Shown here: positions 1-63,090 of the stretch, in pieces | Layout of the letters: each line of letters begins with the position of its first letter | Numbering within the stretch: position 1 is the stretch's first letter | Assembly: GCA_003152415.1 (NCBI GenBank) | Contig: PMAD01000209.1 | Span: 34,179 to 97,268, forward strand | DNA length: 63,090 bases | Direction of reading: 5' to 3' | From: Acidobacterium sp. | Lineage (GTDB): Bacteria > Acidobacteriota > Terriglobia > Terriglobales > Acidobacteriaceae | The notes under the pieces: model-generated | What the model was told of the DNA's origin: nothing | What the model saw: the letters and a program-made list of their open reading frames with translations, nothing else | Databases searched by the model: none | Program-made: the position numbers and the translations under genes

Positions 1-59
1 GCGCCCTGCCAGAGGAAATGGACCAGCGTCCATCCGAGAGCTTCCCAGTGGTGTGTCAT
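1..59 (-). CDS. BlaR1/M56-family sensor peptidase, N-terminal fragment (continues off the window)
   Basis: The ATG at 59 overlaps the stop of the BlaI-like gene (ATGA). The minus-strand translation MTHHWEALGWTLVHFLWQG resembles the first TM helix of M56/BlaR1 proteins, which normally follow BlaI repressors. Confidence 0.5.
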   Translation of the reverse strand, partial: MTHHWEALGWTLVHFLWQG

Positions 60-460
60 TGGCGATGCCTCTTTTGCTCGATGAGATTGTGGAGTTCTTC
101 CAGCTCCCTGTCGTTCACCGGTTCCATGGCCAGAGCGTGCATGGCCAGCTGCGCGGCCGAGCCGGAAAACAGGCGCTCGCTGATGTCGCGGACAAGCTGA
201 TCCTGAGTTACGTGCTGGGCCGCCGCGGCGCGATAGATGTGGGCCTTCCCCGCCTCTTCGCGCTCAACCAGTCCCTTCTCCGTCATGATCTGGAGCAGCT
301 TGAGCACGGAGGTGTAGCCGAGAGCGCGCTTGCTGCTGACCTCCTGATGCAGATCGCGAACCGTGGAGGGACCGCGCTCCCACAGGAAGCTCAGGAGTTC
401 CAGTTCTCCTTCGGTTGGCCGGGGTAAGGGATGCCGGTTTCGTTTCATGGTCGCGACCAT
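56..460 (-). CDS. BlaI/MecI/CopY-family transcriptional repressor
   Basis: 134 aa. Winged-helix N-terminus (TEGELELLSFLWERGPSTVRDLHQEV...GYTSVLKLLQIMTEKGLV) typical of the Penicillinase_R family. Coupled to a downstream M56-like gene. Confidence 0.85.
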   Translation of the reverse strand: MVATMKRNRHPLPRPTEGELELLSFLWERGPSTVRDLHQEVSSKRALGYTSVLKLLQIMTEKGLVEREEAGKAHIYRAAAAQHVTQDQLVRDISERLFSGSAAQLAMHALAMEPVNDRELEELHNLIEQKRHRQ

Positions 461-554
461 ATACGAAGGTGTTCGTACTTGTCAACGAAAATCTTCGTAG
501 GAGGCGGGAGTTTCTTTACGACTGCGGGATGCGTGGCTTTCCCGGGCATTGGCG

Positions 555-1328
555 TTACGCTACGTGAGCTCCCGCGGTCTGGAAGGACTGGAGAATGCGC
601 GCATGATAGCTGCGGCTCATCGGAACCCTTTGTCCGTTGACCAAAAGAACGGCAAAGTCGCCGCGGGATTCTGTGCGCACCTCTTTGACGTACTGCAGAT
701 TGACGATCGCGGAACGGTGAACCCGCGCGAACATTGCAGGATCGAGCTTCTCCTCGAGATCGGCCATGGTCTGGCGGAGCAGGTGCGTTTCGGTCCTGGT
801 GCAGATGCGCACGTAGTTTTCTTCAGCACCGATCCAGCGAATATCGGTCACGGGAAGGAAGAGAATCCGACCACGCGATTTGAAGACCATGCGGGTGGTG
901 TACTTGCCGCCATTGTGGCTCTGGCCTTCGCGCCGGCCACCAGGCTTTCCTGCCGCGCCGATCTCTGCGATGGCCCGTGTGACCGCGGTGCGAAGCCTCT
1001 CCGCCGTAAAGGGCTTGAGCAGGTAGTCGACGGCATTCATTTCGAAGGCACGGAGCGCATAGGTATCCCAGGCCGTGGTGAAAATGACGCGGGGCGTGGC
1101 AGGACCGGCCAGGGCGTTGAGCTGATCGAGCACAGTGAATCCGTCCAAAACGGGCATACAAATGTCGAGGAAGAGCAGTTGCGGCGCAGTCTCGCGTACC
1201 ACATCGAAAACTTCACAGGCTGAGGCGCCCTCTCCCACCACTTCCACTCCTGGGATTTCGCCAAGCATCTGCCGTAACTTCCGCCGCGCGAGCGGCTCGT
1301 CATCGGCCAGGACCGTCCGGAGTACCAT
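555..1328 (-). CDS. LytR/AlgR-family response regulator (REC + LytTR DNA-binding domain)
   Basis: MVLRTVLADDEPLARRKL...FLDICMPVLDG (receiver domain) followed by a LytTR domain (RILFLPVTDIRWIGAEENYVRI...VHRSAIVNL). Start chosen at the ATG at 1328, preceded by AAGGAGG. The ORF track extends to 1403. Confidence 0.85.
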   Translation of the reverse strand: MVLRTVLADDEPLARRKLRQMLGEIPGVEVVGEGASACEVFDVVRETAPQLLFLDICMPVLDGFTVLDQLNALAGPATPRVIFTTAWDTYALRAFEMNAVDYLLKPFTAERLRTAVTRAIAEIGAAGKPGGRREGQSHNGGKYTTRMVFKSRGRILFLPVTDIRWIGAEENYVRICTRTETHLLRQTMADLEEKLDPAMFARVHRSAIVNLQYVKEVRTESRGDFAVLLVNGQRVPMSRSYHARILQSFQTAGAHVA

Positions 1329-1862
1329 CGTGCCTCCTTGATTCCAGGCGCGAGCGCTGATGCATCGTTCCTTCAGCACTGCTGGGTCAATGTTGCTTTC
1401 CAACAGGAGAGCCCGTTCATGGCCAAACTGCTAGCGAGGGCAACCTGCTGAAAACAGGTTGGCTGGCGTAGCGGTCGCGCGGGCTGCGGCAACGGCGGGT
1501 GCCCAAAACCGGACTCAAGCGTCCGAGTTCGAACACCTGCGCCCGGTCGCGCGCGCCCTTTTCATCGCTTCCGAATAAAGGGACCGATTCGAAACTTGTG
1601 ACGAACGGTGCAGCCTGGGGACCAGCCGGAGATCGAGCCACTCCAATGGCCAGCAAGAAGGATGAATGCTCCTGAACAGGGGGAACCGAACCGCTATCCT
1701 GCACGTACCGTCCGTTGTCTCAGGAGTATGCCTCCAGTACTGGCCGTCGTGGTTCCCGCGGAACGCGACCACGCCGGACAGCTGACTACGGTACCGCCCT
1801 CTTAAGACCTGGCCGCATCGAGACCGGGTTTCACCACAGCAGGAGGCTGACGAGCGAACGAA

Positions 1863-3002
1863 GTGACTCTACCCCCAGATAGACACGAACCCGAGCAACC
1901 GTTCTTCATGCATCCGCTTATCCTCATCAGCGCTTCGGTGCTGGTCGGGATCTTGTTCGCTCTGCAGGAATGGATGAACGCGCACCGCTGGGGTTACAGG
2001 ATCAGCGTGCTGTTTCTGATCGAAATGTGGGGGATGCAGTTTCTTATCTGGGGCGCAATTTGCTGGCTGATGTGGCGATTCCTGCGGCCCTTCATCGTAC
2101 AGGCGAACGTCGTATCGCTGATTACACGCGCGCTGCCTCTCAGCATCGCGACCAGCATTCTGGAAGAGATGATCTGGGTCATGTTTTTTCCAAGGGTGCC
2201 CGTGGACCGACCGCCCATGGATTATTGGCACCGGCTGAGTTTCCAACTGGGTGCGGAATTCGTCGACAGCATGGCGATTTTCTGGTGCGCTTTTCTGTTC
2301 CTGCGCGGGGTGGCCTACTACCAGCAGTTTCGGGAGAAGGAAACGACGGCGGCGCAGCTCCAGGTGCAGCTGGTACAGGCGAGGCTGGCCGCGCTGCGCA
2401 TGCAGCTCAATCCGCATTTCCTCTTCAACGCGATGAACAGCATCTCGAGCCTGATGCGCACCGACGTCAACGCGGCGGACCAGATGCTGGAACAACTGAG
2501 CAGCCTGCTGCGTATGACGCTCGAACGGGGCGAGGTGCAGCTGGTTCCTCTCCGCAAAGAGATGGAGTTCATCGAGATTTACATGGCCATGCAGCAGCAG
2601 CGCTACGCGGGAAGAGTACAGCAGAGGGTTCTGGTTGAGCCGGAATTGCACGACGCTCTGGTTCCGGCACTGATCCTGCAGCCGATCGTCGAGAACGCCT
2701 ATGTCCACGGCGTTGCCCGGTGTGCCGGAGAGGGAGAGCTGTCGATCGATATCCGCAGGGACGGTAAACGAATGAGGATGAGCGTCGTCAATAGTGGCAA
2801 CGGCCTCGATCTGGAACGCGGAGAATTGCCGCGGCGGGGGGTCGGACTGGCGAACGTACGAGATCGCCTTCGGCTGCATTACGGCGAGCGCGGGTCGCTC
2901 TCGGTTCGTGAGATGGGTTCAGGCCGCGTGAATGTGACGATCGCGCTGCCATTACAGCTGGAACAAAACGGCACGCAAGAAGCTGCACGATTTGACGTAT
3001 GA
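1863..3002 (+). CDS. LytS/YehU-type sensor histidine kinase (membrane)
   Basis: N-terminal TM helices, His_kinase motif LNPHFLFNAMNSISSLM, and a C-terminal HATPase region (ILQPIVENAYVHG...GVGLANVRDRL). The GTG start is uncertain; an alternative ATG lies at 1908. Confidence 0.85.
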   Translation: MTLPPDRHEPEQPFFMHPLILISASVLVGILFALQEWMNAHRWGYRISVLFLIEMWGMQFLIWGAICWLMWRFLRPFIVQANVVSLITRALPLSIATSILEEMIWVMFFPRVPVDRPPMDYWHRLSFQLGAEFVDSMAIFWCAFLFLRGVAYYQQFREKETTAAQLQVQLVQARLAALRMQLNPHFLFNAMNSISSLMRTDVNAADQMLEQLSSLLRMTLERGEVQLVPLRKEMEFIEIYMAMQQQRYAGRVQQRVLVEPELHDALVPALILQPIVENAYVHGVARCAGEGELSIDIRRDGKRMRMSVVNSGNGLDLERGELPRRGVGLANVRDRLRLHYGERGSLSVREMGSGRVNVTIALPLQLEQNGTQEAARFDV

Positions 3003-3742
3003 CGATCCAGGTTGCATTGGCCGATGACGAGGTACTGGCGCGGCAAAAGCTGCGCATCTTCCTGCGCGACGAACCCGATTGCGAGGTGGTGGGGGAGTGT
3101 GGGACGGCGGCGGAGACGATCGAACTGGTGCGCGCCGCCCGGCCGGATGTGGTTTTTCTGGACATCCACCTGCCCGACATGGACGGTTTTGACGTCGTCG
3201 ATGCGCTTTCGTCTCATACGGAGCTGATCATGCCGCGCATCGTTTTCACTACCGCATACGACCAGTACGCCCTGCGCGCCTTCGAGGTCCACGCTGTGGA
3301 CTATTTGCTCAAGCCGTTTACACCGGAACGGCTGCGATCGGCTCTGGAGCGGATTCGCCAGCACGCCAATGGCGGTCCCCCTAATGGGGTGGAGGATGGC
3401 GAGTCGAGCCGCTATGCGACGCGCATTGTCTTCAAATCGAAGGGGCGCATTTTGTTTTTGCCGGTTTCAGAGATCCGCTGGATTGCCGCTGAGGAGAATT
3501 ATGTGCGCATCTCCACGGCGGATGAGACGCACCTGCTGCGCGAGACGATGGCCCACATGGAAGAGCGGCTGGACCCACGGGCATTTCTCCGCGTGCATCG
3601 TTCCTCCATCGTGAACCTGCAATTTGTGAAGGAAGTCAGGATGGATGCGGAGGGGGAGGCTGCAGTGATGCTGATTAACGGTCAGAAGGTTTCTATGAGC
3701 CGTAGTTACCGATCACGGATTCAGCGGCTGGTCCATCAATAG
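2999..3742 (+). CDS. LytR/AlgR-family response regulator (REC + LytTR)
   Basis: ATGA overlap with the kinase stop. ALADDEVLARQKL...FLDIHLPDMDG followed by LytTR (RILFLPVSEIRWIAAEENYVRI...VHRSSIVNL). Close paralogue of the gene at 555-1328. Confidence 0.9.
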   Translation: MTIQVALADDEVLARQKLRIFLRDEPDCEVVGECGTAAETIELVRAARPDVVFLDIHLPDMDGFDVVDALSSHTELIMPRIVFTTAYDQYALRAFEVHAVDYLLKPFTPERLRSALERIRQHANGGPPNGVEDGESSRYATRIVFKSKGRILFLPVSEIRWIAAEENYVRISTADETHLLRETMAHMEERLDPRAFLRVHRSSIVNLQFVKEVRMDAEGEAAVMLINGQKVSMSRSYRSRIQRLVHQ

Positions 3743-4064
3743 GCGGGATTCCGATTTCTGGATCGCAAATTCGCTGATTGGGGTTGCTGTCCGCCCCAGA
3801 TCATCGACTTCATCCTGGGCGGAGTGCGTTTCGCCTCGCGGGATTGGCCTTCCGTCACAGAATACGAAAAAGCAAAGAGCGAACTGCACTAATTCCAGGA
3901 ACCGCATAAGCGTAGCCGGAGGCGGGACGCCTGTTAGCGATGAATCCGAGATCTGTCCTGGGGCGAGGGCGGCCCGTCCCGACTATCGAGCCTCCGTCAC
4001 AAAACTCCGGTTGTGGTCTCGTCTGGACTCGCACTTGCTGTAGCGGGAGGGAAGGGATTCCCCC

Positions 4065-4562
4065 ATGATGAACACCGAGTGCACAACCGACAGGAAGTTG
4101 ACGAGGTACTTTGGCGGTCCCGATCAGGAGTTTGGGGACGCATTAAGGATCGCGATCCGATTTACCATTCCTACTGACGCTGCTCGCATTTTTCAGGCTC
4201 TAACAAAGCCTGAATATCTCGAGAGCTGGATTTCTCTCCCCGGCGACGATGCGGAGAGTTATCTGGTTGCATGGCGACAGCAGAACGGCTACCGGCTGGA
4301 TCATTACCGGCGCGGCCGGCGAGATCTGATCATCCGCGGAACCTATCGCATCTGCCGGCGCCGCAAGATGCTTTTCACATGGACGATGACCGGCGACTGG
4401 ACGACGCCCGAGAGCCTCGTCTACGTCCGGCTGAATGGAGACTTCCGCAACACGATAGTGGAGCTTCACCACCGAGGGATTTCTTCGGCCTCGGACTGGT
4501 CGTGGCAGCAGGAAATGTGGCAGAACTCCATTGATCGGCTCGTCCGGCTGTTTCTCAGCTAA
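4065..4562 (+). CDS. SRPBCC/AHSA1-like domain protein
   Basis: 165 aa. Pattern ...IFQALTKPEYLESW...VELHHRG...W..S.DRLVRL resembles the Aha1-like/SRPBCC fold. SD-like GGGAGGGAAGGG lies upstream. Confidence 0.55.
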   Translation: MMNTECTTDRKLTRYFGGPDQEFGDALRIAIRFTIPTDAARIFQALTKPEYLESWISLPGDDAESYLVAWRQQNGYRLDHYRRGRRDLIIRGTYRICRRRKMLFTWTMTGDWTTPESLVYVRLNGDFRNTIVELHHRGISSASDWSWQQEMWQNSIDRLVRLFLS

Positions 4563-4594
4563 GCCGCGGGCCGATTCCTTGAGCGGCCCGCGGC
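4563..4594 (+). terminator. Perfect 11-bp inverted repeat immediately after the SRPBCC stop (terminator-like hairpin, no U-tract)
   Basis: GCCGCGGGCCG-attccttgag-CGGCCCGCGGC read directly from the sequence. Confidence 0.35.
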
Positions 4595-4699
4595 ACCCTC
4601 TCAGGCGACCTGGTCTGACTACCCGCTGGGGCGACACATATTCCATGGAATCAATGGGTTGAGCGATGAAGCGCGCCTTCCGGACCCGGTGCTTTTCTT

Positions 4700-4728
4700 T
4701 TGATCTTGAGAGAATTAGTTGTTATGGT
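4700..4728 (+). promoter_or_regulatory. Candidate sigma70-like promoter of the corrinoid operon
   Basis: TTGATC (4700-4705), 17-nt spacer, TATGGT (4723-4728), inside the only AT-rich patch of this intergenic region, about 140 nt upstream of the ATG at 4870. Confidence 0.35.
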
Positions 4729-4869
4729 AAACAATATCTCCGCTCCATGAGCGGAGCCTTGCAGTGGGCGGCGCTTTCGCATTCCGGGCGGCGCAGCTGT
4801 GAGCCCTCAGACAAGTTCTCATCTGGTCAAAGGTTGTGCGTGGGCTCAGGGTGACCGGGAGGAAAAAAT

Positions 4870-5943
4870 ATGCTGCCAGAACAGTGGGAGACGTTTAAGC
4901 AAGCGGCGCGCCGCGAAAAACTGGACAAGATTCCGATGGCACTGATCGTCGACAGCCCATGGATTCCCGGGTACCTCGGAATCAAGCATCTGGATTATTT
5001 CCTCGATCCGGAGCTGTGGTTTCAATCGAACCTGAAGATCATGCGCGAGTTTCCGGACATCATCTTCATCCCTTCGTGGTGGATGGAGTACGGGATGGCG
5101 GCGGAGCCCTCGGTGCTGGGGGCGAAGATCAAATTCTGGCAGGATAACACCCCGAGTGAATACCACACCCTCTACCACCTCGAGGATATGGATCAGTTTC
5201 CCGATTACGAAGTGGAGGCCGATGGTTTTGCCGGCCTGACGCTGCATCGGATCGGGATGGCGCGGCAGCGCATCCTCGATGCGGGTTACATCCTGCCCAT
5301 GGTCACATCGCGCGGGCCGCTGTGCACGGCGGGATTTGTCCGCGGCACCACAAATTTCATGATCGACCTAGTGGAGAACCCCGGGGGCGCGCACAAGCTG
5401 ATCGACCTGTGCACGCGGGTAATCATCGACTGGCTGAAGGCGCAGCAAAAAGTCATGGGCGACACAGTCGAGAGCATCTTCATCCTCGACGACATCGTTG
5501 GGTTCATCAACGAAGAGCATTACCTGGAGTTTGCGCACCCTTATTTGAAGCGCATCTGCGATGCGTTTCCGAAGGACTGGGTGAAGGTGTACCACAACGA
5601 TGCGGAGGTCGATGCGTGTCTCGACCATCTGCCGGATACGGGATTCAACGTGCTGAACTGGGGCAAGCAGCGGCACATCATCGAGGTGAAACGGCGTGTG
5701 GGCGACAGGATGTGCCTGATGGGCAACGTCAACCCGCTGGAAATTGGCGTGCGCGGCACACCGGAGGAAGTGAAGGATGAGACGCTCGAGGTGCTGGAGG
5801 GATCGGGCGGCGAGGGAATCATTCTCTCGGTCGGCGGCGGCACCAGCCCGGGGATGCCACGCGAGAATATCGTGGCCATGCTGGAGGCTCTTGAGGAATT
5901 CAATGCGAAGCGTAGTACGAGCGCGATTGCAAGCGCTCGCTAA
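4870..5943 (+). CDS. URO-D-fold (MtaA/CmuA/MtvB-like) corrinoid-dependent methyltransferase
   Basis: 357 aa. Overall resemblance to uroporphyrinogen-decarboxylase-family methyltransferases (C-terminal ...GGEGIILSVGGGTSPGMPRENI...). Sits directly upstream of a corrinoid protein. SD GGGAGG. Confidence 0.75.
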   Translation: MLPEQWETFKQAARREKLDKIPMALIVDSPWIPGYLGIKHLDYFLDPELWFQSNLKIMREFPDIIFIPSWWMEYGMAAEPSVLGAKIKFWQDNTPSEYHTLYHLEDMDQFPDYEVEADGFAGLTLHRIGMARQRILDAGYILPMVTSRGPLCTAGFVRGTTNFMIDLVENPGGAHKLIDLCTRVIIDWLKAQQKVMGDTVESIFILDDIVGFINEEHYLEFAHPYLKRICDAFPKDWVKVYHNDAEVDACLDHLPDTGFNVLNWGKQRHIIEVKRRVGDRMCLMGNVNPLEIGVRGTPEEVKDETLEVLEGSGGEGIILSVGGGTSPGMPRENIVAMLEALEEFNAKRSTSAIASAR

Positions 5944-5955
5944 GGAAGAGGATCG

Positions 5956-6597
5956 ATGCCCGATTATGCCCTGATGAACCAGCACCTGTACGAGGGGAAC
6001 GCCGGCGAGGTGGAGCGGATGACGAAGGAAGCGCTCGCCGAAGGGCGGACCGTTCAGGAAGTGCTGAATGAGGGTTTGATCGCGGGCATGAGCGTGGTGG
6101 GCGAGGACTTCAAGCACAACGTGCTGTACGTGCCGGAAGTGCTGATCGCGGCGCGGGCGATGAAGGCGGGCATGGCGGTGCTGAAGCCGCTGCTGACCTC
6201 GAAGGACAGCACCACGAAGCCCAAAGGTATTTTGCTGATGGGCACGGTGCGCGGCGACCTGCACGACATCGGCAAGAACCTGGTGGGGATGATGGCGGAG
6301 GGCGCGGGTTTTGAGCTGCACGACATCGGCGTGGATCAGAGTGTGGATAAATTCATGGCAGCGGCCGAGAAGTGCAAGCCGACCATCATCGGCATGAGCG
6401 CGCTGCTGACGACGACCATGATGTACATGAAGACGGTCATCGATGGGTTTAACGCGGCGGGGCTGACGCATATCAAGATGGCGGTGGGCGGAGCGCCGAT
6501 CAGCCAGATGTTCGCCGACGAGATCGGCGCCGATGGGTACGGAGCGAACGCTTCCGCCGCGGTGGATTTGTTTTTGCGGCTGGCGGCACAGGTGTAA
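5956..6597 (+). CDS. Corrinoid (cobalamin-binding) protein, MtaC/MtbC/MetH-B12-domain type
   Basis: B12-binding_2 cap followed by a Rossmann domain with DxHxxG (GDLHDIGKN), SxL (MSALL) and GG (VGGAP) motifs. Confidence 0.9.
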   Translation: MPDYALMNQHLYEGNAGEVERMTKEALAEGRTVQEVLNEGLIAGMSVVGEDFKHNVLYVPEVLIAARAMKAGMAVLKPLLTSKDSTTKPKGILLMGTVRGDLHDIGKNLVGMMAEGAGFELHDIGVDQSVDKFMAAAEKCKPTIIGMSALLTTTMMYMKTVIDGFNAAGLTHIKMAVGGAPISQMFADEIGADGYGANASAAVDLFLRLAAQV

Positions 6598-6601
6598 CAA
6601 A

Positions 6602-6856
6602 GTGGCCACCTACAGGATTCTCTACTGGCGGGAAATCCCGACGCAGATTAAGGCCGAGGACGATGCGGATGACGTCACGCTGATGCTGGACGAGAGATTC
6701 ATGCAACAGATCGATATCCTCGCCGCCAAACGAGGACTGCAAGCCGCCGACGACTACCTGGCGCAGTGGAAATGGAGCGAGGAAGAGGAACGCGAGGGTT
6801 CGGCGCGCGAGGTTGCCGAAGCACTGAAAGCGGAACTCGAAGCGAAGGGCTGGTAG
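6602..6856 (+). CDS. Small acidic conserved hypothetical protein (84 aa) between the corrinoid protein and its activator
   Basis: GTG start 4 nt after the corrinoid-protein stop. VATYRILYWREIPTQIKAEDD... Coding-like composition. I recall small proteins of this kind next to RACo-type genes but cannot verify that here. Confidence 0.5.
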   Translation: MATYRILYWREIPTQIKAEDDADDVTLMLDERFMQQIDILAAKRGLQAADDYLAQWKWSEEEEREGSAREVAEALKAELEAKGW

Positions 6857-6868
6857 GGCGCCACGGAA

Positions 6869-8524
6869 ATGGCCGTCACTCTCACCATCAACGGGGAATC
6901 CATCGAAGCGAGGAGCGGGCTGTCGCTGTTCGAGCACGCCGAAAGCCTGGGCATCGATGTTCCCACGTCGTGCCGCAAGCAGGGCAAGTGCAGAGAGTGC
7001 ATGGTGGAAGTCGTGGAAGGGATGAGCGCGCTTTCGGCGATGACCGAGCCGGAGCGGCATCTGAAGGGAAAGTTTCGCCTATCGTGCCAGACATTTGTGA
7101 CCGGCGCCAGCGGGCAGGTTCGCTGCCATACCATGCGGCGGGGGCGCATGCGCATCGAGCGCCACGCATTCGGTCTGCCCGTCGGCCCCCCGCTCCAACT
7201 CGATCCTGCAGTGACACGCGACGGTGGCCGCATCCTTATAGATGGAGCTGAGGTGGAACGCTCTACCGGGCCGATCCATGGGCTCGCTATGGACCTTGGG
7301 ACGACGACGATCGTTCTGCGCCTGCTCGACCTCGAGAGCGGCGAGCTGATTGCGGACACTTCGTTTGAGAATCCGCAGCGTTTCGGCGGCTCGGAAGTGA
7401 TGTCGCGCATCGCTTACGACACGGATCACCCGGGAAGACTGTTGCTGCGCACGCTGGCCGGCTACCTGACCCACGCGATCGAGAAGTTCCCTGTCGATCC
7501 AAAGACCATTTACGAGATGGTAGTGGTGGGCAATTCCACCATGCGAGATCTTTTTTTTCGCCAGAGCGTGTATTCGATTGGGCAAACGCCATACCGATCG
7601 ATCACGGAAATTGAACTGGCCGAGGGCAAGCGCACGACGACCAGCCTCGTTCAGACCGGGCTGCGCAGCCTGCTGCCGATTCATCCCAAAGCGCGGGTGT
7701 ATGGCGCGCCGATCATCAGCGGCCACGTGGGCGCCGACGCGGCGGCCGCGATGCTGGCCGTGGATCTTGCCCATGAGGAGCGGCTGATCGCCATCATGGA
7801 CATCGGCACGAACACAGAGCTCATAGTCGGCAACAAGCACGACATCGTCGCGGCATCTTGTCCCGCGGGTCCGGCTTTCGAGGGCGGAGCGATCACTTGC
7901 GGTATGCCGGCTCTGGACGGGGCGATCGAAGAAGTGGCGATCGCCGACGATGGGACCTTCCGTCTCGGCGTGATCGGCGATGTGCCGCCGGAAGGCCTCT
8001 GCGGTTCCGGGTTGGTGGACGTGCTGAGCGAACTGCTGCGCACCGGCCGCATGAACGATAAAGGCCGCTTTGAGGACGGCGTCTCGCGTGTGACGCTATA
8101 CCAAGGGCAAGGGTGCGGCGAAGACCAGGGCATTTTTCTGCTGGAGAGCGATGTCAGCGAGCTGGCGCAGGCCAAGGGCGCCAACGTTGCGGGACTGCAC
8201 GTCGTCTTCTCGAGCTACGGCATCGACTTCGACGACATCGACGTGTTTTATCTGGCCGGAGGGTTCGGGCGGCATCTCAGCGTGGAAGCTTCGAAGCGCA
8301 TTGGACTGGTGCCGAGCCTCGATTCCGCAAAGATCGTGCAAGCCGGCAATACTGCGATCGAAGGCGCGACCATCGCGCTGCTGTCAATGACCAAGCGCCG
8401 GGAGCTGGAAGAGCTGGTGAAGAAGGTGCAGCACTGCCGGCTCGAAACCCATCCGAGCTTCTTCGACTTTTTTGTGGAGGGCTGCCAGTTCAAGCCCGTG
8501 GAGCCGATGCCATGCGCGAGGTAG
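6869..8524 (+). CDS. RACo-type reductive activator of corrinoid enzymes ([2Fe-2S] ferredoxin + ASKHA ATPase, DUF4445-like)
   Basis: N-terminal plant-type ferredoxin cysteines (CRKQGKCRECMVEV...LSCQT). ASKHA phosphate motifs AMDLGTTT and IMDIGTNTE. Confidence 0.85.
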   Translation: MAVTLTINGESIEARSGLSLFEHAESLGIDVPTSCRKQGKCRECMVEVVEGMSALSAMTEPERHLKGKFRLSCQTFVTGASGQVRCHTMRRGRMRIERHAFGLPVGPPLQLDPAVTRDGGRILIDGAEVERSTGPIHGLAMDLGTTTIVLRLLDLESGELIADTSFENPQRFGGSEVMSRIAYDTDHPGRLLLRTLAGYLTHAIEKFPVDPKTIYEMVVVGNSTMRDLFFRQSVYSIGQTPYRSITEIELAEGKRTTTSLVQTGLRSLLPIHPKARVYGAPIISGHVGADAAAAMLAVDLAHEERLIAIMDIGTNTELIVGNKHDIVAASCPAGPAFEGGAITCGMPALDGAIEEVAIADDGTFRLGVIGDVPPEGLCGSGLVDVLSELLRTGRMNDKGRFEDGVSRVTLYQGQGCGEDQGIFLLESDVSELAQAKGANVAGLHVVFSSYGIDFDDIDVFYLAGGFGRHLSVEASKRIGLVPSLDSAKIVQAGNTAIEGATIALLSMTKRRELEELVKKVQHCRLETHPSFFDFFVEGCQFKPVEPMPCAR

Positions 8525-9771
8525 CGGAGAACATCGAGCTGGCCTGCACGCTTCCCGAGCCGAATGTGTTGCCGGGGGAGTACGTGCGTCTGCTCGGTTA
8601 TCCGCGCGGCTTTGCGCTCGAAGGCAGGGCGCTGGACTTGGCGGAGCAGGCGCGGGACTGGTATGCGGAGAACGGACGGCCGTGGTTCTATGCGCGTCAG
8701 GCGGAGACCTTCGAACTCGCCGGCGACTCTATCTATATTGATGGACTGCCATTCGTGAGCAAACGGCTGGAGAGCACGCTGCGGCAAGCAGAAGCGCACA
8801 GCGTGATTCTGGTAGCCGTGGGCGCCGGTCCGGAAGCCGAGGAAGAAGCGCGGCGGCGCTGGGCGGACGAAAAGCCCGACGAATATTTCTTCCTCGAGAT
8901 GTATGCTTCCGCAGTCGTTGAGCATTTGACCACGGCGACCGGGGCGCGACTCTGTGACTGGGCGGAGCAGCATGAGATGGCAGTCCTACCCCACTACAGC
9001 CCCGGGTATCCCGAGTGGGACGTGGCGGAGCAGCCGCGGTTGCTGGAGCTGATGAGGCGGACCCGCAGAGAGCGTTTTCCGTCCTGCGTGGAGGCGCTCG
9101 ACTCCGGCATGCTGCGCCCCAGGAAGACGCTGCTGGCAGTCTTCGGACTGACGCATCACATCGATCACCTGCGCAGGCTCACCGATCTGGTTCCGTGTGA
9201 GAGCTGCTCCTTCGGTCCCTGCCAGTACCGGCGCGCTCCGTACCGGCGGGCTCCGCGCTCGAACACTGAGCAGGTGACGGCGCGGATGATGGTGCTGGAC
9301 GAAGACGCTGAGTACAGTGTGAATCGAAAAGCCCTGAAGCGTTGGGCCGAGGAGCGTCTTTCCATGGACATTCATAAGGATGGCTCGCTCGACGCGGTGT
9401 TTCGCTATGACGGAACGACCTGCACCAACATGGGACGGCCGCTGACGTTTCACTACAACGTGAAGCTGGGCCCGCGATCCGAAGGGTACCCAATACAGGA
9501 GCAGTACTGCGCGCCGGTCCCGGGCGATACCGGCCACACTCACATGTGCCAGTACATCGAAGACCCCACGCGCCTGATGGGAGCCATCGACCGCGAGAAG
9601 CCGCTGCACGGAGAACGGTTAAACACCGTGCTGTCGTGGCGGCGCGAGCTGAGCGGTGCGGGGTGCTTTTGCGAAGCGTCCAGCCGCGATCACAAATGGG
9701 GCCTGGTGTTCGAGACGATTCACTACGCGTTGGTACAAAGAGAGCTGGCGCAGGAAGCTGAGGAACGATGA
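8511..9771 (+). CDS. MetH reactivation (AdoMet-binding) domain-like protein fused to a Cys-rich C-terminal domain of unknown function
   Basis: The ATG at 8511 overlaps the RACo gene by 14 nt. The N-terminal ~200 aa resemble Met_synt_B12 (...LEMYASAVVEHL...LPHYSPGYPEWDV...). The C-terminal ~190 aa have no family I recognise. The ORF-track start at 8113 lies inside the previous gene. Confidence 0.6.
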
Positions 9772-10703
9772 AGAGATTTCTGCAGGATGCGATCCGGGAG
9801 CGGCCGCTGCTGTGCGACGGCGCGATGGGAACGCAGCTGATGATCGCCGGTCTGGAACAGGGTAATTGCGGCGAGGCGTGGAATCTCACGCATCCGGAGC
9901 GAGTGCTTGCGATCCAGCGGCGCTATGCGGAAGCCGGGTCGGAGTGCATACTGACCAACACTTTTGGCGGGTCGCGCATCATGCTCACCCGGCACTCCGA
10001 GGGAGACCACGTGGCCGCCATCAACAAGGCGGGCGTGGAAATCACGCGCCGGGCCTTTGGTAACAAAAACGGTTACGTGATTGGCGACATCGGCCCGTTC
10101 GGCGGCTTGCTGGAGCCTTACGGCGATTTCAGCGAAGCTCAGGTACGCAGCGCTTTCGAGGAACAGGCCACGGCTCTGGTGGAAGGCGGCGCGGACGCCA
10201 TCATTATTGAGACACAGACCTCGCTCGAGGAACTGCTGATCGGGATCCAGGCGGCCCAGCGAGCGGGCGCGCCATGCATTATCGGATCGATGGCCTACGA
10301 CGTTACGCTCGACGGCTCGACCTTCCGCACCATGATGGGGATCGAACCCGAACGGGCGGCCGCCTTCATGGAGGAGCACGGCGCGCACATCGTGGCACTC
10401 AACTGCGGCACCCGCATGGACATGCAGCGCGCGCTGACCGCGGTGGAGCGCTACAAGAGCGCGACCAGTCTCCCGGTGATGGTGCAGCCGAATGCCGGAC
10501 AACCCAGACTGGTGAACATGAAGGTGGTTTACGACGAGACGCCGGATCAGATGGTGCAGGGTCTGATGCCGCTGCTCGAGGCGGGCGCGAATATCGTCGG
10601 CGCCTGCTGCGGCAGTACGCCGGAGCACATCCGCGCGTTCAGAAAAGTCATGGACGAGTTTCTGGAATCGAAGCGAATGGAACTCCAGCGGAGCCCGGCG
10701 TGA
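9768..10703 (+). CDS. Stand-alone homocysteine S-methyltransferase domain protein (MetH N-terminal module-like)
   Basis: ATGA overlap with the previous gene. LLCDGAMGTQL, TNTFG, and Zn-ligand cysteines in LNCGT and GACCGSTPEHI. Confidence 0.85.
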   Translation: MKRFLQDAIRERPLLCDGAMGTQLMIAGLEQGNCGEAWNLTHPERVLAIQRRYAEAGSECILTNTFGGSRIMLTRHSEGDHVAAINKAGVEITRRAFGNKNGYVIGDIGPFGGLLEPYGDFSEAQVRSAFEEQATALVEGGADAIIIETQTSLEELLIGIQAAQRAGAPCIIGSMAYDVTLDGSTFRTMMGIEPERAAAFMEEHGAHIVALNCGTRMDMQRALTAVERYKSATSLPVMVQPNAGQPRLVNMKVVYDETPDQMVQGLMPLLEAGANIVGACCGSTPEHIRAFRKVMDEFLESKRMELQRSPA

Positions 10704-11029
10704 AAGTCAAACTTTGCGAAGTCAACGCGGCGGCCCTGGACAAGCTTCCACAGCACACCGACGACAAGTCCGGCATTGGCGTTCACTACGTCGATGCGTA
10801 CATCAAGCCGATGAACGTGAAGCTGGAAGACGGGACACCTGTCAAGTGCAAGCGGCGCGGCCTGAAAATCGTGCTCTCCGCGGGCGGCAAGAAGGGCGAA
10901 GGCCTGATGCGCCGGCTGGAGGTGAGCGCCGATCCGGTGGTCATGCTGAATGCGGCACTTCAGGAAGCTGCCAGGGCCGCGGGCATCGAACTTGTGGTTG
11001 AGGACGGAACAATTTTCGTTACGATTTGA
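10700..11029 (+). CDS. Hypothetical protein (109 aa), last gene of the corrinoid operon
   Basis: GTG start overlapping the previous stop (GTGA). VKVKLCEVNAAALDKLPQH... No family recognised. Confidence 0.45.
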   Translation: MKVKLCEVNAAALDKLPQHTDDKSGIGVHYVDAYIKPMNVKLEDGTPVKCKRRGLKIVLSAGGKKGEGLMRRLEVSADPVVMLNAALQEAARAAGIELVVEDGTIFVTI

Positions 11030-11425
11030 TTATTGCGCCAGCGAGCATCCCCGCTCGACTCCCCCATTGAGGCCATGCGCCTCTCCCCCCACAGTGACAC
11101 CCGAAGAAACCATCGGCCTGCATTGCGAATACAAATCTGATGGCGCCGGCAAGCAGACAAAGGGCTTCTCAGGTTCCGTATGGCCCACCAGTAACTCCCA
11201 CCAAAGTGACCTAAATTGGGGTTCCGCAGTGCCCTCAGCGAGGCGACCAAAGATTCGTTGACCCGCACCGGATTGCACACTAAGGTACTTCGAAGCATTC
11301 CTCTTTTTGAAAGCGTTGTGCCGGCATTTGCCGGCGCTTCCTCTGCACGCCGGAGGGAAATCTATACACCGCCCGCGAGCTGACGGGCGGCAACACACTA
11401 ATTCCAGTTGCCGAGGGCTCCCGAT

Positions 11426-14400
11426 ATGTCTGCCAATGGTTCTCTGAATTCCAGTCGCTGTTCCACGCGCTTCCGCATCTTCTCCGCTTTCCTGGCCAAC
11501 TGCATTTGGGTCGCACCGCTGTGTCTGGCGCCGGCGACCTCGGCCTTTGCGTCGGACACCTACACGGTGACCGTGAACACGGACGACTACAGCGGCACGC
11601 CGACTACGCTCACCGGGACCGCCTCGCACTGCCCGGCCAACGGGACCGGTTCCAGCTGCTCGCTGCGCGACGCGATTACCGCGGCGCTGGCCGATCCCGG
11701 CAGCACCATCAACTTCTCAGTGAAGGGCACCAACATGCTGAATTTCGTGTTGCCCATTATCACGACCAGCACCAACATCGTGGGCCCGGGCGCGAATGCA
11801 CTGACCATCTCGGGCGGGTATCAGCAGTTCTATGTGTCCGGCACGGCCGCGACGACGGTGACGATTTCCGGGCTGACTCTGGCCAATGCGAACAACACAG
11901 TAGTGGCCACCGGGCTGATGCCGTCTTACGGCGGGGCCATATACAACGTCGGGGCAACGCTGACCGTGGATCACATGGTCTTCGCGAACAACACCACCGG
12001 GCAGCCGTCTCTGGCGGGCGAGGGCGCAGCGATCCTGAACAACAACGGATCGCTGACCGTGAATGACTGCCTCTTTATCGGCAATTATTCCCAGAACACG
12101 ACATCCGACAACGGTCTGGGCGGCGCCATCACCAACATCGGCACACTGAACATCAAAGGCAGCACGTTCGAGGGCAACATTGCGAACGACGGCAGCGCCG
12201 TCTACAGTCTCAGCGGCTTGTCGATCACGGACAGCCTTTTCACGGGGAATTATGCAGCGTTTTCCGGGGCCGTGACCTTCACCAGCGGGACGCTTACCGT
12301 GAAGAACAGCACCTTCGTGGCCAACACGGCGGTATTTGGGCCCAATGACGGCACATCGATCTACAACGACGGCAATCAGGCGCTTTCCCCGCCGACGACG
12401 ATGGCGGTTAGCAACAGCATTTTGGACGTTCCCACGACGGGCGCGGCTTGCGTCACCACGGCCACTCCGAGCGATTGCCCGGTGAACGGCCAAAATGGCA
12501 ACGTCGTTGCGACACTGGCGAATCTGAAACTGGCTTCGCTGGGATACTATGGCGGGCCGACGCCAACCATGCCACCACTGCCCGGAAGCGCGGCGCACTG
12601 CGTCAGCTCGTCATCGAACTTTCCTGGCGCCGACCAGCGTGGCTTTGGAGTGGACATCTCGTGCGGAGCAGGTCTGGCCGATGCCGGATCTGTACAGGCG
12701 AACTATCTGACGGTGAACACCGCCGCGGATGATGCCGGGGCGACCATTACGACTTGCGGAGCGACCTGCACGCTGCGCGACGCGATCAATGCCGCTTTGG
12801 CGGATGGCAACGGCGATATCGACTTTGCTTCCGGCTTGAGCGGCACCATCACTCTGGGCGGATCTCTTCCCAGCATCAGCACGGCGGGCAGCGTCGACAT
12901 TGTGGGCCCGGGAGCCAATCTGCTGTCGGTTTCGGGGGCCCTCACTTATCCAATCTTGAATATCGCTGGAGGGACCGTCGACATCTCCGGGCTGACCCTC
13001 ACCGGCGGGAAAACGACCGCATCCGGTGGTGGCATCGACAACACGGGTGGAACGCTGACCCTCAGCAACAGCGTCGTGAGCAGCAACTCGGCCACATCCA
13101 ACGGCGGCGCCATCAACAACGGCGGCTCGATGCTGGTGAGCAACAGCACATTCGCGGCGAACAAAGCAGCCAGCGGCAGCGCGATCTACAACACAGGCGT
13201 GCTGACGATGACCTACAGCACCGTCGCAGGCAATACCGCCAGCGCGAGCGGAGGAATCTACAACGCCAGCGGCGCCGCATTGAAGGCGGTCAACAGCACC
13301 TTCGCGGGCAATACCGGCACGGGCAGCGGCATCTACAACAGCGGTGCGCTGGCGGTGACGAACAGCATCCTCGATGCCACTACCGAGTGCTCGGGCACAG
13401 GATGCCCGGCAACCGGCAATGGCAACGTCGTCGGGGCTACGAAGCTTGCGGCGCTGGGTTCCTATGGCGGCCCAACGCAGACCGTCCTGCCGCAACCTGG
13501 GAGTTCGGCGATCTGCGGTGGCTCTGCGGCCTTGATTCCGGTGTTCGTGACTACCGACCAGCGCGGATTTGCCAACGAGAACACCACGTATACGGGATAT
13601 TCGGCAACGGCTCCGTGCGTCGATGCCGGCGCGGTGCAGACGAATTACACCTCGGCGCAGTTTGTTGGAGCGCCCTACGTCGCCAACGCGAACACGCCAG
13701 GCACAGCTCCGCCGGTGATCGTATCGGTGATGGAAAACGGCCAGAACATCGGCGGCGTGCCGGTAACGCTGAGCTTCAGCGGAACAGGAACGGCTACTGG
13801 GCTGACCTCAACAACCGCCGGCGGCGCAGGCGCGAGCTTCGCTCTTGTAGTCAACCAACCCAGTGCACCGACAGACACGCTTTCGGTAAGCATTCCGGTC
13901 GTAGGCGCGGATACGCTGACCGCCGGTCCGGCTCAGCTCACGGTTGTACCCCAGGGCGCGGCCACTTCGATCACACCCGCCGCCGCTTCGGCAACAACGC
14001 TGAGTACCAGCGTGAGCTTGTCGGCGACGGTTCTGAGCGGCGGAAAGCCGGTGACCGCGGGGCAGGTCAGTTTCACGGTCGTGTACTCGTCGGGCGCCGT
14101 ACCCACGGTGACGGGGACGGTGAGCAGCGGTGGAGTTGCCACGGTGCCGTACCCGCTGCCTCAGCATCTGGCGGCGAACACGTATTCCGTCAGCATCAGC
14201 TACTCGGACATCGGAGGAGCGTTTGCGCCGAGTTCCACCACGGGACAGATGGCGATCAGCAAGGTGACGCCGACGGTGTCGACGTGGCCGGCAGCCAGCG
14301 CCATCACGGTTGGGCAGACTCTGGCCTCGTCAACGCTGACGGGGGGCGTGGCATCCGTGCCCGGCGGTTTTGCCTTCACCACGCCGACAACGGTTCCACC

Positions 14401-15301
14401 TTTGGGGTCTTCTTCGCAGAGCGTGACCTTTACGCCGACTGACATCACGGATTACACCACGGTGGTGGGATCCGTCAGCGTCACGGCGATCGGCCCTCCC
14501 ACCCCGATCATTCCTTACATCGAGGTGAACGGCGGAGCCTGGCAGACAACCGCCAGCGTCACGGCGCAATTCAGCGACTCGGTGAACCTCGGTCCGCAAC
14601 CGCTCACCGGCGGTTCATGGAGCTGGACCGGTCCCAATGGTTACACTTCCACGTCGCGGCAGATCAACGGCATCCCGCTGACTTTGCCCACCAACATCTA
14701 CGTGGCGACTTACACCAATCCGGCTGGCGCCAAGAGCACGGAGACATTCACGATCACTGTGGCTCCGACCGCCATTACTCCTTATCTCGAGGTGAACGGA
14801 GGAGCCTGGCAGACGACCACCAGCGCCACCGTGCAACTCACCGATCTGGTGAATCTGGGCCCGCAGCCGCTGACTGGCGGTTCATGGAGCTGGACCGGGC
14901 CAGGCGGGTTCACTTCCACCTCGCGGCAGATCAACAGCATTCCGCTGACTTCGGCCACGAACGTTTTCGTGGCTACGTACACCAATCCGGCTGGCGTGAC
15001 GAGCACGCAGACCTTTACGATCGGCATCGCTCCCACCCCGATCACTCCTTATATCCAGGTGGGAAATGAAGCGTGGGTCTCGGGCAACACTATCATCGTG
15101 TTCCTGGGGAACTCGGTGAACCTGGGTCCGCAACCACTCACCGGCGGTTCATGGAGCTGGATCGGTCCCAGTGGTTACACGTCAACCTCGCGGCAGATCA
15201 ACAATATTCCGCTGAGTCTGGGCTTCGATGTCTACGTGGTTACGTACACGAATGCCGTCGGAATCAAGAGCACGGAGACTTTCACGATCATTGCTCTCTA
15301 G
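11426..15301 (+). CDS. Large secreted protein: two parallel beta-helix modules (PMP/'choice-of-anchor Q'-like), Ig-like region and 3 C-terminal repeats
   Basis: Signal peptide (FLANCIWVAPLCLAPATSAFA). GGAIYN/GGAITN/GGGIDN/GGAINN repeats. Duplicated C(S/T)LRDAI(T/N)AALAD ... YGGPT(P/Q)T..P.PGS.A...DQRGF module ends. Ig-like stretch. The TTG at 11408 is an alternative start. Confidence 0.8.
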   Translation: MSANGSLNSSRCSTRFRIFSAFLANCIWVAPLCLAPATSAFASDTYTVTVNTDDYSGTPTTLTGTASHCPANGTGSSCSLRDAITAALADPGSTINFSVKGTNMLNFVLPIITTSTNIVGPGANALTISGGYQQFYVSGTAATTVTISGLTLANANNTVVATGLMPSYGGAIYNVGATLTVDHMVFANNTTGQPSLAGEGAAILNNNGSLTVNDCLFIGNYSQNTTSDNGLGGAITNIGTLNIKGSTFEGNIANDGSAVYSLSGLSITDSLFTGNYAAFSGAVTFTSGTLTVKNSTFVANTAVFGPNDGTSIYNDGNQALSPPTTMAVSNSILDVPTTGAACVTTATPSDCPVNGQNGNVVATLANLKLASLGYYGGPTPTMPPLPGSAAHCVSSSSNFPGADQRGFGVDISCGAGLADAGSVQANYLTVNTAADDAGATITTCGATCTLRDAINAALADGNGDIDFASGLSGTITLGGSLPSISTAGSVDIVGPGANLLSVSGALTYPILNIAGGTVDISGLTLTGGKTTASGGGIDNTGGTLTLSNSVVSSNSATSNGGAINNGGSMLVSNSTFAANKAASGSAIYNTGVLTMTYSTVAGNTASASGGIYNASGAALKAVNSTFAGNTGTGSGIYNSGALAVTNSILDATTECSGTGCPATGNGNVVGATKLAALGSYGGPTQTVLPQPGSSAICGGSAALIPVFVTTDQRGFANENTTYTGYSATAPCVDAGAVQTNYTSAQFVGAPYVANANTPGTAPPVIVSVMENGQNIGGVPVTLSFSGTGTATGLTSTTAGGAGASFALVVNQPSAPTDTLSVSIPVVGADTLTAGPAQLTVVPQGAATSITPAAASATTLSTSVSLSATVLSGGKPVTAGQVSFTVVYSSGAVPTVTGTVSSGGVATVPYPLPQHLAANTYSVSISYSDIGGAFAPSSTTGQMAISKVTPTVSTWPAASAITVGQTLASSTLTGGVASVPGGFAFTTPTTVPPLGSSSQSVTFTPTDITDYTTVVGSVSVTAIGPPTPIIPYIEVNGGAWQTTASVTAQFSDSVNLGPQPLTGGSWSWTGPNGYTSTSRQINGIPLTLPTNIYVATYTNPAGAKSTETFTITVAPTAITPYLEVNGGAWQTTTSATVQLTDLVNLGPQPLTGGSWSWTGPGGFTSTSRQINSIPLTSATNVFVATYTNPAGVTSTQTFTIGIAPTPITPYIQVGNEAWVSGNTIIVFLGNSVNLGPQPLTGGSWSWIGPSGYTSTSRQINNIPLSLGFDVYVVTYTNAVGIKSTETFTIIAL
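14498..15298 (+). repeat. Three in-frame tandem 267-bp (89-aa) units forming the C-terminus of the large secreted protein
   Basis: Units at 14498-14764, 14765-15031 and 15032-15298. Conserved core LGPQPLTGGSWSW(T/I)GP.G(Y/F)TSTSRQIN.IPL...TYTN..G..ST(E/Q)TFTI. Confidence 0.9.
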
Positions 15302-15355
15302 ATCAACGGAGCCCAGGGAGTCTCGGCGAGTCTCCCTGAGTTCCGGCACGAGTCT

Positions 15356-15734
15356 TCATTCGTATTGCAGAGAGACCATAGGCTGGGCACGCGACGCGCG
15401 CCAGGCGGGAATGATAGTCGCGAGCGGCGCGATCAGCGCCAGCAGCATGATCGCAGCGAGCAGGCTCAGCGGATCGGCGGCGCTCGTTCCGTGCTGCAAA
15501 TCGCTCATCGTCCTGGTCAGGATCTAAGCGCAGGGCACTCCCAGCACCAACCCGATCAGCGCGAGAACGGGGCCTCTGCCGCTTCCCCAGGCATGAAAGT
15601 GCCTTCCGACGCGCAGAGAGATTGCGGCCTCCGTTGGTCCTGGTTCGTTTCTCCGCGCGAATCTTTGGACAGCAGCAAATCGGGCTGGGCGGCGCGAGGC
15701 GACGTTGGCATCACCTCGCGTTCCAGGAGCCGGT
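15356..15734 (-). pseudogene. Decayed 3' remnant of an FtsX-like ABC permease of the ADOP (Acidobacterial duplicated orphan permease) type
   Basis: Minus-strand reading gives ...ALIGLVLGVPCA*ILTRTMSDLQHGTSAADPLSLLAAIMLLALIAPLATIIPAWRASRAQPMVSLQYE*. This matches the canonical ADOP C-terminus (..GVSATDP....IPARRATRVDPMVALRYE). It is interrupted by an in-frame TAG at 15524-15526 and needs at least one frameshift further upstream. No 5' part exists. Confidence 0.55.
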
Positions 15735-18700
15735 CTAGAAGATGAGCTTCACGCTCCCCTGAAAGACTCTGGCGGCGTTGCCCCCGGCGGTCGATGAGAT
15801 CTGGCCAAAGGTCGATGACGACAAGCTGGCTGTTGGGCTGCCGAAATCCGGGTGGTTCAGCACATTGAAGGCTTCCAGCCGGAGATCCAGATTCAGCCGT
15901 TCGTGAACCGGAAACAACCGCGAAACCTGAGCATCGAACTGGAAGTAAGGCGGCGTCCGGAATGCGTTCCGGCTGACATCGCCGAACGTTCCCACTTCGG
16001 CGCATCCATTCGTACTCGCACCGCACGGCGCGGTCACCTGAGCGAAGGCGGCCGGGTTGAGGTATTCACGGTTCGATTCGCCGCTGGCCCGGGAGAATTT
16101 CACTTCAGCATAAGGACTAGTTCCGGCGACCAGATTCGGGCGATCCTGGGCCTCGTCGGTGAGGGAGTTATCCACTCCCGAAGTTACATTGACCGCGGCC
16201 CCGGTGGTGATGTGCACCAACGGAGCAAATTCCCAGTTGTCGATGAGCAACCGCTCGGCGCGAGGGAGATCGTTAAAGTTGCTGCGCGCAACAATGACGA
16301 AGTTTTCGATATCGCGATAGTCGAAGCCGCACGGGCCCCAGTCCCCCCTGGGATTGTTGGGATTCTGATAGAGGCCCGCGGCAATATCACCCTGGCCGTC
16401 GGCGAGATCCAGGCACTTCGACCAGGTATAGTTTGCCAACAGGCTGAAGGTTGCTGAGAGTCGATGCTGGAGTGTGGCCACCATACCGTTGTAGCTGGCG
16501 TAGCCCACGTCATTAACGGTGACCGAGCCGGCGCCGCCGCCTATGATCTGGTTGCCCTGAGCGGGATTCGCAATCGTCAGCGCAAAACGAGAGTTCTCGT
16601 TCTTGGTGGTAGAGCAGTTGGTTCCGGCTGCTCCTGGCTTTACTGCGGCCGGTCCTGTGGTCACAATGCCGGCGCAGCCGGTGCCTCCGGCTCCCCATAC
16701 TCCGGGGATGAAGACGGCCGGGCTCAGAGGCGTGCCCATCGGATCATGCACGGTCCTGTTCCCGATGTAGTCAACCTGGGCCTGCCAGCCATGGCTGAAG
16801 TCATGCTGAACGCTGAGTGTCCACTGGATGGTGTAGGCCGGGTGGAACTGGCTGGGCATCACAATGTACTGGGACTGGGCGTAGAAGACCGCTTCTGAAG
16901 GAGTGGGGATGATCGGTTGTGGAAATGGACTGGTGGTGATGGAACCCACCGACCAGGGAGCGCCGAAGGACAAAGGTCCGGTGGCCGACGTCTGAGTATT
17001 GCTGATGGCGGTGGCAAACGGCGGGTTCTGGTTGGTGCGCTGGCCGGTGAAGAAATTGGGTTTGTCATAAGCCAGCTCGGCGCCCGCGCGGATGACTGTC
17101 TTACCCGTGCCGAAAGGATCCCAGGACACACCGAGGTTGGGAGAAAACTGCCACGGCGAGTTCTGCGTGAACCCCCTGGGCACACCGCTGTCGCCGTAGA
17201 ACAGGATCCCGGCGGGGGCATTGGGGTAGACGGTGCTGATGGTGTTGTCGAGGAAATCGCTGTAGTTGAAAACGCTGCCGCGGTTGAAGTAGTCCACGGG
17301 CATGAAATTCGGTCCCCAGCGCAGCCCAGCCACCAGGGTCAGGCGTGGCGTGGCGTGGAATGTGTCCTGCCCATAGAGGCTGGGAATCGGTCCACGCAGC
17401 GCGTTCTGCTCCTGTTTGCTCTGCTGGAAGGCGCTCAGCGTCCCCCACAGGAAGTCGAGGCTTTGGTCGCCGATAACGCTGCCTCCGTTCGGCCCGCTTC
17501 CGCTGTATTCACCGTTAAAAGTGAATGTGCCGTTGGACTCGTATCCGTTGGAGATATTCAACTCGTTCTGCACCCATTCTCCGCCCCAGATGATCTGATG
17601 CTTTCCGCGCACCATGGTGACGTCATCGTCGATGGCCAGGGTGTTGTCGTTGAAGTGGGCCACCGAGTTGGTCCCGCCTCCGATGGTGAACTTGCCTTCC
17701 GTGATTTGCAGGCCGTTGGGTATGGGCTGAGAGATGTTGACGCCGAGTTTCGCCGCGTTGATATCGCCGGCATTGTAACCGCGGTTGTCGACGCGCCGCA
17801 GAACGGTGGCATGGGCCGCGTTGACCGTGTTCGGAGTGAAAGAGTCAATCCAGCCGAGCGTGAAAGACTGCGTCCGCTCGATGTTCCCGGACTGCGTGGT
17901 GATGAGGATGTTGCTGGGAGAGAAGAAGGCCGGGGCCTGATAGCCGTCGATGAAGTAGCGGCCAAAGAGGCTGTTCTTCGAGTTCATGGTGTAGTCGACC
18001 CTGGTGACAAACTCATTGTCAGACGTCTGCGAGGGGATGGAGTAGGAGACCAGTCCGCAATTGTTTGTATCCACCGCGGGGTTGATGGCAGGCAGGTATT
18101 TGTCCAGCGCCAGCGATTGCGCGATGAAAGCGGGGGGAGACGCGTATTTGTCACCCGGCAGGGTTGCGCCGGTCAGAGGGTCCTTCAGTTGCACAAATTT
18201 CCCCGATGATTCGCAGGTGGTTCCGTCGGTCACCGAAAAATCGCCGGCCAGGTTCGCTGCGGTCGGTACAAAGGCTTCTGTGCTGGACTGGCTTTGATCG
18301 GCCTTCAGGTGCTGGTACCCCGCGAACGCAAAAAGTTTGTCGCGAATGATTCTGCCGCCGAAGGTGCCGCCGTACTCATTCTGGTGCAAGGTATCCGGCG
18401 AGACCGAATAGAAGTTCGTCGCGTCGAGGTAGTTGTTGCGGATGAACTCGAACGCTGTGCCATGGTAGGTATTGGTCCCGGAGCGAGTGACGGCGTTCAC
18501 GTAGCCGCCCGTATGCTCACCGTCTCCGGCGCCGAGCACGGTGGACTCCACGCTGAACTGGCTGACCGCATCGGGGAACGGGAAGGGGAGGTTGCCGTTG
18601 GCCATGTAGTCCTGGTTATCGCCGCCATCCAGACGCCACAGGGTAGTGTTCCCGTTGCCTCCGGCGATGGAAATGGAGATGGTCTGGTAGGAGTACTTGC

Positions 18701-19259
18701 TGCCCGTAAAGTCGTTGCCGGGCGCGGTACTCGATCCTCCGGAAACGGTCAGCAAACCCGTGATCTGCCGGCTGGTGGAGTTCAGCGGCATTTCCGTAAT
18801 GTCCTTCTCGTCGACGGTCTGCTTGAACGAGGGGTCCTCGGTCTGCAGGGCCAGACCTTCCGAATGGACCTGCACCTCAGTGCTCGCCGCCCCTACCTGA
18901 AGACTGGCATTGACAGCGATGCTGCTGCCGACTTCGAGCACGATATTCGTTTGCTCGTAAGTCTTGAACCCGCTGGCAACGACACGAAGTGTATAGGTGC
19001 CCGTAGGCAGGCCGGGGAAGGCATAGACTCCGGCGCCGTCGCTCCTGTTGTGGTGCTGTACCTGCGTTGCTGTATCGGTGATCGTGATCGCCGCATTCTG
19101 GACGACGGCTCCGGAGGCATCCAGTACGGTGCCCTGTACGTTGGCGGTTCCGGCGATCTGCGCCTTGCCCTGGGTGGCGAACAGCACCAGCGTCGCGAGA
19201 CAAAGGGCGCCCAACCAGCGCCCGAGGATTGCCATTGGGTTGGAACGTGTGCTCCTCAT
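15735..19259 (-). CDS. TonB-dependent receptor-like outer-membrane protein with N-terminal CarboxypepD_reg domain
   Basis: Signal peptide; NVQGTVLDASGAVVQNAAITITDTATQ...GVYAFPGLPTGTYTL (carboxypeptidase-regulatory-like fold). About 1170 aa barrel ending ...GSVKLIF. Start at the ATG at 19259, preceded by GGAGG. Confidence 0.85.
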   Translation of the reverse strand: MRSTRSNPMAILGRWLGALCLATLVLFATQGKAQIAGTANVQGTVLDASGAVVQNAAITITDTATQVQHHNRSDGAGVYAFPGLPTGTYTLRVVASGFKTYEQTNIVLEVGSSIAVNASLQVGAASTEVQVHSEGLALQTEDPSFKQTVDEKDITEMPLNSTSRQITGLLTVSGGSSTAPGNDFTGSKYSYQTISISIAGGNGNTTLWRLDGGDNQDYMANGNLPFPFPDAVSQFSVESTVLGAGDGEHTGGYVNAVTRSGTNTYHGTAFEFIRNNYLDATNFYSVSPDTLHQNEYGGTFGGRIIRDKLFAFAGYQHLKADQSQSSTEAFVPTAANLAGDFSVTDGTTCESSGKFVQLKDPLTGATLPGDKYASPPAFIAQSLALDKYLPAINPAVDTNNCGLVSYSIPSQTSDNEFVTRVDYTMNSKNSLFGRYFIDGYQAPAFFSPSNILITTQSGNIERTQSFTLGWIDSFTPNTVNAAHATVLRRVDNRGYNAGDINAAKLGVNISQPIPNGLQITEGKFTIGGGTNSVAHFNDNTLAIDDDVTMVRGKHQIIWGGEWVQNELNISNGYESNGTFTFNGEYSGSGPNGGSVIGDQSLDFLWGTLSAFQQSKQEQNALRGPIPSLYGQDTFHATPRLTLVAGLRWGPNFMPVDYFNRGSVFNYSDFLDNTISTVYPNAPAGILFYGDSGVPRGFTQNSPWQFSPNLGVSWDPFGTGKTVIRAGAELAYDKPNFFTGQRTNQNPPFATAISNTQTSATGPLSFGAPWSVGSITTSPFPQPIIPTPSEAVFYAQSQYIVMPSQFHPAYTIQWTLSVQHDFSHGWQAQVDYIGNRTVHDPMGTPLSPAVFIPGVWGAGGTGCAGIVTTGPAAVKPGAAGTNCSTTKNENSRFALTIANPAQGNQIIGGGAGSVTVNDVGYASYNGMVATLQHRLSATFSLLANYTWSKCLDLADGQGDIAAGLYQNPNNPRGDWGPCGFDYRDIENFVIVARSNFNDLPRAERLLIDNWEFAPLVHITTGAAVNVTSGVDNSLTDEAQDRPNLVAGTSPYAEVKFSRASGESNREYLNPAAFAQVTAPCGASTNGCAEVGTFGDVSRNAFRTPPYFQFDAQVSRLFPVHERLNLDLRLEAFNVLNHPDFGSPTASLSSSTFGQISSTAGGNAARVFQGSVKLIF

Positions 19260-19734
19260 AGAAGCCTCCAAAGAACTGCCGATTGCGTTTTCTGTGTGAA
19301 GAGGTCTGACCTGTGCTCAAAAACCGCACCAGTATCGTGGACCCAGAATGGACCTGTCAAGAGGCAACCGCGGGCCGATCCTTCGAGGGGATTGACGGAA
19401 CGGGTGCGGTGGGCGATTGTCGGCGGCCCAGCGCGGCCCGCGACCCTACGCCAGGGCCTCTTGTTTCTTGGCTTTGCCGATTCATCCTTTGTTCGTGGAA
19501 CAACTCAAAAGCGGGCAGGGGCGCCGCCAGGTGTCAACCCGTCTGCAATCGTTTCCAGTCCTCGCGGGAACTCCTTCCTTGTCCGCAATCGTGTCACCAA
19601 TACGCCGTCCGCCTCATCCCCTGGCCCTCATCGAAGAGGTGCCCGCGCGGCTGGTTGGTCAGACCACGCATCGAATCGATATGCGGATTTGAGGGGCGAC
19701 TGCGGGCAATGGATATCCAGCCGCCGCTATCCGG

Positions 19735-21378
19735 TCACAGCGTCTGATTGTCGGCATTGTCCAGCTGCGTATCCTTTGCGGCGCGGCTCACCAGAATGCG
19801 CAGATCCGTCACTTGATCCAGATGGAACGCGGAAACTCCCTTCGGCGCGGTAACGGCGATGAAGTCGGCGCGATCCACGCCGGTCAGGTAGAAGCTGGGA
19901 CGCGGATCAGGTGACGCCGCGGCGACCTCCACATGGCTGACCTCGAGATTCCGGATATGGCGAAGGAAGAATCCCTGAGAAGGCATGGGGCCGAACATAC
20001 CGGGATCTGGATACTTGTTTTCGAATTCCGGCGGCCGAAGGGCAACGGCATCCTGCGATGCGCCGCCGAGTGAATGTTGGTAAATATCGGAGAGCTTGAC
20101 GTCCTCGATCGCGTAGCCGGGAATCCCACTGAGGATGGAGCAGAGCCTGGAGGCCGCGTTGTAACTCGTCAGATTACTGATGAGGATGCGCCGCATCGTG
20201 CCGACTTTGGTCGCTTCCGTCGGGCCGCGCAGGCGAGCACCCAGCCGCACGAAGATGGGCCCGGTCACGATGTCGCGCATGGTGATGTTCGAAATCGCGA
20301 TGTCTTCGCAGAGCGCGCCGTCTTCGCTCTCCAGCGCAAGCCCATTGCAGGCGTCGAAAACGCAGTTGGAAATGGTGATGTTTTTGAATCCGCCGTTCGA
20401 CTCGGTCCCGCATTTTATGCGTCCCGTACGTCCCACGCGCACATCCGGGGCAAATCGTTTAAAGGTTCCGTCGAGAACGCTGCCCAACTCATAATCGCCG
20501 GTCACGTAGCAGTTGGTGATCGTCACATTTTCGGTCGCTCTGGCGTAGCCCAGGGCATAACTGCTCTTCGGGCAAATCCCGTCGTCCCAGGGCGAGTTGA
20601 CCGTGCAGTTCGATACGTGGACGTTGCGGCAGCAGTCGATGTCCATTCCATCGCGATCAGTGTCGATGGTGAGGTTGTCGATGGTCAGGTTGTCGACGCC
20701 CGTAAGCAGGAGCCCGAAGTGGCCGCCTTTCAGGATAGAAAAATCGCGCAGCCGGACATTGTGGCAATTCTTCAGCGCGACGCTCTTGTTGCCCACGCCG
20801 GCCTGCTCTGCGACATAGATGGGGTAATTTCCGCGCGCCATGCGGTTGGCGCCAAAGCTGAGACCCTTGCCGTAGATCGTGCCCGGCCCGGTGATGCTGA
20901 TATCGGTGATGCCTTCGCCCCAGATCAGCGAATTGTGCCAGTGATTGTGACCGTAATCCTGGTAGTCCTCCCACGGAGCATTCGGCTCTGCGGCATCGTA
21001 GGTCCCGCCGTTGTATCCGGTGGCGCCGCCGGGAAGCGGCGAATCCGCGGCGACGATGGTCGCGCCCTGCGCAAGGTAGAGCCCAATGTGACTCTTCAGG
21101 CGAATCGAGAAGCTCAGCCATGTTCCCGCGGGGAAGACCACCGTGCCCCCACCTGCAGCCGCGGCCGCTTCGATGGCTTTGTTGATGGCAGGCGAATCGA
21201 TCGCTTTGCCGTCTCCAACCGCGCCATACGTACGGACGTCGAAGATTCCCGGTCCCGAGACGGAAGAAGGCGCGTGAGAAGCAGCGTGCGCTTCGTGCAA
21301 TGCGGAGCCGACGACCGCTCCCAAACCCAGGGCGCTGAAGCGAAGAAGATCTCGACGATTGGACTGGAAAGAATTCAT
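19735..21378 (-). CDS. Glycoside hydrolase family 28 (exo-polygalacturonase/rhamnogalacturonase-like), Tat-type signal
   Basis: MNSFQSNRRDLLRFSALGLGA (twin-arginine leader). Pectate-lyase-fold repeats, DRDGMDID, WDDGICPKS, GRIKCGTES. Confidence 0.8.
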   Translation of the reverse strand: MNSFQSNRRDLLRFSALGLGAVVGSALHEAHAASHAPSSVSGPGIFDVRTYGAVGDGKAIDSPAINKAIEAAAAAGGGTVVFPAGTWLSFSIRLKSHIGLYLAQGATIVAADSPLPGGATGYNGGTYDAAEPNAPWEDYQDYGHNHWHNSLIWGEGITDISITGPGTIYGKGLSFGANRMARGNYPIYVAEQAGVGNKSVALKNCHNVRLRDFSILKGGHFGLLLTGVDNLTIDNLTIDTDRDGMDIDCCRNVHVSNCTVNSPWDDGICPKSSYALGYARATENVTITNCYVTGDYELGSVLDGTFKRFAPDVRVGRTGRIKCGTESNGGFKNITISNCVFDACNGLALESEDGALCEDIAISNITMRDIVTGPIFVRLGARLRGPTEATKVGTMRRILISNLTSYNAASRLCSILSGIPGYAIEDVKLSDIYQHSLGGASQDAVALRPPEFENKYPDPGMFGPMPSQGFFLRHIRNLEVSHVEVAAASPDPRPSFYLTGVDRADFIAVTAPKGVSAFHLDQVTDLRILVSRAAKDTQLDNADNQTL

Positions 21379-21507
21379 AGCGGCACGATCCTTGCAGAAA
21401 TAATGTCCCGGTTGCAACCTGGTTCTGAGCTCCAGTGGTATGACCACTGAGCCGGTTCCAGCGTATCATTAGGCTTCGCAATCCGATCTGCTCGCCGGTG
21501 AGGAAAC

Positions 21508-22803
21508 TTGTTGACCCGATCCAAATCGCTTTTCTCATGGCTGCTTGCGGGGCTCGCGTTGACGGCTGTGTCGATGACGTCTTCGGCGAGCGCCCCGTCG
21601 CCATCTACAACCTGCGATCCGCATTCTTACGGTGCGAAGGTGGATGGCGTTTCCAAAGACACCGCCGCAATACAAGCAGCCATCGATGCCTGCGAACAGC
21701 GTGGCGGCGGCACAGTGAAGCTCAGTGCAGGGACTTGGCTGAGCGCGCCCATCGTCCTGAAGAGCAACATCACTCTCGAACTCGACAAGGGCACGACGCT
21801 GCTCGGCTCTTCCGATCACCAGGACTTTCCCGCCAAAACCGAGTTTCGCGCGCCCGGCCGGCAGTCCCTGGTCAGCGCGACCGACGCGACGAACGTGTCC
21901 ATCACCGGCGAAGGTGTGATCGACGGAGCCGGAGAAAGCTGGTGGCAGGAGGCTCGCACATTCGGCGATCACGGCGTTATGGGGTCTGACCACACGAGGC
22001 CGCGGCTGGTTGTCTTCGACCACTGCCGACACGTGCTCGTGGAAGGGGTGACCATTCAGAATTCGCCGATGTGGCAAGTGGTTCCCTACTACTCGGATGA
22101 CGTGACAATTCGGAATATCAAGGTTCTGGCCCCTCAGCATTCGCCTAACACCGACGCCATCGATCCGTTCTCCTCGTCCCACGTCCTCATCGATCATGTC
22201 TACGCGGATGTCGGTGACGATAACGTTGCCATCAAATCAGGAAAGGCCAACTCGGAGGGCCCTGACGATCCCAGCCGCGACATCACCATTACCGATTGCA
22301 CGTTTCTGCATGGACACGGCCTCTCGATCGGCAGCGAGATCGCCGGCGGCGCGCAAAACATTCGCGCCGAGCGCATTCACTTTGACGGAACAGACAATGG
22401 CATCCGCATCAAGGCCAATCGCGATCGCGGCAACGACGTGAGTTCGCTGACCTTCCGCGATATCGACATGAAGAACGTCAAGAATGCCATCATCATCAGT
22501 GAGTACTATCCGAAGATCCTGCCGCCCGATCCGGATCCGGTGCAGCCCGTCACCCGGCTGACGCCTCATTTTCACGACATCGCGCTGGAAAATGTAACAG
22601 CCACGGATATCGTTTCGGCCGGCGCCATCGCAGGATTGCCTGAGGCGCCAATTCGCGGTGTCATTCTGAAGAACGTCAGAATCGAAGCGCAACACGGCCT
22701 GGCAATCAGCAACGCTGACGTCTCCGGCAAAGGAGTCACGGTCCAGGCAAGCGACGGATCGTCCATCATCAAAGCCGCCGGAGGGATCGTAACTTTCCGG
22801 TGA
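21508..22803 (+). CDS. Glycoside hydrolase family 28 polygalacturonase
   Basis: Signal peptide. All four GH28 signatures are present: SPNTDAIDP, GDDNVAIKSG, GHGLSIGSE, NGIRIKAN. TTG start. Confidence 0.9.
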   Translation: MLTRSKSLFSWLLAGLALTAVSMTSSASAPSPSTTCDPHSYGAKVDGVSKDTAAIQAAIDACEQRGGGTVKLSAGTWLSAPIVLKSNITLELDKGTTLLGSSDHQDFPAKTEFRAPGRQSLVSATDATNVSITGEGVIDGAGESWWQEARTFGDHGVMGSDHTRPRLVVFDHCRHVLVEGVTIQNSPMWQVVPYYSDDVTIRNIKVLAPQHSPNTDAIDPFSSSHVLIDHVYADVGDDNVAIKSGKANSEGPDDPSRDITITDCTFLHGHGLSIGSEIAGGAQNIRAERIHFDGTDNGIRIKANRDRGNDVSSLTFRDIDMKNVKNAIIISEYYPKILPPDPDPVQPVTRLTPHFHDIALENVTATDIVSAGAIAGLPEAPIRGVILKNVRIEAQHGLAISNADVSGKGVTVQASDGSSIIKAAGGIVTFR

Positions 22804-22878
22804 TTGGCCGCGTTGCTCGCGGCTTCCCCCTCGAGCGCGCAGGCGGCGTAGGATGGACCGCTGTCGGGATTTTACCTG

Positions 22879-25671
22879 GTGATGACTGGCTTCCTTCGAA
22901 TCATCGGCTGCGCAATGGCCGCCTGCCTCATGCTGGTTTACTCCGCTTCAAGCCAGCAAAGCAGCGAGGCGACATCTCCGATCGCAGCATTCGGCGATTC
23001 GCTCGTCGCTCTGCGCCGCGGCTTCGAGGCACCTCCGGCCGACGCTCGCCCGATGATGCGCTGGTGGTGGTTCGGACCTGCCGTCGAACCCGACGAACTC
23101 GCGCGCGAACTGCAAACGATGAAGGCTGGCGGCATTGGCGGTGTGGAGATTCAGCCCGTCTATCCCCTGGCGCTCGACGATCCACCGTCCGGGTTCCGAA
23201 ATGACAAATTCCTCTCGCCGGAATTCCTGAAGATGGTCGGCTTCGCTGCGGAAACCGGCCGCAGCCTCGGCATGCGCGTCAGCATCACGCTCGGCAGCGG
23301 CTGGCCTTACGGCGGAGCCTGGGTTCCCGTGACTGAATCGGCGGGGCGCCTGCGCATCGTGAATGTTCCCGTGTCTGCAGATGAGCATTCTGTTGCGGTG
23401 CCCTCTACCGAGAACGGCGAGAAGTTGCTGGCGGCGTTCGTCGCAGCGGGAACAGCCGAGCATTTCGATGCGAATCACGCGCAGCGAATTGAGCGGATCA
23501 GCAACGAGCGGCTTATCTTGCCCTCGGGACTGAGCGGGCCTCAGGTTGCGCTGTTCTTCATCTCGAGCCGTACAGGACAGCAGGTAAAGCGCCCGGCATA
23601 TGGCGCCGAGGGTTTTGTGATCGACCACTTCAGCGCGCAGGCGGTTCAGGACCACCTGAAGAACGTCGCGGAGCCGCTGGTGCGCGCTTTTGGAGACCAT
23701 CCTCCTTATTCAGTCTTCAGCGACAGCCTCGAAGTGTATGAATCCGACTGGACCCCGGACTTCCTCACCGAATTTCGCAACCGCCGCGGTTACGATTTAA
23801 CTCCACACCTGCCGGAAATGATCGACGGAACCGGGCCGGAGGCTGTCGACCTGCGTTACGACTGGGGCCGCACGCTGGCGGAACTGATCGACCAGAACTA
23901 TCTTGGCGCGATCATTACCTGGGCACGCGCGCACCGCACGCAGTTTCGGTCGCAGAGTTACGGCATCCCCGCTGTCACGCTCTCCAGCAACTCCCGCGTC
24001 GATTTGCCCGAGGGCGAAGGCTCGCAGTGGCACGGGTCGTTTTCCTACACGCGCTGGGGGACGTCGGCCAGCCACGTCTACGGCCGGCCGATCACCTCGT
24101 CGGAAACCTGGACCTGGTTGCATTCGCCCGCCTTCCGCGCGACGCCGCTGGATATGAAGGCCGAGGCGGACACGTTTTTCCTGCAGGGCATTAACCAGCT
24201 GATGGGCCACGGCTGGCCATACTCGCCACCGTCGGCGGGCGAGCCCGGATATTCCTTTTACGCCGCGGCCGTCTTCAACAACCACAATCCCTGGTGGATC
24301 TTGATGCCGGAGGTGACCAGCTATCTGACCCGTATGAGCTGGCTGCTGCGCCAGGGAACGCCCGCCAACGACGTTGCTGTTTTGCTGCCGGAGGAGGACG
24401 CTCAGGCCCGGTTCCGTCCGGGCGAGGCAACCGTCAGCGATCAGATGCCCGATCTGCTGGGGCCAGAACTTGTGCCCGCGATCCTCGACGCGGGCTACAA
24501 CTTCGACTTCATCGACTCGGCGGCCATCGATCGTGTTGGCATTCACTACCCAATTCTGGTGATCCCCAACATCGAGCGCCTGCCGCTGGCCACCTATCGC
24601 AGGATCGCGGACTACGCGCGAGGGGGGGGAGTCGTCCTTGCCACACGGAGTCTACCTTCGCGCGCTCCTGGGTTTTTGGAATCGCCTCGAGATTCCGCCG
24701 CAGTCCGGCAGACTTCCCACGAACTTTTCGCACCGGATGCGAAAACCGCAAAGCTGGTCGCGAACCCTTCCGATCTGGGCGCAGCGATCGCCGCATTTCT
24801 GAAGCCCGATGTTACGCTCGATCCAGCGACGCCGGAAGTGGGGTTCATTCATCGCCGGCTTCCCGAGGCGGACATCTACTTCCTCGCGAACACTGGCAAT
24901 CGCCCGTACAACTTCACCGCTGCCTTCCGCACCGAAAGACGCGGGGCCGAATGGTGGGATCCGTTCAGCGGAACGAGTTCGCGCGCCGCCGGCAGCGGTC
25001 CCGTGCTGAAAATGACTCTAGCTCCCTATGAATCGCGCGTAGTGGTCTTCGCCGATCGCGCTCAGCCAGGAAAAGTGCGGGCGACCGTTACAAATTTCGC
25101 CCCCATCGACCTGAGCCACAACTGGCAAGTTACATTCGACAAGACCAGCGTCGGCGAAACGATGCAGACGTTGCACTCCTGGGCCGATGACGAGGCAGGG
25201 AAGTATTACTCCGGGACTGTCACATATCGGCGCACCGTCGATATCCCGCGGAACGTTGCGGATACCGGCTCAGCGATCCTCGATTTCGGCGTCGGAACAC
25301 CTCTCGAACGGACGAAACTCAACCTGCCCGGCATGCGCACCTGGCTTGACGCGCCGCTCCGCGATGCGGCTCTCGTCTATGTCAACGGTAAGCTGGCCGG
25401 ATCGGTGTGGCATCCACCCTTCGCGCTGAATATCGGGCGGTCTCTGCGCCCCGGCTCCAATGAACTAAAGATCGTCGTCGCCAACACCGCCATCAACGAG
25501 CTCGCGGGACGCGCGCCAGCGGATTACCGGCTGCTCTGGCTGCGCTACGGCAAACGCTTCGCACCCCAGGATATGGATCATCTGGAGCCGCTGCCTTCCG
25601 GAATCCTGGGACCGCTGCGCATCGTCCCCGCAAACGAGATCACCGCATCTGAAGGGAATTCCACCCAATGA
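22879..25671 (+). CDS. Large secreted glycoside hydrolase, probably GH106-like alpha-L-rhamnosidase
   Basis: Signal peptide. PMMRWWWFGP...GGIGGVEIQPVYP N-terminal motif and C-terminal galactose-binding-like domain (YSGTVTYRR...VYVNGKLAG...ELKIVVANT). Sits in a rhamnose/pectin context. Family assignment is from memory only. Confidence 0.5.
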   Translation: MMTGFLRIIGCAMAACLMLVYSASSQQSSEATSPIAAFGDSLVALRRGFEAPPADARPMMRWWWFGPAVEPDELARELQTMKAGGIGGVEIQPVYPLALDDPPSGFRNDKFLSPEFLKMVGFAAETGRSLGMRVSITLGSGWPYGGAWVPVTESAGRLRIVNVPVSADEHSVAVPSTENGEKLLAAFVAAGTAEHFDANHAQRIERISNERLILPSGLSGPQVALFFISSRTGQQVKRPAYGAEGFVIDHFSAQAVQDHLKNVAEPLVRAFGDHPPYSVFSDSLEVYESDWTPDFLTEFRNRRGYDLTPHLPEMIDGTGPEAVDLRYDWGRTLAELIDQNYLGAIITWARAHRTQFRSQSYGIPAVTLSSNSRVDLPEGEGSQWHGSFSYTRWGTSASHVYGRPITSSETWTWLHSPAFRATPLDMKAEADTFFLQGINQLMGHGWPYSPPSAGEPGYSFYAAAVFNNHNPWWILMPEVTSYLTRMSWLLRQGTPANDVAVLLPEEDAQARFRPGEATVSDQMPDLLGPELVPAILDAGYNFDFIDSAAIDRVGIHYPILVIPNIERLPLATYRRIADYARGGGVVLATRSLPSRAPGFLESPRDSAAVRQTSHELFAPDAKTAKLVANPSDLGAAIAAFLKPDVTLDPATPEVGFIHRRLPEADIYFLANTGNRPYNFTAAFRTERRGAEWWDPFSGTSSRAAGSGPVLKMTLAPYESRVVVFADRAQPGKVRATVTNFAPIDLSHNWQVTFDKTSVGETMQTLHSWADDEAGKYYSGTVTYRRTVDIPRNVADTGSAILDFGVGTPLERTKLNLPGMRTWLDAPLRDAALVYVNGKLAGSVWHPPFALNIGRSLRPGSNELKIVVANTAINELAGRAPADYRLLWLRYGKRFAPQDMDHLEPLPSGILGPLRIVPANEITASEGNSTQ

Positions 25672-26903
25672 CTTCGCGCGAAAGGATGAGAATCGTGATG
25701 GAAAGATTTCTTCTGGCCGCTGCACTGCTGGCCGCCACACCGCTACTCGCGCAAACTCCGGCCATCTCGCCCGAGGAGCAGCAAGCCATCACTGGCGACA
25801 TCAACCGCCACTTCGGCGATGCTCCTGCCAACCCTGGCCCGAAAGCGAATCTCTCCGCATCGTTGCATCCAGCCGACGTGCGCGCAGCAACGCGCAAAGT
25901 TGCCGACTGGGAGCTGGGCTGGTCGGAGCCGTACTTCGACCGCATCTGGACGTGGAGCGTGCTGTATACCGGCTTCATGGCGGCCTCGCCGGCGCTCGAC
26001 GAACCGCGTTCTCGCGACGCGATGGAGGCGATGGCGGAGAAGTTTCAGTGGCAGCTGCGCTCCGAGCATCCCAACGCCGACGATCAGAGCGTCGGCCAGA
26101 CTTATCTCGAGCTGGATTTGCTGAGACCCGCGCCGGAAAGAATCGCACCAACCAGGGCGGCACTCGACGATCTGCTCGCTGGCGGAGCGGCACGCATTCC
26201 CGAGGGGCAAGCGCAGATTCCGTGGTGGTGGTGTGACGCCCTGTTCATGGCGCCCCCGGTGTGGTCCCGCATGTATGCGGCCACGCATGATGCGAAGTAT
26301 CTCGATTACATCGACAAACACTGGCAGGAAACATCGGACCTGCTTTACGATCCGCAGCGGCATCTCTATTTCCGCGATGCCACCTTCCTGCACAAAACCG
26401 ATGAGCGCGGCAATCCGATCTTCTGGTCGCGCGGAAATGGCTGGGTGATGGGCGGCATCGCTCGCACCCTGGATTACATGCCGAAGGATCGCCCCAGCCG
26501 CGGGAAATATGAAACACAACTGCGAGAGATGGCAGCGGCCGTCGCCGCGCTGCAGGATCCGCAGAGCGGTTTATGGCACGCGAATCTCCTCGACCCAGCG
26601 GATTATCCACAGCCGGAGACCTCCGGTTCCGCGCTGATCACCTTTGCCCTGGCGTGGGGCGTGAATCACGGTGTGCTCGATCGCGCGACCTACCTGCCGG
26701 TCATCGTCAAAGCGTGGCGTGGGCTCGTCGGGCAGATTTATGCGGATGGGCGGCTGGGAAACATTCAGCAGACCGGCGCGGCGCCCGCGCATTACCTGCC
26801 CTCGTCGAGCTATACGTATGGGGTGGGCGCGTTCCTGCTGGCGGGAGCTCAGGTCGAGGGGCTCTCCGCGCACCCACGGCGCGCGACGAAGCGCGAACCG
26901 TGA
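25668..26903 (+). CDS. GH105/GH88-family unsaturated rhamnogalacturonyl hydrolase
   Basis: ATGA overlap with the previous gene. Signal peptide. WSRGNGWVMGGIARTLDYMP and an (alpha/alpha)6 pattern typical of YteR/YesR-like enzymes. Confidence 0.8.
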   Translation: MTSRERMRIVMERFLLAAALLAATPLLAQTPAISPEEQQAITGDINRHFGDAPANPGPKANLSASLHPADVRAATRKVADWELGWSEPYFDRIWTWSVLYTGFMAASPALDEPRSRDAMEAMAEKFQWQLRSEHPNADDQSVGQTYLELDLLRPAPERIAPTRAALDDLLAGGAARIPEGQAQIPWWWCDALFMAPPVWSRMYAATHDAKYLDYIDKHWQETSDLLYDPQRHLYFRDATFLHKTDERGNPIFWSRGNGWVMGGIARTLDYMPKDRPSRGKYETQLREMAAAVAALQDPQSGLWHANLLDPADYPQPETSGSALITFALAWGVNHGVLDRATYLPVIVKAWRGLVGQIYADGRLGNIQQTGAAPAHYLPSSSYTYGVGAFLLAGAQVEGLSAHPRRATKREP

Positions 26904-26924
26904 GCCCGAGCGCATCGTCGTTTT

Positions 26925-27245
26925 TCACTCGAGATGAAACACTTCCTCCAGAGGCGCCATGCTCGCGTCGGCAGCTCCCTGCTCCAGCGATTCGAAGAGC
27001 GGCGCCATCTCCGCCTGCCACCGCGCGTTCACGGGATGCTCCTGCATGCGGGCACGCGCCTGCTCAAAATCCTCGGTCTCGAGGTAGCCAACCAGCAGAC
27101 CATCGGAGCGCAGGAAGAGCGAGTAGTTGTGCCAGCCGGTAGCGCGCAGCGCCTCGAGCATCTCCGGCCATACCTGTTGGTGACGCTGCCGGTACTCGTC
27201 TATTTTGTCGGCTCGAACCTTAAGCAGGAAACACACGCGCGTCAT
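26925..27245 (-). CDS. rhaM: L-rhamnose mutarotase
   Basis: MTRVCFLLKVRADKIDEYRQRHQQVWPEMLEALRATGWHNYSLFLRSDGLLVGYLE... is the classic RhaM/YiiL pattern. Start at the internal ATG at 27245. Confidence 0.9.
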   Translation of the reverse strand: MTRVCFLLKVRADKIDEYRQRHQQVWPEMLEALRATGWHNYSLFLRSDGLLVGYLETEDFEQARARMQEHPVNARWQAEMAPLFESLEQGAADASMAPLEEVFHLE

Positions 27246-27391
27246 AGACAAAGCTCCCTTTGCTGTTGTCCGGGCCAGCCTCCCCGAATTCGCTTCCCTC
27301 ACCGAATTCGTCTTTTTACATATCCGGCCCCGGGAGTATCATTTTGGGTGAATTCTAACTGGGAACTTATTTCAATGAGGGGACGGAGACA

Positions 27392-28570
27392 TTGAACGCC
27401 TGTCAGGGCCGCGTAATGCAGGCGCTCGATTCGCTGCGGATTGAGCTCCCCTCCTGGGGATTCGCCAATACCGGAACCCGCTTCGGCAAGTTTTTGCAGC
27501 CCGAGGCCGCGGCCACCATCGAGGAGAAGTTTGCCGACGCAGCACAGGTGAACGCGCTCACCGGCGCCACCCCTACCCTCGCTCTCCACGTCGCCTGGGA
27601 TTTGCCAGGCGGCCTTCGCGACGCCCGCAGGATTGCAGAGCTCGAAACGCAACACGACATTCGCGCCGGTTCCATCAATCCCAATCTGTTTGAGAGCCAG
27701 AGTTACAAGTTCGGATCGATCTGCAATCCCGATTCCGGGATTCGCAGGATGGCAATCGATCACCTGCTGGAATCCGTGGCCATCGCGAAGGCGCTGCGTA
27801 CGCGCGACGTTTCGGTGTGGCTGGCCGATGGTTCGAATTACCCGGGCACGCAGAGCATCCGGCGGCGTATTGAATGGATGGCCGAGGCGCTGGCGGAGGT
27901 GCATGAAAGCCTCGGTGCCGACCAGCAGCTGCTGGTGGAGTACAAGCCGTTCGAGCCGGCCTTTTATCACACCGACCTTGCCGACTGGGGCATGGCGCTT
28001 CTGATCGCCCGCGAGGCGGGTCCCAAAGCGTGCGTGCTGGTCGACACCGGGCATCATTATCAGGGCCAGAACATTGAGCAGATCGTGGCGTGGCTGCTCC
28101 GCGAAAAAATGCTGGGCGGCTTTCACTTCAACGACCGCCGCTACGCCGACGACGACCTGACCCTCGGCTCGATCGATCCCTATCAGGTCTTTCGCATCTT
28201 CCACGAACTCCTCTCTGACAGCACCAGCATGGCGACGACCGCGTTCATGATCGATCAGAGCCACAATCTGAAGGGAAAAATGGAAGCGATGGTGCAGACG
28301 GTCTGCACGGCCCAGGAACTTTTCGCGAAAGCCGCGCTGGTCGACCGCGAACGGCTGGCGACGCTGCAGGACGAATGCCGCCTGGTCGATGCGGAAGAGT
28401 GCCTGCGAGAGGGATTCTGGTTCGACGTGCGGCCTCTGGTCCAGGAGTGGCGCGCTTCGCAGGGCCTCCCGGTCGATCCGCTCGCCGCCCTGCGCGCCAG
28501 CGGCTACGTGGAGCGCATCCGGAGCGAGCGCAGGGAGCGAAATGCGCGGTCGGTGGCCACTTACGCCTGA
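27392..28570 (+). CDS. rhaI: L-rhamnose isomerase (xylose-isomerase-like TIM barrel, Pseudomonas/actinobacterial RhaI type)
   Basis: IELPSWGFANTGTRF...HVAWD..., about 390 aa, directly upstream of rhaEW-rhaB-rhaT. TTG start at 27392, or ATG at 27416. Confidence 0.75.
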   Translation: MNACQGRVMQALDSLRIELPSWGFANTGTRFGKFLQPEAAATIEEKFADAAQVNALTGATPTLALHVAWDLPGGLRDARRIAELETQHDIRAGSINPNLFESQSYKFGSICNPDSGIRRMAIDHLLESVAIAKALRTRDVSVWLADGSNYPGTQSIRRRIEWMAEALAEVHESLGADQQLLVEYKPFEPAFYHTDLADWGMALLIAREAGPKACVLVDTGHHYQGQNIEQIVAWLLREKMLGGFHFNDRRYADDDLTLGSIDPYQVFRIFHELLSDSTSMATTAFMIDQSHNLKGKMEAMVQTVCTAQELFAKAALVDRERLATLQDECRLVDAEECLREGFWFDVRPLVQEWRASQGLPVDPLAALRASGYVERIRSERRERNARSVATYA

Positions 28571-28672
28571 TCGCTCACCCATTTCCAATCCGCATAAGTC
28601 ATTTTCGGATTCAAAGCCGGGAATAATTGCCCTGTCGATATCGCTGTGTCATCATTTTGGACGGTGCCCTCA

Positions 28673-30880
28673 ATGAAAACGCTAACTGCCCTGCGCTATC
28701 TGCAGGACCTGTGGGATGAAAAAGCAGCCGCAAAGCTCGACGAGCCCGAGTTGCTGCGCTATCGCTCCAATCTGCTGGGAGCCGACCTGCGCATTACCAA
28801 CTTTGGTGGTGGCAACACAAGCTCGAAGGTCGAGCAGCCCGACCCACTGACCGGGCAAAGGACCGACGTCCTGTGGGTCAAAGGCAGTGGCGGCGACCTG
28901 GGCAGCATCAAACGCGCCGGTTTTGCCGCGCTTTATCTCGACAAGCTGCTCGCCATCGAATCGCAGTACAAGGGCGCTGCCGAGGAAGACGCGGTTGTGG
29001 ATCTCTACCCCCTTTGCACTTTCGGCGTGAACCCCACGGTCGCCTCGATCGATACGCCGCTCCACGGTTTCCTCCCGTTCCGCCACGTCGATCATCTGCA
29101 TCCCGACTGGGCCATCGCTATGGCGGCAGCCGCCGACGGCAAAGAAAAGATGGAGGAGTTCAATCGCGCCTTCGAGCACTCCCTTGTGTGGGTGCCGTGG
29201 CAGCGCCCTGGCTTTGAGCTGGCCATGATGATGCGCCGCACCGTCCTTCAGAACCCGGGATGCGATGGAATCGTGCTCGGCGGTCACGGCCTCTTCACCT
29301 GGGGCGAAGCGCAGCGCGAATGCTATCTGAATACCCTTACGATGATCGATCAACTCGGCCAGTTTGTTCAGGAGCACATCGAGCGAAAAGGCGCCGCTAT
29401 TTTTGGCGGGCCGGCGCTGCCGGTTCGCGAGAATCGCAAAGACATTGCCCTGGAGCTGCTGCCTTTCGTGCGCGGACGGGTCTCCGAACAGAAGCGACTA
29501 ATTGGAACCTGGACCGATTCCACGGCTGTGCTGCGCTTCGTCAATTCAAAGGATGGCGCTGCCCTGGCGCATCTCGGCACCAGTTGCCCTGATCACTTTA
29601 TCCGCACCAAGATTCGCCCACTGTTTGTTCCGGGGACGGCCGCGGACGACGTCGCCACGCTGCAAAACAAGATCGAAGCAGCCCTCGACACCTATCGCGC
29701 TGACTATGCCGCGTACTACGACAAGCACAAGGTCGCGTCGTCTCCGGCCTTGCGCGATCCCAACCCAGCCGTGGTGCTGATCCCCGGTATCGGCATGTTC
29801 TCTTTCGGCAAGAGCAAGACCGAGTCGCGGGTTGTGGGCGAGTTCTACACCAACGCCATTCACGTGATGGAAGGAGCCAGCGCGCTCGCCGGAGCAACCG
29901 TCGTCAAGGATGTGCCGCAGGCCGGAGCCGCCGCTCCCTGCGAAGCTTTCGAGGTCTACACCAACTATGTAGCGCTGCCCGCCGCGGAGGCATTTCGGAT
30001 CGAGTACTGGCTGCTGGAAGACGCGAAGATTCGCCGCCATCCCGCAGAGAAGGAGTTGAGCAGGAGAATCGCCCTGATCGTTGGTGGAGCGAGCGGCATC
30101 GGGCGGGCAACCGCCTTGCTCGCAGCCGAGCGGGGAGCGCAGGTGATGATTGCCGACCGCGACCTGGCGGGAGCTGAGTCTGTGGCGCAGGAAGCTCGCG
30201 CAATCGCAGGCAAAGAAGCCATTGCCGCCACGGCCGTCGATATTCGCGATCGCAACTCGATCGCGGCGGCGCTGCGCGACACGGTGGCCCACTTCGGCGG
30301 ACTCGACATCCTCATCAACACGGCCGCCGTCTTCCCCTCCTCGCCGCAGGGCATGATCGACGACGCGATGTGGGCGACGACTCTCGCCCTCAACGTGACC
30401 GCGAATTATCTGCTCGCCGAAGAGGCCGAGAGGCTGTTCGCCGCCCAGCAGCTCGACGGCAGCATTGTGCTCACCAGCTCCGCCAACGCGGTGGTTCCCA
30501 AGCGCGGCAGCGAAGCTTACGACGTGAGCAAAGCGGCCCTGAGTCATCTGGTGCGGGAGCTGGCGGTCTCGCTTGCGCCCCGCGTGCGCGTGAACGGCAT
30601 CAGCCCCGCGACGGTCGTCAAGGGCTCGACCATGTTTCCGCGCGACCGCGTTATCACATCGCTCACCAAATACGGCGTCGCGTTCGATGCATCGGCCACC
30701 GATGACCAGCTGCGCGACCTGCTGGCCGGCTACTACGCCAATCGCACGCTGACGCATCAGCCCATCGAACCGGACGACTGCGCCCGCGCGATCCTCTTCC
30801 TCGCCGGCGCGCACACGCGCTGCACCACGGGGCATCTCATTCCCGTCGATGGCGGGTTACCCGAGGCGTTCCTGCGGTGA
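28673..30880 (+). CDS. rhaEW: Bifunctional rhamnulose-1-phosphate aldolase / short-chain (lactaldehyde) dehydrogenase
   Basis: N-terminal class II aldolase/adducin domain. C-terminal SDR with GGASGIGRA and YDVSKAAL (YxxxK). Confidence 0.8.
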   Translation: MKTLTALRYLQDLWDEKAAAKLDEPELLRYRSNLLGADLRITNFGGGNTSSKVEQPDPLTGQRTDVLWVKGSGGDLGSIKRAGFAALYLDKLLAIESQYKGAAEEDAVVDLYPLCTFGVNPTVASIDTPLHGFLPFRHVDHLHPDWAIAMAAAADGKEKMEEFNRAFEHSLVWVPWQRPGFELAMMMRRTVLQNPGCDGIVLGGHGLFTWGEAQRECYLNTLTMIDQLGQFVQEHIERKGAAIFGGPALPVRENRKDIALELLPFVRGRVSEQKRLIGTWTDSTAVLRFVNSKDGAALAHLGTSCPDHFIRTKIRPLFVPGTAADDVATLQNKIEAALDTYRADYAAYYDKHKVASSPALRDPNPAVVLIPGIGMFSFGKSKTESRVVGEFYTNAIHVMEGASALAGATVVKDVPQAGAAAPCEAFEVYTNYVALPAAEAFRIEYWLLEDAKIRRHPAEKELSRRIALIVGGASGIGRATALLAAERGAQVMIADRDLAGAESVAQEARAIAGKEAIAATAVDIRDRNSIAAALRDTVAHFGGLDILINTAAVFPSSPQGMIDDAMWATTLALNVTANYLLAEEAERLFAAQQLDGSIVLTSSANAVVPKRGSEAYDVSKAALSHLVRELAVSLAPRVRVNGISPATVVKGSTMFPRDRVITSLTKYGVAFDASATDDQLRDLLAGYYANRTLTHQPIEPDDCARAILFLAGAHTRCTTGHLIPVDGGLPEAFLR

Positions 30881-32322
30881 GCCGTGGCTCCGACCCGGAG
30901 AATCCGGCCTTCATCGCGATCGACCTCGGCGCGGAGAGCTGCCGCGTTTCTCTGTTGAACTGGCGAGCCGACCAGCCCCATATAACCATGGTTCGCCGCT
31001 TCGAAAATGGGCCCGAGGATCATGGCTCCGCCGGGCTGCGCTGGAACCTTGACCGCATTTGCAGCGAGCTGGACCGCGGTCTTCACGCCTGCGCGGAGCT
31101 GGCGCCGGAAGGCATCGCGAGCATCGGCGTAACCGGCTGGGCGGTCGATTACGTGCGTCTTGACAAGTCCGGCCGGCCACTCGCGCCGCCATTCTGCTAT
31201 CGTGACGAGCGCACGCAGGCCGCGTTCAAGGCCGTCCACGCCATCGTTCCCGCCACTTCACTCTACGGCCAAACCGGCGTGCAGATTCAGCCCATCAACA
31301 CTCTCTATCAGCTCTATGCAGACAAAACCACCGGCGTCGCAAACTCCGCGCCGTGGGTCAATCTGCCGGAGTACATCCTGCACTGGCTCGGCGCTCCACG
31401 GATCGCGGAGTACACCAACGCCACGCACACCGGGCTAATCGGCGCAGAGACGCGCCAGTGGTCGGGCGAAATTTTCCAGGCTCTGGGCCTGGATCTCGCC
31501 GCCGCTCCCAAACTGGTTTCGCCGGGAACAGCTCTCGGGCCTCCACGGGATGACCTGCGCCGTCTGCCAGCCTTTGCGACCACTGAACTCATCGCGCCCG
31601 CCTGTCACGACACCGCCTCCGCGATCGCCGGCATTCCCGAGCGCCCCGGTGACTGGGCCTATATCAGCTCCGGCACATGGTCGCTCGTGGGCGTGCCGCT
31701 GGCCCACAACCTGCGCAGCCACGAATCGTATTCACGCGGGTTCACCAATCTCGGTGCAGCGGACGGCGGCATCCTCTTCCATCGCGGCATCCCCGGCATG
31801 TGGCTGCTGCGGCAATGCATGAACATCTGGGACTCCGATCGACGATGGAGCGTGGCGCAACTCATCGAAGAGGCGCGCCGCCTGCCCGCGCCCGATCACC
31901 CGCTCGACCTCGACGATCCCGCCCTGCTCCCACCTGGCGACATGCCCGCGCGCATCAATGATCAGCGCAAACGGCAAGGCCTCGCTCCGCTGCCCACGGC
32001 ATGCGAAGCAGCACCGCACTATGCCAACCTCATTTTTCACAGCCTTGCGCATCGCTACGGCGTCCTCCTGCGCGAAATCGAGGAGATGACCGCGCATCGC
32101 CCCCATCACATCTGCGTGGTCGGCGGCGGTAGCCAGAACGAGTACCTCAACGCGCTCACGTCGGCAGCCACCGGCCTGCCGGTCAGGCGCTGCTCCGTCG
32201 AAAGCTCCACGCTCGGCAATTTCGCCCTACAATGGGCGCGGATCGAGCAGCCCTCGGGCTCGCTCCGGCCCCAGTCGATCGCCGATAAAGTCTCGGCGCT
32301 CGCCGAAGTCCAGATCGTTTAG
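30877..32322 (+). CDS. rhaB: Rhamnulokinase (FGGY carbohydrate kinase)
   Basis: GTGA overlap with rhaEW. FIAIDLGAESCRV...GVTGWAVDY...VVGGGSQNEYLN FGGY pattern. Confidence 0.8.
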   Translation: MSRGSDPENPAFIAIDLGAESCRVSLLNWRADQPHITMVRRFENGPEDHGSAGLRWNLDRICSELDRGLHACAELAPEGIASIGVTGWAVDYVRLDKSGRPLAPPFCYRDERTQAAFKAVHAIVPATSLYGQTGVQIQPINTLYQLYADKTTGVANSAPWVNLPEYILHWLGAPRIAEYTNATHTGLIGAETRQWSGEIFQALGLDLAAAPKLVSPGTALGPPRDDLRRLPAFATTELIAPACHDTASAIAGIPERPGDWAYISSGTWSLVGVPLAHNLRSHESYSRGFTNLGAADGGILFHRGIPGMWLLRQCMNIWDSDRRWSVAQLIEEARRLPAPDHPLDLDDPALLPPGDMPARINDQRKRQGLAPLPTACEAAPHYANLIFHSLAHRYGVLLREIEEMTAHRPHHICVVGGGSQNEYLNALTSAATGLPVRRCSVESSTLGNFALQWARIEQPSGSLRPQSIADKVSALAEVQIV

Positions 32323-32340
32323 GCCACGAAAGGAGTCGCA

Positions 32341-33375
32341 ATGTCCTCTGCCATTCTTGGCGGAATCGGATGGCATATGGTCGGCGCCGCTTCTGCTGCG
32401 TCTTTTTATGCGCCCATCGAGAAGGTGAAGAAGTGGTCCTGGGAAACGACCTGGGCGGTGGCCGGCGTTTTCTCCTGGGTTTTGCTGCCATTGATCGTCA
32501 GCCTCATCCTGCTTCCGGATTTTCACGGCTTCTACGCAGGCATCGCCACCGGCGATCTCACCAAAACTTTTCTCTTCGGCTGCATGTGGGGCATCGGCAA
32601 TGTCAACTACGGGCTCACGATGCGCTATCTCGGCATGTCGCTCGGCATCGGCGTGGCCATCGGGGTCACGCTGGTGGTCGGCACGCTCGTCCCTCCCATC
32701 CTGCAGGGTCAGCTCGCCTATCTCCTCACCAGCCGCAGCGGTCATTTCACGATGTCCGGCGTCGCGCTGGCCCTCGTCGGGATCGCCATCGTCTCCTGGG
32801 CCGGTCATCAGAAGGAACTGCGTCTGGGAAAGCGAGCCGAGGAATTCAATCTCGGCAAGGGCCTCCTGCTCGCCGTCATGTGCGGCATTTTCTCGTCGGG
32901 AATGTCGTTTGCCATCGAGGCCGCAAAGCCGATCGCCGCAGCCGCGCAACACGTGGGCGTCAAGCCGCTGTATGCGGCGTTGCCCAGCTACGTCATCATC
33001 ATGGGCGGCGGAGCGCTGGTGAATTTCGGCTACTGCTTCACCCGCCTCGCGTATCGCAAAGACATCTCTCTCCGCCGCGACTGGTCGCAGACGCGATCGA
33101 CCCTGCTCCTGAACAGTTCCATGGCGGCCGCGGGGGGCACCATGTGGTATCTCCAGTTTTTCTTCTACGCCTGGGGCGCGGCAAATATTCCTGCCCATCT
33201 CAGTTTCGTCAACTGGATGTTGCACATGAGCGGCTACGTGCTCTTCGGCGGGATTGTCGGCCTGGCGCTCGGTGAATGGCGTGGCGCATCCGGCCGCCCA
33301 GTACGCCTGCTCTGGACGGGGATGCTCGTCATCATCGCCGCAGCGAATCTTGTGGGACTGGGGATGGCCTCGTAG
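32341..33375 (+). CDS. rhaT: L-rhamnose/proton symporter
   Basis: 344-aa, 10-TM, EamA-like protein. N-terminus [31 protein letters not shown] is typical of RhaT. Confidence 0.8.
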
Positions 33376-33395
33376 TCCTGAGTGGGCAGCCGGCG

Positions 33396-35672
33396 TCAGG
33401 AACCGACGGTGAACGTCCCCACCGTCGTCAGCGCACCAACGGAGTCGCCGAGATAGACGGTGTACTGACCCGGCGCCACCGTCCATGCGCCCGATGTCTC
33501 GTCCCAGTACGACAACGGATGCGACGAGTCGTTCTCGTCCACTTCGATCATGACCGCCTGGGACGCCCCGGGCTGCAGCGTCACCTTTTGCCAACCCACC
33601 AGGCGATGCGGCGGTTCACCGATGCCGGCTGGCAATCCCAGATAGACCTGCGCGACTTCCGCGCCGCTCACAGCCCCGGTATTCGTAACCGTAAGCGTTA
33701 CCTGAATATTCGGATTGCTCATCGAAGCAAGGTTATTCATGATCGCGGAATTGGTGAGGGAAAACGTCGTGTACGACAGCCCGAACCCAAACGGAAACAG
33801 CGGCGTCAGTCCCTGAGAGTCATACCACTTGTAGCCGATGTTGAATCCCTCAAAGTAATTCACGTCAAAAGGCGTCGTACTGTCTGGGGGTGTGGGGATC
33901 GTCGGTCGCGGCAACTGCGACACGCTGGCGGGAAACGTGATGGGCAGCTTGCCCGACGGATTCGTCTTGCCGAAGAGCAGGTCGGCGATCGCCGGTCCGC
34001 CGCTCTGCCCCGGATACCACGCCTCCAGCACGGCGCCCACCTGGCTGAGCCACGGCATCACCACCGGTCCGCCGCTCTCGATCACGACGATCGTGTGCGA
34101 ATTGGCCGCTGCCACCGCGCTCACCAGAGCATCCTGGTCGATGGGTGTGGCGTCAGTCAGGTCCGTCAGGTTAATACTGGGCAGGTCCATGCCCTCGCTC
34201 TCCCACTGGCTCACGAACACGACGGCCACCTGGGACGACGCGGCCAACGCCGCCGCGGCGCTCGCGTTGCTGCCGTCCGCAAACTGCACGTTCGCGCCGG
34301 GCGCCATGGTCTCGATCGCCTTCATCGGCGACGAAGGATCCCACACCACTTCCGACCAGCACGGCGGGCAGGGGTAGCCGCTGGTCAGTGCAGGGCCTCC
34401 GGCAGGCTGCACCTGCGCCGATCCGCCGCCGGAGAGCACGGCCACGTCGGCATGGGAGCCGATGACGGCGATGGATTGCACACCCGCGTTGATTGGCAGC
34501 GCGCCATTGCTGTTCTTCAGCAGCACAGCACCGTTCTCCTCCACCTGCTGTGCGATGGCTGCATCGGCCGCCGCGGGAATGGGCTGGATGGTCTGCGGGT
34601 AATCGAAGAGGCCCACCTGAAACATGGTGCGCAAAACGCGATGAACCATGTTGTCCAGCCGCGACTGCGGCACCTGTCCGTTCTGAATCGCTGTCCCCAG
34701 CGATCCAAAATATTCCTGATCCGGCTGCTCCTGATCCAGACCCGCATTGGCCGCGTTCACCGTACTGTGCGTGGCCAGCCAGTCCGACATTACAAAGCCG
34801 GTAAAGCCCCAGTCGGTTTTCAGAACATCCGTCAGCAGATGCGAGTTCTCGCAGTTATACGTGCCGCCGGTCAGGTTGTAGGAGCACATTACCGACTGGA
34901 CATTCGCGTCTTTCACGCCGATTTCAAACGCCAACAGGTCGCTCTCGCGGCCGCCTCGCTCGTCGATGACGGCATTCGCCGTCGCGCGCCCCGTTTCCTG
35001 GTCGTTATAGGCGAAATGTTTGATGTCGGCGATCACATGCTGCGCCTGTACGCCCTCCAGATGCGCGGCGGCAATCTTCCCGGCCAGAATCGGATCCTCG
35101 CCCTTGGTCTCAAACGTCCGGCCGTCACGCGGCTCGCGTCCTGTCAGATTCGTGTTGCCGCCAAGGTTGACGTCGATGCCGTAGTCGCTCAGTTCTGTGC
35201 CGATGACTGTTCCATATTGAACGGCCGCCTGCGTATCCCACCCGGCAGCGCTGGCAATCGATGCCGGCAATGCCGTGGCGGGTCCTATGCCGTTGCCCAC
35301 GCCCACGCTCCCATCGGCGAAATACAGGGCCGGAATGCTGAGCTGCGGAATGCCAGGAATCCAGCCCCCGGCGCCGCGCGGAAAGCTGTAATTCAGGTTG
35401 GGATCGTTCGCCACCCCGCCCGCTACCATCTGCAGTTTCTGTGCCTGCGTCATCTGCGCCAGTAGTGCATCAGCGCGCTGATCCGGCGTTCCCGAGGTGG
35501 GAGGGCCGCTCGGAGAGCTGGTTTGTATCGGAGTCGACGAGCCGCATGCAACCAAAATCGCGGCCAACGGTAAAGATAGAATGATTGCGGAGCCCGATAT
35601 TTTCTTCACGAAGGGCTTCGGGGCCGGATAATTTCCCAATCGTTGAACAGAGCGGAGAGACATAAACCCCAC
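33396..35672 (-). CDS. Glycoside hydrolase family 3 beta-glycosidase, probable lipoprotein
   Basis: GH3 N- and C-domains (KHFAYNDQE, GFVMSDW nucleophile region) and a fibronectin-like C-terminus. Lipobox-like LVAC. A later GTG start near 35609 is possible. Confidence 0.9.
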   Translation of the reverse strand: MGFMSLRSVQRLGNYPAPKPFVKKISGSAIILSLPLAAILVACGSSTPIQTSSPSGPPTSGTPDQRADALLAQMTQAQKLQMVAGGVANDPNLNYSFPRGAGGWIPGIPQLSIPALYFADGSVGVGNGIGPATALPASIASAAGWDTQAAVQYGTVIGTELSDYGIDVNLGGNTNLTGREPRDGRTFETKGEDPILAGKIAAAHLEGVQAQHVIADIKHFAYNDQETGRATANAVIDERGGRESDLLAFEIGVKDANVQSVMCSYNLTGGTYNCENSHLLTDVLKTDWGFTGFVMSDWLATHSTVNAANAGLDQEQPDQEYFGSLGTAIQNGQVPQSRLDNMVHRVLRTMFQVGLFDYPQTIQPIPAAADAAIAQQVEENGAVLLKNSNGALPINAGVQSIAVIGSHADVAVLSGGGSAQVQPAGGPALTSGYPCPPCWSEVVWDPSSPMKAIETMAPGANVQFADGSNASAAAALAASSQVAVVFVSQWESEGMDLPSINLTDLTDATPIDQDALVSAVAAANSHTIVVIESGGPVVMPWLSQVGAVLEAWYPGQSGGPAIADLLFGKTNPSGKLPITFPASVSQLPRPTIPTPPDSTTPFDVNYFEGFNIGYKWYDSQGLTPLFPFGFGLSYTTFSLTNSAIMNNLASMSNPNIQVTLTVTNTGAVSGAEVAQVYLGLPAGIGEPPHRLVGWQKVTLQPGASQAVMIEVDENDSSHPLSYWDETSGAWTVAPGQYTVYLGDSVGALTTVGTFTVGS

Positions 35673-35767
35673 CGATCACTTACAAATAAACTCCCTAGTT
35701 TAGTTCTTTTGCTCTGAAAAGTTGTCGCACGCCTGCTGCTTCCATAAGATCGAACTTGACTCCGGTC

Positions 35768-37291
35768 ATGCCTGACAAACTGCCTCGTGTTCGCTTCGCG
35801 CCCTCGCCTACCGGCTTTCTTCACGTAGGAAATGCGCGCACCGCTCTCTACAACTGGCTCTTTGCGCGACATACGGGCGGGGCCTTCCTGCTGCGCATCG
35901 AAGACACCGACCTCGACCGCAGCGAGATGCGGCACGAAACCCAGCTGATGGAGGATCTGTTGTGGCTGGGCCTGGACTGGGACGAGGGTCCCGGCGTCGA
36001 AGGTCCGCACGCGCCGTATCGGCAGTCAGAGCGGCTTGGCATCTATCGCGAGCACACCGATCGCCTGCTCGCCGAAGGCAAAGCCTACCGTTGCTTCTGC
36101 ACCGCCGAAGAGCTGGAGGCGGAGCGTCATGAGACCACCGCTGCGCATCGCCCTCAGGTTTATTCCGGACGCTGCCGCGCTGTTTCTGACGCCGACTCCG
36201 CCGCCCGGGCTGCAGTCGGCGAGCCTTTCGCCGTGCGCCTGCGCATCCCCGATCATCCGCTGCGTTTCCACGACCTGGTGCGCGGCGCGGTGGAATTCCC
36301 AAACGAGACGATCAGCGATCCGATCCTCGTCCGTTCCTCGGGTATGCCCGTCTACAACTACGTCGTCACCCTCGACGACGCGCTGATGGAGATCACGCAC
36401 GTCATTCGCGGCGATGATCACATCTCGAACACCCCGAAGCAGGTGGCGATCTACGAGGCTTTCGGCTGGAAGCCGCCGGAGTTCGCGCATCTGTCCACCA
36501 TCCTCGGCAGCGATCGCGAGCGCCTGTCCAAGCGCCACGGCTCGACCTCCGTCTCCAGCTTTCGCGCTATGGGGATTCTGCCCGAAGCCCTCGTGAACTA
36601 CCTCTCGCTGCTTGGCTGGGGCGCGGAGGGCGGCACGCGCGAGCTTTTTTCGCTCGAGGAGCTGGTCCGCGAGTTCCGCATCGAGCGCGTCACCGCCTCG
36701 CCCGCCGTCTTCGACTGGGAAAAGCTGCACTGGCTCAATCGGCATTACCTCAAAACCGCCGACCCGGAGCGAATCGCCGAACTCGCGTGGTCCCATTTCG
36801 TCAGCGCGGGTCTGCTTCCGTCGCACAATGCCATCTGGCAGGTCACCACCGCTTCCGTCGAAGTATGGTTCGGCAAGCTGCTGGCTCTTTTTCTCCCCGC
36901 GGTCAACCAGCTCGACGAGCTGCCGGTGAAGGCTGCGTTCGTCTTTCGCTTCAGCCCCGCGGCCACCCGCGCCAATGACGAGAACGCCGCACTGCTGGCG
37001 ACCGATGCTTCGCAAAGGGTTCTCGCCGCCTTTGCCGCACGCGTTGAAGTGCTTTCCGGCCCGGTCACGCCAGAACTGTTCAAAGCCTGGATGAACGAGA
37101 TCAAAACCGAGACCGGGGCGAAGGGCAAGGACCTTTTTCACCCCGTGCGCATCGCACTCACCGGCGCGCACTCGGGTCCGGAATTCGATAAGTTCATCCC
37201 CATCGTTGAAGAGGGCAGCCGCCTCGACCTGCCCGTCCACGTATTGAGCGTTCGCGAACGCATCGAACAATTCATGAGCGGTGGACGATGA
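35768..37291 (+). CDS. gltX: Glutamate--tRNA ligase
   Basis: [18 protein letters not shown] (HIGH region) and LSKRHG (KMSKS equivalent). The TTG at 35756 is an alternative start. Confidence 0.95.
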
Positions 37292-37776
37292 AGACGGTCC
37301 TTTGGATCGAGGAAGCCAATCCCTCACGGCTTGCCATCGTCCTGCGTCCCCGCGGCGATGAAGGTCTGCAGGCTGATCTGGAGCTCGTCAGGGAAGCCGG
37401 CATTGACGTCCTTGTCTCGCTGCTGACGGCCGACGACAATGAAGATCTGGGCCTCACCGGTGAAGGCCAAATTGCCGAGCAGCTGGGAATGAAATTCATC
37501 TCGTACCCGATTCTCGATCGATGCACCCCTTCGAACCTCGCCTCCTTTCACGCCCTGGTCGCCAGTCTGCGCGATCAGGTTCGAGCCGGCAAAAGTGTTG
37601 GCGCTCACTGCCGCGGCTGCATCGGCCGGGCCACTGTTCTGATCGCTTCGGTAATGATCGCGCTCGGCTGGGACGCCAGCCAGGCCCTGCAGAGAATCGA
37701 ACGCGCCCGCGGATTCCCCGTCCCGGACACGCCGGAACAACTGGAATGGATCCTGAACTTCCATCCCGGCCCGTGA
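37288..37776 (+). CDS. Cysteine-dependent (dual-specificity/PTP-like) protein phosphatase
   Basis: ATGA overlap with gltX. Active-site loop [10 protein letters not shown] (HCX5R[S/T]). Confidence 0.75.
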
Positions 37777-38327
37777 CCCTCGCCTTCCCGCACTCCTGGG
37801 AGGCCGAGATCCTGCCGAAGAGGCCGCTCATCAAGCCTCTGCGCAGCTTCACCTATCCGCGCGAGGCGGAGGAAGTGGAGCGAGGCGCACTCGAAGTCAT
37901 GGTCCGCCCCGCGGGCAAGGGCGGGAAGTTCCTCGCCACTTTTGCCCTTGGATTTGACGATCCGGCCGCGCCCACGGGACTCTGGAGCTGCCCCAATGTT
38001 GACGACCTGTGCGCCGTCTCCGGCGGCTACGGATACATCGTCAACACACTCGACCCCGTCCAGTTCGCTCACGTCCGCCCGGTTCTGGAAGTTTGGCCGG
38101 TCACGAAACACAACCTGCTGCTCTTCGTCGGCCACTACACCCTGGTGGCCTGGGGCGCCAACGGTGCAGAGTGGCAAAGCCCGCGCCTTTCCTCAGAAGG
38201 TCTGCGCATTATCGAGACTCGTGGCAACGAACTGCACGGCTTCGGCTGGGACTTGCAATCGGACCGCGAACTCCCCTTCACCATCGACCTGCACACGGGG
38301 CAGCGCACCGATCCTCATTCCGGCTGA
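37773..38327 (+). CDS. Hypothetical protein (184 aa)
   Basis: GTGA overlap with the phosphatase gene. Coding-like composition. No family recognised. Confidence 0.45.
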   Translation: MTLAFPHSWEAEILPKRPLIKPLRSFTYPREAEEVERGALEVMVRPAGKGGKFLATFALGFDDPAAPTGLWSCPNVDDLCAVSGGYGYIVNTLDPVQFAHVRPVLEVWPVTKHNLLLFVGHYTLVAWGANGAEWQSPRLSSEGLRIIETRGNELHGFGWDLQSDRELPFTIDLHTGQRTDPHSG

Positions 38328-38881
38328 GGCCGGTAGAAGCTCAAGGCCGCATCGCCCTGTTTCAAAACCCGATACCGAATCAGCCGTCCGTACAACTTGT
38401 CCAGCTCCCGCCGCTTCTCGTGTTCGGCCACCACCATGGCGTCCGGCGCCAACACTCCGCTGAACTCCCCTCCCAGCAGATTGAGCGCCACCGCATATTC
38501 GTCGACCCAAGCGTACGGCGGATCGAGAAAGAAAAGATCCCCCTGGCGTCCCGCCTCCGCCAGTCGCCGCAGCCCGGCACTTACGCTGCGTGGCTCCAGC
38601 GCATAATTTCCTTGGATGCCCAGCGCCCCGAGGTTGCTGCGAATGACACGCAACGCAGCCTCCGCCTGTTCGACAAAAATCGCCTCGCGTGCTCCTCGGC
38701 TCAGCGCCTCAATGCCCACTGCGCCCGATCCGGCATAAAGATCCAGGAAGACGGCCCCCTCGATCCGTGGCGCCAGCACGTTGAACAGCGTCTCCCGCAG
38801 CCGATCGCTGGTCGGTCGTGTGTCCGTTCCCCGCGGCGCGTGTAAAACCCGCGACCGGTACTTGCCGGCAATCACCCGCAT
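38315..38881 (-). CDS. rsmD: 16S rRNA (guanine966-N2)-methyltransferase
   Basis: MRVIAGKYRSRVLHAPRGTDTRPTSDRLRETLFNVL...LDLYAGSGAVGIEALSRGA...DPPY. Confidence 0.85.
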   Translation of the reverse strand: MRVIAGKYRSRVLHAPRGTDTRPTSDRLRETLFNVLAPRIEGAVFLDLYAGSGAVGIEALSRGAREAIFVEQAEAALRVIRSNLGALGIQGNYALEPRSVSAGLRRLAEAGRQGDLFFLDPPYAWVDEYAVALNLLGGEFSGVLAPDAMVVAEHEKRRELDKLYGRLIRYRVLKQGDAALSFYRPQPE

Positions 38882-38938
38882 CTCTTCCCCCCTGGCAAAA
38901 TCCGCCGACCCTCTACAATAACGGCAAGGGACATCGAG

Positions 38939-40084
38939 ATGCGCGCCTGGTCACTACCGCTCGGACGCTGGTTTGGTGTACACCTGCGCATCCACTATTT
39001 CTTTCTCCTCCTGCTTCTCTTCTGTTTGCTCTCAACGAATTTTTCCGGCATCTCCGCCTGGCGTGGCATCTTTTTGTGGTTCCTGCTGTTCGGCGCGGTG
39101 CTCGGACGCGAAGCCGCCCGCGCCATGACCGCGGCCTGGCACGGGCTCGCCGTGCGCAGCATCCTTTTGCTTCCCATCGGCGGCCTCTTCTCCTATTCCA
39201 GCCCGGATATGGCGGAGCGCGCCGTAGAGGGATCGACGCAATGGGCTTTGACTCTTGCCGGCCCCATCTCCAATCTCACGTTCGCCGCCCTGGTCGCCGC
39301 GCTCATTGAAGGCGCCACCTCCCAGGTCCCCATCGTCACCCTGCCCCTGGTCACGGCCGCGCATCTGATGCGCTCCATCGTGTGGCTCAACGTGGCCCTC
39401 GCGCTCATCAATTTCATTCCCGCCTACCCGCTCGACGCCGGCCGCTTGGTGCGCAGCGGAATCTCGCGCACCCGGGGCGTGGCCCAGGCCACCCGCGCCG
39501 CCTCCGGCCTCGGCCAGATGCTGGGCATCGGCGCCGTCGTCGCCGGCCTCGCGCTGCTGGCCATTCCTAACACACATCTCGCGGCCGCCGTCAGCCCCTG
39601 GCTCATCATGGGCGGATTCTTCGTCTTCATCGGCGCGCAGCTTGAAGACCAGGGCGTGCTCTTCCAGTCGGTCGTCGAAACCGTGCGCATGCGCGACGTC
39701 ATGCTCACCGACTTCGACACGCTTTCCCCCTCTGACACGCTCTCCGACGCCCTCTACAAAGCCATCCACAGCCTCCAGGATGACTTCCCCGTGGTCCGCG
39801 GCGCGGCGCTCGTCGGCGTCGTCTCCCGCCAGGGCATCATTCAGGCACTGCGCCACGGCGGCAACGGCTACATCCAGGCCATCATGTCGCGCGCCTTCCA
39901 GGTCGCGCAGCCCGACGACTCCCTCGGCGCGCTGATTCGCCGCATCGGCAGCGGTCGCCTCTCGCTGATTCCCGTCGCCGAAAGCGGCCGCATCGTCGGC
40001 ATCGTCACCTGGCAGAACCTGAGCAGCAGCATGGGCCTGCTCGCCGAGTATCGCCGCATCGAGCGCGCCGACAACGAACAGTGA
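38939..40084 (+). CDS. M50 site-2-protease homologue with C-terminal CBS pair; HExxH replaced by RExxR
   Basis: M50B architecture (RIHYFFLLL..., NFIPAYPLDAGRLV motif, two CBS domains). The position of HExxH reads R57-E-A-A-R61. Confidence 0.75.
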   Translation: MRAWSLPLGRWFGVHLRIHYFFLLLLLFCLLSTNFSGISAWRGIFLWFLLFGAVLGREAARAMTAAWHGLAVRSILLLPIGGLFSYSSPDMAERAVEGSTQWALTLAGPISNLTFAALVAALIEGATSQVPIVTLPLVTAAHLMRSIVWLNVALALINFIPAYPLDAGRLVRSGISRTRGVAQATRAASGLGQMLGIGAVVAGLALLAIPNTHLAAAVSPWLIMGGFFVFIGAQLEDQGVLFQSVVETVRMRDVMLTDFDTLSPSDTLSDALYKAIHSLQDDFPVVRGAALVGVVSRQGIIQALRHGGNGYIQAIMSRAFQVAQPDDSLGALIRRIGSGRLSLIPVAESGRIVGIVTWQNLSSSMGLLAEYRRIERADNEQ

Positions 40085-40953
40085 CTGACGAACCTCTCGC
40101 CCCCGGCCTCTACATCGTCGCTACGCCCATCGGAAACCTCGAAGACATCACCCTGCGTGCGCTGCGCGTCCTGCGCTCCGCCGATCGCGTTGCCTGCGAG
40201 GACACCCGCCAGACCCGCAAGCTGCTCGACCGCTACGGCATCGCCACACCCACCATCAGCAGCCACGAGCACAACGAGGCGGAACGCAGCCGCCAGCTCA
40301 TAGAAGAGCTGAAGAACGGCGCGCGCATCGCCGTCGTTTCCGATGCCGGAACCCCCGGCATCTCCGATCCCGGCATGGTCCTCGCCGCCGCCGCCATTGC
40401 AGCCGGAATTCCCGTCTATCCGATCCCTGGCGCCAGCGCCGTTCTCGCCGCGCTCGTCGCTTCAGGGCTCAGCACCGAGCAGTTTTCCTTCGTCGGATTC
40501 CTGCCCCCAAAGGCCGGAGCCCGCCGTACCGCGCTCGAGGACCTGGCCACTGGACTGTCGCGGCCGTCGACGCTCGTCTTCTACGAAGCGCCGCATCGGA
40601 TCGCCGATACCCTGGCTGACGTCGAAGGGGTTTGGGGTGCGGACTGCCGGGTCGCCCTCGCGCGCGAGTTGACCAAGTTCCACGAAGAATTCCTGCGCGG
40701 CGCAGTTCACGACGTCCGGAACCAGTTGGCCGCACGGGAAACCATCCGCGGCGAGATGGTGCTGCTCATCGACGCCCATCCGCTCGCAAGCGGCTCAGCG
40801 GCCACAACCAGCGTGCAGGACCGTCTCGCGGAACTGGAAAAATCAGAAGGCCTGGCCGAGAAAGACGCGCTCAAGCGTATCGCCCGCGAGCGGGGAGTCT
40901 CAAAGAGCGAGCTCTGGCGTGAGCTGCAGCGCGAACGCGCGCGATCAAAATGA
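40081..40953 (+). CDS. rsmI: 16S rRNA (cytidine1402-2'-O)-methyltransferase
   Basis: GTGA overlap with the previous gene. LYIVATPIGNLEDITLRALRVLRSADRVACEDTR...DAGTPGISDPG. Confidence 0.9.
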   Translation: MTDEPLAPGLYIVATPIGNLEDITLRALRVLRSADRVACEDTRQTRKLLDRYGIATPTISSHEHNEAERSRQLIEELKNGARIAVVSDAGTPGISDPGMVLAAAAIAAGIPVYPIPGASAVLAALVASGLSTEQFSFVGFLPPKAGARRTALEDLATGLSRPSTLVFYEAPHRIADTLADVEGVWGADCRVALARELTKFHEEFLRGAVHDVRNQLAARETIRGEMVLLIDAHPLASGSAATTSVQDRLAELEKSEGLAEKDALKRIARERGVSKSELWRELQRERARSK

Positions 40954-40965
40954 ACTCGTCGCGAG

Positions 40966-41658
40966 CTACGCCCCCGGCACTGTCACACCCGAACGCCGCA
41001 CCCACTGCCCGTCGTGCTTCTCGAGATACACCCAGCTCCCCGTGGAGCACAGATGCGCGCACCAGTCATTCATGTAGACCAGTGCCGCCTGATGCTTGCT
41101 GTCGAAGTACACTTCGCTGAAGAACGTCACACCGGCATAGCCCGCCCACTGCGACTGCGTCTCCGAACTCACCTGCGCCGCCGTCCTGGAAGCGCGCAAC
41201 GCTGCCACTTCATCCGGACGCAGCAGCGAAAATGCGTGGCTCAGCTGAAACGGATCCTTCGTCAGCTGCACGCGCACGTTCCTGTTCGCCGCGTAATCCT
41301 CGACCGCCTCCTGAAATCCGCGCGGATTCTCCGGCGGCGGCTTCAGCTCACCCTGCGGAGGAACCGCCGGATTGCGATCCCTTTCATTCACGGTGATCGC
41401 GGCAATCGCCCACCGCGCGTTCAGCTCCGGAGCCATGCTCGCGAATTCCTCCCCCGGCATGAGCCTCGAATAGATCGCATACGAGTCGTCTGCCCGATCT
41501 TCCGGCATCGGGATCGCGCCCTGGTCGGAATAGCGTGTTGACGGCGCCGGTGCCCTGCGGTTGTTCGCCGTCTGCGGCAGCGCGATCAGGGCGAATATCC
41601 AGCAGGCAGACAACACCCCAAAACCGAAAAACGGCAGGCAGTGCAAGCGAAATCGCAT
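40966..41658 (-). CDS. Hypothetical secreted/membrane-anchored protein
   Basis: N-terminal hydrophobic helix. No family recognised. Confidence 0.5.
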   Translation of the reverse strand: MRFRLHCLPFFGFGVLSACWIFALIALPQTANNRRAPAPSTRYSDQGAIPMPEDRADDSYAIYSRLMPGEEFASMAPELNARWAIAAITVNERDRNPAVPPQGELKPPPENPRGFQEAVEDYAANRNVRVQLTKDPFQLSHAFSLLRPDEVAALRASRTAAQVSSETQSQWAGYAGVTFFSEVYFDSKHQAALVYMNDWCAHLCSTGSWVYLEKHDGQWVRRSGVTVPGA

Positions 41659-41707
41659 GCTTGCATAGACGCTTTCTGAAGCGAATGCGTTCCCTTTTTT
41701 CTGCGAA

Positions 41708-42163
41708 TTAGCTTCCTTGCGGACGATCCCACGCTGGCACAGGACGCTCGCTCTCCGGCAGATCGCGTCCCTTCACCCGGTCGTATAGGTACGTGTCGCT
41801 CGTCGTGCCCAGCGCCTCGTTGTAGAGCGTCGCCGATCCAGTCACGTCCTTCAGTTCCTCTTCAAACCGATGCAGCGTCTGCAGACGATCCGCAGTCGCC
41901 GGAAACTCCGCTTTGCTGGTCCGAAAGAACTTCTGAAATCCGCGATCGACCAGCTGCGCAATCTCACCGCCGATCACCACCCCCGGCCGCACCGCCGCGC
42001 GCAAACCAGCCTCGTTCTGTACCTTTTCGAGCACTATCGCGCAGCCATACTTGCCGATCCGCCGCTGGTTTGCGACCCCCGCAACATCCTGAACATCGAA
42101 TTGAAGACGGCGCAGTTCGCTGAGAATTTCGTCCCACGTGCGTTGGCGCGGCTGTTTGAGCAT
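41708..42163 (-). CDS. Hypothetical protein (151 aa)
   Basis: Only the 3' third of the 438-aa ORF (41708..43024) lies outside cysM. The ATG at 42163 gives MLKQPRQRTWDEILSELRRLQFDV... with normal composition. Confidence 0.45.
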   Translation of the reverse strand: MLKQPRQRTWDEILSELRRLQFDVQDVAGVANQRRIGKYGCAIVLEKVQNEAGLRAAVRPGVVIGGEIAQLVDRGFQKFFRTSKAEFPATADRLQTLHRFEEELKDVTGSATLYNEALGTTSDTYLYDRVKGRDLPESERPVPAWDRPQGS

Positions 42164-42292
42164 GGTGGTTGGTTCCCCGGAAATCGGGCCACCCGCTACA
42201 CTGAACAGTAGCTGCAGCCCTTGTTGCAAGGGTCGCACAACCACGCACCGGGCTGCAATTTGCCGCTGGTTCCGTTGGTAACGGATTGAAAT

Positions 42293-43249
42293 TTGCGCAT
42301 GGCTGCACAGGCCGTAACCAAACCCGCCTTGCCCGGAGCCGTTCTCGGCGACCGGCTTCTCGATCGCATCGGCAATACGCCCCTCGTGCGCCTGGAGCGC
42401 CTCACGGCTGACCTGCCCGGCATTCAAATCCTCGGCAAAGCGGAATGGACCAATCCCGGCGGCTCCGTGAAGGACCGCGCCGCCGCCGCCATCGTCCTCG
42501 ACGCCTTGAAGCGCGAGCAGCTTTGCCCCGGCATCAGTCTCCTCGACGCGACCAGTGGCAATACCGGGATCGCCTACGCCATGCTCGGCGCGGCTCTCGC
42601 CTTTCCCGTCACGCTGTGCATGCCCTCGAATGTCTCTCCCGAGCGCAAGCGCATTCTCAACGCGTATGGAGCCGAAGTTGTGTGGACCGATCCCGCCGAA
42701 AGCTCCGACGGCGCCATCCGCAAAGCCCGCGAGCTCGCTGCCGATCCGCAATATTTCTACGCCGACCAGTACAGCAATCCGGCCAACTGGCGCGCCCACT
42801 ATACCGGCACCGCCAACGAGGTCCTCGAACAGACCGGCGGCCGCATCACACACTTCGTCGCCGGCCTCGGCACCACCGGCACCTTTATGGGCGTCACCCG
42901 CCGCCTGAAAGAAGTGAACCCAAAGATCGAGTGCATCTCCATGCAGCCCGACTCGCCCTTCCACGGCCTCGAAGGCCTGAAGCACATGGCCACGGCCATT
43001 GTTCCGGCCATTTACGATTCCCATCTCGCCGATCGCAACCTCGAAGTCGAAACCGAAGCCGCCTACGCCATGGCTAAGCGTCTCGCGCGCACCGAGGGCT
43101 TGCTCGTCGGCATCTCCGCGGCCGCCGCTGCCGCCGCATCGCTGCGCATCGCGGAAGAACAGGCCGCGCTGGGAAAAGAAGCCGTCATTGTTACCATCTT
43201 GCCCGATGCCGCCGACAAGTACCTCAGCGAGCGGTTCTGGGAGGAGTGA
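42293..43249 (+). CDS. cysM: PLP-dependent cysteine synthase, CysM-like (thiocarboxylate-dependent type suggested by context)
   Basis: NPGGSVKDRAA (PLP lysine), SGNTG, GTGGT-like loop (GLGTTGTFMG). Confidence 0.85.
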   Translation: MRMAAQAVTKPALPGAVLGDRLLDRIGNTPLVRLERLTADLPGIQILGKAEWTNPGGSVKDRAAAAIVLDALKREQLCPGISLLDATSGNTGIAYAMLGAALAFPVTLCMPSNVSPERKRILNAYGAEVVWTDPAESSDGAIRKARELAADPQYFYADQYSNPANWRAHYTGTANEVLEQTGGRITHFVAGLGTTGTFMGVTRRLKEVNPKIECISMQPDSPFHGLEGLKHMATAIVPAIYDSHLADRNLEVETEAAYAMAKRLARTEGLLVGISAAAAAAASLRIAEEQAALGKEAVIVTILPDAADKYLSERFWEE

Positions 43250-43250
43250 C

Positions 43251-43751
43251 GTGCTCCGCCTGAGTCTGCAGCTTTACGACGCAATCCGCGAGCATGGCGA
43301 GCAAACCTACCCCCATGAGTGCTGCGGCGTGCTCCTCGGCCGCTTCACCTCGGAAAGCGGCCACTCCGTGAACGAAGTCGAGGACGCTGTCCGCGCCGGC
43401 AACACCCGCACCGACTCCGCGCACAACCGCTACCACATCGCTCCTCATGAGCTGGTGAAGATCCAGCGCACCGGCCGCGAGCGCGGCATCGACATCGTCG
43501 GCTTCTACCACTCGCATCCCGACCATCCCGCCCAGTGGTCGCCCACCGACTTCGCCGAAGCCCACTGGATAGGCTGCAGCTATGTCATCACCGCCCTCGA
43601 AAAAGGCGCGGCCCGCCAGACCAATTCTTTTCTGCTCACGGGAACCACCGACGACGACAAGGCCTTTCAGAACGAGCCCATCGACGTCACCGGCCAGCTC
43701 GATCCCGGCCTCGAACCCGAACCGGACGACCGCCGGCAAGACAGAGCCTGA
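43251..43751 (+). CDS. JAMM/MPN+ metalloprotease (Mec+/Mov34 family)
   Basis: GTG start 2 nt after the cysM stop. ECCGVLLG plus HSHPDHPAQWSPTD (HxHx7Sx2D JAMM motif). Confidence 0.85.
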   Translation: MLRLSLQLYDAIREHGEQTYPHECCGVLLGRFTSESGHSVNEVEDAVRAGNTRTDSAHNRYHIAPHELVKIQRTGRERGIDIVGFYHSHPDHPAQWSPTDFAEAHWIGCSYVITALEKGAARQTNSFLLTGTTDDDKAFQNEPIDVTGQLDPGLEPEPDDRRQDRA

Positions 43752-43914
43752 CCTTTTGCGGCACAATAGAGGGTGAGCATGGTTCACGCATCTCCAGCCT
43801 GCCTGCAATGCGCGCGGTGTACAGCACTCTGTACCGTGGCACGATGTCGCTCGTGCCGCTAGCGCTCTTCGTCCCCTGAACGAACCCCTGCAGCTTGCTT
43901 TGAGGAGCCGTCCC

Positions 43915-44226
43915 ATGACCATCGAGATTCCCACGCCCTTGCGTGTCTATACCGCCAACCAGTCCGCCGTCGCGGTCGACGCGGCCACCATCTCCGAGGC
44001 CGTCTCCGCGCTCCTCACCCGCTACCCCGAGTTTAAGAAGCACCTCTACACCCCCGACGGCAAACTGCGCTCCTTCGTCAACCTTTACCTCAACGACGAA
44101 GACGTCCGCTATCTGCCTCAGCGCGAAGATAGCTCGGTCCGGCCCTCCGACACGCTCTCCATCATCCCCTCCATCGCCGGTGGCTGCTTGCCGCATGGGC
44201 GGGCGCTCCTCGCGCACAAACGATGA
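43915..44226 (+). CDS. MoaD/ThiS/CysO-like ubiquitin-fold sulfur carrier with a 13-aa extension after Gly-Gly
   Basis: SD GAGGAG. About 90-aa beta-grasp-like sequence ending ...SIIPSIAGG, then CLPHGRALLAHKR before the stop. Confidence 0.7.
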   Translation: MTIEIPTPLRVYTANQSAVAVDAATISEAVSALLTRYPEFKKHLYTPDGKLRSFVNLYLNDEDVRYLPQREDSSVRPSDTLSIIPSIAGGCLPHGRALLAHKR

Positions 44227-44891
44227 ACCATTTGGCCGGGATCCGGAGCGCAGCTTGCGCACTCGCGCTGTGCGCCGCGTCTCCTCTCGAAGCGCAGACG
44301 GTGACCCTCGCGAGTCCAGGTACGATGCAGTTCAGCGACCCCCAGTACGGCGTGACCTTCCGCTATCCCGCATTCTGGAAATTCACCACCGTCCCGCAGT
44401 TTTACTCGATTGACGCCCCTCTCACGCAGCCCACGCCGCAAAGTGGCGAGCGATTCTCGGCGCGCGCTATCGTCGTCGCTTCCCGCGAGGTCTGGCCGGA
44501 ACTGAAGGGTCGCACGGACTTCTCCGGAGCCGAGTTCATTTTCAATATTCTTCCCGGCGCGACTCCAGCCGCATGCCTTGAACGCATGCACGCCGCCGTC
44601 AGTTTCGATCAGGTCGATACCCGGCCGATCGACGGCGTGCCGTTCAGCCATACCGAAACAGGGAGCGCCGGGCTGTGCCACCAGGTTTCCGAGTCGCTCT
44701 ATTTCCACCAGGCCCAGGGTTCTTGCTATCTGTTCGATCTCGCCATCCATACCGTCTGCCCACCCGAGGACGAAAAGCACTTTTCAACCCCGGCCGATTT
44801 GCACCCGGTGCAGAACCAGCTCCAGGCCATCCTTGCTACCGTCCGTTTATCTCCTCCCTTGCACCCAGTCCCTCCGCAGCAGCATCCTTAA
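44223..44891 (+). CDS. Hypothetical secreted protein
   Basis: ATGA overlap with the CysO-like gene. Signal peptide MNHLAGIRSAACALALCAASPLEAQ. No family recognised. Confidence 0.5.
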   Translation: MNHLAGIRSAACALALCAASPLEAQTVTLASPGTMQFSDPQYGVTFRYPAFWKFTTVPQFYSIDAPLTQPTPQSGERFSARAIVVASREVWPELKGRTDFSGAEFIFNILPGATPAACLERMHAAVSFDQVDTRPIDGVPFSHTETGSAGLCHQVSESLYFHQAQGSCYLFDLAIHTVCPPEDEKHFSTPADLHPVQNQLQAILATVRLSPPLHPVPPQQHP

Positions 44892-44899
44892 GGAAGACC

Positions 44900-46075
44900 A
44901 TGGCCACCACCACCGAACCCATCACCCTGCCGCAGCTCTCGAACGACGAAATCGCCCGCTATTCGCGGCACCTCATCCTGCCCGAAGTAGGCATGGAAGG
45001 CCAGCAAAAGCTGAAGGCCGCCAAAGTCCTCTGCGTCGGCACCGGCGGACTCGGATCGCCGCTCGCCTTCTACCTCGCCGCGGCTGGCATCGGCACCCTC
45101 GGTCTGGTCGACTTCGACGTCGTCGACGCGAGCAATCTGCAGCGCCAGATCATCCACAGCACGAAAGACGTCGGCCGCCCCAAGATCGACTCCGCCGCCG
45201 AGAAACTCACCGCGCTCAACCCGTTTCTGAACGTCGTCAAACATGAAACCATGCTCACCAGCCAGAATGCGCTGGAGATCATCCGCGACTACGACATCGT
45301 CGCCGACGGCACTGACAATTTCCCCACGCGCTATCTCGTCAACGACGCCTGCGTGCTTACCGGCAAGCCCAACGCCTACGGTTCCATCTTCCGCTTCGAA
45401 GGCCAGGCCAGCGTTTTTGCCACCGAACGGGGCCCCTGCTACCGCTGCCTCTATCCCGAACCTCCACCGCCCGGCCTCGTTCCCTCCTGCGCAGAAGGCG
45501 GCGTGCTGGGCATCCTGCCTGGTCTCGTCGGCATCATCCAGGCCACCGAGGTCATCAAGTTCATCCTCGGCAAAGGCGAGCCGCTCATCGGCCGCCTGCT
45601 TCTGGTCAACGCGCTCGACATGCGCTTCCGCGAGCTCAAGCTGCGCAAGAACCCCGACTGCCCCGTCTGCGGCACGCACCCCACCGTGACCCAGCTGATC
45701 GACTACCAGCAGTTCTGCGGTATCATTCCGGAACAGAAAGCGGCCGCCGTGCAGAATGGTATTCCCCAGATGTCAGTGAAGGAACTGAAGCAGCGCCTCG
45801 ACGACGGCGACGACCTCCTCATTCTCGACGTGCGCGAACCCTTCGAATATCAGATCGCCCAGATCGGCGGGCGTCTCATCCCGCTCAACGATCTGCCGAA
45901 ACGCATGAACGAGCTCAATACCGCCCAGGAAATCGTCGTCCAGTGCAAGTCCGGCGGCCGCAGCCAACGCGCCGCGGAATTCCTGGCGAAGAATGGCTTC
46001 AAAAAGCTGCACAACCTCGCCGGCGGTATCACCGCCTGGTCGAATGAAATCGACCCGAAAGTACCAAAGTACTGA
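44900..46075 (+). CDS. moeZ: MoeZ/MoeB-type E1-like adenylyltransferase with C-terminal rhodanese domain
   Basis: RYSRHLILPEVG...VGTGGLGSP (ThiF fold), CxxC pairs (CYRC, CPVC), rhodanese active site CKSGGRS. Confidence 0.9.
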   Translation: MATTTEPITLPQLSNDEIARYSRHLILPEVGMEGQQKLKAAKVLCVGTGGLGSPLAFYLAAAGIGTLGLVDFDVVDASNLQRQIIHSTKDVGRPKIDSAAEKLTALNPFLNVVKHETMLTSQNALEIIRDYDIVADGTDNFPTRYLVNDACVLTGKPNAYGSIFRFEGQASVFATERGPCYRCLYPEPPPPGLVPSCAEGGVLGILPGLVGIIQATEVIKFILGKGEPLIGRLLLVNALDMRFRELKLRKNPDCPVCGTHPTVTQLIDYQQFCGIIPEQKAAAVQNGIPQMSVKELKQRLDDGDDLLILDVREPFEYQIAQIGGRLIPLNDLPKRMNELNTAQEIVVQCKSGGRSQRAAEFLAKNGFKKLHNLAGGITAWSNEIDPKVPKY

Positions 46076-46082
46076 GACGCAG

Positions 46083-46116
46083 CGCGGGCCTGCCCGCTCG
46101 GACAGGCCCCGCTTTT
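46083..46116 (+). terminator. Rho-independent terminator after moeZ
   Basis: GCGGGCCTG-cccgctcgga-CAGGCCCCGC (9 bp with one bulge) followed by TTTT. Confidence 0.6.
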
Positions 46117-46348
46117 CACCCGTGGACCACTAGTACTTCTTCGGCTTTTCTCCCGGAAATTCAGGCATTTCTGCACCGCTTTTGCGCGTCTGTCAATACA
46201 CTTTTCGTTCGCTGCCCTGTGAATATCGTGGCCTTGGCCTGCCCCTCGGTGCTGCGTATACTCCGGTTGCCTGGCAATGCTGATGGATTTGTGATTCCCC
46301 CCGGGCAAGCTTCTCCGCATCGCCAGCGTAAGCCGTCGGGGACCCCTT

Positions 46349-47380
46349 ATGGACTTATTCGCTCTGCGTCTGCTCTTCATTCTTATTTTTTCGGCTGCTT
46401 GCTGGTTCTTTCGCCCCTTCGGCATCGATCAGTGGACCGCCGCCGGCGTCGGCGCCATCCTGTCCGCGCTCATCATCCTCTTTGAGCTGCGCGTGCGCGC
46501 CCTCAGCCTGAAACGTCTCTTCGGAGCCGTCATCGGCAGCCTGCTCGGCATCGTCGGGGCCTTCCTCTTCTCTCTGGTTCTCCGCAACAGCCTGCCCGAT
46601 GGCCGCACCCGCAGCCTCCTGCAGCTCATTGTGCTGCTGCTCATGACGTACATCGGACTGGTGGTCGGTGCCAGCAAGGGCGATCTTCTCAACCTCGCGG
46701 CGCTCGGCGGCCTTTTCTCCGGCGAACGCGCCGGCAAGCGCAACATCAAAGTGATCGACACCAGCGCCATCATCGATGGCCGCATCGCCGACATCTCCGA
46801 GACCGGCTTCCTCGAAGGCGTCCTCGTCATTCCCGAATTCGTTCTGCGCGAACTGCAGATGGTCGCCGACTCCTCCGACTCCTCGAAACGCCAGCGCGGC
46901 CGCCGCGGCCTCGATGTCCTCCAGCGCATGCGCGAAAATGCGCAGATCACCGTGCAGATCACCGAACAAGACTTCCCCCACGTGAAGGAAGTCGACCTCA
47001 AGCTGATCGAGCTGGCCAAACACATCGAGGCCAAAATCGTCACCAACGATTTCAATCTGAACAAAGTCGCTCAGGTCCGCGGCGTCTCCGTGCTCAACAT
47101 CAACGACCTCGCCAATTCGCTCCGCCCCGTCGTTCTCCCCGGCGAAAAGATGCGCGTCGTCATCATGAAAGAAGGCAAGGAGTTCGACCAGGGCGTCGGC
47201 TACCTTGACGACGGCACCATGGTCGTTGTCGACCACGCCCGCCGCCTTATCGGCCGCTCCGTCGAGATCGCCGTTACTTCAGTCCTCCAGACCACCTCCG
47301 GCAAGATGATTTTCGGCCGCCTCGACGACAACTCGCGTCCCGAAGCGGTGCGCGCCTCGGTGGAAGTCTCCAATTCGTAA
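46349..47380 (+). CDS. PIN + TRAM domain membrane protein (YacL-like)
   Basis: N-terminal TM helices, PIN (KVIDTSAIIDGRI...IVTNDFNLNKVA), C-terminal TRAM (GVGYLDDGTMVVV...). Confidence 0.8.
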   Translation: MDLFALRLLFILIFSAACWFFRPFGIDQWTAAGVGAILSALIILFELRVRALSLKRLFGAVIGSLLGIVGAFLFSLVLRNSLPDGRTRSLLQLIVLLLMTYIGLVVGASKGDLLNLAALGGLFSGERAGKRNIKVIDTSAIIDGRIADISETGFLEGVLVIPEFVLRELQMVADSSDSSKRQRGRRGLDVLQRMRENAQITVQITEQDFPHVKEVDLKLIELAKHIEAKIVTNDFNLNKVAQVRGVSVLNINDLANSLRPVVLPGEKMRVVIMKEGKEFDQGVGYLDDGTMVVVDHARRLIGRSVEIAVTSVLQTTSGKMIFGRLDDNSRPEAVRASVEVSNS

Positions 47381-47472
47381 GCACCCGGCCGACGCCGCGC
47401 ACGATTACGCAACTCTTACACTACAACGGGGCCTCATACCTTTAAGGTGAAAGGTGGAGCAGTAGCTTTCTC

Positions 47473-48363
47473 ATGTCAACTCTCGTTGAGATCCCTGCCG
47501 ATACCGTTCGCACCGACTCCGAGTCGCTCGAGCAAACACGCTCCGCGAAGCTCAACGTGATTTTCGCCGTCACCCTGATCATCTTTCACATCGGCGCAAT
47601 CGCAGCGCTCTTCTTCTTCAGCTGGAGCGCGCTCGCCGTCTTCGCCGTGCTCTGGGTGCTCGGCCAGAACGTCGGCATCGCCATGAGCTACCATCGCCTG
47701 CTCACCCATCGCGGCTACATCACGCCCAAATGGGTCGAGTACGCCATGGCCCTCTGCGCCACGCTCGCCCTGCAGGGAGGCCCCATCTACTGGGTCGCCG
47801 TTCATCGCATGCATCACCAGCTCACCGATCGCCCCGGCGATCCGCACTCGCCCCGCGACGGCAAATGGTGGTCGCACATGGGCTGGATCCTCCACGGTTC
47901 CCTGCGCAATCGCAACCCCCTGCTCACGCGCTACGTCCCCGACCTCGCCAACGACCGCTTCTATGTTTGGCTCAGTCGCTGGCACTGGGTACCCATCACC
48001 GTCGTCGGCATCGCGCTGTTCCTCGTCGGCGGATGGTCCTGGCTGCTGTGGGGCATCTTCCTGCGCATCACGCTCGGCCTGCACTCGACGTGGCTGGTCA
48101 ACTCCGCCACGCATATGTGGGGCGCGCGCCGCTTCCAGACGCGCGACGATTCCCGCAACAACTGGTGGGTCGCGCTCATCACCGGCGGCGAGGGCTGGCA
48201 CAACAACCACCACGCCCATCCCGTTTCTGCCAGCCACGGCATGGCGTGGTATGAGCTCGATTTCAATTACTGGGGCATTCGCCTCCTCGGCCTGGTAGGC
48301 TTGGCGAAAAAGATCAAGGTTCTCGGTCCCGACGGCGGCCCGGCGCGCATTCTGCATCCGTAA
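47473..48363 (+). CDS. Membrane acyl-CoA/acyl-lipid (delta-9-type) fatty acid desaturase
   Basis: Three His boxes: HRLLTH, HRMHH, HNNHH. Confidence 0.9.
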   Translation: MSTLVEIPADTVRTDSESLEQTRSAKLNVIFAVTLIIFHIGAIAALFFFSWSALAVFAVLWVLGQNVGIAMSYHRLLTHRGYITPKWVEYAMALCATLALQGGPIYWVAVHRMHHQLTDRPGDPHSPRDGKWWSHMGWILHGSLRNRNPLLTRYVPDLANDRFYVWLSRWHWVPITVVGIALFLVGGWSWLLWGIFLRITLGLHSTWLVNSATHMWGARRFQTRDDSRNNWWVALITGGEGWHNNHHAHPVSASHGMAWYELDFNYWGIRLLGLVGLAKKIKVLGPDGGPARILHP

Positions 48364-48425
48364 TCGGCGTAGCCCTCCCCCATCGTTCTTTTGCTTTACG
48401 CGCCCTGGTTGCTACACTCACGGGG

Positions 48426-50021
48426 ATGATCCTCAGGAAATTCGCACGTCTTCTCGTTCTACCGTTCTTTGTTGCTCTCGCCTGCGCCCAGACCCCATCT
48501 CATCTCTTTTTTCGTGTGACGCTCGACCCTGGCATGCAGCCCGCATCCGGCCGTCTGCTCATCTTCCTTGAGCCCGGCAGCGGCGCAACCCATGTCAGCG
48601 CAAACGAGTTCCGACCCTCCGCGACTTCCATCGCCGCGAAAGAGATTTCCGGCCTCCAGCCTGGCTCTTCCATCGACGTCGACGTCGACGACGTCGCGTT
48701 TCCTGCGCCGTTCTCCTCCCTCAAACCTGGAACGTATCAGGCCCAGGCCATCCTGGATGTCCGCCACACCTATGCCTACGACGGTCCCGCAGCGGGCGAC
48801 CTTGAAAGCGCCGTCGTTCCTCTCGCCGGCTGGACCCCTGGCTCCAGCAGCGAGCCCACCTTCGTGCTGAACCACGTCCGCGAGGCGCCCGCTCCGCGCC
48901 CGCTGCCGTTGAAACCCGAAGAACTGGCGGCGGCGGAGAAGGCCACCGCGCCGGTCGACTTCGTCAGCCCCGCCCTCACCGCATTTTCTGGACGCGAAAC
49001 GCACATCCGCGGCTGGGTAGTCCTGCCGCCCGGCTATGCCGAGCATCCGCGCGAGCACTACCCCACCGTCTACTGGACCCACGGCTTCGGCGCGAAGCTC
49101 GAGACCATCCGTCCCTCCGCACTCATGGCCGCCAGCCGCATGAACGCCGGCAAAATGCCGCCCATGATCTGGATATTTCTCGACGAATCACTTCCCACCG
49201 GCACGCACGAGTTCGCCGACTCCGTGAACAACGGGCCCTGGGGCCAGGCCCTCACTGCGGAGTTCATCCCCTGGATCGAAGCCAAGTATCGTATGGACGC
49301 GAAAGTGAACGGCCGGTTTTTGAACGGGCATTCTTCTGGCGGGTGGGCCACGCTGCAGCTCCAGGTCAACTATCCGAAGATTTTCGGAGGCACCTGGTCA
49401 ACCTCTCCCGACCCCAGCGACTTCCACGACTTCACCGGCATCGACCTCTACGCTCCGAACGGGAACGCTTATCGCCGCCCTGACGGCACGCCTTACCCCA
49501 TCGTGCGCGATCACCAGCAGGTTGTCGCGACCTTCGAAGAACTCACGCGCCAGGAGGATGTGCTGGGCTCGTATGGCGGTCAAGTTGCTTCCTTCGAGTG
49601 GGTCTTCTCGCCGCGCGGCGCCGACGGCCGCCCGCTCGTGATGTTCGATCGCAGCACCGGCGAGATTCATCCCGAAGTCGTCGCATACTGGCACGATCAC
49701 TACGATCTGGCGCAAATTGTCGAAGCCAACTGGGCCACGCGTGGACGCGACCTCAAAGGCAAGATTCACCTCATCGTCGGCACCGCGGACACCTTCTATC
49801 TCGACGGCGCAGCCCACAAATTCGAAGCCGTTCTGAATCGTCTTGGCGCCGATCCGCACTTCACCTACCGCGACAACCGCACCCACTTCGATCTGTACGA
49901 AGAAAACGGAGACCGGATGGCGATGATGGACGAGATCGCCGAGCAGATGTACGCCGTCGCACGCCCTTCGGCGCATTGGAAGCCCCCGGCTGGAGCCCCC
50001 GCACCCATTCTTCACCCATAG
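48426..50021 (+). CDS. Secreted alpha/beta-hydrolase (esterase D / enterochelin-esterase-like)
   Basis: Signal peptide. Nucleophile elbow GHSSGG. Confidence 0.65.
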   Translation: MILRKFARLLVLPFFVALACAQTPSHLFFRVTLDPGMQPASGRLLIFLEPGSGATHVSANEFRPSATSIAAKEISGLQPGSSIDVDVDDVAFPAPFSSLKPGTYQAQAILDVRHTYAYDGPAAGDLESAVVPLAGWTPGSSSEPTFVLNHVREAPAPRPLPLKPEELAAAEKATAPVDFVSPALTAFSGRETHIRGWVVLPPGYAEHPREHYPTVYWTHGFGAKLETIRPSALMAASRMNAGKMPPMIWIFLDESLPTGTHEFADSVNNGPWGQALTAEFIPWIEAKYRMDAKVNGRFLNGHSSGGWATLQLQVNYPKIFGGTWSTSPDPSDFHDFTGIDLYAPNGNAYRRPDGTPYPIVRDHQQVVATFEELTRQEDVLGSYGGQVASFEWVFSPRGADGRPLVMFDRSTGEIHPEVVAYWHDHYDLAQIVEANWATRGRDLKGKIHLIVGTADTFYLDGAAHKFEAVLNRLGADPHFTYRDNRTHFDLYEENGDRMAMMDEIAEQMYAVARPSAHWKPPAGAPAPILHP

Positions 50022-50025
50022 CCCC

Positions 50026-50469
50026 GTGAGCAAACGGCAAGCAGCACGGAGTCCCACAGCCAGCCGGCCGGTGACCGTCCCGGTCGTCGCAGCGTTCTCC
50101 TGGATGGCGACCGCCCTTGCCTTCCTGATCGGATCATCGCTGTTGATTACCGGAACCCTCCCCAATCGCGTCTGGAACCTCAATCCCCGCGCTCGCGTCG
50201 TATTCTCCGCGCACGCCAAACCCTTCGGAGCGCTCCTTCTCGTCGTCGCCCTCGTCGCGGCAGCCACAGCCATCGGCCTGCTGCGCGGTCGCCGCTGGGC
50301 CTGGCTCCTCGCTCTGGCAACGTTCACTGTCAACGGGCTCGGCGACCTGGTCACCCTCCTCGTCGTCCGCGACTGGCTCCGCGGCGGATCGGGAGTCCTG
50401 ATCGCCGCTGGCTTCCTCTTCTTTCTGCAGCGGCCCCGCGTCCGAGCGTACTTCGCACCACCCGCTTAG
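50026..50469 (+). CDS. Hypothetical membrane protein
   Basis: Four predicted hydrophobic helices. GTG start. Confidence 0.45.
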   Translation: MSKRQAARSPTASRPVTVPVVAAFSWMATALAFLIGSSLLITGTLPNRVWNLNPRARVVFSAHAKPFGALLLVVALVAAATAIGLLRGRRWAWLLALATFTVNGLGDLVTLLVVRDWLRGGSGVLIAAGFLFFLQRPRVRAYFAPPA

Positions 50470-52071
50470 CTACTGCTTCTCAGCCCACGCCTCAAGCTGT
50501 TGCGCGTCGCCCATCTCCCCCGCCACCATTCGCTCCACCAGGTCGTGGATCGCCAGCAGCGCCATGGGCCGGCCAATCGTCTCCCCTGCGGTTTCTCCCG
50601 GGAATCGCACCATCAGCATCGGCTGCGGATCGAAATGCCCATGCCCGGACGCCAGCTCGTCCTCCTGCGTCCATCCGTAACTGTCCCGCCACAGACCCAC
50701 CCGCCAGCTGTGATCCGAGGAAAGGATCACCGTCGTCTGCGCGGCTGCGGGGCTCGCGGCAACCCCCGCCAGCATTTGTCCCAGGACCCGGTCCGACAGC
50801 GCGAGGTTATCGATATAACTCCCGCCCGGTCCGATGCCCCCCGTCTTCCGGTTATAACGGCCGGGAGGATGCGGCAGCGGCAGGTGTACGAAGCACAGGT
50901 CGATTTCCTGGTCGCCAATCAGCGCATCTCCCGCGCGTACTGCGCCCAGCTCGTCCAGCGAAGCAGATCCGCCTGGCGCAACCGTTGCCGCATCCTTGTG
51001 TCCGAACACCCGATTCCAGTCTGCCGCCAGCGGTGCGGTCACGTTCTCCAGCGTGCTCTTGTCTCGCGAAAAATGATCCGGCAGCGGCGGCAGGCCCATC
51101 CAGCAAAAATCCAGCTGGTCCTCCAGAATGCGGCAATAGGGGTTGTATTCGCCGATCGCGCCCGTCGTCCATCCCGCGCGCCGCGCATCGGCGAAAAGTG
51201 TCCGGCTACCGTCGAATCGTTGCCACGGCGCCTGCTTCGCGGTCCGGTACAGCATCCATCCTGAGATCGTGGCCCGCACTCGATTGATGGGTTCGCCGAC
51301 AAAAATCGACGGGATCACGTCCTCGGTAAAGAACCCGTCCGGCTCCACGTCGGAGAAGGTCACGCTCTCCCCGCGCAGCTTATCCAGATTTGGCAGCTCC
51401 AGCCCCGGGAAGCGATGCACGAATACCTGGTCGTACGACATTTCGTCGAAGAGTAGCCACACCACGCGTGGGTGCGGGACCGCGGCCGCTGGCAGCGGTC
51501 TCCTGAATCCCTCCTGATCCCGCGGCTGATGCACGAAACCCGCGGCGACCAACGCCGGAATCATCCAGAAGATACAGAACCCCACCAGCAGGGTGCCAAA
51601 GCGCAGCACCCGCACCGTCCGGAAATACCCTCGCTCCGATGCCAACCACAGAATGGCCAGCAGCCCCGCCACCACCAGAAATGCGCGCCCCGTCGTGATC
51701 TGCTGCCACCACAGCACCTGCGAGACGATCATCCCGGCAATCGCGCGCGCCGCGAGCAGTCCAAACCACAACGCCCACAGCAGCCCCGCGACGAGTCTGC
51801 GATTCTCATTCGCCCCAGTCCCGCCTCCCGCGCGGCTCAGTCGCTCCAGCACGCGCACCACCATCATCGCCAGCAGCGAGAGCGCGGCCAAGTCCACAGC
51901 CAGCGCCCGCGCCACCGTCGTTAGCGGCAGCAGCCGGTGGTATTGATCGATGTGCGTTTGGGAAAGTTCAGTCCACAGTAGCCCCGGCGCCAGCAGAATG
52001 GCCGCTCCCGCGCCCTCCAGCCAGCAGCGCGCCCATGAACTTCGCCCTGCACTCCATGAATGCGCTCGCAC
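50470..52071 (-). CDS. Membrane-anchored sulfatase/alkaline-phosphatase-superfamily protein (LTA-synthase/phosphoethanolamine-transferase-like architecture)
   Basis: About 190-aa polytopic N-terminus, then VVWLLFDEMSYDQ ... TVILSSDHSW, typical of the Sulfatase fold. Confidence 0.65.
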   Translation of the reverse strand: MRAHSWSAGRSSWARCWLEGAGAAILLAPGLLWTELSQTHIDQYHRLLPLTTVARALAVDLAALSLLAMMVVRVLERLSRAGGGTGANENRRLVAGLLWALWFGLLAARAIAGMIVSQVLWWQQITTGRAFLVVAGLLAILWLASERGYFRTVRVLRFGTLLVGFCIFWMIPALVAAGFVHQPRDQEGFRRPLPAAAVPHPRVVWLLFDEMSYDQVFVHRFPGLELPNLDKLRGESVTFSDVEPDGFFTEDVIPSIFVGEPINRVRATISGWMLYRTAKQAPWQRFDGSRTLFADARRAGWTTGAIGEYNPYCRILEDQLDFCWMGLPPLPDHFSRDKSTLENVTAPLAADWNRVFGHKDAATVAPGGSASLDELGAVRAGDALIGDQEIDLCFVHLPLPHPPGRYNRKTGGIGPGGSYIDNLALSDRVLGQMLAGVAASPAAAQTTVILSSDHSWRVGLWRDSYGWTQEDELASGHGHFDPQPMLMVRFPGETAGETIGRPMALLAIHDLVERMVAGEMGDAQQLEAWAEKQ

Positions 52072-52077
52072 CCGCCC

Positions 52078-53466
52078 TTACCTGGCCTGCAGAATAAACA
52101 GAACCCGGCCATTCGGTAGCGCATTGCGCAGCACAACGGTGAAGTGCTTTTCCGCCGCGTTCAGGAACGCGGCTTCGTCCAGATGCCCGTACAACTCCTC
52201 GCGCCCGCGCAGCAGATCCACAAACCGCGGATCGCTCGCCGGCACCCACTCCACTATCGCCCAGCTGGTGGTCAGCTCGCGCAGCAGCCCTGCAATCTCC
52301 TGCATCGGAATCTGCTCCGCGAGCAGCAGGTGATGAATGAATCCCAGCATCATCACGCAGTCGAAGCGTCCCCGCGACCGATCCAGCAGCGCCGGGTTCT
52401 CCGCATTACGCCATCCCGCTGCCGGAGTGGGCCGTGCCGGATTCGCGATCAACGGAGCAATGTCCAGGTCTCGTCGCTGCGCTTCGCGCCAGTTCTCCTC
52501 CGTCGCCGGCAAATCCGTATCCCAGGCCACGACGTTCGCGCCGCACTCTGCCGCGATGCGCGAATACACACCGCTGTTCGCTCCCAGGTCGAGAAGATGC
52601 TTTGGCTGCGCAGCGGTCAGGGCATCCCGCACAAACTGCCGCTTCAGCTTCTGATCCTCAGCGCTGTAATGGTCGGCCGAGTGCGCATATCCGCTCCACC
52701 GCGAAGCGCGATGTCCGGACTGCAGCCCTTGCTCGATGCGCCGCAGTTGTCCTCGCAGCCTGCCCAGATTGCGCCGCAGCACCGCCAGCGCCACTTCCTC
52801 GCTCTGCCGCACCCGGATATCCTGTGCGCTCTTTCCGCCGTTCTTTTCCAGCATCAGCGGCAGCGTCACCAGCGAGCGGAACGGCTCCCGCATACGCTGC
52901 CACCGGCTCAGGGGCGGAGCCAGATCGGCCGGCTCGTACCCGTCACGCTTCTGCATCGACGCGGCCAGCGGCCATCCCAGACACTGATACGCCGCCAGCG
53001 GCAGCAGGAATGTCCGCACGAATTGTCCGTATGCCAGCCACAGCGGGCTCGCCGGATCGCGCTCCTCCACCGACAGCACGTCCACAAAAACAGGTCGCAC
53101 TCCGCGGAACAACACGTTCAGCGGTGTTGCGTCTTTCAGGATCAGCCCCTCTGCCAGCAATCCCTCGCACAGATCCAGAGTCAGATCCGCCGCCGCAATC
53201 CACGCGCGCGGTGTCCACTCCCACGGATAGGAAGGAAAGAAAACGCGCGGATGCTCGAGCGTCAGATCGCCATTTTCATGGGGCAGGAAACGGGTTTCAA
53301 TCAGTCGTCCCTGCGCGACCCACTCCTGCGCCGTCTTCGATTGCAGGAATCGGAGCGCGGCCTTTGCATGCTCAGGATGGACTTCGCGCAGGACACGATC
53401 CCCGGCGATGCGCAGGGAGCCAGCAGGATCGCGAAAGGTTTCGAGCGTGAGCTCGGCTGTCGCCAT
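52078..53466 (-). CDS. Two-domain protein: N-terminal kinase-like domain + C-terminal class I SAM-dependent methyltransferase
   Basis: C-terminal half has motif I LLDLGANSGVYS and post-I VVAWDTD. N-terminal half carries LILKDATPLNVLF..RPVFVDVLS, reminiscent of an APH/protein-kinase-like catalytic loop (inference). Confidence 0.7.
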   Translation of the reverse strand: MATAELTLETFRDPAGSLRIAGDRVLREVHPEHAKAALRFLQSKTAQEWVAQGRLIETRFLPHENGDLTLEHPRVFFPSYPWEWTPRAWIAAADLTLDLCEGLLAEGLILKDATPLNVLFRGVRPVFVDVLSVEERDPASPLWLAYGQFVRTFLLPLAAYQCLGWPLAASMQKRDGYEPADLAPPLSRWQRMREPFRSLVTLPLMLEKNGGKSAQDIRVRQSEEVALAVLRRNLGRLRGQLRRIEQGLQSGHRASRWSGYAHSADHYSAEDQKLKRQFVRDALTAAQPKHLLDLGANSGVYSRIAAECGANVVAWDTDLPATEENWREAQRRDLDIAPLIANPARPTPAAGWRNAENPALLDRSRGRFDCVMMLGFIHHLLLAEQIPMQEIAGLLRELTTSWAIVEWVPASDPRFVDLLRGREELYGHLDEAAFLNAAEKHFTVVLRNALPNGRVLFILQAR

Positions 53467-53469
53467 CGG

Positions 53470-53766
53470 TTACTTACTCGGTTCGGGTTGTGCGCTCTTT
53501 TCTGCCTCGATCTTTCCTTCATTCGAGGTCATCCCAAACAGACGCCGGATTTTGGAACGCAGAATGAACAGCCCTCCGGCCAGCATCGATCCTCCCACCT
53601 GAACTGCCAGCAGACCTGAGCCCGGATCCACATAGCCGTATGCGGGTTTGGTCAATGCCGCGAGCAGTACAACCAGTTCAACCGATGCGAGTGCCACGAG
53701 GGCGGTGCGGCGAACAATGTGCACAGAAAACCCTGCCTCCCTTATTACAAATCTGCGTAATCCCAT
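53470..53766 (-). CDS. Small membrane protein with Y-x-DPGSG motif
   Basis: 3 nt upstream of the methyltransferase gene. ...AYGYVDPGSGLLAVQVGGSMLAGGLFIL... Start uncertain (the ORF extends to 53799). Confidence 0.45.
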   Translation of the reverse strand: MGLRRFVIREAGFSVHIVRRTALVALASVELVVLLAALTKPAYGYVDPGSGLLAVQVGGSMLAGGLFILRSKIRRLFGMTSNEGKIEAEKSAQPEPSK

Positions 53767-53979
53767 GTAGACGGGGTAGGCCCCAAAAAGTTGCGGCACG
53801 GTCTGGGCTTATCTCCCACCCCGTGCTCAACCGTTCAAGAGCATACATACCCGGTACCCATTGTGCCCTCCCCCACAGGTGGCATATCGCGCAAACCGTA
53901 CTCTCAGCGTTACCGGCGTACCCCCGTTTCGCTCCCCGCGCCCAGCCGCTACAATCAGGCCTGACACTTGCAAACAGAC

Positions 53980-54912
53980 ATGACCGCTCATCTCGAATCC
54001 ACCCTTGTCGCCAATCTCCAGACCGCCGCCCAGCAGGCGGGTCTGACCGTCCTCTCCATCGATACAGGATCTGACTTCAACGGCCATCCCACCACGCGCT
54101 TTCGCCTCGCCACCACTGCCGAAGCCCCTGCGGAGCGCACCCTCATGCTCGAACTCAGCGAGGCCTTCGACTTTCACAAGCCGGAACTGCTGCCGGAGAT
54201 GACCACCCACCTGCGCGAGGCCGCCAATCGCCTCCGCAACCCGCGTCCTGACGCTTACGTCACCCTCGCCGGTCTTCCTGTGAGCTTCAGCGACTTTGCC
54301 TGGCCATTTCATCGCTCCTCTTCCGGGGCCGACACCTTTATCGTCCACGGCACCCTCCATCTCGACGATGGCACACAATCGCCGCTCCACACCCTCGTTT
54401 CCGCCAGCATGACCGTTACTTTCGCGGAAATCGTCCCGGCGCCCGAGCAGCCTTATGCCGAAACCTTCATTTACAATGCCGTTCGCAAGACCCTCGATCG
54501 CGGCCAGCTCGAGCTGCTCAAGAGCGGCAACCGCCAGCCTGTTCCCGTCACCACGCGCTACTACAGCCGTTGGCAGAAGAAGTTCTTCTTCACCGACACG
54601 AACGACCAGAGCCGCATGGATTTCCTCGGGCTCAAGGTCTACTGGCTCTCCGGCGTTCTCGGCGCAAATCAGCCTGTCTGGATCGCCGACCCCCGCGACG
54701 CGCAGTACCTCAACACCACCGCGGACGAGCTCTCCCGCATGGCTGCCGACCTCTCGCGCCAGGGTCTGCTCGCCCTCGTCGGCGAATACGCCTCTGCCAC
54801 GCCCTCGCTCCTCGGCCGCTCCGAGGAATATCACGCCAGGCTCGCCGCGGCCCTCGCCGTCACCCGTCCCACCTTCAACGAGGAAATGCGCGCCGGCCAC
54901 ACGAACATGTAA
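53980..54912 (+). CDS. Hypothetical protein (310 aa)
   Basis: Long ORF with normal amino-acid composition. No family recognised. Confidence 0.45.
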   Translation: MTAHLESTLVANLQTAAQQAGLTVLSIDTGSDFNGHPTTRFRLATTAEAPAERTLMLELSEAFDFHKPELLPEMTTHLREAANRLRNPRPDAYVTLAGLPVSFSDFAWPFHRSSSGADTFIVHGTLHLDDGTQSPLHTLVSASMTVTFAEIVPAPEQPYAETFIYNAVRKTLDRGQLELLKSGNRQPVPVTTRYYSRWQKKFFFTDTNDQSRMDFLGLKVYWLSGVLGANQPVWIADPRDAQYLNTTADELSRMAADLSRQGLLALVGEYASATPSLLGRSEEYHARLAAALAVTRPTFNEEMRAGHTNM

Positions 54913-55010
54913 CCCTGCGCCGCCTTTCGATCACGCCCTTTTCGTACCGGCTGCCGGTCTCGGCCACGAGCTACAGGCTACTCGCTACCGGCTACCAGCA
55001 CTGGCCGCCG

Positions 55011-56078
55011 TTACGGCTGCGCGTAGTAGCCGTTGATGGTGCGCACCTTCACACCCGGCTTGTCGACCTTTACTTCCAGATCGTGCCAGGTATTCGGCGC
55101 GTCCGGCCGTTGCGGATCGAAGGTCATCGAATACCACGCCGACGCGTCGTTCGCGCACTTTTCAATCTCGCCCGTGATGTCGTTGCTGCCGGCGAGCGCA
55201 ATGCCCCCGCTGTGCAGGGAGAATACCTGCAGTGCCAAATCGCCCGGATCCGACTTGGTCGGCTTGGTCACCGGTTTCATGAAGCTTTCCCAGAGAAAAG
55301 TGCGCGAGCTGGCGGCGTCCACCGTCCCCAGTGGGTCAATCGCATACAACGTGATGCCCGCCTCCCGCAGCGTGCTCGAGAGGCCTACAATCGCGCTGAA
55401 GAAATTGCGCTGCTGCTGCGGGCTGATGATCACGTTGGGATTGTCGAAGATCGGCCAGCCCGGTCCGATCCACACCACCAGCTTCCTCCCCGATGCGTGG
55501 CCCAGATAGTCGCCCAGACCTGCCAGTGCTTTCAGCGAGATCTCTAATTTCTCTTCCCCGCCGTAAAACCCCGTCGAGCGCGGAATATCGCGCAGGGAGC
55601 CTTCCTTCTGATGCAGCACATCGGCCAGCTTATTTCCATCGCTCGAGATCTCCGTCGCCTGGCTGAGGCCTGAGTCCGTCAGCATATAGACCCCGGTCGG
55701 AATCGCCAGATGCCCTCCGTTGCTGCGCAGAAAGTTCTCGATCTGCGTGCGCACGATGCTGACGGTGCTGAAATTCGCGTTCACTTCGTCGATCAGCAGA
55801 ATGAGCCCCTGAGGATCGTCGTTGGGCGTCTCGATCTCGTGCGCCGCAAACGAACGGATCGGCGTCGGCTGCTTGTTATCCAGCAGCGTGAAATCTTCCT
55901 GCTTCAGTCCGCGGATGACATGACCCGCCTTGTCCGTCACCACCACGTCCAGCGTCATCGGCCCAGATGACGCGACCGGCGTCGGCGTGGCCACCGGAGG
56001 AACATCGAGCGGCTTCTGCGCCATCGCGCTCGCACCACAACACACAAGAACCAGACAGAGTTTCCATTGCGCCCGCAT
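55011..56078 (-). CDS. Secreted VWA-like protein of the 'VWFA-related Acidobacterial domain' type
   Basis: Signal peptide. The pattern ...VVVTDKAGHVIRGLKQEDFTLLDNKQP..I.SF... followed by a VWA-like fold is characteristic of that family as I remember it. Confidence 0.65.
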   Translation of the reverse strand: MRAQWKLCLVLVCCGASAMAQKPLDVPPVATPTPVASSGPMTLDVVVTDKAGHVIRGLKQEDFTLLDNKQPTPIRSFAAHEIETPNDDPQGLILLIDEVNANFSTVSIVRTQIENFLRSNGGHLAIPTGVYMLTDSGLSQATEISSDGNKLADVLHQKEGSLRDIPRSTGFYGGEEKLEISLKALAGLGDYLGHASGRKLVVWIGPGWPIFDNPNVIISPQQQRNFFSAIVGLSSTLREAGITLYAIDPLGTVDAASSRTFLWESFMKPVTKPTKSDPGDLALQVFSLHSGGIALAGSNDITGEIEKCANDASAWYSMTFDPQRPDAPNTWHDLEVKVDKPGVKVRTINGYYAQP

Positions 56079-56156
56079 CTTTGCCCTCCCGCGCCCGCAA
56101 CCGCGATCCATTATGGCAGACGCGATTCTTGCCGCGTGTGGAAGAAAGAACCGGGG

Positions 56157-58817
56157 CTACTGCGGCTGCCCAGTCCCGCTTTGCGGCGGAGTCGACGGCT
56201 GCGACGACTGTTGGGGTGTGGACGGCTGTGGAGCCGGTTTGGTCTCATCCGCCGGAGCACTCCCCCTCGGAGCCGCCGGTTTCCCCGCATCGTCCGTCTG
56301 CCCCGCGGCGCCGGGCGGCGGCGGTGCTTCTCCTTCCTGATACGCGGCCCGCGTTGCACGATGCGCCGCCTGGCCCGGTGGCGGCGGCAGATTCTCCGCG
56401 GCCAGCGTTACCCGGTTCACCACCGAGGGATCGTCGCGCAGCTTCACGTAGAGCTGCCCACCCTCCGGATGCGGCACGGGCAGCACGTAGCCCGGAAACC
56501 CGTCCGGCACTTCCACCGGATGATCGAACGCCGGATCGCTCGCCACCGAATCCACCAAAAACAGATTCGATCCGCTCAGCCTGCATTGCTCGTCTGCGCC
56601 CGCCGGACACTTCAGATCGTGCAGCTCCGGCAAACGCACCAGCGTCGCCAGTGGCTGCCAGTCTCCCGCCGTGCCGTTCTCCACAATGCGGAACTTCAGC
56701 GGCCCAAACGCCGACCCGCCAAACGCCTTCGCCGGATCCAGCGTCGCCAGCGCTACCTGCGCGTTCTCCAGCGTCATGCTGCCGTTGTCCAGGCTCAGCG
56801 TCGTCGAAAACGCCTCGTCTGCGGTCGCCACTTCAATCTGCTCCGCGCGCCGGAACGTCGCCGGCGATTGTGCCCGCACGCTGAACGTCAACTTCGCATC
56901 CTGCGGCAGCTCGTCCTGGTTCGCCAGCTGAATATTGCTCCCCGTGCTCGACGCCGATGCCTGCACGCTCTTCCCAATCAGCGCAACTCCCGGACGCGGC
57001 GCGCCCACCGCCACTTCCACGGCCATGATGCGGCCATCCGTCAGCGTCACCTGCGCCTTGCCGGATTCGCCCTGCTTCAGCTTCTCCGCTCCCTTCGCGT
57101 CTTTCGCCAACATCGGCAGCTCGTCGCTGCCCATGGTTGCGTCGATTTTCCCCGGCGCGAACGTCACCCCATCCAGCGTCAGGTTCGCCACATCCTCGAG
57201 CGTGCTCCCTTTCAGCACCCCCTGCACATCGCCTGCATGCAGCGAAAAACTGTCCAGATGCCCAGCTGCCGAGTACGCGCGCAGCGGAATGGTCTGCGCC
57301 GTCACCGTCCCGTATTGCTTCACTTCCAGTTGCAGCGGACCCGGATTCGCCTCTTTCAGCGGTAGCTGCACCTCGACCTCGTCGACGCCCGTCGCCTTCC
57401 AGTCCGCCTTCAGCTCTTTGCCCGCTGAATCCTTCACCAGAATCGTATCCACGCAGCTCGCATCGTCGGTCGAGAGATGAATCGTGTCCTCCCGCCCCAC
57501 AATCAGCGCCTCGCGATCCGCCGCCGCCAGCTCCCAGTGCTGCGCATGGGTGTTTTCGAGACGAAACTGCGGCCCATCGTACTTCTCGAATCCCCAGTAC
57601 CCGTGCAGCGATGCGTCGATCGTGTTCCCGAAATCGCCCGCGCTCAGGTCCTTCGCTTCCAGCTCCAGCCCGCCTTTCTCCGCGTCCGGCTTCACCACCT
57701 CATCGATGCTCTTGCCATCCTTCTTCTTCAGCCGCAGCGTCATCTCATGCGTGTAGCCGGTCGAAAACACCAGCGGCGCCCCATCCACGGCCAGCACCAG
57801 CGAATTTTTTTCCGCGCAGTAGTTCTGCTTCGAGTCCACTGGATGCAGCGGCGGAGGCTGCGCCGCCTCGACCGCCGGCAGCGCTGTCACCAGCACCGAT
57901 TTCGGATTGTGAAACGACGGCGGCGTATTCAGAACCAGCGCGATCTGCTCCCCCTGCTGCGTCGCCAGCGCCGGAATGTACTGGTACTGCGCTGTGTGGA
58001 ACGTGTCGAGGATGCGCGCGATGTCCATCACCGACCCGATATACGGGCTGTAGAACCCGTAGTTCGCCTGCGGCGTGTAACTAAGCTGCATCGCCAGATC
58101 GCCCGCCGGCCCCGCCGTCAGCGCTTCCACAATCGACTCGCTGTGCCCATCGTTCAGGATCAGCGCCTCCTGTCCCTGCGTCAGGCACGCCGCCTGCAGC
58201 TCCGGCATCCGTTCCACGCACTTCTCGTCGATCTTCATCCCCAGGCTGCGCGCCAGCAGCGGCGCCGCGTCCTTCAGCTTCGCCGGGTCCGTCGCGCTGA
58301 TCTCCCGCACCGCCGCCAGATACGTATCCAGCCGCGAGCGGTCCAGCATCGCCTGGTTCAGATCCTGCGACGCGCGCACAAACGATCCCGGCTTGCCCCG
58401 CACCGCGCTTACCAGCGTGTGAAAATCTCCGCCTGTCTCCGGCGCAAGAAAAATCAGCACCTGCTGCGCGCCCTCCGGCACCGTCACCGTCAGCCCTTCG
58501 CTACCCGTCTTCTTGTTCCAGGTTTCCTGCTTAAAGAACCAGTTCTCCGGCGGTGGATTCGTCGACCCGCGCAGAAACGCCGCCACCATCAGGTAATGCG
58601 CCGACTGGCCCGTCGGCAAATCCGCCTTGATCCAAACCCGATCGCCCGCCGCAAGGTTCGGCACTTCGGAAACGGGCAGCGTCTTGCCCGCTCGCGTTAC
58701 CTTCACCTCGAGCTTCGGTCCCGCTAAATCGAAGGGAGCCGCATCGGCCCACGCCGAAGCCACCGCCATCACGCACACCGCCACTGCCAAAAGGGGAGAG
58801 AAACGTCGGATTGCCAT
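56157..58817 (-). CDS. Large secreted hypothetical protein (886 aa) with Pro/Gln-rich C-terminal tail
   Basis: Signal peptide MAIRRFSPLLAVAVCVMAVASAWA. No family recognised. Tail ...PPPPGAAGQTDDAGKPAAP...PQPSTPQQSSQPSTPPQSGTGQPQ. Confidence 0.65.
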   Translation of the reverse strand: MAIRRFSPLLAVAVCVMAVASAWADAAPFDLAGPKLEVKVTRAGKTLPVSEVPNLAAGDRVWIKADLPTGQSAHYLMVAAFLRGSTNPPPENWFFKQETWNKKTGSEGLTVTVPEGAQQVLIFLAPETGGDFHTLVSAVRGKPGSFVRASQDLNQAMLDRSRLDTYLAAVREISATDPAKLKDAAPLLARSLGMKIDEKCVERMPELQAACLTQGQEALILNDGHSESIVEALTAGPAGDLAMQLSYTPQANYGFYSPYIGSVMDIARILDTFHTAQYQYIPALATQQGEQIALVLNTPPSFHNPKSVLVTALPAVEAAQPPPLHPVDSKQNYCAEKNSLVLAVDGAPLVFSTGYTHEMTLRLKKKDGKSIDEVVKPDAEKGGLELEAKDLSAGDFGNTIDASLHGYWGFEKYDGPQFRLENTHAQHWELAAADREALIVGREDTIHLSTDDASCVDTILVKDSAGKELKADWKATGVDEVEVQLPLKEANPGPLQLEVKQYGTVTAQTIPLRAYSAAGHLDSFSLHAGDVQGVLKGSTLEDVANLTLDGVTFAPGKIDATMGSDELPMLAKDAKGAEKLKQGESGKAQVTLTDGRIMAVEVAVGAPRPGVALIGKSVQASASSTGSNIQLANQDELPQDAKLTFSVRAQSPATFRRAEQIEVATADEAFSTTLSLDNGSMTLENAQVALATLDPAKAFGGSAFGPLKFRIVENGTAGDWQPLATLVRLPELHDLKCPAGADEQCRLSGSNLFLVDSVASDPAFDHPVEVPDGFPGYVLPVPHPEGGQLYVKLRDDPSVVNRVTLAAENLPPPPGQAAHRATRAAYQEGEAPPPPGAAGQTDDAGKPAAPRGSAPADETKPAPQPSTPQQSSQPSTPPQSGTGQPQ

Positions 58818-59035
58818 ATTAGTTACTATTCTAGGCTGCAATCGAGCGGAAAAAAGACCCGAAAATCCCTGCTGTCGATTTGCGGATGCGATCCCGATGA
58901 AAAGGTTGTTTGCGCCCCAGCATCCACCGGGTTACCGCAGACACCTCCACCTGCTTTTCGCTGGCAGCTTTTTCTGGCTTCTCACTCGCCTTTCGCTCGC
59001 CTTTTGCGGAACTGCTTCTCGCTAACAGCTTCTTG

Positions 59036-59845
59036 CTAATCGTCTTTCGCTAAACGCCTTTCGCTCGCCTTCCCCTCGCCTTCGCTGTCATCCTTCAGGC
59101 CCACCCCACTCAGCTTCAATCGCCGCGCCTCGCCCAGCAAATACGCGAGCCGCAGCGCAGCCGCAGCGTATCGCAACCCCTCCGGCCGCACGTTGGAGAT
59201 GCAGTTCCGCTCCGCATCCGTTCGCCCCACACGCGGCGCCCACGTCAGATACACCCCGAGGCTATCCGGCGAGCTCAGCCCCGGCCGCTCTCCGATCAGC
59301 ACCACAACCGCTTCTGCCCCAAGCAATTCGCCAATCTCGTCGCCCAGCGCCACGCGGCCGCGATTTGCCACGACGACTGTGACTTTATCCCGGTTCGATC
59401 CCAGCGCGGTTAGGAACTCCCGCAGCAGCGGCACCGCATGCCGCTTAGGAGCGACCGCCGACAGCCCATCCGCAATCACCACCGCCAGCTCGCAACCGTC
59501 TCCACGCGACTCCTTCAGCTTTTCCCGGCTCTCGGCATCTAATGCGCGCCCCAAATCCGGCCGCAGCAAATACTCCATCCGATCCCGCGCCTGACTCGAT
59601 ACCACGAGCACCTCGCCGAACCCAGTGACTCGCAGCTCGTAAGCTAGCGCCGCCGCGTCGAACCTTGCACGCACAGCGTCCCGCGCCCGCGCATGCGCCA
59701 GCTCAAAGTCGAGCAGCCCCCGCGTCGGCAAGCTCCCTCCCACGCGCCCCAGTCCGATCCGCGCCGGCGTGAACTCCCGCAGGCGCGCCCACACATCGTC
59801 CCCAGCTTGAACTGCCTTGTCCCCGTGCGACGTTATCCCAGCCAC
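59036..59845 (-). CDS. eutC: Ethanolamine ammonia-lyase small subunit
   Basis: GTG at 59845 overlaps eutB by 13 nt. ...[23 protein letters not shown]...ISNVRPEGL... is the typical EutC pattern. Confidence 0.85.
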
Positions 59846-61221
59846 TCGCTCGCCCCCGGCAGCAGCTTGCGTTCCGCACCCGTCCCCAACAAGTCCCCGC
59901 GCGAATCCGCGATTCCCACCCGCTCCAGCCAAGCCTCAAACTCCGGCGCGCGCCTGAGCCCCAGCGCGCTCCGCGCGTACAGCGCATCGTGAAACGACGT
60001 GCTTTGATAATTCAGCATCACATCGTCCGCGCCCGGAACCCCCATCACGAAATTCACCCCCGCCACCGCCAGCAGCGTCAGCAGCGTATCCATATCGTCC
60101 TGGTCCGCCTCCGCGTGATTCGTGTAGCACACGTCGCACCCCATCGGCAGCCCCAGCAGCTTTCCGCAAAAATGATCCTCGAGGCCCGCGCGAATAATCT
60201 GCTTCCCGTCCAGCAGATACTCCGGCCCAATGAACCCCACCACCGAATTCACCAGCAGCGGCTTCAAATGCCGCGCCACCGCGTACGCCCGCGCCTCGCA
60301 TGTCTGCTGATCCACGCCCTCATGCGCACCCGCTGACAGCGCGCTGCCCTGGCCCGTCTCGAAATACATCACGTTGTCGCCGACGGTCCCGCGTTTCAGC
60401 TCGAGCGCCGCCGCCCGCGCCTCCTCGAGCAGCTTGCGCGAAACCCCGAAGCTCCGATTCGTCTTCTCCGTCCCGCCAATCGACTGGAACACCAGGTCCA
60501 CCGGCGCTCCCCGCTCCATCGCGCGCAGCGTATTTGTAACATGCGCGAGCACACATGTTTGCGTGGGCACGTCATAGCGCTCGCGAAACGCGTTCATCAT
60601 CTCCAGCAGCCGCGTCACAGCCTGCAAACTGTCCGACGCGGGATTCACCCCGATCACCGCATCCCCACACCCATAGAGCAATCCCTCCAGCATCGACGCC
60701 GCAATCCCGCGCACATCGTCCGTCGGATGATTCGGCTGCAGCCGCACCGACAACCGTCCCGGCAATCCCAGCGTGTTGCGGAAGCGCGTCACCACCCGGC
60801 ATTTCTGCGCGGCCAGAATCAGATCCTGATTCCGCATCAGCTTCGACACCGCCGCCGCCATCTCCGGCGTAATCCCCGGCGCGATTCGCGTCATCGTTTC
60901 GATATCCGTCGCCGGGTCGAGCAGCCACTCGCGAAACTCACCCACCGTCAGCCCGCGAATCGCGGCGAATGCCTGCGCATCGTGCGTATCCACAATCAGC
61001 CGCGTCACCTCGTCCTGCTCATACGGAATCAGCAGCTCTTCCAGAAATCGCACCAGCGGAACCTCCGCCAGCGCCATCTTCGCCAGCGCCCGCTCCTCTT
61101 CGTTCTCCGCGGCAATCCCGGCCAGCGCATCGCCCGACCTCGCCGGCGTCGCCTTCGCCAGCAGAATCTTCAAATCCCCGAAGCTGCGCGTGCACCCGCC
61201 GATCGTAACTGAATACGCCAT
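59833..61221 (-). CDS. eutB: Ethanolamine ammonia-lyase large subunit
   Basis: 462 aa. [31 protein letters not shown]...GVNPASDS...[10 protein letters not shown], typical EutB. Confidence 0.95.
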
Positions 61222-61414
61222 TGCTGCTTAACCGAGACAATACCATCGGTCTTTAGTCCTGCTCGCGAATTTAGGAGCCTTCTCCGATTACCCGGCAAGT
61301 TCCGCCGCGACGGCGTGGGCACCAGGCGTGGGCCTGAACCGTATTAGCCCTCAGCTTCGGGGCCTGGCGAGTCCCCTTGCCGCCACCGCGCGCACGGCTG
61401 CACACTGTTACCCG

Positions 61415-62419
61415 ATGCGCATCCAAATTCTCCCGCTCGCCATTCTCCTCACCATCGCCCTCCACGCGCAGGACGTCCACGTCCGCGTCTCTCCCGATAT
61501 GAAGACCGGCATCGAGGGCATCACCGAATTCCCCACCATCCAGATGGCCCTCGACCACCACCCCTGGCCCGGCCTCGGCGGTCGCGTCTTCGTCGAAATC
61601 GCGCCCGGCACGTACCATGAGCGCCTCAACATCACGCAGAACCACCCCAACATCACCCTCCTCGGCATGGGCCACGCGCCCCAGGACGTCGTCATCACCA
61701 ACAGCCTGAATGCAAAACAAGCCGGCGGCACCTTCTTCACCGAAACCGTTCAGGTCAACGGCGCCGGCTTCGAGGCCGACAACCTAACCTTCGAAAACAC
61801 CGCCGGCAACACCGGCCAGGCCGTCGCCATTGCCGTCCGCGCCGATCGCGCCGTCTTCAAACACTGCCGATTCCTCGGCCATCAGGACACGCTCTTCGCC
61901 GACTACGGCCGCCAATACTACCTCGACTCGTACATCGAGGGCGGCGTCGACTTCATCTTCGGCAACGCCGCCGCTGTCTTCGACCACTCCGAGATCCACG
62001 CCAACGGCCCTGGCTACCTCACCGCGCAATCCCGCACTTCCGCCGATCAAAAAACCGGTTACGTCGTCTTCTCGAGCAAAATCACTTCCAGCCTCGACCC
62101 CAACCCCCCTCCCGAAGCGCATTCCACAGGCATCTTCCTCGGCCGCCCGTGGCGTCCGTACGCTCGCGTCGTCTACATCGATACAGAACTCCCCGCGGAC
62201 ATCGGCCCCGAAGGCTGGAACAACTGGGGCAAGACCTCCAACGAACAAACCGCCTTCTTCGCGGAATACCACAGCACCGGCCCCGGCGCGCAACCATCCG
62301 CCCGCGTCCCCTGGTCCCACCAGCTCACCGCCGCCGTAGCCCGCAGGTTCTATCCCCGCGTCTTCCTCGCCGGCTCCGACCACTGGAACCCCATCGCCGC
62401 CGCCGCCCAGCTCCCCTGA
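61415..62419 (+). CDS. Pectin methylesterase (CE8)
   Basis: Signal peptide. GHQDTLFAD, VDFIFGNAA, LGRPW signatures. Confidence 0.85.
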   Translation: MRIQILPLAILLTIALHAQDVHVRVSPDMKTGIEGITEFPTIQMALDHHPWPGLGGRVFVEIAPGTYHERLNITQNHPNITLLGMGHAPQDVVITNSLNAKQAGGTFFTETVQVNGAGFEADNLTFENTAGNTGQAVAIAVRADRAVFKHCRFLGHQDTLFADYGRQYYLDSYIEGGVDFIFGNAAAVFDHSEIHANGPGYLTAQSRTSADQKTGYVVFSSKITSSLDPNPPPEAHSTGIFLGRPWRPYARVVYIDTELPADIGPEGWNNWGKTSNEQTAFFAEYHSTGPGAQPSARVPWSHQLTAAVARRFYPRVFLAGSDHWNPIAAAAQLP

Positions 62420-62480
62420 CCGCCCCGCACCGCCACCCAGGCTCTTGCCCATACCAACGTACTCTGGTACTTTGGTACCA

Positions 62481-62801
62481 ATGCAGCTCAAACCCGGACA
62501 CTCCCAATCCGAGCCCGCCGAGATCGAACGCGTCCAGACCGGCGTCCGCATCGAAAAACGCATCCTCAAAGTCCTCAAAGCCGTCGCCGAGCTAAAAGAC
62601 CTCACCCTTGGCGACCTCCTCGAGGGCATCGTCCTCCACGCCTTCGAAGGCAAAGCCCCCTTCTCCGCGCAAACCCTCAAAGAGATCGAGCAGTTCAAAA
62701 AACTCTACGGACTCACCCTGTGCGCCACTGACAGCCACCATCTTCACGAACGCAGCGAACACCCGCATACAAAAGCCCGCAGCCAAAGGCCACGCAAATG
62801 A
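62481..62801 (+). CDS. Hypothetical small protein (106 aa)
   Basis: ORF with a basic C-terminal tail. Start uncertain (TTG at 62445 or ATG at 62481). Confidence 0.4.
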   Translation: MQLKPGHSQSEPAEIERVQTGVRIEKRILKVLKAVAELKDLTLGDLLEGIVLHAFEGKAPFSAQTLKEIEQFKKLYGLTLCATDSHHLHERSEHPHTKARSQRPRK

Positions 62802-63090
62802 ATCCAGCCCTGCTCACCCTCGCTCTCGCGCTCCCGCTCCTCACCACCCCACAAACGGCGGACCCCATGCAGACCCCACGCCAGCTCGCGCACATCAGCA
62901 CCACTTTCAGCTTCCAGCTCGCCGCCCCGCTCGCCCGCGTCGCCCCGCTCTTCGGCCCCGAAGGCGAACGCTGCTGGGCCGGCAAGGACTGGGACCCGCA
63001 CTTCCTCTACCCACAGCCCGCGCGCGACAGCGAAGGCGCCGTTTTCACCGTCCAGCACGGCCCTCGCACCAGCATCTGGGTCAACACCGT
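62798..63090 (+). CDS. Hypothetical secreted protein, N-terminal part (runs off window)
   Basis: ATGA overlap with the previous ORF. MNPALLTLALALPLLTTPQTADP... is signal-like. The frame stays open to the window end. Confidence 0.4.
   Translation, partial: MNPALLTLALALPLLTTPQTADPMQTPRQLAHISTTFSFQLAAPLARVAPLFGPEGERCWAGKDWDPHFLYPQPARDSEGAVFTVQHGPRTSIWVNT

Follow-up and report, generated by a model that had tools for sequence, protein, structure and literature searches.

Seven genes, all on the + strand, form a compact set in the window (the whole 63-kb stretch of acidobacterial DNA analysed here), and are listed in Table 1 together with an operator-like element upstream. The preliminary description of this set stands with small corrections: the intergenic gaps are 12, 4 and 12 nt and two of the overlaps are 4 nt each, as reported, but the g4/g5 overlap is 13 nt and not 14 nt. 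Pfam and structural comparisons bear out an operon in which genes for a homocysteine methyltransferase and a corrinoid protein are joined by those for a RACo-type activase and a protein like the MetH activation domain, with no pterin module; none of the seven products has a Pterin_bind match in Pfam at E <= 0.1.

Table 1. Genes of the operon and the upstream operator-like element.
Feature	Position	Strand	Start codon	Length (aa)	Description	Pfam match
operator-like imperfect palindrome TTAGTTGTTATGGTAAACAATATC	4715..4738	+			overlaps -10 hexamer of promoter match	
g1	4870-5943	+		357	URO-D-fold protein	URO-D (3e-41)
g2	5956-6597	+		213	corrinoid (B12) carrier	B12-binding_2 + B12-binding
g3	6602-6856	+	GTG	84	acidic protein	PF13769 Virulence_fact (1.6e-16)
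g4	6869-8524	+		551	putative RACo/RamA-type activase	Fer2 + Raco_middle + RACo_C_ter
g5	8512-9771	+		419	two-domain protein	none
g6	9768-10703	+		311	homocysteine S-methyltransferase	S-methyl_trans (7e-61)
g7	10700-11029	+	GTG	109	fold not recognised	none

The gene order recurs in essentially all of 80 loci in other genomes, and is identical in nearly every locus long enough to show seven genes, so that the arrangement is not a matter of chance. The loci are mostly from Acidobacteriota MAGs from peat and soil, with hosts in the Acidobacteriaceae, Bryobacterales, Vicinamibacterales and Solibacteraceae. The homocysteine methyltransferase gene is co-conserved with the corrinoid genes; g6 is present in 78 of the 80 loci, the exceptions being one at a contig end and L074. 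The genes flanking the cassette differ from locus to locus, and the proposed link to methanol released from pectin is not supported, as the pectinesterase lies 50 kb away and the cassette flanks are not conserved. The methanol:corrinoid methyltransferases known to us are MtaB proteins, and are not URO-D-fold.

Upstream of g1 there is a single sigma-70-like promoter match (4706-4735), with the TTAGTTGTTATGGTAAACAATATC palindrome across its -10 hexamer. Of 61 upstream regions, 18 carry the right half-site, ACAATATC, between -84 and -189 relative to the g1 start, where chance predicts 0.0036 per 300 nt, and the upstream regions of L047 and L050 contain a perfect 12-3-12 palindrome. No SAM, methionine or cobalamin riboswitch tying the operon to methionine regulation was found.

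The public annotation of a protein identical to g1, as named by annotation pipelines, is 'uroporphyrinogen decarboxylase', and UROD structures are among its top PDB matches (E about 1e-10). It is nonetheless almost certainly not a genuine uroporphyrinogen decarboxylase in a coincidental neighbourhood, in keeping with its original assignment: its score with the NCBIfam hemE model is 55 bits, where the cutoff is 303, the substrate-binding motif RQAGR is missing, and g1 is translationally linked to the corrinoid protein gene in at least 65 loci. Moreover, L081 has a second, unrelated URO-D type (about 25% identity to g1) in fusion with a corrinoid domain, indicating that the corrinoid protein is what URO-D-fold proteins in this family of clusters act on. 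The MtaA/CmuA model scores higher (101 bits; cutoff 235), but both zinc cysteines of MtaA are missing in an alignment to 4ay7, where MtaA H-I-C corresponds to g1 H242-N-D244 and MtaA G-C-G to G322-G-G324. The best PDB match is the chloromethane MT I CdmB, a characterised enzyme that is likewise metal-free (PMC13222342), although the similarity is distant (E about 1e-11) and confined to the C-terminal half. With orthologues across phyla that are 77-98% identical, we read g1 as a distinct subfamily, neither HemE nor zinc-dependent MtaA-type, and as a putative donor-specific methyl:corrinoid methyltransferase (MT I). Because orthologues elsewhere are paired with Pterin_bind and MTHFR genes, g1 cannot be the folate module, and its place is most likely on the donor side of methyl transfer, as originally proposed.

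The g2 protein has cap and Rossmann domains with the motif D101-x-H103-x-x-G, and g6 has the zinc cysteines C213 (LNCG) and C280/C281 (GACCG), all read directly in the sequence. In NCBIfam, g2 scores best with methylotroph-type corrinoid proteins (MtgC 185 bits versus MetH 141), and g6 with the YitJ N-terminal domain (239 bits), followed by BHMT (212) and MetH (144). The notion of a MetH split into separate genes thus survives only as a functional analogy. We read g6 as the likely methyl-acceptor module, transferring methyl groups from methyl-corrinoid to homocysteine.

The remaining genes appear to be concerned with activation. With [2Fe-2S] ferredoxin, middle and ASKHA ATPase domains, g4 is read as a RACo/RamA-type ATP-dependent reductive activase, although its NCBIfam scores with AcsV (297 bits) and RamA (139 bits) are both under the respective cutoffs. 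The GTG start of g3 is backed by homologue alignment; in the Verrucomicrobiae locus L098 a g3-type PF13769 domain forms a fusion with the corrinoid protein, in L086 one is encoded immediately 5' of RACo, and we read g3 as a probable accessory of corrinoid protein and activase. Sequence searches with Pfam, NCBIfam, phmmer and a family profile against PDB found nothing relating g5 to MetH. Its AlphaFold2 model (pLDDT 88.9), however, matches the stand-alone MetH activation domain of T. maritima in Foldseek (1j6r; E 2e-9, target TM 0.86, rmsd 2.8 A), followed by 18 further MetH reactivation-domain entries, so the resemblance noted in the preliminary description is one of predicted fold only. In hhalign, g5 P164-G165-Y166 falls on MetH P1137-G1138-Y1139 with a score that is not significant, and R1134 of the MetH RxxxGY motif is not conserved. 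The predicted model places the MetH AdoMet-binding activation fold in residues 1-215, followed by a C229-x2-C232-x4-C237 linker and a Cys-rich domain (residues 260-419) for which PDB offers no significant structural match. Seven Cys are invariant in 42 homologues with identity down to 30%, and the family comprises 952 clusters at 50% identity.

The g7 product has no Pfam or PDB match, and its AlphaFold2 model (pLDDT 71) has no Foldseek match under E 0.08; its family comprises 7944 or more clusters at 90% identity. It always occurs with g5 and RACo, and adjoins g5 whether the cluster is of the homocysteine or the folate type. The g5 gene always follows RACo, including in folate-acceptor clusters, is fused to it in P0180, and is present as two genes encoding 240-aa and 146-aa proteins in L088-L090. 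These associations argue against the earlier view of two redundant reactivation devices, and indicate that RACo, g5, g7 and usually g3 constitute one conserved composite activation module, which by its distribution is not specific to methionine synthesis. The operon thus appears to include an undescribed accessory set for keeping a B12 protein active.

Related clusters illustrate how acceptor modules are swapped around a common core of g1, g2, g4, g5 and g7. In L074 (an unclassified MAG) and L098/L099 (a Verrucomicrobiae MAG), g1 orthologues of 80% and 77% identity, respectively, accompany orthologous CP, RACo, g5, g7 and PF13769 genes, together with MTHFR+DUF5981, Pterin_bind and amidohydrolase genes, and there is no S-methyl_trans gene within 10 kb of these g1 orthologues. 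The exchange is repeated with the second URO-D type: the L081 and L082 proteins share 66% identity, compared with only 23-25% to g1, but the former is paired with S-methyl_trans and the latter with MTHFR/Pterin_bind. Both acceptor blocks are present in one further cluster, where URO-D, CP, MTHFR, Pterin_bind and S-methyl_trans genes are together. Rosetta-stone fusions connect the components, namely URO-D::CP (L081), CP::Virulence_fact (L098) and RACo::g5 (P0180). The swapping of acceptors around the same g1, repeated with a second URO-D type, suggests that g1 is donor-specific; g6, in our reading, is one of two acceptor modules that can stand in for each other.

The reading we favour, with somewhat better than even confidence, is that the seven genes specify a corrinoid methyltransferase system of three components, with homocysteine as the acceptor and a non-folate compound, X-CH3, as the donor. 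We infer that the methyl flows from g1 to g6: g1 would transfer it from a specific X-CH3 to the Co(I) corrinoid of g2, and the zinc-dependent g6 would pass it from CH3-Co(III)-g2 to homocysteine, with methionine as the presumed physiological product. Cofactor oxidised to Co(II) would be restored by the composite module, in which g4 would use ATP and its [2Fe-2S] cluster to drive Co(II) to Co(I) with g5, g7 and g3 as partners; the MetH-activation-like domain of g5 may serve to dock the corrinoid protein, and might also capture Co(I) with AdoMet, and the Cys-rich domain may bind a metal or Fe-S cluster. There is a precedent in Ruegeria, where a BHMT-like homocysteine methyltransferase and a non-folate donor have one corrinoid protein in common (PMC12478193).

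A folate-dependent split MetH is a distinctly less probable reading, in which the core consists of g2, g6 and the activation module, the genes for the pterin methyltransferase and MTHFR lie elsewhere in the genome, and g1 is an auxiliary donor methyltransferase loading the same corrinoid protein; it overlaps our preferred reading and does not contradict it. Judging by the cluster with both acceptor blocks, a folate-dependent split MetH could plausibly draw on the same corrinoid protein, and in Ruegeria and Phaeobacter the split MetH genes are dispersed and a corrinoid protein is common to glycine betaine demethylation and methionine synthesis (PMC12478193, PMC5764234). However, no cluster-type Pterin_bind or MTHFR homologue was found in the window, part of which was taken in by the Pfam scan, or in the 10-kb flanks of 79 acidobacterial cassettes (flank search, +-10 kb of 80 loci), and the tightly coupled seven-gene unit of 80 genomes includes g1 in every case and a pterin gene in none. 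As weak evidence, the best 120 relatives of the cluster-type pterin protein include none with an acidobacterial name. The earlier proposal that a URO-D protein takes the place of the pterin module holds within the operon, by Pfam; a pterin methyltransferase may lie elsewhere in these genomes.

It is unlikely that the system is a catabolic demethylase stripping methyl from a growth substrate X, with homocysteine as the sink and methionine a by-product recycled via SAM. The MTHFR/Pterin_bind sister clusters do look catabolic, resembling O-demethylase, Cmu and Cdm systems and adjoining permeases, sugar-type GHMP kinases and FAH-family hydrolases, and the hosts degrade polysaccharides, with GH28-type genes nearby in the window and in L098. 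But there are no conserved catabolic genes beside the acidobacterial cassette and, to our knowledge, stoichiometric homocysteine methylation cannot carry sustained catabolic flux unless a large SAM-consuming sink exists. A reversed polarity seems very improbable; here g1 would be acceptor-side and methylate a compound Y, the methyl coming from CH3-THF where the cluster is of the folate type and, in Acidobacteriota, via g6 from either methionine or a sulfonium donor. We know of no precedent for demethylation of methionine to Co(I) by a homocysteine-domain enzyme, which is thermodynamically unfavourable. The g1 protein scores higher with MtaA/CmuA models than with hemE, and the URO-D-fold proteins MtaA, MtbA and MtsA do work acceptor-side in methanogens (PMC10418091), but the zinc ligands on which acceptor-side thiol methyltransferases rely are missing from g1, and the donor-side reading covers all three cluster types with one polarity.

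Several features of the proposed homocysteine-methylating system are reminiscent of known systems. As in MetH (E. coli; T. maritima TM0268/TM0269), there is a homocysteine domain with three zinc cysteines, a B12 cap and Rossmann domain with DxHxxG, and, by predicted fold, an activation domain; but the operon has no pterin domain, and its genes belong to sister families and are not recent MetH fragments. The activation-like domain of g5 also differs in not being recognised by PF02965, in its fusion to a Cys-rich domain, and in its constant pairing with an ATP-dependent RACo. Type 1 mlp clusters, from obligate anaerobes that are mostly Firmicutes, have two or three MtaA-like proteins that keep the zinc ligands and have no PF02574 gene (Kountz and Balskus, PMC10418091), whereas g1 is single-copy and has no zinc cysteines. 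The folate-independent 'core' methionine synthases MesA-D likewise obtain methyl for homocysteine other than directly from methyl-THF, in several cases via a methyl-corrinoid protein (PMC7857596), but are MetE-related, whereas the homocysteine methyltransferase here belongs to the MetH/BHMT (PF02574) type and is accompanied by a dedicated MT I and activation module.

The three- and four-component O-demethylase and halomethane systems (Odm/Vdm/Mtv, CmuAB, CdmBCA) share with the operon a metal-site-free URO-D-fold MT I, a methylotroph-type corrinoid protein, a RACo-type activase and modular MT I exchange (PMC13222342). Their acceptor enzyme is a pterin-binding MT II in place of the homocysteine methyltransferase, and their MT I / CP / pterin MT II / MTHFR layout is that of sister clusters L074, L082 and L098; accessories such as g5, g7 and g3 are not described for them. 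The split MetH of Ruegeria pomeroyi and Phaeobacter inhibens (MtgBCDE with RamA and DUF1638) similarly has a separate corrinoid protein, a separate BHMT-like PF02574 homocysteine methyltransferase, and a RamA/RACo-type ATP-dependent activase that replaces or supplements the MetH activation domain, and a non-folate donor can load the corrinoid protein of methionine synthesis (PMC12478193, PMC5764234). There, however, the donor methyltransferase is of the MttB family (PF06253, glycine betaine) and not URO-D-fold, the pterin methyltransferase MtgD is present and essential, the accessory is DUF1638 and not g5, g7 and PF13769, and the genes are scattered, whereas the operon described here is a translationally coupled seven-gene cassette.

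The seven genes of the operon (g1-g7) lie at 4870-11029 of the window and are all transcribed rightwards, as the preliminary description reported, and its spacings hold with one exception; the gaps of 12, 4 and 12 nt and two overlaps of 4 nt are as given there, and the overlap put at 14 nt, between g4 and g5, is 13 nt. The N-termini of homologues confirm GTG as the start codon of both g3 and g7. Pfam families are assigned to five of the products, with no match for g5 or g7, and the motifs quoted earlier are found, D101-x-H103-x-x-G in g2 and C213 and C280/C281 in g6. The pterin-binding domain, said to be missing, is indeed absent: Pterin_bind (PF00809) has no Pfam match in g1-g7 at E <= 0.1. 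Publicly available proteins identical to those of the operon are named 'uroporphyrinogen decarboxylase' (g1), 'virulence factor' (g3), 'hypothetical protein' (g5) and, for both g2 and g6, '5-methyltetrahydrofolate--homocysteine methyltransferase', with g7 nameless; if the reading set out below is right, the genes of this seven-gene cassette are therefore misread in metabolic reconstructions of these MAGs.

Coordinates of the operon genes and of other features in the window, with the Pfam matches of their products
Feature	Position	Strand	Product	Pfam
LytTR-type response regulator	555-1403	-	
Membrane protein	1863-3002		read as histidine kinase without a domain scan	
LytTR-type response regulator	2999-3742	+	
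AHSA1/SRPBCC-like protein	4065-4562			
Operator-like palindrome	4715-4738			
Hairpin	4738-4756			
g1	4870-5943	+	357 aa	URO-D (3e-41)
g2	5956-6597	+	213 aa	B12-binding_2 (PF02607), B12-binding (PF02310)
g3	6602-6856	+	84 aa, GTG start	PF13769 'Virulence_fact' (1.6e-16)
g4	6869-8524	+	551 aa	Fer2 (PF00111), Raco_middle (PF17651), RACo_C_ter (PF14574)
g5	8512-9771	+	419 aa	no match
g6	9768-10703	+	311 aa	S-methyl_trans (PF02574; 7e-61)
g7	10700-11029	+	109 aa, GTG start	no match
Repetitive protein	11408-15301	+	1297 aa, Thr/Ser/Gly-rich	no match (E <= 0.001)
Polysaccharide-utilisation stretch	15735-35672		TonB-dependent receptor, two GH28-like, GH106 rhamnosidase, GH88, GH3	
Rhamnose catabolism genes	within 15735-35672		aldolase/SDR fusion, FGGY kinase, RhaT	
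EutB	59833-61221	-	ethanolamine ammonia-lyase large subunit	PF06751 (2e-219)
Pectinesterase	61328-62419			

A g5-based scan of one genome per GTDB species returned 153 loci with a relative, the best 80 of which were analysed. These 80 are nearly all from MAGs of peat, palsa and soil, and represent Acidobacteriaceae, Terracidiphilus, Bryobacterales, Vicinamibacterales, Solibacteraceae and Korobacteraceae. The gene order is shared with these other genomes, as tblastn with g1-g7 finds the complete set, in unchanged order, on every contig of sufficient length; identity is highest for g1 (80-98%) and lowest for g5 (53-95%). When the flanking ORFs of the 80 loci were clustered, none named the donor and no neighbour was common to more than about 14 loci; the cassette is self-contained. 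A NitT/TauT-type ABC transporter (two permeases, an ATPase and an NMT1_2 substrate-binding protein) is encoded directly downstream of the cassette in about 10-14 of the 80 loci, a minority of those from Acidobacteriaceae, as at 12706-16115 of locus L005.

The regulators, membrane protein and AHSA1/SRPBCC-like gene upstream of g1 are not kept beside the cassette elsewhere, and the pectin and rhamnogalacturonan genes are unlinked to it in other genomes. The suggested supply of methanol from pectin is thus unsupported, with flanks that are not conserved and a pectinesterase gene that lies away from the cassette. Directly downstream of g7 is the gene for the 1297-aa repetitive protein, and no terminator-like site was found between the two. 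The window also codes for EutB; ethanolamine ammonia-lyase is adenosylcobalamin-dependent, and at least one further B12 enzyme of this organism is therefore encoded here.

Upstream of g1, the operator-like palindrome TTAGTTGTTATGGTAAACAATATC overlies the -10 of a promoter-like site and is followed by the hairpin CTCCGCTCCATGAGCGGAG. Of 61 regions upstream of orthologous cassettes, 18 contain the half-site ACAATATC, located between -84 and -189 (expected 0.0036 per 300 nt), and two loci, L047 and L050, have the perfect palindrome GATATTGTTGTA-N3-TACAACAATATC. There is no regulator gene within the cassette, and no riboswitch or known RNA was found upstream of g1; a search of the whole window against Rfam gave nothing at gathering thresholds, the only trace being a ZMP/ZTP match at E = 10.

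Judged by its sequence, the URO-D-fold protein g1 is not HemE, and it is not a thiol methyltransferase of the MtaA type either. HemE is ruled out by an NCBIfam hemE score of 55 bits against a cutoff of 303 and by the absence of the UROD motif RQAGR, in place of which an alignment to UROD 6w2o has I-V-D-S-P. The MtaA/CmuA model (TIGR01463) gives 101 bits against a cutoff of 235, and in an alignment to MtaA 4ay7 the H-I-C and G-C-G segments, which we take to be the zinc ligands of MtaA, correspond to H242-N-D244 and G322-G-G324 of g1, both invariant in 13 orthologues; the His-x-Cys ... Cys zinc site of an MtaA/MtbA/MtsA thiol methyltransferase is absent, and this assignment too was rejected. The top PDB match is CdmB, the chloromethane:corrinoid MT I (donor-specific methyltransferase) of Acetobacterium, with URODs and MtaA ranking next at similar weak E-values. 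CdmB, a bona fide MT I, is likewise metal-free (PMC13222342).

Related clusters, in which the acceptor genes are exchanged around a common core, give comparative support to the roles first proposed for g1, on the donor side, and for g6, as acceptor. In L074, a locus of an unclassified MAG, RACo, g5, g7, g3 and orthologues of g1 (80% identity) and g2 (81%) are followed by genes for MTHFR+DUF5981, Pterin_bind and an amidohydrolase, and no homocysteine methyltransferase was found. The Verrucomicrobiae MAG loci L098/L099 have the same arrangement, with a g1 orthologue (77%), MTHFR, Pterin_bind and amidohydrolase, a corrinoid protein (80%) fused to a PF13769 domain, and RACo (69%), g5 (50%) and g7 (63%) on the opposite strand. 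Because Pterin_bind co-occurs with g1 in these clusters, g1 is not the folate module. It is also replaceable around the same core by an unrelated URO-D type, which is 66% identical between L081 and L082 and only 23-25% identical to g1; its partner is S-methyl_trans in L081 and the MTHFR, Pterin_bind and amidohydrolase set in L082. One cluster has both acceptor blocks together in a single operon. The invariant core is therefore URO-D, corrinoid protein, RACo, g5 and g7, usually with PF13769, and the acceptor is homocysteine, THF or both, with the pterin MT II (acceptor-side methyltransferase) occurring in the sister clusters only and not in the cassette. A single polarity, from donor to URO-D protein to corrinoid protein to acceptor, accounts for all three cluster types.

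These clusters have further features of their own. The Amidohydro_1 protein (L074 16445-17749, L082 4993-6345, L094 3416-4690 and L098 11218-12525) is 52-58% identical between loci, weakly Xaa-Pro-dipeptidase-like, and always accompanies the MTHFR+DUF5981/Pterin_bind block, never the homocysteine-only cassette. A GH28-like gene adjoins the Verrucomicrobiae cluster too (L098 18357-20018). Beside the second URO-D type there is a GHMP kinase gene in both cluster types (L081 861-1901; L082 787-1812), with heptose-7-phosphate kinase and fucokinase as best models, and a methylated sugar may be the substrate of this second URO-D MT I type.

The N-terminal [2Fe-2S] ferredoxin, middle domain and C-terminal ASKHA ATPase of the RACo/RamA architecture are all present in g4, although it does not reach the equivalog cutoff of the NCBIfam model for either AcsV or RamA. 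The likeness of g5 to the MetH activation domain is recovered in the predicted fold and not by sequence models: Pfam, NCBIfam, phmmer and a 21-sequence profile against the PDB found nothing, and hhalign with E. coli MetH 897-1227 gave an alignment that is not significant (E 0.49), in which P164-G165-Y166 falls on P1137-G1138-Y1139 of the RxxxGY motif and R1134 is not conserved. In an AlphaFold2 model made from a 42-sequence alignment (pLDDT 88.9), residues 1-215 or so are predicted to resemble TM0269 (1j6r), a stand-alone MetH activation domain (Foldseek E 2e-9, TM 0.86, rmsd 2.8 A), and matches 2-19 of the model are MetH reactivation domains of E. coli, Thermus and human. A linker, C229-x2-C232-x4-C237, leads to a domain of about 160 residues with invariant C304, C346, C385 and C387, and these cysteines suggest a metal or Fe-S site in the C-terminal region. 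The domain has no significant PDB neighbour by sequence or fold; weak NTF2-like matches (probability <=0.72 over about 57 columns) were discounted as noise.

The g5 family comprises 952 clusters at 50% identity, and extends to the folate-type clusters. Its members always follow RACo, are fused to it in the 948-aa protein P0180, and are split into 240-aa and 146-aa proteins in loci L088-L090. Similarly, g7 is always near g5/RACo, and at least 7944 clusters at 90% identity make up its family; the AlphaFold2 model of g7 (pLDDT 71) has no fold match, and its sequence has no match in the PDB. No PDB match was found for g3 by sequence or fold; its family, PF13769, adjoins RACo in L086, in addition to the L098 fusion. 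RACo, g5, g7 and g3 thus form one conserved module for activation, and the idea of two redundant reactivation devices is not borne out. In a more remote cluster, whose g5 is split (L088 10259-12537), there are two URO-D proteins, one with a C-terminal thioredoxin-like extension, and a CobW-family GTPase gene adjoins that of the corrinoid protein.

Methylthiols are argued against as the donor because g1 is without zinc ligands, and the known methanol and methylamine methyltransferases use folds other than URO-D. This leaves methyl halides and the methyl ethers of aromatics or sugars as candidates, and the sugar-related neighbours (a GntP permease, an FAH-family hydrolase, the GHMP sugar kinase and GH28) are hints only. 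The operon could instead be a split MetH with its pterin methyltransferase gene elsewhere in the genome, which we consider improbable: homologues of the cluster-type pterin methyltransferase are present neither in the window nor in the flanks of 79 cassettes, and none of the 120 best relatives of the cluster-type pterin protein is assignable to a cassette genome, although the latter is a weak negative.

Transfer from a non-folate donor through g1 and g2 to homocysteine can be extended to a broader proposal, possible but doubtful when its two parts are taken jointly, in which abundant peat and soil Acidobacteriota make methionine from a plant-derived methyl donor without folate, and g5, g7 and PF13769 form a new class of reactivation factors. 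The donor candidates are then an O-methylated sugar, uronic acid or aromatic ether, or a methyl halide, and the route would be a B12 relay with a new, highly conserved URO-D-fold methyltransferase family. The g5, g7 and PF13769 proteins would be widespread corrinoid-protein reactivation factors acting with RACo, joining a predicted MetH-like AdoMet domain to a Cys-rich domain of a new kind, perhaps with an Fe-S cluster, and it might be these factors that allow Co(I) chemistry in oxygen-exposed bacteria. If this is true, a dominant group of peat and soil bacteria feeds the methyl group of an environmental donor straight into the methionine/SAM cycle, by an additional folate-independent, MetH-type route to methionine, and methyl halides or methylated compounds from plants have a new sink in carbon-rich soils. 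RACo, g5, g7 and PF13769 would represent an uncharacterised part of corrinoid reactivation, with large g5 and g7 families, and the modular swap of acceptors (homocysteine, THF or both) would offer a direct experimental handle on the partner choice of corrinoid proteins.

The cassette belongs with the known corrinoid methyltransferase systems as a new variant, set apart by an activation module that is undescribed; none of the papers searched describes the gene set, g5, g7 or PF13769. With MetH, g6 shares the PF02574 homocysteine-binding domain and three zinc-ligand cysteines (C213, C280, C281), and g2 the B12 cap and the Rossmann domain with DxHxxG; the PF02965/RxxxGY activation domain is matched by g5 in predicted fold, not in sequence models, and the pterin domain of MetH has no equivalent in g1-g7. 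The NCBIfam models scoring best for g2 are those of methylotroph-type corrinoid proteins (MtgC 185 bits, pyl_corrinoid 175, MetH 141), and g6 scores 239 bits with the YitJ N-terminal domain, 212 with BHMT and 144 with MetH. In function the operon thus corresponds to a MetH that lacks its pterin module, with parts drawn from sister families, and its description as a MetH split into genes stands in that functional sense, not as a recently fragmented MetH.

Genetic work in Phaeobacter has established a split MetH that goes with a RamA-like activase and DUF1638 (PMC5764234), and in Ruegeria glycine-betaine demethylation and methionine synthesis share one corrinoid protein, with the BHMT-like MtgE (PMC12478193). 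The cassette has a corrinoid protein, a BHMT-like homocysteine methyltransferase and a RamA-like activase in common with these Mtg systems, which also include an MttB-family donor methyltransferase (PF06253), the pterin methyltransferase MtgD and the accessory DUF1638, whereas none of these Pfam families is found in g1-g7. The mlp clusters of anaerobes have URO-D proteins with zinc ligands kept, a corrinoid protein and Ram, and no folate methyltransferase (PMC10418091), and folate-independent methionine synthases of the MetE type exist (PMC7857596). In Stordalen Mire, Acidobacteriota reportedly express genes of corrinoid methyltransferases for methoxylated compounds and methanol (PMC10805028). 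The polarity proposed here, from donor through URO-D and corrinoid proteins to acceptor, is the logic of the O-demethylase, Cmu and Cdm systems; g1 shares the URO-D fold with such three-component systems and, like CdmB, has no zinc site, making it a candidate MT I, and in place of their pterin-binding or coenzyme M MT II the acceptor component of the cassette is a PF02574 homocysteine methyltransferase.
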